This document shows, piece by piece, positions 1-47,610 of a stretch of DNA of 47,610 nt; within the stretch, counting starts at the first letter, position 1, and each line of letters starts with the position of its first letter. The position numbers and the translations under genes were made by a program. Origin of the DNA: Alphaproteobacteria bacterium. GTDB taxonomy: Bacteria > Pseudomonadota > Alphaproteobacteria > Rs-D84 > SZUA-605. Under the pieces are notes generated by a model. That model did no database searches, was not told where the DNA came from, and saw only the letters and a list, made by a program, of their open reading frames with translations. The DNA lies in the NCBI GenBank assembly GCA_003250835.1, contig QKJL01000031.1, forward strand, positions 1 to 47,610, read 5' to 3'.

Positions 1-1
1 A

Positions 2-3000
2 AATAGTGATACTACTGTTATTAATAATTCTAGTTTTGTTAATTCATCCATCGTTAATTTTTATTACGCGAATGGAAATAATAAATTTACAAATAATGAT
101 ACATTTTTAAATGAAACTGGTGCGCAGGTTCAAGTTCATTCAGGCGATTTTATTAACACCGCAGATGTTACAAATAATGGGTCTTTTGTTTTTGGATATT
201 CTACTACAGGAACAGGGACTTTAAATAATTCAGGGACTTTTACTAATACTGCGGGGGTTCAACTTGTATCAAATTCAACAGCTGTTACTTCAGGAGAATT
301 TATTAATTCAGGTGGTTTGACTTTGGCTGGAACTTCTGTGTTTACGAATTCAGGAGATTTTATTCAAGAAGGTGGAATTACTTTGGGTACTGGTACTTCT
401 TTTCAAAATGATGGTGTTTTTTATTGGGATAATGCTTCTGCTGTTATGACTGGGGCAGGTGTGTTTTCAAATGGTCCTTCTGGAGAGTTTTATTTAAATG
501 AAAACTTAACTCTTGCAGTTATTTTAAATCATGCTGGAAATATGTTTGAAAATAATGCTACATTAACTGTTAATGCTGCTTTTACTTCAACAGGGGTTGT
601 TGAAAATTATGGCGTGATTACTTCTGGTACAGGTGCAATTATTAATGATAATGATGGTTCTTTGTATGGTATTTTCCGTAATTATGATACTGTTAATGCA
701 TCGGGTTCTTTTGCTAATAATTCTGCAAAAATTTATAATTATGATACGTTTAATGCTTCTGGAGTTTTTTCTAATACAGATAATGGAGAAGGAACTGCTT
801 TTTTCTATAATGAAGGTGTTTTAAATTATACTGGTACTTCTTTTACTAATACTGGTGGATTGATTGATAATTCAGGAGTTGTTAATTGGGAAACAGCTGG
901 CAGTTTGGCTGGGGCAGTTGATAACTGGGATGAAGATGGAATTTCATTAAATGATAATGGTGGAACATTTAATGTAAATGCTAATTTGACTATTTTAGAT
1001 GTTAGTGGTTTGACTACTGATAGTGATTTAAATTGTGGTGGTTCAGACGCTACTGTTAATTTTTGTGTCCAACAAGGTTCTAAGTTAACAATTGCAAGTG
1101 GTGTTACTTTTGCAAATCAGGGGGATGTTGCTCTTTGGGGACGTTTTGAAAATCAAGGAACTTATAATAATACAACTGGAACGACTTATATCCAGGGGAA
1201 TATTGATCTTGGTACTTTTTTAAGTGCAGGGACATTAGTGATTGAAGATTCTTCTTTTAAGAATGTTTTGGGTACAGTTGATCTTTTATCTACTTCAGGT
1301 ACTTCAAGTACATCTTTAACAGATGTTACACTTGTTGATGCTTCTTTTACTTTTAATGATCAATCTGCGATTTCAATTGAGGGTGATATTGTGGTTGAAT
1401 CTGCTGCGTCATTTACTATGAATGCTGATACGACGATGACTTCTGTTGCTGGATCTGTTTTTTCTAATAAAGGTTCATTAACAGCTTTGTCATTAACAGC
1501 TTTGGGAGATGCGAGTTTTCGTTCTTTGATAAATACTGCAACTCTTGATGTAGAGGGATCTTTGAGTACGGATACATTTTTTAAAACGACTGGTACCGTT
1601 GATAATTCAGGTGATATGGTTATTGGTGGTTCTAATAATTGGATTGGAGAAGATACGGTTTATGCTTTGGAAGATAATTCTGTTGTATTTGATAATCAAG
1701 TTGATGCCTCTTTAGATTTTTCAGGTAAAGTTACCCAAGGATCTTTAAATAATTCAGGGGCAATTACGTCAGATGGTTTTATTCATATTTATACATATGC
1801 AGATTTGATTAATTCTGCTGGGGCGACTATCGATTTTGAAGGTTCTGATTTAATGGGGCTTTATAATAGTGGTATTATCAATAATAGTGGTGATATTACT
1901 TTTACAGCGGGAGCTGACAGTGATCTTACAAGTGGTTTTTATAATATTCGTCGTTATGGTTCAGCTGGTCAATGGATTAATGATGTTGGTGGTACTATGA
2001 CTACTGATGATCAAATTTATAACACTGCTCAACTTACGAATAATGGATTGATTACTATTTTAGCAGATGGTGCTGTTTATAATGATGATCAATATAATTC
2101 ATCAGGTCGTGGTGCAGGGGTATTTAATAATACTGCAACAGGTGTGTTTGATCATGAAGGGTATACAGCAAATTATGGTGTTATTAATCAATTGGGTACA
2201 TTTGAAAATTATGGTTTGATTGAAAACTATGCTGTTTTTAATTGGGATTCAACTGTTGATTCAGAAATGACAGGTGAATATGCTAATTTATCAGATGTGA
2301 CAAATGCGAATGGTGTGACAACATTAACTGAATATAACGGTCAATTTAATGTGAACGTTGATCTTCAATTAATGGCTGATAGTACATTTACAAATGGTGA
2401 AGGGGCAACATTTAATATTGCAAATGGTGTTACCTTTACAAATTCAGGTACATTTGATACAGGTTCTGATATTGTGATTAGTGGTACATTTACTAATAAT
2501 GAATTGATGCATGGATCACTTGATACAGTTTTAAAAGGTGCGGGAACCTTTACAAATGCGGATACTTTTATTAATTCGAAAATTTATGATATTGATGATG
2601 AAGATCCAGATGAAGATTATATTGATTCAGCATCAACAATTACTTTTAATGAATCTTTGGCTTCTGTAACAAATGATAATACGTTTTTGAATACCGTTTC
2701 TGGGGGTGTAATCTATAATTACAATGATAATTTTGTAAATAATGGTTATATCATTTCAACAGTTGATGGAGCTGGTGGAGCTTCTGAAAATACTGATTTT
2801 TATAATTATGGAACAATTACAAATAATGAAACTTTTAGTGCATGGCGTTTGCATTTAGGTAAAACTAATTATGCAACAAATTATAATATTGTTGCTGATG
2901 CGACAGTTTCATTTGTTAATTCAGCGGATGCTACTTTTGTGACTGATTTTAGTTTGTTAATTGGTCAAGGAACATTTGATAATTATGGTGTTGTGGCAGC

Positions 3001-6000
3001 TCCTGATAATGGTTCGTTGATTGTTTATACTCGAGGAACATTGATTAATCGTGCTGATGCGACTGTTTCAATGACTTCTGCTTCTGCTACATTTGAAAAT
3101 TTAGGTGGGGTTATTGATAATTATGGTACACTGGTTGTTAATGTTGATAAAACTTCATCATATGATGGTTTGGGATTATTGAATATTGTTCAGTATACAG
3201 AAAGTGTTCCTGTGTTTACCAATCATGAGGGCGCACAAATTGATTCAAATCATCGTATTCTTAATCATGGTACATTTGTAAATTCTGGTGTTATTTATTC
3301 ATCAGGGGATCTTGGATTACAAAATGGAATGGCATCTGCTTCTGCCACATCATCGACTGTTAATGGTCTTGGTGAATTTACGAATACAGCAACAGGTGTT
3401 ATTCATCTTTCAGGTGATTTAGAAAATTATGCTGTGTTTAATCAAGCTGGTACTTTGAATAATTTAGGTGGATCAATTAAAAATTATGGTGAGTTTAATT
3501 GGACTTCATCAGATAATATTTCTGGGGCTGTGTTGAATGCTGTATCAGGCGATTATGAAGGTGAATTTAATATTTCAGTAGATCTTTCATTTGAAGCTGG
3601 TTCATCGTTTGTTAATAAATCATTATTGGTTATTGCTGATGATGTTGATGTATTGAATAATGGTTCTTTGAAACTTGATGCAGGTGAACTTTCAATTGGT
3701 GACGCTGGTACATTTACAAATCATGTAGATGTAAAATTAACAGGTGAATCATCTGTTACAGGTACAGGAACTTTTGTAAATGATGCGGCAGGTGTAATTA
3801 CAATTGAAACGGGTTCTGATTTTGTTATTGAAAATACTATTACTCAATTTTTAAATACGGGGTTGATTGTAAATGATGCATTAAATTCAGGTGATATTAC
3901 CAATTATTCAAATGATTTCCGTAATGATGGGGTTATTGATATTACAGGTACACTTAATACAGATGAAACATATTTCTATCAACTTGGAAAAATGACAAAT
4001 AATGGAACTCTTCGTGTGTGGCGTTTTTCTCTTGGAGGTTGGGAAGATATGAGTACTTGGGATGCTGCTGATACTCCTGATGCTAATATTGAATTTACGA
4101 ATTCTGTTGGAGCTGAATTTAGATCAACATATGATGTGTTTGTTAATCAAGGTACATTCCATAATCGTGGAACATCTAATATTGAAGAATGGTTTGCAAT
4201 TGCTGAACATGGTACTGTTGTGAATTATGCTGGGGCAGATTTTAATTTTGTTCAACCAGAATCAACAAGTATGAATAATGGTTTTAGTAATCAAGGGATC
4301 TTTAATAATTATGGAAACTTTTCATTTGTTTTGAATACAGAGCCTTCTTCTAAATATTTTGGTATTTTGAATAATGAAGGTGGAACATTAACTAATTATG
4401 ATACTGGTGTGTTTACTTCAGAATATCGTTTCTTAAATAATGGAACTGTTGTAAATTCTGGTGAATTTAATGTTTCAGGTACTTTAGGATTTCAAAATGG
4501 AATGACTAGTTCTGCGTATCCAAATCATCTTACACAAAGCCAAGCAAATGGTTTAGGTGAATTTACAAATACAGCAACAGGTGTGATTAATACTTCTGGT
4601 AATTTTGAAAATTATGCTGTCTTTACAAATGAAGGAACAATTAATAATACAGGTATAATTAATAATTATGGTGAATTTAATTGGGATACAACAAATGCAT
4701 TAAGTGGTACAGTGGTTAATGCTGTTTCTGGCCAATATATTGGTACATTAGATCTTAGTGTTGATTTTATTGTTGGCGCTTTCTCTGATTTAACAAATAA
4801 TACAGGCGCAATTATTGATCTTGCAGATGGAGTTGATTTTACTGTTGTTGTTGATGGTGAATTTACAAATGCAGGTACATTTAATAATGAAGCAACTTCT
4901 TCTGTGATTAATAATGGAACATTTATTTCAACTTCTGATATTGATTTTGCGGGCGCTGTTACAAATTCAGGAACAATGACAGTTAATGAAATGATTGCGG
5001 AAGGTACATTTACTAATTCTGGGGATTTTGTTGCAAATGAAGCAGTTGTATTTGATGGTACTGTAACTAATTCATCTGAGTTCAATGCTTTGGATGAAGT
5101 TGAAATGACAGCTTTATTTACAAATACTGGTAATGTAACTGGAGCTGATTATCGTTTCTTTGGTGCGGTTGATAATGATGCTGTGATTGATGTTGATACT
5201 TTAACTGTTTATCATACATTCGATAATTCTGGGGATATTACGGTTCAAGCATTGAATAATGATATTACTGTTTATGATAATGGAACAGCAGGTAATACAG
5301 CAGATGATATTGTTCGTATTGGAACATTTAATCATACAGGGGATATTACATTTGTTACCGGTTCAACTTTCTTGAATGATTCATGGTTGGATGATCAAGG
5401 AACTTTATTGACTGTTGATGATGTATTGCATAAGGCTGTGTTTAACCATAATGGTACATTTACAAATATGTCAAATGTGACAACATTTACTAATAAAGGT
5501 ATCTTTAATTGGAATGTTGCGGGAACATTAAATTCTCAGGCTTTTTCAAACCAAGCTGATTTTAATGTTAATGCAGCTTTGGTTATTGCTTCGAATGTGA
5601 CGACAACTGCGGATAGTATTATTACTATTGATTCTGATGATAGTTTAACGATTGCTGCGACTACTACGTTTACAAACGGTGGTTCAATTGTGAATAATGG
5701 TTCATTTGTAAATAATACAACTGCTGCATTTGTTAATAATGATGTGTTTGATAATGCTGGTTCATTTAATTTAACAGGATTGTTTACTAATGTTGGTGAA
5801 TTTAATCATACAGGCACATTTACAAATACAGGCACATTTACAAATACAGGTGTGTTTAACTGGGATGTTGTTGAAGGTTTAACTGGTTCATTTGTTAATG
5901 CGACAACTGGTGATGAAAAAGCATTGAATATGAATGTTGATTTTGTTGTGTCTAATTTGGCTCGTTTAACCAATAATTCAGGTGCGACAATTAATCTTGC

Positions 6001-9000
6001 AGATGGTGTTGATTTTACAGTTGCAACAGGTGGTTTATTTACTCATGCTGGTATTTTTAATATTTCAGAAACTTCAGTTTTTACAAATAATGGAACTGTT
6101 AATGCGACTGCTGCATTAGCTGTGTCAGGTACTTTGGTTAATGCAGCTGATTTGAATGTGGTTGATATGACAGTAGATGGTACATTTACTAATTCAGGTG
6201 ATTTCGATAGTACTGGTTCAGTTGTCTTTAATGATGTTGTAACGAATTCTTCTGATTTCACAGGATCTGATTCAACTGAATTTAATGCTGCTGTTGTTAA
6301 TACTGGTTCAATTACTGGAGATACTTATGTTTTCCATGCAGCTGTTGATAATGATAATTCAATTAATGTGACTGCATTAAATACTTCTGGTGTGTTTGAT
6401 CATTCAGCGAATATGATTGTTGAAGATTTTTCAAATGAAGTAACTGTTGATGATAATGGGACTTCTAATACTACATCGGATGATGTTGTGCGTCTAGGAA
6501 CATTTAATAATACAGGTGATATTGAATTTACTGTGGGTTCAACATTTATGAATAATTCTTGGGTTGATACAAAAGGAACTGCAGATGAAAAAGATGATGT
6601 ATTGTATCAAGCAACATTTAATCATGATGGTACCTTTACTGGATTATCTAATGTAACAACATTTACTAATAAAGGTATTTTTAATTGGAATGTGGATGAA
6701 GTATTGGCTGCGCAAACATTCTATAGCCAAGGTGAATTTAATGTTAATGCGAATTTAACAATCGATTCAAATGTGATTGCGAATGAAGATAGCGTGATTA
6801 CAATTGGTGCAGGGCATACATTGACGATTGCAGGAACTTCAACATTGTCAAATAGTGGTACAATTATTAATAATGGTTCATTTGTTAATAATATGACTGG
6901 TTCATTTGTGAATACAGGTACATTTACACAAGCTGCTGGATCTACATTTACAACAACATCAGATATTAGAAATGCTGGTGAATTTAATTGGGATGTTGCA
7001 ATGGGGTCTGCTGTTCAAGTTGATATTACAAATACGGATGGTGTGTTTAATATTAATGCGGATATGGATTATGATGCGCATATGGAAGTTACTGGTGGCC
7101 AAGTTATTGTGGCGTCAGGTGTGACTTTTGATAATCAATCAGTGAATACAGTTTATGTTGATGGTGGTGAATATCGTGTAGAAGGTACATTTGTGAATAA
7201 TGGTGTTGTTGAAATTCCATCTGGTGATTTTATTGTAGATAGTGGTACATTTACAAATATGACTGATAATGGATATGCTGTTGCGACAACAAATGGAACG
7301 GTTCCGTTAACTGCTCCAGCTTCTGCTGTTTCTGGTGATTTGATTTTTGAGAATACTGCTTCTTATACTGTTGATGCTGCTGTTACGGATGTTTTGATTG
7401 ATTCAAACTTAATTTTACGTAGTAATTCAACATTTGATTTTGGAGAAGCTGAACATCATGTGATGGGAGATATTTCTTTTAATAATGTTGATATCGATCT
7501 TTCATCAGGGGCTGGTTTCTTTACTTCTTTTGGAGGATTATCAGTTGTTGATTCATCTCTTTCTTTGGGAGATAAACATTTAACAGTTGGTGATACATTT
7601 ACAATGAATCGTTCTGATCTAACTATTTTGTATGATGATGCTGATACATCAGCTGTTATCCAATTAGATGATTCAACAAATACTGCATCTTCTATTTCTA
7701 TTACAAATTCAACTATTCATTTGGATTTAGCTTCATCTGTGTTGAATTTAGGGGATCGCGTATTGTTGATTGCGGATGATGCATCTGCTGGGATTTCAAA
7801 TATTGTGTTTACGAATAATACAATGGATATTGATTCTTCATTGTTTGCTGATCAAAATACTATGGTATCATTGAGTGCAAGTTCTGGATTAGGAATTGAA
7901 CTTGTTGTTCACCAAGATTTTACTTTTGAAGTACAAGATCAAAATGCAGAAGAAATTGGAGATGTATTTAATTCTGTTTGGACAGATGATGGTTCTGATC
8001 TATCAAATTATCTTGCTGGTATTATGAGTGAAGCAAATGCAAATGGTTTGGAAAACACATTGGTTGATTTGAAACCTCGTCAAATTGATGCGATCCAACA
8101 AAATCGTATGCGTTTGAATAATTTGGCGATTTCTCATGTTGTGGATCATTTGGATATGGAAACAAATCATTCGATCTTAGATGCTAAGGTATTAGTAAAA
8201 CAAGATTTTGTACCATGGATGCAAGTTTCATTAGGATCTGCGGTAACTGATGGTGCAGGTGGATTTTCTGGGTTCTCATCAGATTCAACAATTCTAAGTG
8301 GTGGATTTGATTATAATACGAAAGATGATATTCGTGTTGGTTTAGGTTTCTCATTTATCCAATCATCAATTGCAGGGGATAGTGCATACAATGTTGATAC
8401 TGTTGGGGGATCTGCTTCTGTTTATGCTCAAACAAAAGTTGATATGTTCTCATTATATGGATTGATTGGTATGTCTTCATATTCATATGATCAGGATCGT
8501 TCAGTATTAGGTTCTGTTGCGGAAGCTTCTTATTCAGATCAAACGATTTTTGCTCGATTTGCAGGTGAAGTTCATTTAACTCCATATATTATTCCTGGTG
8601 TTTTTGTGCAACATCATAGTGTTGGAAGTGTGAGTTATACAGAAACTGGTGCAGGGGATTCTAATTTATCTGTTTCTCAGGAAGGGTATGATTTGACTTT
8701 TGTTGGGGCGAATCTTCGTTTACAGACTTATTTAAAAACTTTAGATTATCAAGTTATTCCTTATTTAAAGATGGAATATGGGCAAAATATGTCTACAAAT
8801 CCTGTTTCAATTCGTTCAAACTTAGAAATTTTACCTACTGATTCATTTAATATGCAAACAGCTGGATTTTCTAGTTTCTATTATACTGCAACTGTTGGAA
8901 CTGATTTCCGTACAAAAGGTACAGATACATTGTTTTCTGCTGGGTATCGTATGATTGTTGATGATCGTACCGTTGATAATCAATTCTTCTTACAATCTAA

Positions 9001-9013
9001 TTTTGTATTCTAA
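2..9013 (+). CDS. Giant autotransporter-type surface protein/adhesin, 5'-truncated by the window edge (3003 codons visible)
   Basis: The frame of ORF 317..9013 stays open back to nt 2 (NSDTTVINNSSFVNSSIVNF...), so the TTG at 317 is not the real start. The passenger is N/T/G/F/S-rich with recurring G-x-F-x-N motifs. The C-terminal ~300 aa switch to alternating beta-strand-like sequence ending FFLQSNFVF (terminal Phe). A strong terminator follows. Confidence 0.85.
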   Translation, partial: NSDTTVINNSSFVNSSIVNFYYANGNNKFTNNDTFLNETGAQVQVHSGDFINTADVTNNGSFVFGYSTTGTGTLNNSGTFTNTAGVQLVSNSTAVTSGEFINSGGLTLAGTSVFTNSGDFIQEGGITLGTGTSFQNDGVFYWDNASAVMTGAGVFSNGPSGEFYLNENLTLAVILNHAGNMFENNATLTVNAAFTSTGVVENYGVITSGTGAIINDNDGSLYGIFRNYDTVNASGSFANNSAKIYNYDTFNASGVFSNTDNGEGTAFFYNEGVLNYTGTSFTNTGGLIDNSGVVNWETAGSLAGAVDNWDEDGISLNDNGGTFNVNANLTILDVSGLTTDSDLNCGGSDATVNFCVQQGSKLTIASGVTFANQGDVALWGRFENQGTYNNTTGTTYIQGNIDLGTFLSAGTLVIEDSSFKNVLGTVDLLSTSGTSSTSLTDVTLVDASFTFNDQSAISIEGDIVVESAASFTMNADTTMTSVAGSVFSNKGSLTALSLTALGDASFRSLINTATLDVEGSLSTDTFFKTTGTVDNSGDMVIGGSNNWIGEDTVYALEDNSVVFDNQVDASLDFSGKVTQGSLNNSGAITSDGFIHIYTYADLINSAGATIDFEGSDLMGLYNSGIINNSGDITFTAGADSDLTSGFYNIRRYGSAGQWINDVGGTMTTDDQIYNTAQLTNNGLITILADGAVYNDDQYNSSGRGAGVFNNTATGVFDHEGYTANYGVINQLGTFENYGLIENYAVFNWDSTVDSEMTGEYANLSDVTNANGVTTLTEYNGQFNVNVDLQLMADSTFTNGEGATFNIANGVTFTNSGTFDTGSDIVISGTFTNNELMHGSLDTVLKGAGTFTNADTFINSKIYDIDDEDPDEDYIDSASTITFNESLASVTNDNTFLNTVSGGVIYNYNDNFVNNGYIISTVDGAGGASENTDFYNYGTITNNETFSAWRLHLGKTNYATNYNIVADATVSFVNSADATFVTDFSLLIGQGTFDNYGVVAAPDNGSLIVYTRGTLINRADATVSMTSASATFENLGGVIDNYGTLVVNVDKTSSYDGLGLLNIVQYTESVPVFTNHEGAQIDSNHRILNHGTFVNSGVIYSSGDLGLQNGMASASATSSTVNGLGEFTNTATGVIHLSGDLENYAVFNQAGTLNNLGGSIKNYGEFNWTSSDNISGAVLNAVSGDYEGEFNISVDLSFEAGSSFVNKSLLVIADDVDVLNNGSLKLDAGELSIGDAGTFTNHVDVKLTGESSVTGTGTFVNDAAGVITIETGSDFVIENTITQFLNTGLIVNDALNSGDITNYSNDFRNDGVIDITGTLNTDETYFYQLGKMTNNGTLRVWRFSLGGWEDMSTWDAADTPDANIEFTNSVGAEFRSTYDVFVNQGTFHNRGTSNIEEWFAIAEHGTVVNYAGADFNFVQPESTSMNNGFSNQGIFNNYGNFSFVLNTEPSSKYFGILNNEGGTLTNYDTGVFTSEYRFLNNGTVVNSGEFNVSGTLGFQNGMTSSAYPNHLTQSQANGLGEFTNTATGVINTSGNFENYAVFTNEGTINNTGIINNYGEFNWDTTNALSGTVVNAVSGQYIGTLDLSVDFIVGAFSDLTNNTGAIIDLADGVDFTVVVDGEFTNAGTFNNEATSSVINNGTFISTSDIDFAGAVTNSGTMTVNEMIAEGTFTNSGDFVANEAVVFDGTVTNSSEFNALDEVEMTALFTNTGNVTGADYRFFGAVDNDAVIDVDTLTVYHTFDNSGDITVQALNNDITVYDNGTAGNTADDIVRIGTFNHTGDITFVTGSTFLNDSWLDDQGTLLTVDDVLHKAVFNHNGTFTNMSNVTTFTNKGIFNWNVAGTLNSQAFSNQADFNVNAALVIASNVTTTADSIITIDSDDSLTIAATTTFTNGGSIVNNGSFVNNTTAAFVNNDVFDNAGSFNLTGLFTNVGEFNHTGTFTNTGTFTNTGVFNWDVVEGLTGSFVNATTGDEKALNMNVDFVVSNLARLTNNSGATINLADGVDFTVATGGLFTHAGIFNISETSVFTNNGTVNATAALAVSGTLVNAADLNVVDMTVDGTFTNSGDFDSTGSVVFNDVVTNSSDFTGSDSTEFNAAVVNTGSITGDTYVFHAAVDNDNSINVTALNTSGVFDHSANMIVEDFSNEVTVDDNGTSNTTSDDVVRLGTFNNTGDIEFTVGSTFMNNSWVDTKGTADEKDDVLYQATFNHDGTFTGLSNVTTFTNKGIFNWNVDEVLAAQTFYSQGEFNVNANLTIDSNVIANEDSVITIGAGHTLTIAGTSTLSNSGTIINNGSFVNNMTGSFVNTGTFTQAAGSTFTTTSDIRNAGEFNWDVAMGSAVQVDITNTDGVFNINADMDYDAHMEVTGGQVIVASGVTFDNQSVNTVYVDGGEYRVEGTFVNNGVVEIPSGDFIVDSGTFTNMTDNGYAVATTNGTVPLTAPASAVSGDLIFENTASYTVDAAVTDVLIDSNLILRSNSTFDFGEAEHHVMGDISFNNVDIDLSSGAGFFTSFGGLSVVDSSLSLGDKHLTVGDTFTMNRSDLTILYDDADTSAVIQLDDSTNTASSISITNSTIHLDLASSVLNLGDRVLLIADDASAGISNIVFTNNTMDIDSSLFADQNTMVSLSASSGLGIELVVHQDFTFEVQDQNAEEIGDVFNSVWTDDGSDLSNYLAGIMSEANANGLENTLVDLKPRQIDAIQQNRMRLNNLAISHVVDHLDMETNHSILDAKVLVKQDFVPWMQVSLGSAVTDGAGGFSGFSSDSTILSGGFDYNTKDDIRVGLGFSFIQSSIAGDSAYNVDTVGGSASVYAQTKVDMFSLYGLIGMSSYSYDQDRSVLGSVAEASYSDQTIFARFAGEVHLTPYIIPGVFVQHHSVGSVSYTETGAGDSNLSVSQEGYDLTFVGANLRLQTYLKTLDYQVIPYLKMEYGQNMSTNPVSIRSNLEILPTDSFNMQTAGFSSFYYTATVGTDFRTKGTDTLFSAGYRMIVDDRTVDNQFFLQSNFVF
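4790..5965 (+). repeat. Intragenic tandem duplication unit, copy A (1176 nt = 392 codons)
   Basis: LTNNTGAIIDLADGVDFTV... (4790) aligns colinearly with LTNNSGATINLADGVDFTV... (5966). The landmarks TTFTNKGIFNWNV (5480 vs 6656) and GSFVNN (5699 vs 6875) keep exactly the same 1176-nt offset. Nucleotide identity is roughly two-thirds by eye. Confidence 0.8.
5966..7141 (+). repeat. Intragenic tandem duplication unit, copy B
   Basis: Same evidence as copy A. The 3' boundary is approximate, because similarity decays after GSFVNN at 6875-6892. Confidence 0.7.
8066..9010 (+). other. Predicted linker helix plus C-terminal beta-barrel translocator domain of the autotransporter
   Basis: From DLKPRQIDAIQQNRMRLNNLA onward, composition changes from N/T/F repeats to alternating hydrophobic/polar strands rich in G, S and Y. 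The final residue is Phe, as in OM beta-barrels. Boundaries are approximate. Confidence 0.6.
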
Positions 9014-9036
9014 AAGGCTTTGATTTTTATGTAAAA

Positions 9037-9061
9037 AGGAGGATTTAAATCCTCCTTTTTT
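9037..9061 (+). terminator. Rho-independent terminator of the autotransporter gene
   Basis: Perfect 7-bp stem aggagga/tcctcct with loop tttaaa, followed by a T-run, 24 nt after the stop codon. Confidence 0.8.
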
Positions 9062-9090
9062 GTTTATTTTTCAGATAGTTGTCAAAAGGG

Positions 9091-9119
9091 TTGACAGGTA
9101 TTTTTTTAGATGTTATAAC
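9091..9119 (+). promoter_or_regulatory. Near-consensus sigma70-type promoter with no protein gene downstream
   Basis: TTGACA (9091-9096), a 17-nt spacer, then TATAAC (9114-9119). Confidence 0.5.
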
Positions 9120-9125
9120 TAGCGT

Positions 9126-9272
9126 GTAAAAAGATATTATTAAAAACATTATATATAATGGCTTGCTTTTGATGGGGTTGGAAATTTTGACGTTTGATTA
9201 TAGCAAGCAATCTAAAGCCGGTAATAATAATAGGTTTTAGGGAAAGTTATGTATTTAGCTTTCCCTTTTTTT
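9126..9272 (+). ncRNA. Candidate small RNA of unknown family (~105-150 nt depending on the TSS)
   Basis: It lies between the promoter at 9091-9119 and a strong terminator (gggaaag/ctttccc stem 9240-9265 plus a 7-T run). Internal stems are gcttgct/agcaagc (9162-9168 with 9203-9209) and aaagcc/ggtttt. The only ORFs are 4 aa and 22 aa (9172-9240), both without an SD. An alternative TATAAT at 9154-9159 would give a shorter RNA. Confidence 0.35.
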
Positions 9273-9329
9273 AAAATTAAACAGTTACCTTTTAGGTAGC
9301 GATCTATCCATAGAATAATTTTTGATTAG

Positions 9330-9357
9330 GCTCTTCACGTGGTGGAGAGCTTTTTTT
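9330..9357 (+). terminator. Second plus-strand hairpin plus T-run (tandem terminator)
   Basis: A gctcttc/ggagagc 7-bp stem (with one G-T pair), a 7-nt loop, then TTTTTTT. Confidence 0.5.
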
Positions 9358-9380
9358 ATGCATTTTTTCAATTTAGATAT

Positions 9381-9411
9381 AAAAAAATCCACCATAATTT
9401 GGTGGTTTTTT
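9381..9411 (-). terminator. Terminator downstream of tRNA-Cys (hairpin flanked by A-run and T-run)
   Basis: A ccacc/ggtgg stem (9389-9405) flanked by aaaaaaa on one side and tttttt on the other. It sits immediately 3' of the tRNA on the minus strand. Confidence 0.7.
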
Positions 9412-9413
9412 AA

Positions 9414-9487
9414 TGGAGGCCGGTACCGGAGTCGAACCGATGTACAAGGATTTGCAGTCCTCTGCATAGCCACTCTGCCAACCGGCC
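9414..9487 (-). tRNA. tRNA-Cys (anticodon GCA)
   Basis: The minus-strand read is GGCCGGTTGGCAGAGTGGCTATGCAGAGGACTGCAAATCCTTGTACATCGGTTCGACTCCGGTACCGGCCTCCA. It has a 7-bp acceptor GGCCGGT/ACCGGCC, anticodon loop CT-GCA-AA, T-loop TTCGACT, discriminator T and an encoded CCA. Length is 74 nt. Confidence 0.93.
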
Positions 9488-9498
9488 TCTGACGACAT

Positions 9499-9527
9499 AC
9501 AATATACAATTTAATTAGCCGGGTCAA
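9499..9527 (-). promoter_or_regulatory. Promoter for tRNA-Cys
   Basis: Minus-strand TTGACC (9527-9522), a 17-nt spacer, then TATTGT (9504-9499). The predicted TSS is a few nt upstream of the mature 5' end. Confidence 0.55.
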
Positions 9528-9643
9528 GAGGCAAATTATAAAAATTATTTTTCTGTCTTTTTTATTATTTGTAACATTTCTAATATTTCTGCCATTTTTT
9601 GAAAAGCAAGTGAAAAAAGTGTCTTTTTTTTACTTTTTTTGCA

Positions 9644-9672
9644 TTGTCGGATTCTTGTAAATTTGCTATACT
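9644..9672 (+). promoter_or_regulatory. Putative ccrM promoter containing a GANTC site
   Basis: TTGTCG (9644-9649), a 17-nt spacer, then TATACT (9667-9672). GATTC sits at 9650-9654, directly after the -35. The ATG at 9680 lies 7 nt after the -10. Confidence 0.4.
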
Positions 9673-9679
9673 ATTGGGT

Positions 9680-10762
9680 ATGAGTGAGAGAAAAGTTGAT
9701 ATTATTGTGCAAGGTGATTGCATTGCAAACATGAAAAAAATGGATGATCAATCTGTGGATTTAGTGTTTGCAGATCCCCCTTATGCTATGCAGTTAGGAG
9801 GGGAGTTGGTTCGTCCTGATAATTCTCGTGTTGATGCCGTTGATGATGAATGGGATCAATTTGATAGTGTGGAGGCGTATGATAATTTTACAGAAGCATG
9901 GTTGCGTGAAGCAAAGCGTGTAATGAAAGATAATGCTACACTTTGGGTGATGGGATCATATCATAATATTTTCCGTGTTGGAAAAATTTTACAAGATTTA
10001 GGTTTTTGGGTGTTGAACGATGTTCTTTGGATTAAGAATAATCCAATGCCAAACTTTAAAGGTACTCGTTTTACAAATGCTCATGAAACATTAATTTGGG
10101 CCGCAAAATCTTCAAAATCGAAATATACTTTTAATTATGAAGCAATGAAAACCATGAATGATGATACGCAAATGCGTTCAGATTGGTATTTGCCGATTTG
10201 TTCAGGTGGTGAACGTTTAAAAGATGAAAAAGGTGAAAAATTACATTCTACGCAAAAGCCAGAAGCTTTGTTGTATCGTGTATTATTGGCTTCATCTAAT
10301 AAGGGTGACCTTGTGTTAGATCCGTTTTCTGGATCTGGAACGACTGCGGCAGTAGCTAAAAAGTTGGGTCGTCATTACATTGGATTGGAACAAGATGCGA
10401 AATATGTGAAGTTTTCACGTGAACGTTTGGATGAAATTGATCCGGCGGCTGATGAATTATTGGAAGTATCTTCTAAGAAAAAAGAAGCGCGTATTCCGTT
10501 TGGTCAATTGTTAGCAAGTGGGCTTTTGCAACCTGGTACTAAATTGTTTGATGAAAAGCATAAATACGAAGCTGTTGTACGTGCCGATGGTTCGCTTAAA
10601 ACAAAAGATGGTAAGGCTGGGTCTATTCATAAGCTTGGTGCTGAATTGCAAAATGCGCCATCATGTAATGGATGGAAATATTGGATGGTTGAACAAGATG
10701 GTGAGAAAAAATCTATTGATGACCTCAGATCTAAGGTTCGAGATTCCATTAAAGTTGCGTAA
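9680..10762 (+). CDS. ccrM: CcrM-type N6-adenine DNA methyltransferase (GANTC-specific family)
   Basis: Colinear with Caulobacter CcrM as I recall it: [74 protein letters not shown], and the C-terminal [16 protein letters not shown] prefer the ATG at 9680 (MSERKVD) over the TTG at 9644 used in the ORF track. Confidence 0.93.
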
Positions 10763-10770
10763 CGTATTAA

Positions 10771-10795
10771 ACAGTCCTTCGGGGCTGTTTTTTTA
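10771..10795 (+). terminator. Terminator after ccrM
   Basis: Hairpin acagtcc-ttcg-gggctgt followed by a T-run. Confidence 0.8.
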
Positions 10796-10803
10796 TTTGT
10801 TAC

Positions 10804-10833
10804 TTGACGCTTCATAGGGGGGTCGGGTATACT
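10804..10833 (+). promoter_or_regulatory. Promoter of the ndk-xseB-orf-rsmA operon
   Basis: TTGACG (10804-10809), an 18-nt spacer, then TATACT (10828-10833). Confidence 0.5.
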
Positions 10834-10869
10834 TAAATTATCTTAAAATCATAATAGAAAGGGAAGAGT

Positions 10870-11412
10870 ATGATTGAAAAAACATTGGTTATTTTAAAAC
10901 CAGATGCTGTTGAACGTGGTTTAATGGGTGAGATTATTAAAACTTTTGAACAAGCAAATTTGAAAATTCGTGCAATGAAAATGATGACTGCGGAAGCAGA
11001 TTTAATTGATCAACATTATGCAGCGACAGATGCTTGGTTAACAGGTGTTGGTGAAAAAACAAAATCTTCTTACGCTGATAATGGTGGTGATGTATTGGCT
11101 GATATGGGAACGGAAGATCCTATGGAAATTGGAAAGATGGTTAAAGGTTGGTTGATTGAATATATGACATCAGGTCCAATTTTACCAATGATTATTGAAG
11201 GAAATGAAGCAATTGCTAACGTACGTCGTTTGGCTGGATTTACATTGCCATGTAAAGCTGAACCCGGTACAATTCGTGGTAAGTTTGAAATTGATTCATC
11301 TTATATGGCGAATAAAGAAAAACGTGTACTACGTAATTTGATGCATGCATCAGGTGAGCCAGATGAAGCTTCGTCTGAAATCAAATTATGGTTCCCAGAA
11401 TTTAAAGGATAA
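10870..11412 (+). CDS. ndk: Nucleoside-diphosphate kinase family protein, long form with ~40-aa insertion
   Basis: TLVILKPDAVERGLMGEII, MTSGPILPMIIEG, AEPGTIRGKF and the NLMHASG (active-site His) motifs are present. An SD (gggaag) precedes the ATG. The protein is 180 aa versus ~140 aa for canonical Ndk. Confidence 0.8.
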   Translation: MIEKTLVILKPDAVERGLMGEIIKTFEQANLKIRAMKMMTAEADLIDQHYAATDAWLTGVGEKTKSSYADNGGDVLADMGTEDPMEIGKMVKGWLIEYMTSGPILPMIIEGNEAIANVRRLAGFTLPCKAEPGTIRGKFEIDSSYMANKEKRVLRNLMHASGEPDEASSEIKLWFPEFKG

Positions 11413-11415
11413 GAT

Positions 11416-11655
11416 ATGACTAATACAGATATTTCAAAAATGTCGTTTGAAGAAGCGTTATCTCAATTGGAAGATATGATCCGTAAAATGGAAAGCGGTG
11501 AAGTTAAATTGGAAGATAGCGTTACTATGTACGAACGTGGCATGGCTTTGAAAAAGTTGTGTGAAACAAAGTTGAAAGAAGCACGTTTGCGTGTGGAAAA
11601 AATTACATTGTCACCTACTGGTGAAGCACAAACTTCTCCGTTGGATGCTGAATAG
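11416..11655 (+). CDS. xseB: Exodeoxyribonuclease VII small subunit
   Basis: MSFEEALSQLEDMIRKMESGEVKLEDSVTMYERGMALKKLCETKL is the typical XseB helical hairpin. The protein is 79 aa. Confidence 0.9.
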   Translation: MTNTDISKMSFEEALSQLEDMIRKMESGEVKLEDSVTMYERGMALKKLCETKLKEARLRVEKITLSPTGEAQTSPLDAE

Positions 11656-11664
11656 GATTTATCT

Positions 11665-12384
11665 ATGACAGATCCTGTTGTACTTGATATTCATCAAGTT
11701 GAATCAGACTTTTTAGATACAGAGCACGTTATTTCAGACTCTTATGTTTTTGTCATACGTGCTTCTTTTTCTGAAAAATTAGGGCATGATATTCCTCATA
11801 TTGAAAGTATTGAGGAGTTAAAGGCTTTGTTGGTTAATTCAACACATGATCTTATTCCATTTACTTTTTCATTGATTGGGTACAGTGTGGCAGGTCTTTT
11901 AAACCGTCATGATAAAAAAATGTTGTATCATGATGCGTATGGTTCAAATCTTTCATCCAGTTATAAACGTCTTATTAAAGATGCATTACCTGGGTATTAT
12001 ATTGAAACTCTTTTGAAGCGTAATCAAAAGGCAGGGGAAAATAGTTCGGCTGTTTTTGCTGTTTTGAATGCGTATAATCTTTATATGCGTGAAATGGGAC
12101 GGTCATTGTATGATTTTACTTCGGAGACTTTGCGTCAAGTTTTATGGGATGATTTAGTTGATCAGCTGTTTGAGCAAGCTGAAATTGATGCTTCCCAAAA
12201 ACAGGAAGCAGAGGCTCTGTCAGAAGAAGTTGCTGAGAATAGACCTGTTGAACCTGGGGTGCAGCATTCTCGTGTTGTTGATACATATGAGCGATTGCGT
12301 GAGATAAAAAAAAGATCTATTGAAAGAAAGCTTGAAAAACAGCGTCAAATGTTTCAAAATGCATCCAAACAAGATAAGGATTAA
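11665..12384 (+). CDS. Hypothetical protein (239 aa) with charged helical C-terminal tail
   Basis: An SD (agga) precedes the ATG. The gene is packed 9 nt after xseB and 2 nt before rsmA. It has protein-like composition but I recognise no family. Confidence 0.7.
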   Translation: MTDPVVLDIHQVESDFLDTEHVISDSYVFVIRASFSEKLGHDIPHIESIEELKALLVNSTHDLIPFTFSLIGYSVAGLLNRHDKKMLYHDAYGSNLSSSYKRLIKDALPGYYIETLLKRNQKAGENSSAVFAVLNAYNLYMREMGRSLYDFTSETLRQVLWDDLVDQLFEQAEIDASQKQEAEALSEEVAENRPVEPGVQHSRVVDTYERLREIKKRSIERKLEKQRQMFQNASKQDKD

Positions 12385-12386
12385 GT

Positions 12387-13199
12387 ATGTTTGATATTGA
12401 TCAATTTCGTCGTGAGACATCACGTGATGCTAAGAAAACGTTGGGACAAAATTTTATTTTAGACCCTCGTGTTTTGGAACGCATTGCGAGTGTTGTGAAA
12501 GATCCAGAAGATCAAGTCATTGTTGAAATTGGTCCAGGGTTGGGTACGTTAACCGAGGCTTTGTTGGCGCGACATCCTAAGAAATTGATTGCGATTGAAA
12601 TGGATGAACGCTTGGTGCCATTATTAGAGGCTTTGAAGAGTAAATATTCTAATTTTGATTATGTGTTACAGGATGCTTTGACAATTGATTGGGCGACCTT
12701 TTTAGATGGTCAACAGATTACTCTTGTTTCCAATTTACCCTATAATATTTCAACTGAATTGACAGTTCGTTTTGCGTATGCGCATGATCGTTTTAATCAA
12801 TTGGTTTTGATGTTTCAAAAAGAAGTGGGGGATCGTATTAAGTCATCAATTTCAACAAAGGATTATGGACGTTTATCTGTTTTGTCTCAGTTAATGTTTG
12901 ATGTGAAGTCACGTTTTCATTTACCGCCTTCTGTGTTTACGCCTCCGCCTAAGGTTATGAGTTCTGTTTTATCATTTATGCCACGTACAGTTGATGTTTC
13001 TTCTAAACATTTAGCTGCGTTGCAAGAATTGTTATTACATGCTTTTAATCATCGTCGTAAGCAAATTCAATCAAGCTGTAAGACTGTGATGCCTGATATT
13101 GCCGAACGTTTAAGCGAATTGGGCATTAAGCCGACCGCACGTCCGGAAGAATTAACAGTTGATCAATTTGTAAAACTCTCTTCATTTTTGATTCAATAA
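12387..13199 (+). CDS. rsmA: 16S rRNA (adenine1518/1519-N6)-dimethyltransferase
   Basis: LGQNFILDPRVLERI, VVEIGPGLGTLTEALL and NLPYNISTEL are KsgA/RsmA motifs. Confidence 0.93.
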   Translation: MFDIDQFRRETSRDAKKTLGQNFILDPRVLERIASVVKDPEDQVIVEIGPGLGTLTEALLARHPKKLIAIEMDERLVPLLEALKSKYSNFDYVLQDALTIDWATFLDGQQITLVSNLPYNISTELTVRFAYAHDRFNQLVLMFQKEVGDRIKSSISTKDYGRLSVLSQLMFDVKSRFHLPPSVFTPPPKVMSSVLSFMPRTVDVSSKHLAALQELLLHAFNHRRKQIQSSCKTVMPDIAERLSELGIKPTARPEELTVDQFVKLSSFLIQ

Positions 13200-13224
13200 A
13201 AAAACCGTCCCTTTTCAGAGACGG
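13198..13224 (-). terminator. Minus-oriented hairpin plus U-run with no annotated minus-strand gene upstream
   Basis: A ccgtc/gacgg stem (13205-13224) is preceded on the plus strand by 7 A (a T-run on the minus strand). No T-run follows on the plus strand. Confidence 0.45.
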
Positions 13225-13505
13225 ACCATATGGCTTCTTCACGTTGTTGCTTCTTCCTCTATGGATTTACAAGGATCCTTTTATTGGAAATCTGTTTCCA
13301 TACGCTGGACTTCTCCACCCAACTTATTCACCTTGTTATATTTTGTATTTGTAATATTTTACTTTTCTTCTTTGTTTATACGTTTGTTTTTTTATAAAAT
13401 CAAATTTTTATTTTTTTACGAGAAAACTGTAAAATATCCTTTTCTTTTGTAAAGCAAATCTATATAAATGAGGTTATAGGGAGAATTAAAACGGAGAGGT
13501 TTATC

Positions 13506-14915
13506 GTGCATCGCAATCGCGGAAGTATGTTACTTGAAATTTTGTTGGTAATGGGTGTGATGATTATGGTGATGCCTGTTATGATGCGTAAAGGTTTTTT
13601 AGCGCGTCAAGATCAACAAAATCAAGCTGTTGCGCATAAAATGAAAATGCTGGGTGCGATCGTTCTTAATTATATTCAAAGTTATCCTGATGATTTGGAA
13701 GAAGGTCTGAATGTTATTGCAGATGAACAGTTAACAGATTTGTTTACTGAATATGGTTTGTCATCTGAATTTAATACTACGGATTTTTTTGGTCACGTGT
13801 ATGAAGTGCATATTAATCGTAAAAATTCAGATGATGGGTCGTTTCAATTAGATGCCTTGGTGGTCGCTTATGCACCTATTGGTGATGGACTAAACTTTTT
13901 GCGTCGTAAAAAGATTGCAGAATATTTAGGATTATCTGGGGCTATTTTAGATGAAGATGGCACATTGATGAGCTTGGTTGGTATGTGGAATGATGAAGAA
14001 GGTGGTTGGGAACATCCTTTACCTCTATCATCTATTGTGATGCGTGTGCGTCCAGTCGATTTCTTTAATACTTATCTTAGTCGTACACAAATTGATAGTT
14101 TAGGGAATGCGAACACCATGACGACTGATTTATATATGAGTGGTCATTCAATTGAACGTGTGAAAACTTTTTATGCTGTGAATGCAAATTTTTCACATGC
14201 TCTTGGGGAAAAAATGACTGTGATGGAAGGTTTTGGTTCTGGTACGGATGAAGATGTTGAAAAACAAATTTTTTCAGGGGAATTTGAAACTCTTTATTCT
14301 TATTCTGATTCAGGATCTGAAAATGATGTTCTTTTAATTCAAACACCTTTGAAGGTTTCAGGAGGTGCTACAGATACCACTACACCTGTTATTTCTGGGT
14401 ATGATTTATATGAAGCAGATGATGCTGGTGTGACTGGTACTATTGGTTTGCTGGATTTAACATATATGAATCTTTCATCATTATTATTGCATCCTAAAAA
14501 TTGTGATGGACAATCAAATTGTTCAGAAACAGCTGCCGTTTTATCATATAAAATGACATTAGGATCAGCCCCTGGATCAGATGATGATGCGATTGTTTTG
14601 AGTTCATTTGATTTTACAGATGCTCGTGTAACGGTGGATAATGATTTTTATGATTCAAATAATCTTAGTTGTGGGAATGAATCTTGTGATACTGAATATT
14701 TTCATGTGAATAGTTTGAAAGCTAAAACTATTTTCTTTAATTATGATTCTGATCCAGATTCTGATACGTATCGTAAATATTTTTATAAATTAAATTTATC
14801 GGGTACGAATACAGTGATTTATGATATGGATGATTCCGATGATAATATTAATTTAACGACACGTGTTTTACAACTTTATAACCGATTTTTGATTAAGCGA
14901 ACAACAGGGAAATAA
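13506..14915 (+). CDS. Large prepilin-type protein, PilV-like (type IVb minor pilin/tip adhesin-like), paralog 1
   Basis: GTG start with an SD (ggagagg). The N-terminus VHRNRG/SMLLEILLVMGVMIMVMP has Glu at +5 and Pro at +18. It also carries YGLSSEF, LGLSGAILDEDG..GMW and NTMTTDLYM motifs. The C-terminal half is D/S-rich with C-x5-C and C-x4-C loops. Confidence 0.75.
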   Translation: MHRNRGSMLLEILLVMGVMIMVMPVMMRKGFLARQDQQNQAVAHKMKMLGAIVLNYIQSYPDDLEEGLNVIADEQLTDLFTEYGLSSEFNTTDFFGHVYEVHINRKNSDDGSFQLDALVVAYAPIGDGLNFLRRKKIAEYLGLSGAILDEDGTLMSLVGMWNDEEGGWEHPLPLSSIVMRVRPVDFFNTYLSRTQIDSLGNANTMTTDLYMSGHSIERVKTFYAVNANFSHALGEKMTVMEGFGSGTDEDVEKQIFSGEFETLYSYSDSGSENDVLLIQTPLKVSGGATDTTTPVISGYDLYEADDAGVTGTIGLLDLTYMNLSSLLLHPKNCDGQSNCSETAAVLSYKMTLGSAPGSDDDAIVLSSFDFTDARVTVDNDFYDSNNLSCGNESCDTEYFHVNSLKAKTIFFNYDSDPDSDTYRKYFYKLNLSGTNTVIYDMDDSDDNINLTTRVLQLYNRFLIKRTTGK

Positions 14916-14918
14916 TAT

Positions 14919-16286
14919 ATGGATCATCACGATATTCGTTCTTCTGGATTAAGTATGCTTGAAGTAATTTTTACTTTGGCTATTTTGATGATGATTACTC
15001 CGTTTATGTATCGTCAGATGATCCGTCATACTCATCAGCTTCAAGCTTTATCAATGGCTAAGAATTTTAAACAATTGGAAGAAGCTGCTACAAATTATGT
15101 ACGTATTAATGAAGTTTCTTGGGGTGATGGATATGAGGAAACTATTTCAGGGGTTGCATTGCTGGATCGTATGGAAAATTATGGCTTAAAACGTCCTTTT
15201 CAAACGTATCCTCAATTTTTTACACGTTTTTATTTTACAGTGATAAAAAAAATTGATTCTAGTGGTAATGAAGATACGAATGCTTATGTTATTATTTTAC
15301 ATCATCCATCTTTTTCTGCTTTGCGTGCATGGCAAATTATTAATTTTTTAGGTGCAACAGCTGGATATGCTGATGATGGTATTGTGGAAGGGTTCCAAAA
15401 TGCTTGGCGATTAACTAATTGGGATTATGAAGATAAGGCGATTGTTTTGCGTATTAATTGGGCTAATCCAAAAGAACAGCCTAAAAATTATTTACATACG
15501 ACGGATGTTGCGGGAGATCCCGTTTATAATACGATGGAAAAGAATTTGTATTTAGGGGCAGGGATTACGTTTTATGATGTGCGTAATGCTTATAATATTA
15601 ATCCATTAGAAGAAAATGAATTGCGATCAGGTAAGATTGAAGCAGATGAAGATTTTAAGGTGAATTATTTACATATTGAACCTGTTGCTGATTCTGAAGT
15701 TGGAGATGATAAATCTTCTTCTGATTCAGATACACCTTTGCTCGTTGCGGAAGAAGGGTATTTTTATAATGCTTTGCGTGTTGGGCAGGCAGATAATGAT
15801 GATAGTTCTTTTACCGTTGCTGGGGATGTAACAGTTAACTATAAAATTTTTCTCCATTCTGATTATACTGTTGGTTCTTTATCGGCAGTTTCATCTGGAT
15901 CAGGACGTTTATCGGGAGATACTGTTCAATTAACTTTAACAAATGGTGTGGATGCTGGATATTGGATTTCTAATCTTAAGGTTTTAGATTCAGCTTCTGG
16001 ATTTGAACATTTAGATGAATTTTTAATTAAGGATAGTTTGAAGTTTAATAGTCAGCAAGTTCCTGTTTTTCAGAATATTGAAATTACAGGGGAAATATAT
16101 GTGGAACAAGGAATGGTGTTTAGTGATTTAGGGTTGGATACTGCTATTAAAACTGTATCTGGTTCTCCTTATCCTCCTAAAATACAAGCTAATAAAATTA
16201 TTTTGGAAAACGTTTCTGATACATCTGTGTTGGATTATATTTCAGGTTTATGTAACCAACTTGATGAAGAAAATGGGTGTAATTAA
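14919..16286 (+). CDS. Large prepilin-type protein, PilV-like, paralog 2
   Basis: The N-terminus MDHHDIRSSG/LSMLEVIFTLAILMMITP has Glu +5 and Pro +18. It also carries YGLKRPF, LGATAGYADDG..NAW and NTMEKNLYL. The C-terminal LCNQLDEENGCN Cys loop resembles a pilin D-region. Confidence 0.75.
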   Translation: MDHHDIRSSGLSMLEVIFTLAILMMITPFMYRQMIRHTHQLQALSMAKNFKQLEEAATNYVRINEVSWGDGYEETISGVALLDRMENYGLKRPFQTYPQFFTRFYFTVIKKIDSSGNEDTNAYVIILHHPSFSALRAWQIINFLGATAGYADDGIVEGFQNAWRLTNWDYEDKAIVLRINWANPKEQPKNYLHTTDVAGDPVYNTMEKNLYLGAGITFYDVRNAYNINPLEENELRSGKIEADEDFKVNYLHIEPVADSEVGDDKSSSDSDTPLLVAEEGYFYNALRVGQADNDDSSFTVAGDVTVNYKIFLHSDYTVGSLSAVSSGSGRLSGDTVQLTLTNGVDAGYWISNLKVLDSASGFEHLDEFLIKDSLKFNSQQVPVFQNIEITGEIYVEQGMVFSDLGLDTAIKTVSGSPYPPKIQANKIILENVSDTSVLDYISGLCNQLDEENGCN

Positions 16287-17756
16287 ATGCAGAAAAAGTT
16301 AATGCGTGAATTTGGTGGTATGTTGATGGAATTATTGCTGATGCTTGTAATTATTGGCAGTTTGCTTCCATTTATTTATCGTCAAAATACCCGTAAAAAA
16401 GAAGCGATGGAAAATGCTGCGGTTGCTGCTGAAATGACTGAAATTAAAACAGCGGTTGAACGTTATGTGGAAGAACAGGGGTCTGTTTTAAAAGGGTCGT
16501 TAGGTGGAAAGGTTTATAGTCTTTCTTTTAGTGATTTATATCAATATGGGTTGTCGTCTGCTATTCATCATATGAATAAATATGGTCAATTATATTCAGT
16601 TAAATTGCGTAAAATTACTGCAAATAATGGTGTATCCACCATTAAAGGATTGGTCTATGCGACTGGTGGTGAAATGGATTTTATGCAGCGTCGTCGTATT
16701 TCTAATTATACTGGACCTGGTGGTGGAATTATTGAGGATGGTTTAATTCTTGGTGGAAGTGGTTCTTGGGTTGAAACGTGTAATGAATGGAATTTGAAAG
16801 TGGCTACAGGAACAGTTGTTTTGCGTACAACATCTCAGCAGGAAAGTTATACATTTGTGCGTCGTGATTCTGATAGTGAAATTGATGCAACAATGGCGAC
16901 AGATCTTGTTATTTTGAATCGTGATATTCATGATGTTTCGTATGTGTCCGCAAAAGCTGTTGAAATTAATGGAACACTTTCATTAAATTCATTGCGTATT
17001 GATGATGAATTTGGGAATGATTATGAACCTGCTTTTAAGACTTTTGAAGTTCGTAATCAGGCGACTGAAAATTCGGATGATGTTCCTTTGTTTATTCGTT
17101 TAAATATCTTAAAAAATGTGAATGTTGCTGGGTCTATGCAGTTGTATAAGGGTATTAATTCTCCTTCTGCAGCTTTGAAAATCCAAAATGCTGTTTATTT
17201 GAATGGTTATTTAAATGTGGAGCATTTAAAGGCTTATGATTTTACTGTGGATTCATTGGAAATTTGTAAAAATGGATCATCTTGTGATGATGGTGATAAA
17301 ATTTATGATCTCACTGTCCGTTCGTTGATTTCCTATAAGCAATTGGCTTTTCAATATTTGAAAGCCCCTTATATGAAAGTAAAGGGTCCATCATTGAAGA
17401 TTAATTCAGGTGGTGGTGTGTATGATATTAATGATAAGTCTGAGCGTAAAATTACTCAGGCAGAAGTTCGTTTGTATGATACTGTTTTAATGCGTTTAAA
17501 TGAATGTGTTTTGTATAATCGTAATTGTCCTGATGAATCTAATTTTGTTTTACAAAAAGATACCACTGGTGATGGATATAATGATTTTCAAATTACTTTT
17601 GAAAATATGTTAAAAGAATTGAAAGCAGATTGTTCAACAGAATTTTATGCGGCGAATGATGAAGATAAAGAGAAAAAAATTCAAAGTATTAAAGTATCTG
17701 AAATTATTCGTTGTATTGAACAGTTAATGTTACAATTTGAAACGGATGGGGACTAA
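16287..17756 (+). CDS. Large prepilin-type protein, PilV-like, paralog 3
   Basis: The start abuts the previous stop (TAAATG). The N-terminus MQKKLMREFG/GMLMELLLMLVIIGSLLP has Glu +5 and Pro +18. It also carries YGLSSAI, YTGPGGGIIEDG..GSW and ATMATDLVI. The C-terminal half is divergent and contains Cys pairs. Confidence 0.75.
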   Translation: MQKKLMREFGGMLMELLLMLVIIGSLLPFIYRQNTRKKEAMENAAVAAEMTEIKTAVERYVEEQGSVLKGSLGGKVYSLSFSDLYQYGLSSAIHHMNKYGQLYSVKLRKITANNGVSTIKGLVYATGGEMDFMQRRRISNYTGPGGGIIEDGLILGGSGSWVETCNEWNLKVATGTVVLRTTSQQESYTFVRRDSDSEIDATMATDLVILNRDIHDVSYVSAKAVEINGTLSLNSLRIDDEFGNDYEPAFKTFEVRNQATENSDDVPLFIRLNILKNVNVAGSMQLYKGINSPSAALKIQNAVYLNGYLNVEHLKAYDFTVDSLEICKNGSSCDDGDKIYDLTVRSLISYKQLAFQYLKAPYMKVKGPSLKINSGGGVYDINDKSERKITQAEVRLYDTVLMRLNECVLYNRNCPDESNFVLQKDTTGDGYNDFQITFENMLKELKADCSTEFYAANDEDKEKKIQSIKVSEIIRCIEQLMLQFETDGD

Positions 17757-17759
17757 TTA

Positions 17760-18479
17760 ATGAAATTAGAAACACGCGGTGTTTTGCTTTCTGTTCAACC
17801 ATTTTCAGAACATGATTTGATTGCTTCATTTTTTACTGCAGATCATGGACTTTTATCCGGTGTGATTGGTTTTGGGCAACGTGGTAAAATGAAGGATCAG
17901 TATCAAATTGGTAATTTTTTTGATATTTCATGGATGGCACGTTTGGAAGATCATTTGGGTCGTTTTAAGCTTAATTTTGTTCAATCCTATCAACAATATT
18001 TTTTATTTAGTAATTTGAAGTTGGCGTGTTTGAATAGTTGCGTTGTTGCCTTGAAATCATTTTTTCCTGAAAAGCAATCTTATCCTGATTTATATCATAC
18101 AACTCAATCTTTACTGGTGAAATCTTCTGTGTTATCTGATGAGGATTTTTTGAAGCTTTATTTTCAATTTGAATTAGAACTTTTGTCAGAACTTGGGTTT
18201 GGGTGTGATTTTTCATGTTGTGCTTTGACTGGTCGTAAAGATAATTTGGCTTATGTGTCGCCGATTACTGGGCGTGCGGCTTGTCGAGAGGCTGTGTCAG
18301 ATTATGCTGATAAACTTTTACCGTTGCCTGCGTTTTTGTGTGATGATAATGCTTTTTTTATAAAGTCTGATTTGAAAGATGCTTATGACTTGATTGATTA
18401 TTTTTTCAGAAAGCATTTTGAAGATGATGGACAGCTCTTTTTTGATATTCGTCAAAGATTATTAAAATTTTGTGCTTGA
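17760..18479 (+). CDS. recO: DNA repair protein RecO
   Basis: The RecO-like N-terminal OB region is GVLLSVQPFSEHDLIASFFTADHGLLSGV. A Cys-containing central region (CDFSCCALTG) is present, and the size is right (239 aa). Confidence 0.85.
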   Translation: MKLETRGVLLSVQPFSEHDLIASFFTADHGLLSGVIGFGQRGKMKDQYQIGNFFDISWMARLEDHLGRFKLNFVQSYQQYFLFSNLKLACLNSCVVALKSFFPEKQSYPDLYHTTQSLLVKSSVLSDEDFLKLYFQFELELLSELGFGCDFSCCALTGRKDNLAYVSPITGRAACREAVSDYADKLLPLPAFLCDDNAFFIKSDLKDAYDLIDYFFRKHFEDDGQLFFDIRQRLLKFCA

Positions 18480-18544
18480 TGCGCGGTTTTTGATTTGCTA
18501 TAACTTTTGTATCAGTAGAGATAAAATGTTAGGAGAAATCAATT

Positions 18545-20782
18545 ATGACAGCGAAAGTACAGCCTGTTGAAGTAATTAAAGATGAACAATTATCTGATGC
18601 TCTTTCTGAGCGTTATTTAAATTATGCTATGTCGACTATTATGGATCGTGCGTTACCAGATGTACGTGATGGGTTAAAACCTGTGCATCGTCGTTTGATG
18701 TTTGCCATGCGTGAATTAAAATTGCATCCGAAGTCAGGCTTTAAGAAATGTGCCCGTGTGGTTGGGGACGTAATGGGTAAATTCCACCCACATGGTGATT
18801 CTGCTATTTATGGAGCGATGGTTCGATTGGCTCAAGATTTCTCTGTGCGTTATCCATTGGTTGATGGTCAAGGAAACTTTGGTAATATTGATGGTGATGG
18901 CGCGGCCGCGATGCGTTATACAGAAGCGCGTTTGACTCGTGTGGCTGAAATCTTGATGGAAGGTTTAGATGATAATGCAGTTGATTTTACACCAACATAT
19001 GATGGGTTAGATCAAGAACCGCTTGTTATGCCGGCTGGTTTCCCAAATCTTTTGGCAAATGGTCAAATGGGAATTGCCGTGGGTATGGCGACGAATATTC
19101 CTCCTCATAACTTAGATGAATTATGTGATGCATTGGTTTATTTGCAAAATCATCCGAATGCAGAAGTTTCTCGTTTAGTTGATTTTGTGTCTGGTCCTGA
19201 TTTTCCAACTGGTGGGTTGTTGATTGATTCAAAAGAAACAATTATTAGCAATTATGAAAAAGGGCAAGGATCATTTACTATTCGTGCGAAATGGGAAAAA
19301 GAAGATTTACAATATGGAAATTATCAAATTGTGGTTACTGAAATTCCATATCAAGTTCAAAAGTCACGTTTGATTGAAAAAGTGGCTGAATTATTAGAAG
19401 AAAGAAAATTGCCTTTGATGGTTGATATTCGTGATGAATCTGCCGAAGATTTGCGTATTGTGATTGAACCTCGTAATCGTACAACTGATCCTCAGCTTGT
19501 GATGGCGCATTTATTTAAGTTGACTGAGTTTGAATCTAAGTTCAATATGAATTTGAATGTGTTGGATAAAAATCACGTTCCATACGTAATGAGTTTGAAA
19601 GATGCTTTGATGCATTATTCTGATCATCGTCGTGATGTTTTGGTGCGTGTGACGGAATATCGTTTATCTAAGATTGCGCATCGTTTGGAAGTATTAGGTG
19701 GTCATTTAGTTGCTTATTTAAATATTGATGAAGTGATTAAAATTATCCGTGATAATGATGAGCCAAAGCCTATTTTAATGTCTCGTTTCCAATTGAGTGA
19801 AATTCAAGCCGATGCTATTTTGAATATGCGTTTACGTTCTTTGCGTCGATTGGAAGAAATGGAAATTCAAAAAGAAGATCAAGCATTACGTGCTGAACAA
19901 AAAGAATTAAACGATTTATTAGGTAGTGATGAAAAAATTTCTTCTAAATTGATTGAAGAATTTAAAGCATTGAAAAAAGAATTTTCAAAGAAAACAGATC
20001 TTGGCCGTCGTATGACTGAAATTACTGAAGTATGTGAAGATATTGAAGTTTGTGCGGAACAATTTATTGAAAAAGAACCAATTACAGTTGTGATGTCTGA
20101 AAAAGGATGGATCCGTGCATTGAAAGGGCATAGTGATTTGGATGCTGGATTTGCTTTTAAAGATGGTGATAAGCAACGTTTTGCTTTCCATGCACAGACA
20201 ACTGATAAATTACTTGTATTGGCAGATGATGGTAAGGTTTATACTTTGGGAGCTGATAAATTACCACGTGGGCGTGGATTTGGTGAACCATTGTCTTTGA
20301 TGATTGATCTTGGTGCGGCTTATATTGTTGATTTATTTATCCATCACCCAAATTCTCAATTGTTGATTGCGTCTACATTAGGACATGGATTTGTGGTCGA
20401 TTCAGATACATTGATTGCTCAAACTCGTACTGGAAAGACTGTGTTGAATTTACCAGAAGGATCTAAGCCGGCATTAATGACTTTGATTAATGAAGGCGAT
20501 GATCGTGTGGCTGTTCTTGGGTCTCATCGATCATTGTTGATCTTTAATTTGGATGAATTGCCGAATCTTTCTCGTGGAAAGGGTGTGATTTTACAAAAGT
20601 ATCGTGATGCGAAAACTAAATTGGCTGATGTCATGACATTTAAGGCTGAAGATGGTTTTTATTGGGAAACAGGTCGTGGTAAGACTGTTGTGAAAGATTT
20701 CCGTATGTGGCAGGGAAAACGTGCTTCTGCGGGACATGCTCCACCAGCTGGATTTCCTAAGAGTAATCGATTTAAATCATAA
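18545..20782 (+). CDS. parC: DNA topoisomerase IV subunit A
   Basis: [57 protein letters not shown] and [11 protein letters not shown] (active-site Tyr). At 745 aa with no GyrA box seen, it is more likely ParC than GyrA. Confidence 0.87.
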
Positions 20783-20787
20783 GAAAA

Positions 20788-20812
20788 AGAGGCTTTTGTA
20801 GCCTCTTTTTTG
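20788..20812 (+). terminator. Terminator after parC
   Basis: An agaggc/gcctct stem with a 7-nt loop, followed by a T-run. Confidence 0.8.
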
Positions 20813-20817
20813 TATAT

Positions 20818-20845
20818 TTGACTTTACTTTCTTTTGTTGTATACT
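20818..20845 (+). promoter_or_regulatory. Promoter of the orphan ORF at 20877
   Basis: TTGACT (20818-20823), a 16-nt spacer, then TATACT (20840-20845). Confidence 0.5.
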
Positions 20846-20876
20846 TTTTTGTACTTAATCAATTAAATTATATTAT

Positions 20877-21350
20877 ATGAATCCAAACAATATTATTGTG
20901 AAGAAATTTCTGGAACGTTTTGGCAATCCTAAGGTGAAAATAGAATCTTTTAATGGCTTGCATATTCCATCTTTTATTGATCCTGAAACAGGTAAGAAAA
21001 CAGGTAGTGTTCATTGTGAAGCTTTGAGTGGGGAATGGTTAATTCATTTTTCTGCAACAGGAGAATCTTATTTATTATGTACATTTCCGGATCATCGTAC
21101 TCATTATGGGATTAGTACGATTGAGGATTTAAAAGGAAATATAAATTAAAAGCGTATTGGTGAATTTGGCGGTGATTATTATAAGTCAATTTCAGAAGTT
21201 GAAACCATCTTTTTTGATTCTAGGCAAACCCCTGATTGTGGTTTTTATTTTAAGGTAAAACCTTTTACTGAAGAAGAGAAAAAGCAAATGAAAGCTGAAC
21301 GTGATGCAGACTTACAGAGATTTGTGGAAAGAACGAAAGATTTTTTATGA
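20877..21350 (+). pseudogene. Orphan 157-codon reading frame interrupted by one in-frame TAA (21147-21149); possibly a 90-aa CDS plus a decayed remnant
   Basis: The track ORF 20877..21149 ends at a TAA. The same frame continues for 66 protein-like codons (KRIGEFGGDYYKSISEVETIFFDSRQTPDCGFYFKVKPFTEEEKKQMKAERDADLQRFVERTKDFL) to a TGA at 21348-21350, immediately before a strong terminator. No SD precedes the ATG. Confidence 0.4.
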
Positions 21351-21356
21351 AATTAT

Positions 21357-21393
21357 ATGTGTTGTTATTTTCTATAACAGCACATTTTTTTTA
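21357..21393 (+). terminator. Strong terminator between the orphan ORF and convergent radC
   Basis: A 12-bp stem atgtgttgttat/ataacagcacat (one G-T pair), loop tttct, then 8 T. Confidence 0.8.
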
Positions 21394-22083
21394 CCAGTTA
21401 TGTGTCCAGAATCCTAATTCTTTAAAGCTGACTACTTCATCTTTTCCTGTGATTAAGTGGTCATGCATGTCTATATCAACGGCTGATAATGCTGTGTAAA
21501 TCTTTTTTGTGAGTTCAATGTCTGCGTATGATGGGGCGGTACGGCCTGATGGATGGTTATGTAATAAAATGACAGAGCGTGCATGTAAATCGAGTGCTTT
21601 TTTTACTACTTCACGCGGATAAACGATTGCTTGATCAATTGTTCCCGTTGCCATGCAGACATCTTCGATGAGTTCAAATTTAGTGTCTAAGAATAAAATA
21701 TGAAATTCTTCATGTGCTTTATGTGCCAATGTTGAGCGGCAATAGAGTGTTAAATCATCCCATTTTTGTAGAATCGGTTTTGATTTTACTTTTTCTGATA
21801 GCGCACGTTTATTATATTCAGCAATGATTGAAAATAGGCTGGCTGCTCGAATCGATAAAGGACTTTCTTGTTCAATATTTTCTGGTGATGTGTTAAGTAG
21901 TGTGTTTAAGTTATTGAATCTTGCGAGTAATTCTTTTGCTATTGGTTTAACATCTCTGCGAGGAATCACATAAGTTAAAATAAGTTCAACTAATTCATAA
22001 TCAGCAATCCCATTTGGATTTTTTTGAAATTTTTCCAACAGGCGGGTGCGGTGTCCATGGTAATGAGGTTTTGTTTCAGTCAT
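21391..22083 (-). CDS. radC: RadC-family JAB-domain protein (UPF0758)
   Basis: HGHRTRLLEKF at the N-terminus and the VILLHNHPSGRTAPSYADIELTKKI JAMM-like motif. I prefer the ATG at 22083 (MTETKPHY) over the GTG at 22107. Confidence 0.88.
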   Translation of the reverse strand: MTETKPHYHGHRTRLLEKFQKNPNGIADYELVELILTYVIPRRDVKPIAKELLARFNNLNTLLNTSPENIEQESPLSIRAASLFSIIAEYNKRALSEKVKSKPILQKWDDLTLYCRSTLAHKAHEEFHILFLDTKFELIEDVCMATGTIDQAIVYPREVVKKALDLHARSVILLHNHPSGRTAPSYADIELTKKIYTALSAVDIDMHDHLITGKDEVVSFKELGFWTHNW

Positions 22084-22151
22084 TTTTTTATTATAAAAAA
22101 TAAGCACTTAAAGGACAAGATAAAAAAAATTAAAAAAAATAAAAAATGTTG

Positions 22152-22180
22152 TTGCTTTTTATTTTTGCTCTGTATATAAT
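22152..22180 (+). promoter_or_regulatory. Promoter for tRNA-Glu
   Basis: TTGCTT (22152-22157), a 17-nt spacer, then TATAAT (22175-22180). The tRNA 5' end is 18 nt downstream. Confidence 0.6.
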
Positions 22181-22197
22181 GTCCATCACTTAGTTGC

Positions 22198-22272
22198 GTC
22201 CCCATCGTCTAGCGGTTAGGACTCCGGATTTTCATTCCGGCAACAGGGGTTCGAATCCCCTTGGGGATGCCA
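22198..22272 (+). tRNA. tRNA-Glu (anticodon TTC)
   Basis: The sequence is GTCCCCATCGTCTAGCGGTTAGGACTCCGGATTTTCATTCCGGCAACAGGGGTTCGAATCCCCTTGGGGATGCCA. The acceptor is GTCCCCA/TGGGGAT (G-T at 1:72), the anticodon stem is CCGGA/TCCGG with loop TT-TTC-AT, the T-loop is TTCGAAT, and CCA is encoded. Confidence 0.93.
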
Positions 22273-22285
22273 CTTTTTTGAAAAC

Positions 22286-22308
22286 CTCCCATTTGGGAGA
22301 TTTTTTTT
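22286..22308 (+). terminator. Terminator after tRNA-Glu
   Basis: A ctccc/gggag stem with loop attt, then 8 T. Confidence 0.7.
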
Positions 22309-22392
22309 ATCTATTTTCATTTATTAAGGATTGATTTTTCTTTGTTTTTTCTTTATTCTTTTAAAGTGAGAGATTTAAGAGAGGAATTTTTA

Positions 22393-23166
22393 ATGCGTTT
22401 ATTTTTGGTATTACCCTTATTATTTATGACAACTTCTGTGTTTGCGGAACAAATTCAGTTTGAATTAGGTGTGAGTTCATATTCTCATGATTATGAAGAA
22501 CCTGGTTTAATGAAAGAAAGTGGTACGTTGACAGGGATTGATGCGTCTATTATTTATCGTGATGGTATTTTTGCTCAGTTATCAGTTGAAAATGGTAAAG
22601 GAAATGTGACTTATGATGGGACAGGTACAACAACAGATGTTCCAGATAACTTGTATGAATATCGTGCATTGATTGGTAAGGATTTATTGGCTGGACAATG
22701 GCGTGTTACTCCGTACCTTGGGTATGGACGTCGTTATTTGAATGATAACTCTCAAAGTATGATTAGCGATGAAAGTGGGATTGGGTATGAACGTCAGTCT
22801 GAGTATTCTTATGTGCCAATTGGAATTTCTATGCGTTATCAAGTTGCTGGGTGGGCACTTACACCGACTGTTGAATATGATTATTTCTTAGAAGGTACTC
22901 AAACCTCTTATTTGGGGTACTTAGATCCTATTCTGACTGGAACTTATCAAGATGTAACAAATAAGCAAAATGAAGGGATGGGATATCGTCTTTCAGTTAA
23001 ATTAACTAAATATTTGCCAAACAATATGGCGTTTGGTGTAGAAATGTTCTATCGTTATTGGGATATTGGTGATTCAGTTGTGTTTATTGATTCTGACTTA
23101 AATGGTTGGATGGAACCCGCGAATACAACGGAGCAACTTGGTATTCGTGCCTCTATGCAATTTTAA
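22393..23166 (+). CDS. Outer-membrane beta-barrel protein (family not assigned)
   Basis: The ATG at 22393 has an SD (agagagg). A signal peptide MRLFLVLPLLFMTTSVFA/EQ is present. The sequence has an alternating aromatic/polar strand pattern and a C-terminal ...IRASMQF ending in Phe. Confidence 0.65.
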   Translation: MRLFLVLPLLFMTTSVFAEQIQFELGVSSYSHDYEEPGLMKESGTLTGIDASIIYRDGIFAQLSVENGKGNVTYDGTGTTTDVPDNLYEYRALIGKDLLAGQWRVTPYLGYGRRYLNDNSQSMISDESGIGYERQSEYSYVPIGISMRYQVAGWALTPTVEYDYFLEGTQTSYLGYLDPILTGTYQDVTNKQNEGMGYRLSVKLTKYLPNNMAFGVEMFYRYWDIGDSVVFIDSDLNGWMEPANTTEQLGIRASMQF

Positions 23167-23182
23167 TTTAAAATGTTGAATA

Positions 23183-23214
23183 AAAAAATCCCTTCTTAAA
23201 TGAAGGGATTTTTT
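23183..23214. terminator. Bidirectional terminator between convergent genes
   Basis: A tcccttc/gaaggga stem (23189-23208) flanked by an A-run and a T-run. Confidence 0.75.
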
Positions 23215-23614
23215 ATTCGAGAATATATGTTTGTGTTATTCCATATAGATAAAATAAAACAGATGTCCAAAAGATATATACACTGATACGTGTCATCCAA
23301 CTGGTGCATTTTATTTGTGGACGATAGTGAATGTATCCAGAAATTAATAATGTGATTCCTGAGAAGATGAAAATATAATCTTTGTATTCAGCCATCCAAT
23401 GCATAAACATTGAAATATCGTGTCCTGGGATGCCTAATTCAGCTGCTAGGTCTTCATGTGTTTTGTGTGCTTTTGTTGTTAAACTGGATGTCGCAATTAC
23501 TGTTGATCCCCCTACAGATACTAATATAGCGGGAAGGGCACAGCAAAAGAAGTGACTCATTGGTGCTAATGTACCTAATAATGATAGGGTGCTTTTTGCA
23601 AGATTTTTTTTCAT
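23213..23614 (-). CDS. Small integral membrane protein with a CC motif in TM1
   Basis: The 133-aa protein has about 4 hydrophobic segments and SHFFCCALPAILVSVGG in the first. I could not assign a family; any resemblance to MerC/MerT-type CC motifs is weak. Confidence 0.5.
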   Translation of the reverse strand: MKKNLAKSTLSLLGTLAPMSHFFCCALPAILVSVGGSTVIATSSLTTKAHKTHEDLAAELGIPGHDISMFMHWMAEYKDYIFIFSGITLLISGYIHYRPQIKCTSWMTRISVYIFWTSVLFYLYGITQTYILE

Positions 23615-23732
23615 TTTTCCAATCCTTCTTATTTTTTAATATATTAGCATATTCTTATATTTGTTTCAATGCATCTTTTATTTATTCTTAAGGATATGAT
23701 TTTTTGTGTTTTAAATCAAGTTTGATTATGTG

Positions 23733-23760
23733 TTGACAGGATTTTATTTTTTGATATTGT
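23733..23760 (+). promoter_or_regulatory. Promoter of the orphan ORF at 23786/23828
   Basis: TTGACA (23733-23738), a 16-nt spacer containing an extended -10 TG, then TATTGT (23755-23760). Confidence 0.5.
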
Positions 23761-23827
23761 TCTGTTTATACTAAAAATTTTTATTATGAAATATATTGAA
23801 ACTTTATTGATTGCAGGAGCTAAATAT

Positions 23828-24259
23828 ATGAATGGTGAAACAAATTCAATTCGATTTGTTGGAAGTATTCATGGTCTTATGGAAGGTGTTTCTGGGAATA
23901 AGAATAATATTCATTGTCAGACAGATATTGTTTTAGTGAATACTTATCATCCAGATGAGTTTGCATCTAAGTTTCAATCGGCTTTTGATGAGTATGGATT
24001 GGAATTATGGTTTGCTGAACGTATATTAAATCGGGGGCCTCATTCTGAAAATTGGATTGATCGCGTTCTTGGGGCTATGCATAAACCAGATTTGGCCAAT
24101 ATTCGAAATGCTCGGACATTTGTTCAGAATGTTTTGAATCAGTTAGCTCATCCTGAAAAGTATAAGTTCTCTGGTGTTCCACTTCATTTACAAGAGATCG
24201 TCAAACAAGGGCTTGGTGATATGCCACTTGCTTCTTTGTTTCGTTATACTGAAGATTAA
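23828..24259 (+). CDS. Hypothetical protein (143 aa from ATG 23828; 157 aa if ATG 23786)
   Basis: The ATG at 23828 has an aggag SD 9 nt upstream, while 23786 has none. I recognise no family. Confidence 0.5.
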   Translation: MNGETNSIRFVGSIHGLMEGVSGNKNNIHCQTDIVLVNTYHPDEFASKFQSAFDEYGLELWFAERILNRGPHSENWIDRVLGAMHKPDLANIRNARTFVQNVLNQLAHPEKYKFSGVPLHLQEIVKQGLGDMPLASLFRYTED

Positions 24260-24264
24260 TGAAA

Positions 24265-24292
24265 AAGGCTTGTATTTTTAAAATACAAGCCT
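24265..24292. terminator. Bidirectional terminator
   Basis: A long palindrome, aaggcttgtatttt/aaaatacaagcctt, between convergent genes. Confidence 0.75.
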
Positions 24293-24300
24293 TCTTTATA

Positions 24301-25386
24301 TTAAGGTTGGGTAAGTTGGAATTCGATACGTCGATTGTATGAACGTTCTTCTGCTGTTTTTCCTGGGGTCACTGGTTGATGTTCTCCGAAGCCAGTTGCC
24401 GCCAAGTTTTTAGGGTTAATTCCTTTTGAAATTAAATATTCCACTACTGCAATTGCACGTGCTGTTGACAATTCCCAATTTGATTTGAATTTAGCTGATT
24501 TAATTGGGGCTGCGTCAGTATGTCCGTCTACGCGGATAATCCATTTTGTTTTTGATGGAATTTTTTTAGCAATTCCACGTAGTATTTTTGCTACGTTATC
24601 TAATTCTTTTTGCCCTGTTTCCCCGATTGTAGCTGAACCACTGGCGAAGAGTACTTCGGATTGGATCACGAAACGATCCCCTTTGATCCCTAAGTTTTTA
24701 TTGTCTTTTAGTGCAATTGTTAATTCTTGGAAAAATTCAGAACGATAGAAATGAAGTTCTGCTGTTTTGTTTGCTAAGGCACGGTTGAGGCGTTTGCCTA
24801 ATTCAACAATTTGTACTTCATTTTGTTTGATTGTTTGGTCAGCGGCGTCCAATGCTGCGTTTAATTTTTTCATCTCTACATTTAGTTCGGCAATATTTTG
24901 GCGAAGTTCCTTATTTGTGTTTTTTTGATATCCGATGATTTTATCAGATTTGATAATTTTACCTTCAAGCTCGCCTACGAATACATTCATTTTATTAATG
25001 TTATTTTGGAGTGTTTTATTATGTTCACGTTCTTGAAGTGCTTTTTTATGGAGAATTTGATAACTCTTTTTAAGACCTTCAATACGATCATCTTTAATAT
25101 CAAGTTCTTCTGATGCACGAATGAGTTCATTATTAAATTTATTAATTTGACGATATAAAGATTCTTTTTCATTATTAGCCGCTGTAATTTGTCGTTCCAT
25201 TTGCGTAACGCGTGCTACTAATTCTGTCATTTTTCCAGCATCTTTTGATGTTTGCATGGTTAAAAAGAATTGAGATAGGATAAATACAAACACTACGAAG
25301 AGTAAGAGTACTACTAGGTTTGAGAATAAATCTACGAACCCAGACCAAGAATTGTCCACGAAAGGTGAGTTAAAACGTGTTTTCAT
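24301..25386 (-). CDS. MotB/OmpA-like stator B-subunit with ~190-aa coiled-coil spacer
   Basis: The N-terminal TM carries a conserved Asp (NSWSGFVDLFSNLVVLLLFVV). A long heptad-like region follows (ELVARVTQMERQITAANNEKESLYRQINKFNNELIRASEEL...). The C-terminal OmpA-like PG-binding domain has RVDGHTDAAPI, NWELSTARAIAVVEYL and NRRIEFQL. Confidence 0.85.
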   Translation of the reverse strand: MKTRFNSPFVDNSWSGFVDLFSNLVVLLLFVVFVFILSQFFLTMQTSKDAGKMTELVARVTQMERQITAANNEKESLYRQINKFNNELIRASEELDIKDDRIEGLKKSYQILHKKALQEREHNKTLQNNINKMNVFVGELEGKIIKSDKIIGYQKNTNKELRQNIAELNVEMKKLNAALDAADQTIKQNEVQIVELGKRLNRALANKTAELHFYRSEFFQELTIALKDNKNLGIKGDRFVIQSEVLFASGSATIGETGQKELDNVAKILRGIAKKIPSKTKWIIRVDGHTDAAPIKSAKFKSNWELSTARAIAVVEYLISKGINPKNLAATGFGEHQPVTPGKTAEERSYNRRIEFQLTQP

Positions 25387-26520
25387 CTATTCTTCTGTTT
25401 TATTCTTTTTTGCAGGTTTTGTTTTTTCAATTGCGATTGTTTTTGCAAGGACTTTTAAATCATTTGATAATTGTGTTGTCATTGTTTTAATATTTGTATC
25501 AATTGATTTGATATTATTTTTTGTAGGTGTGTCCATTCCAAGATTTTCAGATAATTGGTTTAATTTATCAATCATTGGTGTTAGTGATTGGTAACTTTTG
25601 GCAATTGATTCAATTCCACTGAGATCGTTTTTCATGCTGGTTGATACGTTGATAAGACTTTTTGCCATTGATTCCATTGTCGCATTGGTTTGTTGACTGT
25701 TTTCTTCACTACGGAGTACTGCTGTTTCTAAACGATTTAATGTATCGCCTGTTTGTTCAAGGAGAGCTTGTAGGTATGAAAAAATACTATCTTCGCCTTT
25801 TGCGCCTTTAATTCCACCACTGATACGTGTTAATGATGATAGTTTTTCTTCGATTAGATTGTAAAAGTCATTTTGTGCTTGGTTTACTTGGAGTGTTAAG
25901 AACCCAAGGATTAACGAAGCAGATAATCCAAGTAAAGATGATGAGAAGGCCACGCCCATTCCTGATAATGGCGTTGCTAAGTCTTCTTTTAATGATTGAA
26001 ACACTAATTCAAAATCAGTTGTATTGAAAGCTAGGTTATTTACTACGTTTGCGATTGATCCAATTGTCATGAGCAATCCAAAGAATGTTCCCAATAGTCC
26101 CAAGAAGATTAATACGTTTACAAAGTAACGTGCAGTATCTTTGTAGTCTTGTAGACGAGAGCCTGTGATATCTAAGATTGATTGTAAAGAACCAGATGAT
26201 AGGTATGGTGTTGATTTTCCTTGATGCCCACGTAAAATTTCCGCCAATGGGTTTAAAAGCTTTGGTGCAAAGTTTATGCCTAATTTACGTGTTGATAGGA
26301 AGTTCTTTAACCAATCCATTTCTGGGATTAAAATAAGTACATTTTGATATGATCGTACGACTGCTGTGATAAATACCAATATAATGATTGAGTTTAATTC
26401 TACATTTGCTGAGAATATTTGTATAAACTGAGGAATAAACGTTAAGAAGATCCCAGCGATTACAGCTAGAAACACGGTCATTTTGATTAGATATTTTTTT
26501 GCGAAGCTTTGAGCGAACAT
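25387..26520 (-). CDS. MotA/TolQ/ExbB-family proton-channel protein with ~150-aa helical C-terminal tail
   Basis: Hydrophobic helices include the family signature FLGLLGTFFGLLMT and GMGVAFSSSLLGLSASLILGFLTL. The C-terminal tail is S/N/K/T-rich and predicted helical. Its stop abuts the start of the B-subunit gene. Confidence 0.85.
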   Translation of the reverse strand: MFAQSFAKKYLIKMTVFLAVIAGIFLTFIPQFIQIFSANVELNSIIILVFITAVVRSYQNVLILIPEMDWLKNFLSTRKLGINFAPKLLNPLAEILRGHQGKSTPYLSSGSLQSILDITGSRLQDYKDTARYFVNVLIFLGLLGTFFGLLMTIGSIANVVNNLAFNTTDFELVFQSLKEDLATPLSGMGVAFSSSLLGLSASLILGFLTLQVNQAQNDFYNLIEEKLSSLTRISGGIKGAKGEDSIFSYLQALLEQTGDTLNRLETAVLRSEENSQQTNATMESMAKSLINVSTSMKNDLSGIESIAKSYQSLTPMIDKLNQLSENLGMDTPTKNNIKSIDTNIKTMTTQLSNDLKVLAKTIAIEKTKPAKKNKTEE

Positions 26521-26700
26521 ATATTTACCTTATATCTTGTGATTTTTATTGTCTTTTGTTCGCTTTTTTTAGCGTAGATTCTTTAATTTGTCAATGTTTT
26601 TAATCATTTCTTTTTCAGTGTTTTTTTATGAACAGTACTGGACAAAGCTGTTTATAAATGCTAAGTTGAAGGGAGAAGTGAGATAAAAAAGGAGACGGTC

Positions 26701-27708
26701 TTGAAGAAAATCGTTTATTTAATGGCTATATGTGCTGTTTCAGTGTTTGGTGTATCATCAGGATATGCCGGATTGATTGATATGTTTGCTGCTGAAGGTG
26801 AGGGAGCAACGTACGCTGATGAACAGGCACCTTATGTTCCTCAATATGTGCAGGGAACTATTGTACAAGAACAAAAGTCTTATTATTTACCATATCATAT
26901 TAAGGAAACTAAGTCTGCGGTGCCTCATGTTGCGCCTCCTCCTGTTTTATGGGGTAAAGAAGAATTATATTATCCGTATCAGATTGAACCACATGCTCAA
27001 CGTAAGTTAATGGAATCTGGTATGGCTCAGGGTGCTCAGACTCTTATTCCAGGTGCAAGTCGTCCTGTTGTTGTATGTCGTAAGGCTGGATGTACTCGTT
27101 TGAATGATCAAATTACACGTCAGTTTTTATTTAATTCATTGTTGAATATCTTTTTAGTAAACAAAGGTACACGTGTTGATTTATGTGAAGCAGATCCAAA
27201 TTCACGTGCGTGTTTGTCTCAGGCTTTGCGTTTTGGTGGTAAAGTTGGTGCCGCACCAGCACTTATTCAAATTGATTCATTTACGCTGGCGGATGTTCGT
27301 TATTTGAAATCATCAGCTCGTTTGGATGTTTATTTGTTATATAATATGTATGTTAATGGTGTAAAAGCTCAATGTAATGGTGCTTTTACTTCTGTTGAAG
27401 CTGTGTCAGCAGAACAAATTTTGATGCGTGATCGTCAATATAATTGTTCTTTGACATCAGGTGTTCCTACATCAGCGTTTAGTTTATATAATATTGATTA
27501 TATTGATTTGGATTATGGGTTAATTGGTGCTTATTATTCAATTGGGTTGTCTGGGGAATCAGCAGCTGGTGGAAATGGTTACGTTATGATGAAATTCTTC
27601 CGTGACGGTCAAATTCAACCACTTAGTTCAGATGCTCATATGTATGATAAGACATATGATGATTACAGTATTCCTCCGGGAGAATATGAAGTAAAGCCAG
27701 TGAAATAA
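26701..27708 (+). CDS. Secreted hypothetical protein (335 aa, signal peptide, 7 Cys in the mature part)
   Basis: TTG start with a ggag SD 8 nt upstream. The signal peptide is LKKIVYLMAICAVSVFGVSSGYA/GL. I recognise no family. Confidence 0.65.
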   Translation: MKKIVYLMAICAVSVFGVSSGYAGLIDMFAAEGEGATYADEQAPYVPQYVQGTIVQEQKSYYLPYHIKETKSAVPHVAPPPVLWGKEELYYPYQIEPHAQRKLMESGMAQGAQTLIPGASRPVVVCRKAGCTRLNDQITRQFLFNSLLNIFLVNKGTRVDLCEADPNSRACLSQALRFGGKVGAAPALIQIDSFTLADVRYLKSSARLDVYLLYNMYVNGVKAQCNGAFTSVEAVSAEQILMRDRQYNCSLTSGVPTSAFSLYNIDYIDLDYGLIGAYYSIGLSGESAAGGNGYVMMKFFRDGQIQPLSSDAHMYDKTYDDYSIPPGEYEVKPVK

Positions 27709-27720
27709 TTTGTAACATAA

Positions 27721-27747
27721 AGTCCCCTGTTTTGGGGGCTTTTTTTA
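27721..27747 (+). terminator. Terminator after the secreted-protein gene
   Basis: An agtcccc/gggggct stem followed by 7 T. Confidence 0.75.
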
Positions 27748-27782
27748 TTTACTTTTTTATTTGGTGTGTTACACTTTTTTTT

Positions 27783-28469
27783 ATGGTATTAGATAAATCT
27801 ATTTTGTTGATTGATGATGATCCGCGCTTACTTACTTTGTTGCGTAATTTTTTGACGCGTGAAGGGTTTAATGTGGTTACAGCGACGAATGGTCAGGAAG
27901 GTTTGGATCAATTGTCTGAACAATCATTTGATTTAATTGTGACGGATGTGATGATGCCTGAAATGGATGGACATTCTTTTTTAGAAGAAGTTCGTCGTTC
28001 TGGTTCAGAAATTCCTGTTTTAATGTTGACTGCACTTGGTGAAGTAGATGATCGTATTAAGGGATTATCTTTGGGAGCAGATGATTATTTGCCGAAACCT
28101 TTTGAACCAAAAGAATTATTATTACGTATTCACAATATTTTAAAACGTGTGGTTACTGTACCGACGTTACCTGTGATTACGTTTGGGGATTATTTATTTG
28201 ATATGGCAAATTTACAATTAACACGTCATAATACAGTTGTATATTTAACACCAGCTGAATCTGAAATTCTTCGTTTATTAGGCGAAACATTTCAAAAGCC
28301 AGTTTCTCGTGAAAAGATTGCGGATGCTTTACAAAGTGGTGGAGAGCGTTCAGTAGATGTGCAGGTTGTACGTTTACGTAAAAAGATTGAGGCTGATCCA
28401 TCAAAGCCTATATATTTAAAGACAATTCGTCATAAGGGATATGTATTAACAGGAGGTCCAGATGTTTAA
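27783..28469 (+). CDS. OmpR-family two-component response regulator
   Basis: The receiver domain has ILLIDDDPRLL, DLIVTDVMMPEMDG and GADDYLPKPFEPKELL. The winged-helix output domain has VDVQVVRLRKKIE and IRHKGYVL. I prefer the ATG at 27783 (MVLDKS). Confidence 0.88.
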   Translation: MVLDKSILLIDDDPRLLTLLRNFLTREGFNVVTATNGQEGLDQLSEQSFDLIVTDVMMPEMDGHSFLEEVRRSGSEIPVLMLTALGEVDDRIKGLSLGADDYLPKPFEPKELLLRIHNILKRVVTVPTLPVITFGDYLFDMANLQLTRHNTVVYLTPAESEILRLLGETFQKPVSREKIADALQSGGERSVDVQVVRLRKKIEADPSKPIYLKTIRHKGYVLTGGPDV

Positions 28470-29781
28470 ATTTTCATTGCGTCGTTTTTTTCCAAAGGGA
28501 TTATTAGGTCGTACCGTTGTATTGGTGTTTGTTCCTCTTTTGCTTTCTAATGTTTTAGTAGGGCAATTTTTCTATACACGTCATTTTGAAGATGTTGGAC
28601 GAGAAATGGCATTTGCTTTGGCATCGGAAGTATCAATTTTAGTTGATCAAGTAAATGAAAAACCAAGTTTGTCATATCTTGAGCTTTTTTCTCGTTATAG
28701 TAAATTGGGATTAGAGGTTCAGTTATTAGATGATTATCGTAAATGGGGTAATGTACAAGGATTGGAAGTTATTCAAACTCATTATTTACGTCATATTTTA
28801 CGTGATGTTGTGAAATATCCAACACGTGTGTTAGTTGAAGAAGATAAGAAATTATTATGGGTGTATGTAAAATTACCTCATGGTGTGTTGGAAATACAGT
28901 CTCCATTACGTCGTATTTATATGAGTACATTCCATATTTTCTTAGGCTGGTTGTTTGGTAGTTTGTTTTTAATTTTATTATTGGTGACACCATTTATTCG
29001 TGCACAAGTACGTTCGGTGCGTGCATTGGCAAAGGCTGCGGAACGTTTTGGACGTGGTGAAGATGTGCGTTATAAAGCGACAGGGGCAGAAGAAGTTCGT
29101 TTAGCTGGGCGTTCATTTTTAATTATGAAGCAACGTTTGAATCGTTTTATTCAAACTCGTACTGAAATGTTAACGGCTGTATCACATGATATTCGTACGC
29201 CACTTACTCGTATGCGTTTAACATTGGAAATGATGGAAGATGGTGAAGAAAAAGCTGGATTGTTGTCAGATATTTCTGATATGGAAAAAATGGTTAATGG
29301 GTATTTAGAATTTTCACGTGATACCAAACGTGAAGATTTAAGTGATGTTTATTTGAAAGAATTGTTGGATAAGGTTGTCCGTGATACCAAACGTCATACC
29401 GATAAGAATGTTCAATTGCATTATAAGGCAGGTGGTAAGTTGATGTCATTGCGTATCAATTCGATGGAACGTGCTTTGGTGAATATTCTTGAAAATGCGC
29501 GTCGTTATGCTAAGGATTCTATTGATGTATATGCTGTGGCACGTGATAATCGAGTCGAGATTATCATTGATGATGATGGAAAAGGTATTCCAGAGGCAAA
29601 ACGTGAAGATATGTTCCGTCCATTTGTACGTTTAGATCCATCTCGTAATTCATCAACAGGTGGTGTGGGACTTGGATTATCAATGGCAAAGAATACGATA
29701 GAGCTTCATGGTGGGCGTATTGAGTTACGTGATGTACCAAAGAAGAAGGGATTACGTGTATTTATAAGTCTTCCAATTTAA
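28462..29781 (+). CDS. EnvZ-like sensor histidine kinase
   Basis: The start overlaps the regulator stop by 8 nt. It has two TM segments, a HAMP-like region, an H-box AVSHDIRTPLTRMRL, an N-box NILENARRYA and a G-box DDDGKGIP...GGVGLGLS. Confidence 0.87.
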   Translation: MFKFSLRRFFPKGLLGRTVVLVFVPLLLSNVLVGQFFYTRHFEDVGREMAFALASEVSILVDQVNEKPSLSYLELFSRYSKLGLEVQLLDDYRKWGNVQGLEVIQTHYLRHILRDVVKYPTRVLVEEDKKLLWVYVKLPHGVLEIQSPLRRIYMSTFHIFLGWLFGSLFLILLLVTPFIRAQVRSVRALAKAAERFGRGEDVRYKATGAEEVRLAGRSFLIMKQRLNRFIQTRTEMLTAVSHDIRTPLTRMRLTLEMMEDGEEKAGLLSDISDMEKMVNGYLEFSRDTKREDLSDVYLKELLDKVVRDTKRHTDKNVQLHYKAGGKLMSLRINSMERALVNILENARRYAKDSIDVYAVARDNRVEIIIDDDGKGIPEAKREDMFRPFVRLDPSRNSSTGGVGLGLSMAKNTIELHGGRIELRDVPKKKGLRVFISLPI

Positions 29782-29787
29782 TAAAAA

Positions 29788-29805
29788 AGCCTCCTATTGG
29801 AGGCT
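29788..29805. terminator. Bidirectional terminator
   Basis: Hairpin agcctcc-tatt-ggaggct flanked by an A-run and a T-run, between convergent genes. Confidence 0.8.
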
Positions 29806-29808
29806 TTT

Positions 29809-31176
29809 TTATGATTGTTTTTCTTTATTGAATAATGCCATACAGATTAATAATCCGATTAAGGATGTTCCGGCAGGGATTAGTGAATTAATAAATTGGG
29901 CAAACATATCATTTACAAACATGTATGCATAAATTCCAATATTAATTACTGTACTTATTGCGATGGCACGATCTATTTTATTTGATTTTTTAATCCATCC
30001 CATGCCTGTTACCACGAAAATAGGGGCTAGAATATATACAAGGCTCATCATTGCAAAAATTAATTGTACGAGGTTTCCAATATATAGAGCAGCCACACTT
30101 GTTACAGCCAATAATGTTCCCATAATGATTTTAGACCAACGAATATATTGTTTACGATGTTTTTTGATATCATATTTTGTGAAATCTTCGAGGATTGTTG
30201 ATGAGAATAAATATGTAAATGTATCAAGCGTTGACATGGTGATTGCCATTACAACCACAGCTAAGTATGCGAGTACGTATTTTGATATTTGTTTTAATTC
30301 AAATAGTCGGAAGAATACGTTATTTGAATCTGGTTCTGTCATAAATGGTTTTACGCCCATTCCTACGAAAATTAAGCTGAGTGTCATGATTAGTAGGCAG
30401 ATTGGTGCCATTGGTACACTGCGTTGGATTGTTTTTTTATCTTTAGCGGAGAAGAGACGTTGCCAGGCATCAGCAGAGGCTAAGAAATAAATGACTCCCA
30501 CTCCAAAGAATGCAATACGGTCAATAAGAGGCATTCCATTGATTGTAGCGAAATTTGTGACATCAGCCATGCTTGGTGTGATGAAGATGGGTACGCAAAT
30601 CAATGATATAATAATGAAAAATTGAATTGTATCTGTTTTTACAACGGCGCCATATCCACCTGCTAATAAATAACAAGCCACCACAATTGCGGCGGAGACA
30701 ATGCCATAGATCGGTGAGATATCTGCGATTTTAGAAACAAGGTTTCCTGATACATACAGTTGCATTGATACTGCAACTAATGCGACGAGTGCAATTATAA
30801 TAGATGCGATATTTTTTGTTTGTTTTCCGATCACTGAATTAATCATTTGTCCAACGGTTACATAATTATTTTTTGCGGCAATTTCACGTACACGCGGACC
30901 AAATATTGCCATTAATGAAGCTGAGATTAATGCTCCACCAATGAAATAGAATACTCCTGCATATCCCAGTGCAAATCCAAACCCAATCCAGAGTACAATT
31001 CCAGAGCCATCTCGAAATGAAGAGGAGAGTGACGCAATTGTTGGGATAATTCCTACTTTTCGTGATCCAATAATAAAGTCATTTTCAGTTTCTGTTTTTT
31101 GTGCATAATATGCAATCCCCATAAGGATTAACATATATAATCCAATTCCTGATAATACGAGTGTTTCCATTGACAT
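29809..31176 (-). CDS. Sodium:solute symporter (SSS) family transporter
   Basis: The 455-aa protein has about 12-13 hydrophobic helices. Its N-terminal region LILMGIAYYAQKTETENDFIIGSRKVG...SFRDGSG is typical of PutP/PanF-type carriers. The substrate cannot be assigned. Confidence 0.75.
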   Translation of the reverse strand: MSMETLVLSGIGLYMLILMGIAYYAQKTETENDFIIGSRKVGIIPTIASLSSSFRDGSGIVLWIGFGFALGYAGVFYFIGGALISASLMAIFGPRVREIAAKNNYVTVGQMINSVIGKQTKNIASIIIALVALVAVSMQLYVSGNLVSKIADISPIYGIVSAAIVVACYLLAGGYGAVVKTDTIQFFIIISLICVPIFITPSMADVTNFATINGMPLIDRIAFFGVGVIYFLASADAWQRLFSAKDKKTIQRSVPMAPICLLIMTLSLIFVGMGVKPFMTEPDSNNVFFRLFELKQISKYVLAYLAVVVMAITMSTLDTFTYLFSSTILEDFTKYDIKKHRKQYIRWSKIIMGTLLAVTSVAALYIGNLVQLIFAMMSLVYILAPIFVVTGMGWIKKSNKIDRAIAISTVINIGIYAYMFVNDMFAQFINSLIPAGTSLIGLLICMALFNKEKQS

Positions 31177-31231
31177 GATTAAGCTCCTTCTTTTTTATGT
31201 ATTTTTAGTATAGAGACTTAATTTTTTAAAT

Positions 31232-31260
31232 GCAAAAAAAAAGCCTCTGAGTAGAGGCTT
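31232..31260 (-). terminator. Terminator after kdsA
   Basis: An aagcctct/agaggctt stem (31241-31260) preceded on the plus strand by 9 A (a T-run on the minus strand). Confidence 0.8.
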
Positions 31261-31265
31261 TTTAA

Positions 31266-32108
31266 TTATTTCATTTCCATAGGTGGACAAGCTTTTGCTA
31301 ATTCATCTATTTTTTTCAAATTCGTTAAGAATTCTTTTAACTGTGAAAGACGTACCATATTTGGTCCATCACATGGTGCAACTTCAGGTTCTTGGTGAAC
31401 TTCTAAAAAGATTGCTGCAATACCTTGGATCATTGCTGCACGTGCGATTGTTGGTACGAGTGAACGGTTTCCACCACTGCATGTTCCACCAGTTGATGGT
31501 GTTTGTACAGAATGTGTTGCGTCGATTACCACTGGATAACCCGTTTCTTTCATTTCATAGATGTTACGATAATCTACTACGTAATCTCCATATCCCATTA
31601 ACGTTCCACGTTCTGTCATTAATGTTTGTGTATTGCCAGAATCTTCCATAATTTTCGCAACGTTTTTCATTGTATGCGCTGCGAGAAATTGTGCTTTTTT
31701 CACGTTTACAGGTTTTCCTGTTTTAGCTGCTGCAATTAACAAATCTTGTTGACGCATTAAGAATGCTGGGATTTGTAATAAATCTACGTGAGGGGCTACT
31801 TTCGCCGCTTGTTCTGGTTGATGGATATCAGTGATACATGGAATTCCAAGTGTTTCACGAATTTCGTCAAATACAGGTAATCCACCTTCCATACCAATTC
31901 CACGGCCAGATGTGATTGATGAGCGATTTGCTTTATCAAATGATGATTTAAAGATATATGGAATTCCTAATTCATCAGTGATTTTTTTAATTTCAGTTGC
32001 CATCATGATTGCGTGTTCACGACTTTCCATTGCACATGGGCCTGCGATCAATACAAATGGTTTATCATTTGCGATTTCGATATTACCAACTTTTACAGTT
32101 TTTATCAT
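31266..32108 (-). CDS. kdsA: 2-dehydro-3-deoxyphosphooctonate (KDO-8-P) aldolase
   Basis: FVLIAGPCAMESREHA, PYIFKSSFDKANRSS, DLLQIPAFLMRQQDLL, VNVKKAQFLA and DATHSVQ. Confidence 0.93.
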   Translation of the reverse strand: MIKTVKVGNIEIANDKPFVLIAGPCAMESREHAIMMATEIKKITDELGIPYIFKSSFDKANRSSITSGRGIGMEGGLPVFDEIRETLGIPCITDIHQPEQAAKVAPHVDLLQIPAFLMRQQDLLIAAAKTGKPVNVKKAQFLAAHTMKNVAKIMEDSGNTQTLMTERGTLMGYGDYVVDYRNIYEMKETGYPVVIDATHSVQTPSTGGTCSGGNRSLVPTIARAAMIQGIAAIFLEVHQEPEVAPCDGPNMVRLSQLKEFLTNLKKIDELAKACPPMEMK

Positions 32109-32353
32109 AGCTTCTCCTTTATAATTATTTTTGTAACAATTTTATTTGCTTGTCAGTATATATTCAACCTTTTTTTTGTCAAGCTATTGAAATTTTAAAC
32201 CTTGATTTTCCTTGAGATCCCTTGTATGCTTGTTTTTTATGAGAACAATTATTTTTCAATATTGCCGAAAACACGGCTCATAAGTTTCAATTAGACGCTT
32301 TTATAGCGTCATCTTTCATTACATATTAATATATTAAAATATAGGACAATAAG

Positions 32354-33832
32354 ATGAGTGACAGTAATATAAACCAGCAGAAACAAGCTCGTTTAGATAA
32401 ATTAGAAAAATTAGAAGAATTAAATATTAATGCATATCCGCATATTTTTAAGCCTACACATAAGGCTGTTGATTTGCATAAGAAGTATGCTGATTTAGAA
32501 ATTGATACACAAACTGATGATGAAGTAATTGTTGCGGGACGTGTATATGCATATCGTAATTCTGGTATGTTTATGGATGTGCGTGATGAAAGTGGTAAGA
32601 TTCAAATTTTCTCATATAAAAAAGAATTATCAGAAGAACAACAAGCTATTATGAAAGGTCTTGGTGTAGGAGATTGGGTTGGTGTGAAGGGTAAAATCAC
32701 AACAACAAAAGCTGGGGAATTAACAGTACGCACATCTGAATTAACAATTCTTTCAAAAAATCTTTTACCATTACCAGAAAAATTTCATGGATTGAAAGAT
32801 ACTGAAATTCGTTATCGTCAACGTTATTTAGATCTTATTATGAATGAAGATAGTCGTGAAACATTGCGTCGTCGTTCGAAAATTTTAACCGAAATTCGTC
32901 GTTGGTTGGCGGATCGTGATTTTATGGAAGTGGAAACACCTATTTTGCATGATAAACAAACTGGTGCTGCTGCTAAACCATTTAAAACTCATCATAATTC
33001 TTTGGATATGGATATGATTTTGCGTATTGCACCTGAATTGTATTTGAAACGTTTGACTGTTGGTGGATTTGAAAAAATCTTTGAAATTGGTCGTATGTTC
33101 CGTAATGAAGGTATTGATACAACTCATAATCCTGAATTTACTATGATGGAACTTTATCAACATTATGCTGATTATAATGATATGATGGAATTGACTGAAA
33201 ATCTTTTGGCTCATTTAGCGAAAACAATTCATGGATCTTATAAAGTTCCATTCGCTGGGAAAGAAATTGATTTTACACCTCCATTCCGTCGTGCAACGAT
33301 GCTTGATCTAATTAAAGAGGAACTGGGTGTTGAAATTTCAATTGATTCAACTGTTGAAGAAGTTCGTGCTTTGGCTGAAAAATTAGATGGTGTTCATTTA
33401 GAGAAAAATATGAATTGGGGACAAATTATCGAAGAAATTTTTGAGCTTGTGGAGCCTAAGCTTATTCAACCTGTTCATGTAATGGATTATCCAAAAGATG
33501 TATCACCGCTTACTAAAGAGCATCGTGAACATCCTCGTTTAGTAGAACGTTTTGAAACACGTATTAATGGATGGGAAGTTTCTAATGCTTATTCAGAACT
33601 TTCTGATCCACGTGATCAACGTTCACGTATGGAAGCTCAAATGGCTCAACGTACAGGTGGGGATGATGAAGCTGAAGAATTGGATGAAGATTTTATTACA
33701 GCTTTGGAATATGGTATGCCGCCAACTGGAGGTCTTGGGATTGGTTTGGATCGTATTATTATGTTGTTAACTGGTAGTGAATCAATCAGAGATATTATTG
33801 CTTTTCCAACTCTTAAAAAACAAAATAAATAA
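32354..33832 (+). CDS. lysS: Lysyl-tRNA synthetase, class II
   Basis: It has an OB anticodon-binding N-domain and class II motifs: FMEVETPIL (motif 1), FRNEGIDTTHNPEFTMMELY (motif 2) and GGLGIGLDRIIMLL (motif 3). Confidence 0.95.
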   Translation: MSDSNINQQKQARLDKLEKLEELNINAYPHIFKPTHKAVDLHKKYADLEIDTQTDDEVIVAGRVYAYRNSGMFMDVRDESGKIQIFSYKKELSEEQQAIMKGLGVGDWVGVKGKITTTKAGELTVRTSELTILSKNLLPLPEKFHGLKDTEIRYRQRYLDLIMNEDSRETLRRRSKILTEIRRWLADRDFMEVETPILHDKQTGAAAKPFKTHHNSLDMDMILRIAPELYLKRLTVGGFEKIFEIGRMFRNEGIDTTHNPEFTMMELYQHYADYNDMMELTENLLAHLAKTIHGSYKVPFAGKEIDFTPPFRRATMLDLIKEELGVEISIDSTVEEVRALAEKLDGVHLEKNMNWGQIIEEIFELVEPKLIQPVHVMDYPKDVSPLTKEHREHPRLVERFETRINGWEVSNAYSELSDPRDQRSRMEAQMAQRTGGDDEAEELDEDFITALEYGMPPTGGLGIGLDRIIMLLTGSESIRDIIAFPTLKKQNK

Positions 33833-33836
33833 AAAA

Positions 33837-33857
33837 TCGGCCTTCGGGTCGTTTTTT
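33837..33857 (+). terminator. Terminator after lysS
   Basis: Hairpin cggcc-ttcg-ggtcg followed by 6 T. Confidence 0.7.
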
Positions 33858-33864
33858 ATTAGAT

Positions 33865-33892
33865 TTGACAAATTTTATTTTGTGTTTATAGT
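33865..33892 (+). promoter_or_regulatory. Promoter of the orphan ORF at 33930
   Basis: TTGACA (33865-33870), a 16-nt spacer, then TATAGT (33887-33892). Confidence 0.55.
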
Positions 33893-33929
33893 CAATATTT
33901 CTTAAGTAGTAATCATTAAATTTATTTAT

Positions 33930-34298
33930 ATGGCACGTGTACATCACAAATTTATTAATGGTATTTCTGTTACAGGAAATATGGTAGATGAAAGTTCATC
34001 TTCGGATGCCTCAGTTTGTATTGTTTGGAAAAAAGATGGTCAGGAATTGAAAACGATTTCAGGTTCGGGACAGAATTTTGGTCAGGCTCGTTATGAAGTT
34101 AGTATTGAAACAGTTTCCGTGAAGTTTAAGGAAACGGCTAAGGAGTATCGAACTTTATTGAATCAGTTTAATACGTTTTCATCTCAGCCTGAGGAACATT
34201 TTTATGGGAAGATTATGAATGGTGATAGGACAATGCTTTCTATTTACCATGATGAAGAGAATGGATTGTTTTTGATTGTTCAAATTGATCAGAAATAA
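33930..34298 (+). CDS. Hypothetical protein (122 aa), orphan
   Basis: The ORF is bracketed by its own promoter and a strong terminator, but it has no SD. I recognise no family. Confidence 0.45.
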   Translation: MARVHHKFINGISVTGNMVDESSSSDASVCIVWKKDGQELKTISGSGQNFGQARYEVSIETVSVKFKETAKEYRTLLNQFNTFSSQPEEHFYGKIMNGDRTMLSIYHDEENGLFLIVQIDQK

Positions 34299-34302
34299 AA
34301 AA

Positions 34303-34328
34303 AGCGACCAAGGAGGTCGCTTTTTTTG
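34303..34328. terminator. Bidirectional terminator (orphan ORF / rpsT)
   Basis: Hairpin agcgacc-aagga-ggtcgct flanked by an A-run and a T-run. Confidence 0.8.
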
Positions 34329-34343
34329 TTTTTCGATTGAAAT

Positions 34344-34607
34344 TTATTTCAATTTTTTAACAGCTTGTGATAAACGTGATGTTTTACGTGATGCTGTTGA
34401 TTTTGCGATGATTTTTTTAGAAACACCTTTTGCTAAAGCAGATTCTGCTTTTGCAAATGCTGTTTTTGCATCGTCTGATTTACCTTCAGTAATTAATTTT
34501 TCTACTTTTTTTACTAATGTACGCATTGCAGATAACAAACTTTTGTTACGAACACGGCGTGCTTCATTACGTACGATACGTTTTTTTGCAGATTTATGAT
34601 GAGCCAT
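34344..34607 (-). CDS. rpsT: 30S ribosomal protein S20
   Basis: MAHHKSAKKRIVRNEARRVRNKSLLSAMRT is a typical S20 N-terminus. A gaggaa SD is present. Confidence 0.95.
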   Translation of the reverse strand: MAHHKSAKKRIVRNEARRVRNKSLLSAMRTLVKKVEKLITEGKSDDAKTAFAKAESALAKGVSKKIIAKSTASRKTSRLSQAVKKLK

Positions 34608-34619
34608 AATTTATTCCTC

Positions 34620-35255
34620 TTATTCTTTGTTATCTTCAGTTGTTTCAGTTTCTTCGCCTTCAGTTGCTTCTGCATCTGCTGCTCCACCTGAAATACGAGG
34701 TGCGATCAATGTTGCAACTGTGAAGTTGATTTTGTCGTCAGCTAAACGAACACCTTCTGGTAATTCGATAGATTGAACGTGGATGTTTGCTCCAAATTCA
34801 AGACCAGTTAAGTCAACTGTTAATTCAGATGGTACGTTTGCGATTTTTGCAATGATATCAACTGTACGACGGATAACTGATAATGTTCCACCTTGTTTCA
34901 ATGCACGACAAGCAGATTGATTTAAGAAGTGAACAGGCACAGATAATTTGATTTCTTTCTTTTCATTTACACGTAAGAAGTCTGCATGTAATGGAGTGTC
35001 CTTTACAGGGTGCATTTGCACGTCTTGGCAGATACATTGTTCTTTTTTACCATCGATATCCATATCGAATACACGTGTTTTAAAACCTTTTTTGTGCATT
35101 TCTGCAACAAGTTCTTTTGGTTCCATTTGGAACATTGTAGGAGTCTTTTTATCACCGTATACCACGCCTGGGATCATTCCTTGACGACGGCATTCACGAG
35201 CGGCCCCTTTGCCAATCACGCTGCGAGCGCTTACTTTTAATGGTGTAGTTTCCAT
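34620..35255 (-). CDS. rplY: 50S ribosomal protein L25, Ctc (long) form
   Basis: GKGAARECRRQGMIPGVVYG and the following L25 fold region, plus an acidic C-terminal extension. I prefer the ATG at 35255 (METTPLKV) over the upstream track start. Confidence 0.9.
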   Translation of the reverse strand: METTPLKVSARSVIGKGAARECRRQGMIPGVVYGDKKTPTMFQMEPKELVAEMHKKGFKTRVFDMDIDGKKEQCICQDVQMHPVKDTPLHADFLRVNEKKEIKLSVPVHFLNQSACRALKQGGTLSVIRRTVDIIAKIANVPSELTVDLTGLEFGANIHVQSIELPEGVRLADDKINFTVATLIAPRISGGAADAEATEGEETETTEDNKE

Positions 35256-35323
35256 TGTTTTTTCCTTTTTTTTATTATTAATCCGTTCGTTGCCTCCAAG
35301 GGTGTCGACCGAACGTACGCGCA

Positions 35324-35352
35324 TTTATATACGATGTTATTTTTAAAAGCAA
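35324..35352 (-). promoter_or_regulatory. Promoter of rplY-rpsT
   Basis: Minus-strand TTGCTT (35352-35347), a 17-nt spacer, then TATAAA (35329-35324). Confidence 0.45.
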
Positions 35353-35467
35353 GGAAAATCGTCTTTTATTTGGATTTTATATTGACTTTTTTGAGGATTT
35401 GCGTATTTTTTTATCCGAAATTTATTATTATCGCTTTTATTATAATTTAAATATAAAAATTTTTTCT

Positions 35468-36547
35468 ATGAGGAGTATTAAAAGAATTTTCATTTTTTCG
35501 AGTGGGGGTGATTGCCCAGGATTAAATCAAGTTTTATTTCATTTGTATAAAATGTTTGTGCAAAGGAAAATAGAAGTTTATGTGATTTATAATGGGTTAG
35601 CAGGAATTATTGATCCTAAGAATGTTAAAAAATTAACATATGATGAAGTGCATTCGCACTTTGGAAAATCTGGGACATTTCTTGGAAGTGTTCGAGATAC
35701 AGTCACAAGTAAAAAAGACGGTGAACTTTTTGTTGATCATCCTTTGATTGTTCAAATTGATTCAGCCTTTCATCGTTATAAGTTTGATGCGGGACTGTTT
35801 ACTGGTGGTAATGGATCTATGGCTTCCATGTATCATGTATCAAAGTATACAGGTATGCCTATGATTGGTATTCCAAAAACAATTGATGGTGATGTGCCGT
35901 TTACTAATTTTTCCCTTGGATTTTCTTCTGCTTCAGAATATTTAATTCAAGAGATTAATCGTTTAAGAAGTACATCTCATTCGCATGGTACTATTCATTG
36001 TATTCAAGCGATGGGACGTGATGCAGGACATCTTGCATTACATGCTGGATTTTCTGCGGCCGCTACGGCGGTTTTAATTCCTGAGATTTCTTTTGATTAT
36101 CAAGAATTAAAGGATTGTTTGCTTGCGCGAATTTCTATGTCTGAAAGTGGACGTGCTTGTCCAATTTTAGTTGTTTCTGAAGGTGTTCAGAAATTACCAG
36201 AAGATGTGGATAATCCGAAATATGCAAATATGGGTGCAGCTCGTTATGTTTCTGTTAAATTAACAGAGCTTGGGTTGTCTCATGTGAAATATTCTGTACC
36301 AGGGCATTCTCAGCGAGGTGCTGAACCGACTTATTATGATTATAAGCGTGCTGCTATTTTTGCAGTTGAAGCTGTAAAGCGTTTATTATCTGGTGAGACA
36401 AATGTTATGTTGTCTTATGAAGGGGATCATGTTTCGTCAGTTCCTTTTGAAGATATTATGCAAGCTGATACTAAGATGGTATCAAAACGTAGTACTTTAT
36501 TAAAGTATGCTATTGATTCTGGTATTTATATCGGTGATGTTTCATAG
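35468..36547 (+). CDS. 6-phosphofructokinase family protein (ATP- or PPi-dependent not resolved)
   Basis: SSGGDCPGLN, GGNGS, IPKTIDGD and MGRDAGHLAL are PFK-family motifs. I prefer the ATG at 35468 (MRSIKRIF). Confidence 0.85.
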   Translation: MRSIKRIFIFSSGGDCPGLNQVLFHLYKMFVQRKIEVYVIYNGLAGIIDPKNVKKLTYDEVHSHFGKSGTFLGSVRDTVTSKKDGELFVDHPLIVQIDSAFHRYKFDAGLFTGGNGSMASMYHVSKYTGMPMIGIPKTIDGDVPFTNFSLGFSSASEYLIQEINRLRSTSHSHGTIHCIQAMGRDAGHLALHAGFSAAATAVLIPEISFDYQELKDCLLARISMSESGRACPILVVSEGVQKLPEDVDNPKYANMGAARYVSVKLTELGLSHVKYSVPGHSQRGAEPTYYDYKRAAIFAVEAVKRLLSGETNVMLSYEGDHVSSVPFEDIMQADTKMVSKRSTLLKYAIDSGIYIGDVS

Positions 36548-36559
36548 ATTAACTAAAAA

Positions 36560-36589
36560 ACTGCTGCACGAAAGTGTGGCAGTTTTTTT
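36560..36589 (+). terminator. Terminator after pfk
   Basis: Imperfect hairpin actgctgcac-gaaa-gtgtggcagt followed by 7 T. Confidence 0.7.
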
Positions 36590-36662
36590 ATTGACAGATT
36601 TTATATTTCGTGCGTTACTTTGTGTGTTAAATCGTTTATTGTTTTATTTAAACATATTTTCT

Positions 36663-37064
36663 ATGAAACTAAAAAAAATTGATTACAACTCAGCAAATTT
36701 TGAGCTTTGGAAAGAGCATCCAGATTCAGAATGTATGACGATGCTTTCTATTTATCAAAATAAAGAAGATTATTTATTAACGTATGTTGATGGTGATGGA
36801 TTAATGTCTCAGATTGCTCAATTTCCACGTCAGGATCATTTTGTTTGTGTTCGTGAAAAAGGGTGGTTGATTGTTCAAAAATTAGGACAAGAACTGAATT
36901 TGACATTTCATTTTGGTGGTCATTCATTTTCATTTCATTTTACCGATGTAGATGAATTAAGAAATCTTGAAAAAACAGATTTTTCTCAATTTGGTTATAG
37001 TGGTGAACATGGGTATGAAATTTTTGATACTTGCCGCGGTGATTTAATGTCTTGGGACTTGTAG
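36663..37064 (+). CDS. Hypothetical protein (133 aa), orphan
   Basis: The ATG at 36663 (MKLKKIDY) lies downstream of the pfk terminator; the track start at 36507 overlaps pfk and the terminator. There is no SD and I recognise no family. Confidence 0.45.
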   Translation: MKLKKIDYNSANFELWKEHPDSECMTMLSIYQNKEDYLLTYVDGDGLMSQIAQFPRQDHFVCVREKGWLIVQKLGQELNLTFHFGGHSFSFHFTDVDELRNLEKTDFSQFGYSGEHGYEIFDTCRGDLMSWDL

Positions 37065-37179
37065 AATAAAAGGGTATGGGATGAATTTCCTATACTCTTT
37101 TTTTTGTATAGAAAAGGGTTGCTTTGCTTATTTTGCTTCTATATCCTTAGATCAGATTTTAACGAAAGGAAATTTGATT

Positions 37180-40146
37180 ATGTCTAAATCTTTGTATTTT
37201 GTTCTCCCTGTTTTATTGTTGATTGTTTTGTTTTTTGGTTATCGCCGTTGTATGTGGATTGGTAAGACCTTAGAAGGTTTTAAGCTGGTTCGATCAGAAA
37301 AAGCACAAGATGCTCATCATTCTAAGTTATATGAATTTGAACATATTAAAACTGGGGCAAAGGTTGTGATGGTATCAAATGATGATCCTCATAAATTTTA
37401 TTCAATGCATTTTAAAGCGCCAACAAAAGATGATACTGGTGTGTCACATATTTTAGAGCATTCTGTGTTGGCTGGGTCTGAGAAATATCCTGTTCAAACT
37501 GGGGATATGTTCTTTCAATTGATGAAACAAACTGGTGCGACATTTTTAAATGCGATGACAGGTATTGATATTGTGATGTATGTTTATTCATCGCCAAATG
37601 ATACAGATTTTTATAATTTGATGGATGTGTATATGGATGCTGCTTTGTTTCCATTACTTACAAAGGAAACATTCTTACGTGAAGGATGGCGTTATGATAT
37701 GGATCAAAAGAATAAAATTACTGGGGCGAATGGAATTGTGTTTAATGAAATGAAGACAGCTTATAGTAATCCTGATCGTTTATTTTATATGGAATCAATT
37801 CGCAGTTTTTATGATGATACATTAAAATTTGAAGCTGGTGGCGATCCTTTTCATATTCCAGATTTAACATATGAAGATTTTAAGGAATATCATAAAGCTT
37901 ATTATCATCCAACAAATAGTATGACATTTTTGTATGGAAATGGATCTGTTCGTAAACAATTGTCTAAGTTGAATGCTGAATTTTCTAAGTTTGATCGTGC
38001 AACAGAAGTTCATTATGATTATTCACAAAATTTGATTACAAAGCCTGTTGAACGCACAACTACTTTTCCTGCTGCTGATGGCGAAAATGAAGGGTATATG
38101 GGATTTCAATATGCGATGGGTCCTTATTCAGATGTTGCCTTTAAAAAGCAAGCTGATGTGTTGGCATTTTTGTTGGCTGGATATGAATCAGCTCCTTTAT
38201 TAAAGGCGATTAAAGATGCTGGACTTGGCAGTAACGTTAGCACGTTTGTTTATCCATTACGTGGCGAAACTACTTTCTTCGTTTGGATTTACGGTGCTGA
38301 TGTTAAAAAAGAAAAAGAAATTAAAGACTTGATAGCTTCTACATTACGTGATGTTGTGAAAAAAGGATTTTCAGAAAAAGTTGTTGAGGCTGCTAAATCA
38401 TCTGCTCGCTATGATTTGTTGAAAGAATATGCAAATCCAGGTGAACATTTATTTGATATTGTGGCGGATGCATGGATTTATAATGCAGATATGTTGGATC
38501 CATTAAAACATCAAGATGTGTATGATCGTTTTTCAACAGCTATTGATCGTGAAAATGTATTTGAAGATATGGTTAAAAAATACATGATTGCAAATCAACA
38601 ACGTTCTGTTGTTGTGATGAAACCAGATGTGAAAATGACTGAACGTGTTGAGAAAAAATTAAAAGATAAGGTTATTGAAACTGGCGCGAAGAAAAGTTCT
38701 GAAGAACGTGAAATTATTGCCAAAGAATTAGCTTCATATGAAGCATTGCAAAAACAATCAAAGGCTTCTTCAGGTGAAATTTTACCTCGATTAATGTTAG
38801 ATGAAGTTGATATGAAATTGCCTAAGCATCGTGTAGAGGAGCATGATTTTGATCATAATGCGAAATTATTGTATCATCCGATTGCGGAACATGGTTTAAC
38901 TCGTTTAAGTTGGTATTTTGATTTACGTAATGTTGATGTAAATCTTTTACCTTATGTTTCATTATATAATTTGTTAATGGGTAAAATGCCTACTCAGGAT
39001 TATTCTGTGGAAGATTTGGTTTTTGCTGAAAAAACTAAATTAGGAACAGAAACAGAAACATTTGTTCGTACATCATCAATGTATCAAAATTCTGAAGATG
39101 TGATGGCTAAATTTGTGTTTAAAGGTTCTTCATTTAACCAATCCATTGAAGATATGATTGAATTACAAATGGAAGTTTTGTTTAGAACTGATTTATCAGA
39201 TAAAAAATTGATGAAAACAATTATTCACCATGAAATTAATGAAATTGAAACTGCTTGGCGTCAAAAAGGTCGTCCTGTATTTGATGGTGCACATGCATAC
39301 TCTGCCTTTAATTCATATATCAATGGCGAAAAATATTATCAATTCTTGAAATATTTAGATCAGAATTTTGATAAAGAATATGATAAGGTTGTTTTACAAA
39401 TTGAAGCATTGCGTCATACTGTCTTTGTTGCGAATGATTTGATTGTATCTGCGATTGGATCAGCTCAGGATCAACGTCGTTTGTATAATTTAGTTTCAAA
39501 GACTGTTTCAGAATTATCTGTTCGTGAAAAAGATTTTAATGATACATTTTCATTTAAACGTGATGGTGTGAATAAGGCTGTTATTACTCCGGCACGTAAT
39601 ATGGAAAATTATGTTTCCTTACAAATGCCAGAACTTCCTTTTTCACAGATGAGTGTATTGGCTCAGATCTTGCGTTTAGATTATTATATGCCTGAAATTC
39701 GTGAAAAGGGTGGTGCGTATGGTGCGCGTGTGACACCTGGTTTGGATGGGGTTGTTATTTTACAATCGTATGCGGATCCTCATTTAGTAAAATCATTTTC
39801 TGTGTTTGATAAAACAGGGGATTATTTACGTGGGACAGATTTATCAGTTGATGAATTGAATAGTGCGAAGATTAAGACTTTGATGGATAATTATTTAGAT
39901 CCTCAGACATCTTTTCAATTAGGTGATTCATATATGTATCGTATGTTGCGTGGATATTCTGAAAATGCATATCAAAAAGATTTCCACTCTGTTTTAGATA
40001 TGACAGTGGATGATGCAAAATCAGCAGGGGATGTTTTTGATAAAGCAATGAAAACAAAAATGATTTTCTCAGTTGGAAATGAAGATATTATTGAAAAAAA
40101 TAAAAAATTGTTTAAGAAAGTTTATCCGATGGGAGACTTAAATTAA
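37180..40146 (+). CDS. M16-family (pitrilysin/PreP-like, M16C) zinc metallopeptidase with N-terminal membrane anchor
   Basis: The inverted zinc motif HILEH occurs in GVSHILEHSVLAGSEKYP, and the size (~988 aa) matches PreP-type enzymes. The ATG at 37180 has an aaagga SD. The N-terminus SLYFVLPVLLLIVLFFGY is hydrophobic. Confidence 0.85.
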   Translation: MSKSLYFVLPVLLLIVLFFGYRRCMWIGKTLEGFKLVRSEKAQDAHHSKLYEFEHIKTGAKVVMVSNDDPHKFYSMHFKAPTKDDTGVSHILEHSVLAGSEKYPVQTGDMFFQLMKQTGATFLNAMTGIDIVMYVYSSPNDTDFYNLMDVYMDAALFPLLTKETFLREGWRYDMDQKNKITGANGIVFNEMKTAYSNPDRLFYMESIRSFYDDTLKFEAGGDPFHIPDLTYEDFKEYHKAYYHPTNSMTFLYGNGSVRKQLSKLNAEFSKFDRATEVHYDYSQNLITKPVERTTTFPAADGENEGYMGFQYAMGPYSDVAFKKQADVLAFLLAGYESAPLLKAIKDAGLGSNVSTFVYPLRGETTFFVWIYGADVKKEKEIKDLIASTLRDVVKKGFSEKVVEAAKSSARYDLLKEYANPGEHLFDIVADAWIYNADMLDPLKHQDVYDRFSTAIDRENVFEDMVKKYMIANQQRSVVVMKPDVKMTERVEKKLKDKVIETGAKKSSEEREIIAKELASYEALQKQSKASSGEILPRLMLDEVDMKLPKHRVEEHDFDHNAKLLYHPIAEHGLTRLSWYFDLRNVDVNLLPYVSLYNLLMGKMPTQDYSVEDLVFAEKTKLGTETETFVRTSSMYQNSEDVMAKFVFKGSSFNQSIEDMIELQMEVLFRTDLSDKKLMKTIIHHEINEIETAWRQKGRPVFDGAHAYSAFNSYINGEKYYQFLKYLDQNFDKEYDKVVLQIEALRHTVFVANDLIVSAIGSAQDQRRLYNLVSKTVSELSVREKDFNDTFSFKRDGVNKAVITPARNMENYVSLQMPELPFSQMSVLAQILRLDYYMPEIREKGGAYGARVTPGLDGVVILQSYADPHLVKSFSVFDKTGDYLRGTDLSVDELNSAKIKTLMDNYLDPQTSFQLGDSYMYRMLRGYSENAYQKDFHSVLDMTVDDAKSAGDVFDKAMKTKMIFSVGNEDIIEKNKKLFKKVYPMGDLN

Positions 40147-40156
40147 TTAGAATAAA

Positions 40157-40181
40157 AGGCTCATATTTACGAGCCTTTTTT
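40157..40181 (+). terminator. Terminator after the M16 peptidase gene
   Basis: A ggctc/gagcc stem followed by a T-run. Confidence 0.7.
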
Positions 40182-40225
40182 CTTTTCTTGCTTTTTTCAA
40201 GATATTGTATTAGACTTTGATTATT

Positions 40226-40285
40226 ATGACAGCAGTTTTATTTATTGTGTTTCGTCGTGTTTTTGCTCGTCGCCGTCAGGCGTAG
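40226..40285 (+). promoter_or_regulatory. Candidate Arg-rich leader mini-ORF upstream of argS (MTAVLFIVFRRVFARRRQA)
   Basis: A 19-codon ORF with 5 Arg codons (CGT CGT ... CGT CGC CGT) forms a locally GC-rich patch 77 nt upstream of the argS ATG. I found no clear SD or promoter for it. Confidence 0.25.
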
Positions 40286-40362
40286 GGATCTTTTATGCAT
40301 TGCAAATTTACAAGTTTTTATATACAATAGTTTCTTAATATTAAATAGAGATTGGATACATT

Positions 40363-42102
40363 ATGGTACGTTATTTACAAGATTTAAAAAATATTTTAAA
40401 TGCTGCGTTTAAGGCAGCTGGGTTTGATGTGGACGTTATTGTGCGTGCGTCAGACCGTCCTGATTTATCAGATTTTCAATGTAATGATGCATTAAAATTG
40501 GCGAAACAAGTTGGGCAAAATCCACGTGCGATTGCAGAGGCTGTGAAAACTCAGTTAGACAGTGAATCTGTGTTTATTTCTATTTCTGTGGATGGGCCAG
40601 GGTTTTTGAATATGAAAATGCAAGATGCTTGGTTGGCGAAATATGCAACTGATATGTTGGGATCAGATCGTTTAGATTTAATGGTTGTTGATCATCCTCA
40701 AAAAACAGTGATTGATTATGGTGGGCCTAATGTAGCGAAACCATTACACGTGGGACATTTGCGTTCTGCTGTGATTGGAGAAGCGATTAAACGTATTATT
40801 CGTATGGCTGGTAATGATGTGATTGGAGATGTTCATTTTGGTGATTGGGGTCTTCAAATGGGTCTGATTTTTGCAGGATTAGAAGAAAAGTTCAATGCTT
40901 TACCAAATTTATCTGATAAAAGTGTGCGTATTACAATGCAAGATTTATCTGAAGTTTATCCTGCTGCTAGTTTGCGTTCTAAGACTGATGATGTATTTTT
41001 AGAAAAAGCTCGTGATTATACAAAACAACTTCAAGATGGTGATTTAGCTTTGCGTGGGCTTTGGAAATATTGTCGTGATGTATCAGTGAATGCAATTTCT
41101 CAAAATTATGATGATTTGAATATTAAATTTGATTTATGGATGGGTGAAGCTGATGTACATGATCGTTTGATTGCTTTGATTAAGAATGCTGTTCATTCAG
41201 GTGTAATTGTTGAAGATGATGGGGCGATGATTATTAATATTGCTCGTGAAGATGATAAGAAAAATATGCCTCCTGTTTTAATGATGAAATCTAATGGATC
41301 TGTTGGGTATCATGGGACAGATATTGCCACAATTGAACAACGTATTGATGAATTACGTGCTCAACGTATTATTTATTTAACTGATAAACGTCAAGCGTTG
41401 CATTTTGAACAAGTTTTCCGTGGGGCGGAAGCGCTTGGATTTGTAAATAATGGTGTACCTAAACTAGAATACATTGGTTTTGGTACCATGAATGGAAAAG
41501 ATGGTAAACCATTTAAGACACGTGATGGTGGAATTTTACGTTTAGAAGATTTGATTGATTCAGTAAAGCAATCAGGATTAAAAAAAGTGAAAGAGGCTGG
41601 TGTGGCTCAGGATGCGAGTGAATCTGAACAAGAAAAGATCGCTTTGCAAGTTGGCGTGGCTGCGTTGAAGTTTGCTGATTTAATGAATCCTGTGACTACT
41701 GATTATGTATTTGATTTGGATGCTTTCACTCGTTTTGATGGAAAAACTGGTCCTTATATTCAATATACTGCTGTACGTATGCAATCATTATTGGCAAAGG
41801 CAGGTTCAACAGGATCTGATACAATTACTTTATATAATGATGCTGATCGTGCTTTGGCAAAAGAAATTCTTTCTTTTCAAGAAGCATTTGCAGATGCATA
41901 TGATAAATTGTCACCACATATCATTTGTTTGAAAGCTTATGAAATTGCTTCTAAATTTAATGCGTTTTATCATCATTGTCATATTATGAAGGAAGATGAT
42001 CAAGCTAAGCGTGATTCTTGGTTGGCATTAACTTCGTTGACTTTAAAAACATTGAAAAAGTTTGCGGAATTGATTGGTATTGAAATTCCAGAACGTATGT
42101 AA
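40363..42102 (+). CDS. argS: Arginyl-tRNA synthetase
   Basis: NVAKPLHVGHLRSAVIG (HIGH-type), the class I Rossmann core, and a C-terminal DALR-type anticodon-binding region (PYIQYTAVRMQSLL). The protein is 579 aa. Confidence 0.95.
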   Translation: MVRYLQDLKNILNAAFKAAGFDVDVIVRASDRPDLSDFQCNDALKLAKQVGQNPRAIAEAVKTQLDSESVFISISVDGPGFLNMKMQDAWLAKYATDMLGSDRLDLMVVDHPQKTVIDYGGPNVAKPLHVGHLRSAVIGEAIKRIIRMAGNDVIGDVHFGDWGLQMGLIFAGLEEKFNALPNLSDKSVRITMQDLSEVYPAASLRSKTDDVFLEKARDYTKQLQDGDLALRGLWKYCRDVSVNAISQNYDDLNIKFDLWMGEADVHDRLIALIKNAVHSGVIVEDDGAMIINIAREDDKKNMPPVLMMKSNGSVGYHGTDIATIEQRIDELRAQRIIYLTDKRQALHFEQVFRGAEALGFVNNGVPKLEYIGFGTMNGKDGKPFKTRDGGILRLEDLIDSVKQSGLKKVKEAGVAQDASESEQEKIALQVGVAALKFADLMNPVTTDYVFDLDAFTRFDGKTGPYIQYTAVRMQSLLAKAGSTGSDTITLYNDADRALAKEILSFQEAFADAYDKLSPHIICLKAYEIASKFNAFYHHCHIMKEDDQAKRDSWLALTSLTLKTLKKFAELIGIEIPERM

Positions 42103-42118
42103 GTTATGTAATAAAAAA

Positions 42119-42141
42119 AGCTCCTTCGGGAGCTTTTTTTA
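42119..42141. terminator. Bidirectional terminator (argS / RND pump)
   Basis: Hairpin agctcc-ttcg-ggagct flanked by an A-run and a T-run. Confidence 0.85.
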
Positions 42142-42156
42142 TGAATATTATAATTT

Positions 42157-45100
42157 TTATTTTCGCCATTTTTCAAATCGGACACCCAGTAATAACATAC
42201 ATGGTGTTACGATGAGTGTTAGGATTGTTGCAAATGTTAATCCAATCGAAATTGCTTGGGCCATTGGCATCCACATTTGTACAGATGGTGCGCCGATTGT
42301 GATATCCCAATTGATGAAATCGATATTCAATCCAATCGCCATTGGTACAAGTCCTAAGATTGTTGTAATTGTTGTTAATAATACAGGACGTAAACGTTGT
42401 ACACCTGTTCGCATAATCGCATCCCATGGATTTTTCACTTGGTGTTTGATTTGATCATATGTATCGATTAATACAATGTTATTATTCACCACAATTCCAG
42501 CCAAGGATACAATCGCAATTCCATGCATAATCAATGAAAAAGGTACTTGCATGATTAAGATCCCTGCGAACACACCTGTTGTTGACAAGATAATTGCAAA
42601 TAGGATCAAGAACATTGAATAGAAGCTGTTGAACTGTGTTAATAGGATTAAGCAATTGCCACAATGAATGCCACCATTAAGAAGCGCATTGATTCTTCTT
42701 GGTCTTGTTGTTGTCCTTTGAATTTAAATTTAAATCCTTCGTATGCAGGTGGGTGTTCTGCAATCCATTTTTTAAGCTTTACCACTTGTGTTGCTGGCAA
42801 TACATCTTTGGTTGTATTCGCTTTGATAGTCATTACACGTTTTGCATCCACGCGATTAATTGTAGAAATACGTTGTTGAGGTGTTATCTTTACAAAGCTG
42901 GATAATGGAATTGATCCATGTGATGTTGGTACGTTTAGATTTTCCATTTGTTCTAATGTACGGTATTCTTCTGGGAAACGTGTGATGATATAAATTTCTT
43001 CGTCACTATCACTTGCATGGTATGTTGAGAAACGAATACCTTGTGTTAACATTTTTACGATTTCTCCTGCGCTTGCCAAGTCCACGCCAAATTTTGCGGC
43101 TTGAGAACGGTTGATTTTTAATTCCCATTGAATACCGGGTAGGGCGCGAGTATCCTCGATATCTTGGAACCCACCGATTTCATCCATTCCTTTACGGATG
43201 TATTTAATTCCAATGTCGAGTTGATTTTGGTCATCGGCTTCGATTTGAAGTGTGAAAGGTTTTCCGTGTGACGGTCCTTTTTTCTGTTTTTCAATTTCGG
43301 TTTTGATCCCAGGGATTTCACCAATACGTTTTTCCACTTCTTTCATGATTTCATCAACTGTTGGGCGTTTGTCCCAGTCAACAAATTCAACTTGTACATA
43401 TCCAATTACATCTTCGGCGGCTTCTTGAGGACGTACACCTGATTGACCATATACTGTTTCAAAGTATGGCATATCACTGATACGATCTTCTACTTTTTTT
43501 ACAAAGTTACTTTTTTCAACAGCTGATAAATTTCCACGTGCGGATACGAGAATTGACGCGAGATCTGGTTCTTCTTCTGGGAAAAATTCAACCCCTTTAC
43601 CAAATTGTCCCGCCACCATGAAAATTACAATTAGGGTCATGATGCTGCCCAAGAAAATTTTCTTTGGATGTTTTAAAGAGCCTTTTAAAATTTTTGTATA
43701 TATACGTGTGTATCCGTGCAATTTATCAAAATCACCACGTTCAGATGCTTGGATCGTATCAATACCTTTTGCTTTGCGGTGATCAATTTTTCCAAATAAA
43801 ATTCCAAGAGATGGAATAAACACAAGTGCCACAATTAGTGAGGCTGATAAAACAGCAATTAATGTTAATGGCATGAATTTCATAAATTCTCCCACAACTC
43901 CTGTCCAGAATAAGAGTGGCATGAAGGCAGCAAGTGTTGTTGCAGTTGATGCAATCACTGGCCATGCCATACGTTCCGCACTTTCTTTGTATGCGGCACG
44001 TTTTGTTGCGCCTTCGATCATTTTTCGATCGGCATATTCAGTGATTACGATGGCTCCGTCTACAAGCATTCCAACGGATAAGATCAAAGCAAATAGTACA
44101 ACCATATTAATTGTTAGGCCCATTATGTTGATCGTTAAAATCCCGAGTAAGAATGATGATGGGATTGCAAGTCCTACTAAGAATCCTGAACGTAATCCCA
44201 GCATAATGATCACGATTACCATTACGAGTAAGATTGATAAAATCACACTGTTTTCAAGATCAGTTAAATTGTTTTTTACTTTTTCTGATTGGTCACTGCT
44301 GTATGATAATTTTACAGCGGGTGGTAATTTTGATTGAGCAATTTCGATCACGTGTTTTACTAAGTTTACTGTGTCGATAATGTTTGCCCCAGTTCGTTTT
44401 TTTACGTTTAATGTAATTGCTTGTTTTCCATTGATACGTGCAAAGCGTTCAGGGTCTTCAAAATTTCGACGTACCGTTGCAATGTCTTCGAGTTTTACTA
44501 CTGAATCACCTTGTACTTTGATTGGGAGGTTTGCTACATCATCGATTGTTTTTAATAATCCTGGTACTTTTAATGGGAAACGTCCATTTCCTGTATCGAG
44601 ATTTCCAGCCGCAATTAATGCATTTGAACGTGCGAGGAATTGACTGAATTCAGATAATGACAATTGATATGTATTCATCTTAATTGGGTCAACGAGCACT
44701 TCTAATTGTTCTGTTCGTTTTCCCCCGATATCTGCTTCGAGTACTCCTGGGAGTCCTTCGATTGCTTGTTCAAGTTGTTGTGCAATTTTGAACATTGTAT
44801 ATTCAGGTACGTTTCCAGCTAAGTTCACCACGATGATAGGGAATTGTGATGTGTTGATTTCGCTTACAACTGGTTCATCGGCATCATTTGGAAGATCTTT
44901 TTTAGCTGTATCTACTTTATCACGTACCTTTACAAGTGCTGTGTCTGCATCAAAACCTGCTTCGTATTCAAGTAGGATGTTACATCCGCCTTCGAAACAT
45001 GATGTACGCATTTCTTTTACGTTTTCGAGGCTTTTGAATTCAGTTTCAATTGGTTTCGCCAGCATAAGTTCACCATCTTCTGGTGAGATGCCTCGGTAAT

Positions 45101-45248
45101 TTACCGTTGTAATAATGTATGGAATATTTACATCAGGGAATGATTCTTTTGGAATTGTGATATAAGAAATTGCCCCTGCGATAATAAGTAAAATGAGGGT
45201 TGTTAATACACTTCTCATACGGTTGAAAAGGGCTGATACTAATTGCAT
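42157..45248 (-). pseudogene. RND (AcrB-like) inner-membrane efflux pump, reading frame broken by a 1-nt frameshift near 42650
   Basis: The track ORFs 42648..45248 (866 aa) and 42157..42615 (152 aa) are the N- and C-terminal parts of one ~1030-aa RND pump. The first ends ...FLMVAFIVAIA-TAA, and the second frame reads LILLTQFNSFYSMFLILFAIILS from 42651 downward. One extra T (GCT TTA instead of GCTTA) would restore colinearity. Confidence 0.8.
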
Positions 45249-46372
45249 TATTTAACTTCCTTTTCTTGTGTACGTACTGCTTCGCCTGTTTTTACGTATT
45301 CTTGTCCTGTTGTAATTACCGTTGCATTTTCAGGTAATCCAGCGATCCAAAAACCATCTTTATCTTCACGGATGATTGTTACTTCGTAAAATTGTACGAT
45401 CCCGTCTTCTACTGTTTTAATTCCGATTGTTCCAACTTCATTTAATGTCAGGGCTGATAGAGTTGAAATTTTATGTGCTTTTTGAGTATCAAGCGGTAAT
45501 GTGATTTCAACTGTTAATCCTTCTGCGATTTTATTGTTAGGATTTTCACTTTCTAATTCAATATTAAATGTACGTGTTGCTGATTCAGCACTTGATGATA
45601 CGTATGTTAGTTTTGAATCAAATTTTTGACCTGATAATAATTTTGTTGTTGCGATGCGACCTTTTTGTACACGTCCGATATAACGTTCTGGAATGTCGGC
45701 TTTGATTTTAATAGGATTTAAGCTGATTAATGTTCCGATTTGTGTGTTTTTTCCAACGTAGTCACCGATTTCAACTGTACGTTTGTCAAAGATCCCATCA
45801 AATGGTGCTGTGATTTTTGTATAGTTGATATCTTTTTGAACTGCTTCAAGATTTGACTTTGCTGCTTTTAAGCCTGCTTCAGCTTGGATGAGGGCTGCCT
45901 CTGAATCGAAGTTTTGTTTTACAAGTGTTTTTGTTGTTTTGTAAATTAATTTGCTTTCTTCAATTTGTGCTTTGGCTGCGTTTAATTTCGCCATACGGTC
46001 ATCCATTGATAATTCAATTAAAACATCATCTGTTTTTACCAATTGTCCTTTATGAGCAATTGTACTTTTTACAGTTCCGTCTGTTCTTGATTTTACTGGG
46101 ATTTTTTTATTGGATGCTGTTTGTCCGAATACTTTAATTTCAGCCACAATGTCTTGGGCTTCTAAGTGTTCTACTTCTACTAATGTTTTTTTATCTTTTA
46201 CTTCAATTATTTCTGTTTGAGTTTGTGTTTCAGTTTCCTTTTTATTCTTTCCATTTTTATTTGATAAAAGGATTAATGCGATTATTAATACTACAATTGC
46301 AATGAGGATTTTTTTATTTTTTTTGAACCATTTTCCGTTTGATTTGCGTGAGATTGTTTTTTTTTCTGTCAT
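45248..46372 (-). CDS. RND efflux periplasmic adaptor (membrane fusion protein, AcrA/HlyD-like)
   Basis: It has an N-terminal anchor KILIAIVVLIIALILL, a coiled-coil hairpin (AKLNAAKAQIEESKLIY...EAGLKAAKSNLEAVQKDI), and lipoyl/beta-barrel-like segments. Its stop overlaps the pump ATG (TAATG). Confidence 0.85.
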   Translation of the reverse strand: MTEKKTISRKSNGKWFKKNKKILIAIVVLIIALILLSNKNGKNKKETETQTQTEIIEVKDKKTLVEVEHLEAQDIVAEIKVFGQTASNKKIPVKSRTDGTVKSTIAHKGQLVKTDDVLIELSMDDRMAKLNAAKAQIEESKLIYKTTKTLVKQNFDSEAALIQAEAGLKAAKSNLEAVQKDINYTKITAPFDGIFDKRTVEIGDYVGKNTQIGTLISLNPIKIKADIPERYIGRVQKGRIATTKLLSGQKFDSKLTYVSSSAESATRTFNIELESENPNNKIAEGLTVEITLPLDTQKAHKISTLSALTLNEVGTIGIKTVEDGIVQFYEVTIIREDKDGFWIAGLPENATVITTGQEYVKTGEAVRTQEKEVK

Positions 46373-46488
46373 TTAAATACCTTTTTACTTGCGAAATTCT
46401 CTCTGTGCTTTTATTCTAGTCTTATTGATATATAAATCAAGGCTTATCTTAAGAAAAATGCGTATTTAAGTGTAAAAGGAGTTATTCG

Positions 46489-47610
46489 ATGTCAGATGCT
46501 GGATCGAACGGGGGCTATCCGTTTTCGAAAATTGAACAAAAGTGGCAGAAGTTTTGGGACGATCAAGAAACTTTTAAAACAGTGGAAGATCTTTCAAAGG
46601 AAAAATATTATACATTGGTAGAATTTCCATTCCCATCTGGTCAAGGGCTGCATATTGGGCACCCACGTTCATATACTGCATTTGATACTGTTGCGCGTAA
46701 AAAACGTATGGAAGGAAAGAATGTTTTATTCCCAATGGGTTTTGATTCATTTGGTATGCAAGCAGAGCAATATGCAATTAAGACTGGGCAACATCCGAAA
46801 GATACTACTAATCAAAATATTGAAACATATATTGGTCAATTGAAACGTCTTGGGCTTTCATTTGATTGGTCACGTTGTGTGTCGACTTCTGATCCTGAGT
46901 ATTATAAATGGACTCAATGGATGTTTATTCAATTCTTTAAAAAGGGAATGGCGTATAAAGCGACTGATACCATTAATTGGTGTCCTGCATGTAAATTGGC
47001 TTTGACGAATGAAGAATTGGAAAAAGGTAAATGTGAACGTTGCGGTGGTGATGTAATTCAAAAAGAAAAATCTCAATGGACGTTAAAGATGCAATCTTAT
47101 TCTGAACAATTGTTAGAAGGTTTGGATCATGTAGATTACACAGATAATATTAAAGCTCAACAACGTAATTGGATTGGAAAATCAGTTGGAGCTGAAGTTG
47201 ATTTTAAAGTTCCTGCAACAGATGATACTTTGACAGTGTTTACAACTCGTCCGGATACTATTTTTGGGGCAACGTTTATGGTGATTGCACCTGAACATCC
47301 TTTGGCAAGTTCAGATAAGGTTTCAAATAATATTGATGTAAAAGCTTATCAAGATGCTTCGAATAAAAAGACAGAAATGGAACGCTTGGAAAATAAAGTT
47401 AAAACAGGTGTGAAACTGGATGGTATTAATGCTGTTAATCCGTTTACAGGTAAAGAAATTCCTGTGTTTATTTCAGATTATGTGATGATGGGATATGGAA
47501 CGGGTGCGATTATGGCGGTTCCAGCACATGATCAACGTGATTATGATTTTGCAAAGAAGTTTGATTGTGACATTATTCCAGTACTTGAAGGTGGAGATGT
47601 AAGTGTTGAA
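46489..47610 (+). CDS. leuS: Leucyl-tRNA synthetase, 3'-truncated by the window edge (374 codons visible)
   Basis: It is absent from the ORF track because it has no stop in the window. The ATG at 46489 has an aaagga SD. Motifs seen are FPFPSGQGLHIGHPRSY (HIGH), NWCPACKLALTNEE..KCERCG, QRNWIGKS, VFTTRPDTIFGATFMVIAPEHP and AVPAHDQRDYDFAKKF. Confidence 0.93.
   Translation, partial: MSDAGSNGGYPFSKIEQKWQKFWDDQETFKTVEDLSKEKYYTLVEFPFPSGQGLHIGHPRSYTAFDTVARKKRMEGKNVLFPMGFDSFGMQAEQYAIKTGQHPKDTTNQNIETYIGQLKRLGLSFDWSRCVSTSDPEYYKWTQWMFIQFFKKGMAYKATDTINWCPACKLALTNEELEKGKCERCGGDVIQKEKSQWTLKMQSYSEQLLEGLDHVDYTDNIKAQQRNWIGKSVGAEVDFKVPATDDTLTVFTTRPDTIFGATFMVIAPEHPLASSDKVSNNIDVKAYQDASNKKTEMERLENKVKTGVKLDGINAVNPFTGKEIPVFISDYVMMGYGTGAIMAVPAHDQRDYDFAKKFDCDIIPVLEGGDVSVE

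Follow-up and report, generated by a model that had tools for sequence, protein, structure and literature searches.

We propose that three adjacent chromosomal genes of an uncultured alphaproteobacterium probably encode three different minor pilins of the PilV family, the tip or adhesin set of a type IV filament. The trio lies between rsmA and recO in the stretch of DNA analysed here (47,610 nucleotides; the window), and recurs in an uncultured, low-GC group of Alphaproteobacteria, on the chromosome. The presence of the same ordered chromosomal set in relatives speaks for a pilus-tip or adhesin set of three parts that has not been described before, and not for a leftover of a mobile element.

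The three plus-strand genes are tightly packed (Table 1), with 3 nt between genes 1 and 2, 0 nt between genes 2 and 3, and 3 nt from the gene 3 stop to the recO start; coordinates, protein lengths and gaps agree with those in the earlier note on this DNA. The gene upstream is identified as rsmA by Pfam RrnaAD (2e-51), and a hairpin (13205-13224) lies directly 3' of it. A GGAGAGG Shine-Dalgarno sequence at 13493-13499 stands 7 nt 5' of the gene 1 GTG. The gene 1 promoter is probably sited in the intergenic region, where a sigma-70 scan of the plus strand (13200-13505) returned no convincing candidate. recO is probably in one transcript with the trio, and the first strong terminator-like hairpin 3' of parC (20783-20811) is a possible end of the transcription unit.

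Table 1. Features of the trio locus and its downstream genes.
Feature	Position	Strand	Comment
AT-rich intergenic region 5' of gene 1	13200-13505	+	contains GGAGAGG ribosome-binding site
gene 1	13506-14915	+	GTG start, 469 aa, orthologue group 1
gene 1 PilV-type pilin domain	13506-14180	+	ends at about residue 225
gene 1 acidic C-terminal half	14181-14912	+	Cys333/339 and Cys389/394
gene 2	14919-16286	+	455 aa, orthologue group 2
gene 2 PilV-type pilin domain	14919-15593	+	ends at about residue 225
gene 3	16287-17756	+	489 aa, orthologue group 3
gene 3 PilV-type pilin domain	16287-16961	+	ends at about residue 225
recO	17760-18479	+	Pfam RecO_N + RecO_C
parC, then terminator-like hairpin 20783-20811	18545-20811	+	Pfam DNA_topoisoIV for parC

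All three products carry the class III (prepilin) signal that had been claimed for them: the leader is short and basic and has Gly as its last residue, and positions +5 and +18 are occupied by Glu and Pro. The leader of the gene 1 product is MHRNRG, with SMLLE as the predicted mature N-terminus; the leaders of the other two end in ..IRSSG (gene 2, followed by LSMLE) and ..MREFG (gene 3, followed by GMLME). When the six frames of the window were scanned with a regular expression, this signal was found only at the N-termini of the trio ORFs. Gly-1 and Pro+18 occur in 36 of the 37 trio-type proteins scanned, the exception having a miscalled start, and Glu+5 in all but four, which are group-1 members with Gln. 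Glu+5 is present in 146 and Pro+18 in 144 of 155 family representatives; together with Gly-1 these are the best-conserved positions across the whole family. The label “type IVb-like,” also used in the earlier note, fits residue +1 and finds no other support, and the leaders are short (5-10 aa).

This conservation argues against the trio being bitopic inner-membrane or secreted proteins with a merely prepilin-like N-terminus, or pseudopilins belonging to a secretion system that has no external fibre. Such a non-filament role would agree with the lack of machinery near any locus, the lack of a significant structural match to solved pilins and the failure to reach Pfam N_methyl, but we consider it improbable: the trio is homologous to a known pilus protein, and a profile of 51 family sequences searched against the PDB matched only type IV filament subunits, exclusively pilins and pseudopilins, with their N-terminal helices aligned in register (PilA-N 6e-6, GspG 5e-4, PilE1 0.02).

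The known pilus protein is PilV. The first ~225 residues are paralogous among the three proteins (BLASTP E 4e-17, 1e-14 and 2e-7), and a profile built from the three window proteins alone retrieved five annotated plasmid PilV proteins (E 3.6e-14 to 1.2e-8), matching none of the other window ORFs; a profile of 24 trio N-domains gave E values of 1e-22 to 8.5e-14 against five annotated PilV proteins. Searching 72,556 plasmids by tblastn gave a single match, in an annotated pilV (E 5e-8) whose product matches Shufflon_N at 2e-18; five sub-threshold matches of gene 2 also all fell within annotated pilV genes, and hhalign supported homology to the PilV constant region with 96.9% probability. None of the three window proteins reaches the Pfam threshold for Shufflon_N or for N_methyl, which counts against the minor-pilin reading and makes their family membership transitive. 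Shufflon_N is matched directly by 6 of the 31 nearest relatives, with matches confined to about positions 11-207 in a model of 324 positions; the gene 3 orthologues P0007 and P0011 have such matches. Kinship of the N-terminal ~200 residues with the PilV constant region, as first suspected, is supported, though only indirectly, by profiles, hhalign and tblastn, and in Pfam by orthologues instead of the window proteins themselves.

The likeness to PilV of IncI1/IncI2 plasmids (R64, TP114; PF04917 Shufflon_N) extends beyond the homologous ~200-residue domain and its shared motifs (YGL..; G..GGY.EDG...G..G.W; NTM.T.L.MGG..I..V) to protein size (~360-550 aa) and to the succession of a conserved N-terminal and a variable C-terminal part. 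The trio differs in consisting of three diverged paralogues where plasmids have one pilV gene, in its chromosomal, vertically inherited position outside any pil/tra cluster, in lacking a shufflon, Rci and sfx repeats, and in its canonical G/xxxxE signal, which is KRG/IAQITD.. in plasmid PilV.

AlphaFold2 predicts a confident alpha-helix-plus-sheet fold for the N-domain (mean pLDDT 86.5, pTM 0.78). In the full-length model of the gene 3 product, residues 1-180 have pLDDT above 90, and a long helix (2-71) is followed by beta-sheet. Foldseek searches of the PDB with both models found no significant match, which leaves topology as the sole basis for the pilin fold; this result, and the low confidence at which the C-halves were modelled, count against the minor-pilin reading.

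The trio is conserved as an ordered set. The 1-2-3 tandem order recurs in six related loci (L002, L003, L004, L007, L008 and L009), two further loci (L006 and L010) being cut by a contig end, and every complete related MAG locus has the same three position-specific orthologue groups in the same order. The best match in another locus occupied the same trio position in 99 of 126 cases. In a neighbour-joining tree, bootstrap support for group 1 was 100 within the sub-lineage of the window, and groups 2 and 3 had values of 95 and 78. Group 3 is the best conserved of the three. The window and L004 share the order ccrM...rsmA...trio-recO-parC, with L004 ParC 61% identical. The trio is ancient and vertically inherited. 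That it is what remains of an integrated and since decayed I-type conjugative element, in which pilV copies outlasted the pil and tra genes, might have been expected from its nearest annotated relatives, plasmid pilV genes in clusters for pil and Dot/Icm-type transfer, but this origin is close to refuted, and we give it very little credence: every ORF is intact in all loci, trio GC content is that of the remaining window and composition agrees with the surrounding genome, synteny is kept even between genomes that share just 37% RecO identity, the neighbourhood has no integrase, relaxase or tra gene, and the signal peptide is closer to the canonical form than that of plasmid PilV.

Comparing the rsmA-recO interval in relatives, as the earlier note had proposed, showed trio and recO to be adjacent in four other genomes (L004, L006, L008 and L010; five loci with the window); junctions between gene 3 and recO overlap or leave 1 nt in relatives, and in L006, L008 and L010 the genes overlap or nearly abut. 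This packing, together with radC ~3 kb downstream on the opposite strand, could suggest that the trio serves as tip or receptor in a competence pilus for DNA uptake and is co-expressed with RecO for recombining incoming DNA; minor pilins that act as DNA receptors are known from type IV filaments (PMC6370729). We think this unlikely, as the trio lies apart from recO in L002, L003 and L009, the net charge of the C-halves suits DNA binding poorly, the window has no comEA, comEC or dprA, and in small genomes genes are commonly packed close to housekeeping genes.

These C-halves are acidic (pI 4.1-4.7, net charge -12 to -26) and contain 4, 2 and 6 Cys in proteins 1, 2 and 3, with Cys445/454 as the gene 2 pair; counting gave five pairs with the Cys-x4-8-Cys spacing described earlier. 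They have no significant mutual similarity, again as described, apart from one 41-residue Cys-loop motif common to proteins 1 and 3 (E 0.001). Between orthologues they have diverged almost past detection (E 0.4 to 1e-7, against 1e-41 to 1e-67 for the N-domains).

Unrelated, fast-evolving C-halves are what would be expected of three alternative tip adhesins, each used alone (for example as a homotrimer), their fixed specificities replacing DNA inversion. The earlier note had suggested such a hard-wired shufflon replacement, and it draws support from the homology to PilV, in which the C-terminal segment determines receptor specificity (PMC9045228, PMC5297154), from the existence of single-gene and two-gene relatives, and from the window itself, where neither a shufflon nor a recombinase was found and a scan of 13000-18600 revealed no sfx-like inverted repeats. 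It fits poorly with old paralogues in position-specific orthologue groups. N-domains are 33-42% identical between positional orthologues and 20-27% between paralogues, and all three genes keep their order in every complete locus, so the trio looks like a set of distinct subunits; moreover, a shufflon scaffold is identical, whereas that of the trio is itself specialised and diverged. We therefore regard alternative adhesins as a minority possibility.

Because the separate orthologue groups occur in fixed order, we infer that the three PilV-family minor pilins work jointly, in a tip or initiation complex of three subunits, instead of being interchangeable adhesins; the two-gene and single-gene (~1000 aa) forms of the wider family count against a heteromer. 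Each protein would be synthesised with its short class III signal and cleaved after the conserved Gly by a prepilin peptidase of the PilD/GspO type, whose gene would lie elsewhere in the genome. The hydrophobic helix that carries Glu+5 and Pro+18 would dock into the filament core and the conserved ~200-residue pilin domain would build the tip, while the fast-evolving, acidic, disulphide-looped C-half may face outward and bind a host, partner-cell or substrate surface.

The assembly genes, too, would be located elsewhere. Among window ORFs of at least 100 aa and the terminal partial ORF, no pilus ATPase, secretin, prepilin peptidase or recombinase was found, as the earlier note had observed, and no platform protein either. 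The flanks of ten related loci likewise yielded no assembly ATPase, platform protein, secretin or prepilin peptidase, and neither they nor the 47.6-kb window a candidate major pilin, which counts against the minor-pilin reading. Such an absence from 47 kb is not unusual: minor-pilin operons often lie apart from assembly genes (PMC7248040).

A hard-wired chromosomal PilV-type minor pilin that dispenses with DNA inversion has a precedent in Pseudomonas aeruginosa, where the 10-gene pil2 cluster of the PAPI-1 island encodes PilV2, a fixed PilV without a shufflon whose C-terminal segment binds the surface ligand LPS (PMC5297154). PilV2 is a single gene, and the type IVb pilus cluster around it is complete and lies on an island that can be transferred; the trio has three genes and neither cluster nor mobile element. 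A complex of the three might correspond, as a heteromer, to the homotrimer of CofB/TcpB or to the GspI-J-K cap, both tip initiators (PMC7248040). CofB (ETEC CFA/III) and TcpB (Vibrio cholerae TCP), proposed tip trimers that start assembly, have beta-rich C-terminal domains (PMC7248040, PMC5207764) and share with the trio a large size for minor pilins (~420-520 aa) and an N-terminal pilin domain. Neither in sequence nor in fold was a match to the trio detected, and CofB and TcpB are single genes forming homotrimers, whereas the trio paralogues could fill three positions. GspI-GspJ-GspK and FimU/PilV-PilW-PilX form staggered minor (pseudo)pilin tip complexes that prime assembly (PMC7248040). Here, too, several minor pilins share one operon apart from the assembly genes, but homology is undetectable past the N-terminal helix and each trio protein is ~3x larger. 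GspK typically lacks Glu+5, as does the group-1 protein in some trio lineages; all three window proteins keep it, which counts against a GspK-like cap subunit among them.

The three pilV-like genes between rsmA and recO (the trio; proteins 1-3) have exactly the coordinates, lengths and strand that the earlier note had described (Table). They are tightly packed, with junctions reading TAAtatATG between genes 1 and 2, TAAATG between genes 2 and 3, and TAAttaATG between gene 3 and recO, and a GGAGAGG ribosome-binding site lies 7 nt 5' of the GTG of gene 1. The upstream neighbour is rsmA/ksgA (Pfam RrnaAD, 2e-51), and recO and parC follow downstream. Rfam and tRNA scans found no known RNA or tRNA in the spacer between rsmA and the trio. 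A GC-rich hairpin directly 3' of rsmA is terminator-like on the minus strand only, and no minus-strand gene ends there.

Table. The trio, its relatives (L numbers are handles for related loci) and other features mentioned in the text
Sequence	Feature	Position	Strand	Product	Neighbourhood
Window	gene 1	13506-14915	+	469 aa, GTG start	
Window	gene 2	14919-16286	+	455 aa	
Window	gene 3	16287-17756	+	489 aa	
Window	recO	start 17760			
Window	giant ORF	317-9013	+	2898 aa	
Window	ccrM	9644-10762	+		
Window	hairpin	13205-13224			
Window	autotransporter-beta-like ORF	22342-23166			
Window	stator-like pair	24301-26520	-		
Window	split AcrB-type transporter	42157-45248	-	866 aa + 152 aa	
L004, MAG Alphaproteobacteria bacterium EPI_MAG_00149	trio			494/493/488 aa	rsmA (49% id) and ccrM upstream; then recO (37% id), parC (61% id)
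L004	autotransporter gene	3551-6424	-	957 aa	between rsmA and trio
L008, GCA_016936785.1	trio			487/423/544 aa	then recO
L006, GCA_054385415.1	trio			cut by contig end	then recO
L010, Logan assembly SRR1560848	trio			cut by contig end	then recO
L007, Logan assembly SRR31444209	trio			500/419/348 aa, last gene cut by contig end	HTH_5 gene upstream, opposite strand
L009, GCA_031549365.1	trio			488/479/431 aa	then efp
L002, ENA scaffold ERZ1051194	trio			480/475/509 aa	different housekeeping neighbourhood
L003, GCA_024692925.1	trio			451/471/501 aa	different housekeeping neighbourhood
L012	two-gene form	759-3397			beside virB9/virB10
L011	single-gene form	10001-13012		~1000 aa	
L001, Acetobacter plasmid	annotated pilV	6855-8258			
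L013, enterobacterial plasmid	PilV	8620-9708			

All three proteins begin with the class III prepilin signal that the earlier note had read in them: a basic leader of 5-10 residues ending in Gly(-1), then a hydrophobic stretch in which +5 is Glu and +18 is Pro. Defined as a short basic leader to Gly(-1), a hydrophobic segment of ~20 residues and Glu +5, this signal is kept in 36 of the 37 trio-type proteins scanned, with Gln at +5 in four members of group 1 (the positional orthologues of protein 1; groups 2 and 3 likewise). Six-frame pattern scans found it at the N-terminus of the three trio ORFs only, and a regular-expression scan of the window for other class III signals, Flp-like ones included, yielded no candidate major pilin. 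Among 155 family representatives (the best 150 matches of a profile search plus five from a later search) Glu +5 is present in 146 and Pro +18 in 144; very few columns of the family alignments are invariant or nearly so, and Gly-1, Glu+5 and Pro+18 belong to them. Curated models gave little: nothing exceeded the Pfam N_methyl threshold (PF07963; best protein 2, E 0.67, 10.1 bits against a cut-off of 21.2), and NCBIfam pilin and pseudopilin models matched the N-terminal helices far below their cut-offs (ComGE, E 0.055; GspG, E 0.01). Because of which residues are conserved, a membrane protein with no part in a filament is a very unlikely explanation of the trio.

A profile built from 51 family sequences and run against every PDB sequence matched only subunits of type IV filaments, with the N-terminal helix in register (Geobacter PilA-N, 6e-6; GspG, 5e-4; PilE1, 0.02; TcpA, 0.5). 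The AlphaFold2 model of protein 3 has pLDDT >90 for residues 1-180, with a long helix (2-71) packed on a beta-sheet of 5-6 strands, and a domain-only model gave a mean pLDDT of 86.5 and a pTM of 0.78; the remainder of the protein is modelled as beta-rich at low confidence. Foldseek searches of the PDB with the full model and with the confident N-terminal model returned nothing better than E about 1, so our claim of a pilin fold is limited to topology and sequence. Neither CofB nor TcpB was matched by the trio in the PDB sequence or fold searches, and no solved PilV structure was among the results of those searches. Nor is there family-level homology to GspI-J-K or PilV-W-X: NCBIfam and Pfam gave no match to GspI/J/K or FimU-PilVWX, only the weak match to the GspG N-terminal helix.

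Homology to plasmid PilV lies in the N-domains (the first ~225 residues). The N-domain of protein 1, searched by tblastn against 72,556 plasmids (7.3 Gb), had a single match (E 5e-8), the annotated pilV of an Acetobacter vaccinii plasmid; this gene lies within a type IVb pilus and Dot/Icm-type transfer cluster, its product matches Shufflon_N at 2e-18, and pairwise BLASTP gave 1e-16. Protein 2 had five sub-threshold tblastn matches, each within the annotated pilV of a different plasmid, and protein 3 had no match in the plasmids. A profile from 24 trio N-domains matched five PilV proteins at E 1e-22 to 8.5e-14 (Z = 100,000), those of Erwinia, Serratia, Enterobacter, Acetobacter and Acidovorax plasmids; with only the three trio proteins of the window in the profile, the same five were matched at 3.6e-14 to 1.2e-8 and other window ORFs were not, and hhalign of the three-paralogue profile gave 96.9% probability. 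The match spans roughly the first two-thirds of the Pfam Shufflon_N model, and the motifs by which the trio had been recognised as PilV-like are indeed those common to the trio and plasmid PilV. That assignment stands for the N-terminal homology and not for the curated family: all three proteins miss the gathering score of PF04917, which lists none of them at E up to 1 and is matched by two trio orthologues (P0007 and P0011) and by 6 of the 31 nearest relatives. At the level of sequence, we regard N-domain homology to bona fide plasmid PilV as solid despite the silence of curated models. In the Acetobacter plasmid, the annotated pilV begins directly behind a stop codon and lacks both leader and Gly-1, and enterobacterial plasmid PilV proteins read KRG/IAQITD.., with no Glu+5; plasmid PilV signals are thus less canonical than those of the chromosomal trio.

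Signal, homology and model point to PilV-family minor pilins, and the trio proteins are probably minor pilins or tip adhesins. They would be processed by a prepilin peptidase and, we infer, incorporated into a type IV filament, in which the conserved pilin domains would anchor them.

Window searches confirmed the earlier note's report of no shufflon recombinase or pilus assembly gene. We found no integrase or recombinase in the window and no repeated sfx-like inverted repeats of the 19-bp type (the best arms are 71-89% complementary and scattered); recO stands immediately after gene 3. Assembly machinery (PilB/PilC type, prepilin peptidase) is absent from the window, which makes up a complete contig of 47,610 bp, and from the flanks of ten related loci, and the pil operon context (pilS for the major pilin, pilQ/R for ATPase and platform, pilU for the peptidase; I-type conjugative element), which the plasmid pilV examples do occupy, is absent from the window and from all trio loci. 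An integrated-element remnant was rejected on composition and synteny, and because of these and the intactness of the genes, derivation of the trio from a decayed conjugative element is nearly excluded.

Word-indexed homologue searches were nearly blind to the family, and relatives surfaced only through exhaustive HMMER search, in which the three-paralogue profile found 928 representatives at E <=0.001, 246 of them at E <=1e-10. A scan of a genome collection for related loci returned one locus; of two metagenome scans, the first returned nothing and the second one small locus. Across the related loci the trio proves to be a conserved unit (Table), and its genes always succeed one another in the order of the same three N-terminal signature types. 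Synteny in the MAG locus L004 is as in the window, with the addition of an inserted autotransporter gene; the window carries a small autotransporter-beta-like ORF elsewhere. Both carry, upstream of rsmA, a gene for an N6-adenine methyltransferase of CcrM type that has a RAMA domain, which supports alphaproteobacterial origin and conserved synteny. The two relatives with an NCBI name are both annotated as hypothetical protein. The wider family includes a two-gene form (L012) and single-gene forms of ~1000 aa (L011) in which the pilin domain is followed by a weak signal of DUF2345, the VgrG C-terminal beta-helix; one of the single-gene forms adjoins flagellar genes, in a 51% GC genome.

The three N-domains are paralogous (BLASTP E 4e-17 for 1 v 3, 1e-14 for 1 v 2, 2e-7 for 2 v 3). 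A neighbour-joining tree of N-domains resolves groups by position: group 1 has a bootstrap value of 100 within the window's sub-lineage, group 2 one of 95 and group 3 one of 78. The best BLAST match in another locus is the same-position protein in 99 of 126 comparisons, and in nearly 100% within the sub-lineage. Positional orthologues are 33-42% identical in their N-domains (E 1e-41 to 1e-67); for comparison, the window and L004 share 61% identity in ParC, 49% in RsmA and 37% in RecO. The remainders of the proteins (C-halves) can hardly be aligned between orthologues (E 0.4 to 1e-7). The C-halves within the trio had been called unrelated, which holds overall, the one exception being a 41-residue Cys-loop motif shared by proteins 1 and 3 (E 0.001). 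With a pI of 4.1-4.7 and a net charge of -12 to -26 they are acidic, and they carry 4, 2 and 6 cysteines in proteins 1, 2 and 3, with five pairs spaced x4 to x8. The N-domains have hardly any Cys, and this distribution is the one that exported domains with disulphide bonds would be expected to show. These fast-evolving, acidic, disulphide-looped halves would be exposed. A role in a competence pilus, suggested solely by the tight and conserved coupling to recO, is improbable given the acidic C-halves and the lineages in which the trio is located elsewhere; a DNA-receptor role was likewise thought unlikely on account of the acidity.

The earlier note had proposed a hard-wired substitute for a shufflon, with three alternative C-termini. 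This leaves unexplained that the scaffolds have specialised as three old orthologue groups, none lost or reordered in complete loci, as would be expected of three non-redundant subunits; that the proteins serve as independent alternative adhesins is plausible, if rather improbable. Filaments of this class are three-start helices with a trimeric or three-part tip cap, as known for CofB (a homotrimer), TcpB (a trimer) and GspI-J-K (PMC7248040, PMC5207764). On the three-part pattern of the trio and the three-part tips of known filaments, we tentatively favour a heteromeric tip or initiation complex. In four lineages the group-1 protein has Gln for Glu at +5, and window protein 1 retains Glu. Cap subunits such as GspK typically also lack Glu5, and the Gln of group 1 is a small supporting hint for the heteromeric complex. 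A stronger form of the heteromeric tip is doubtful: an obligate 1:1:1 heterotrimer of diverged PilV paralogues, vertically inherited in streamlined Alphaproteobacteria and the chromosomal source of plasmid PilV. In a more extreme variant, the genomes may have no conventional type IV pilus machine and the proteins may be handled by another system.

Work on PilV has dealt with it as the tip adhesin that determines specificity in the conjugative thin pili of plasmids and islands. Among known proteins the trio comes closest to the PilV adhesins of the plasmids R64 and TP114 (PMC9045228) and to PilV2 of PAPI-1, which is fixed (PMC5297154). It is like them in architecture and differs in copy number, vertical chromosomal inheritance and a more canonical prepilin signal; from the shufflon PilV family it departs in three defining features, namely the Pfam threshold, Rci/sfx switching and the pil-cluster context. 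We found no description of chromosomal PilV-like trios in the literature, and the trio is real, conserved and undescribed. It belongs to a large family of PilV relatives that has textbook prepilin signals and is almost entirely unannotated, one branch of which forms a stable set of three chromosomal genes in uncultured low-GC Alphaproteobacteria. The trio makes the question of homo- or heterotrimeric tips testable. If it forms one tip complex, it would allow a natural test of trimerisation and assembly priming by large type IVb tip proteins and would show how a heterotrimer can evolve from a homotrimer; a 1:1:1 heterotrimer, if true, would be the first large type IVb tip initiator or adhesin of heteromeric build. 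The outer halves diverge rapidly and probably mark the surfaces by which these organisms, which cannot yet be grown, touch hosts or partner cells.

Elsewhere in the window, the giant ORF has no Pfam match and contains Gly/Thr/Ser-rich repeat stretches; it is possibly a large beta-helical surface protein. An adjacent pair, MotA/ExbB-like (weak ZorA_4, 1e-5) and PRK09039-type OmpA/MotB-like peptidoglycan-binding (4.8e-94), looks stator-like. The AcrB-type transporter is split into two ORFs 32 nt apart, covering model positions 12-872 and 890-1018; the split points to a frameshift, pseudogene or assembly error. GC skew is strong and consistent, at +0.2 to +0.3, over window positions 1-42000 and almost all genes are on the plus strand, which suggests the leading strand of one replichore in a 34% GC genome.
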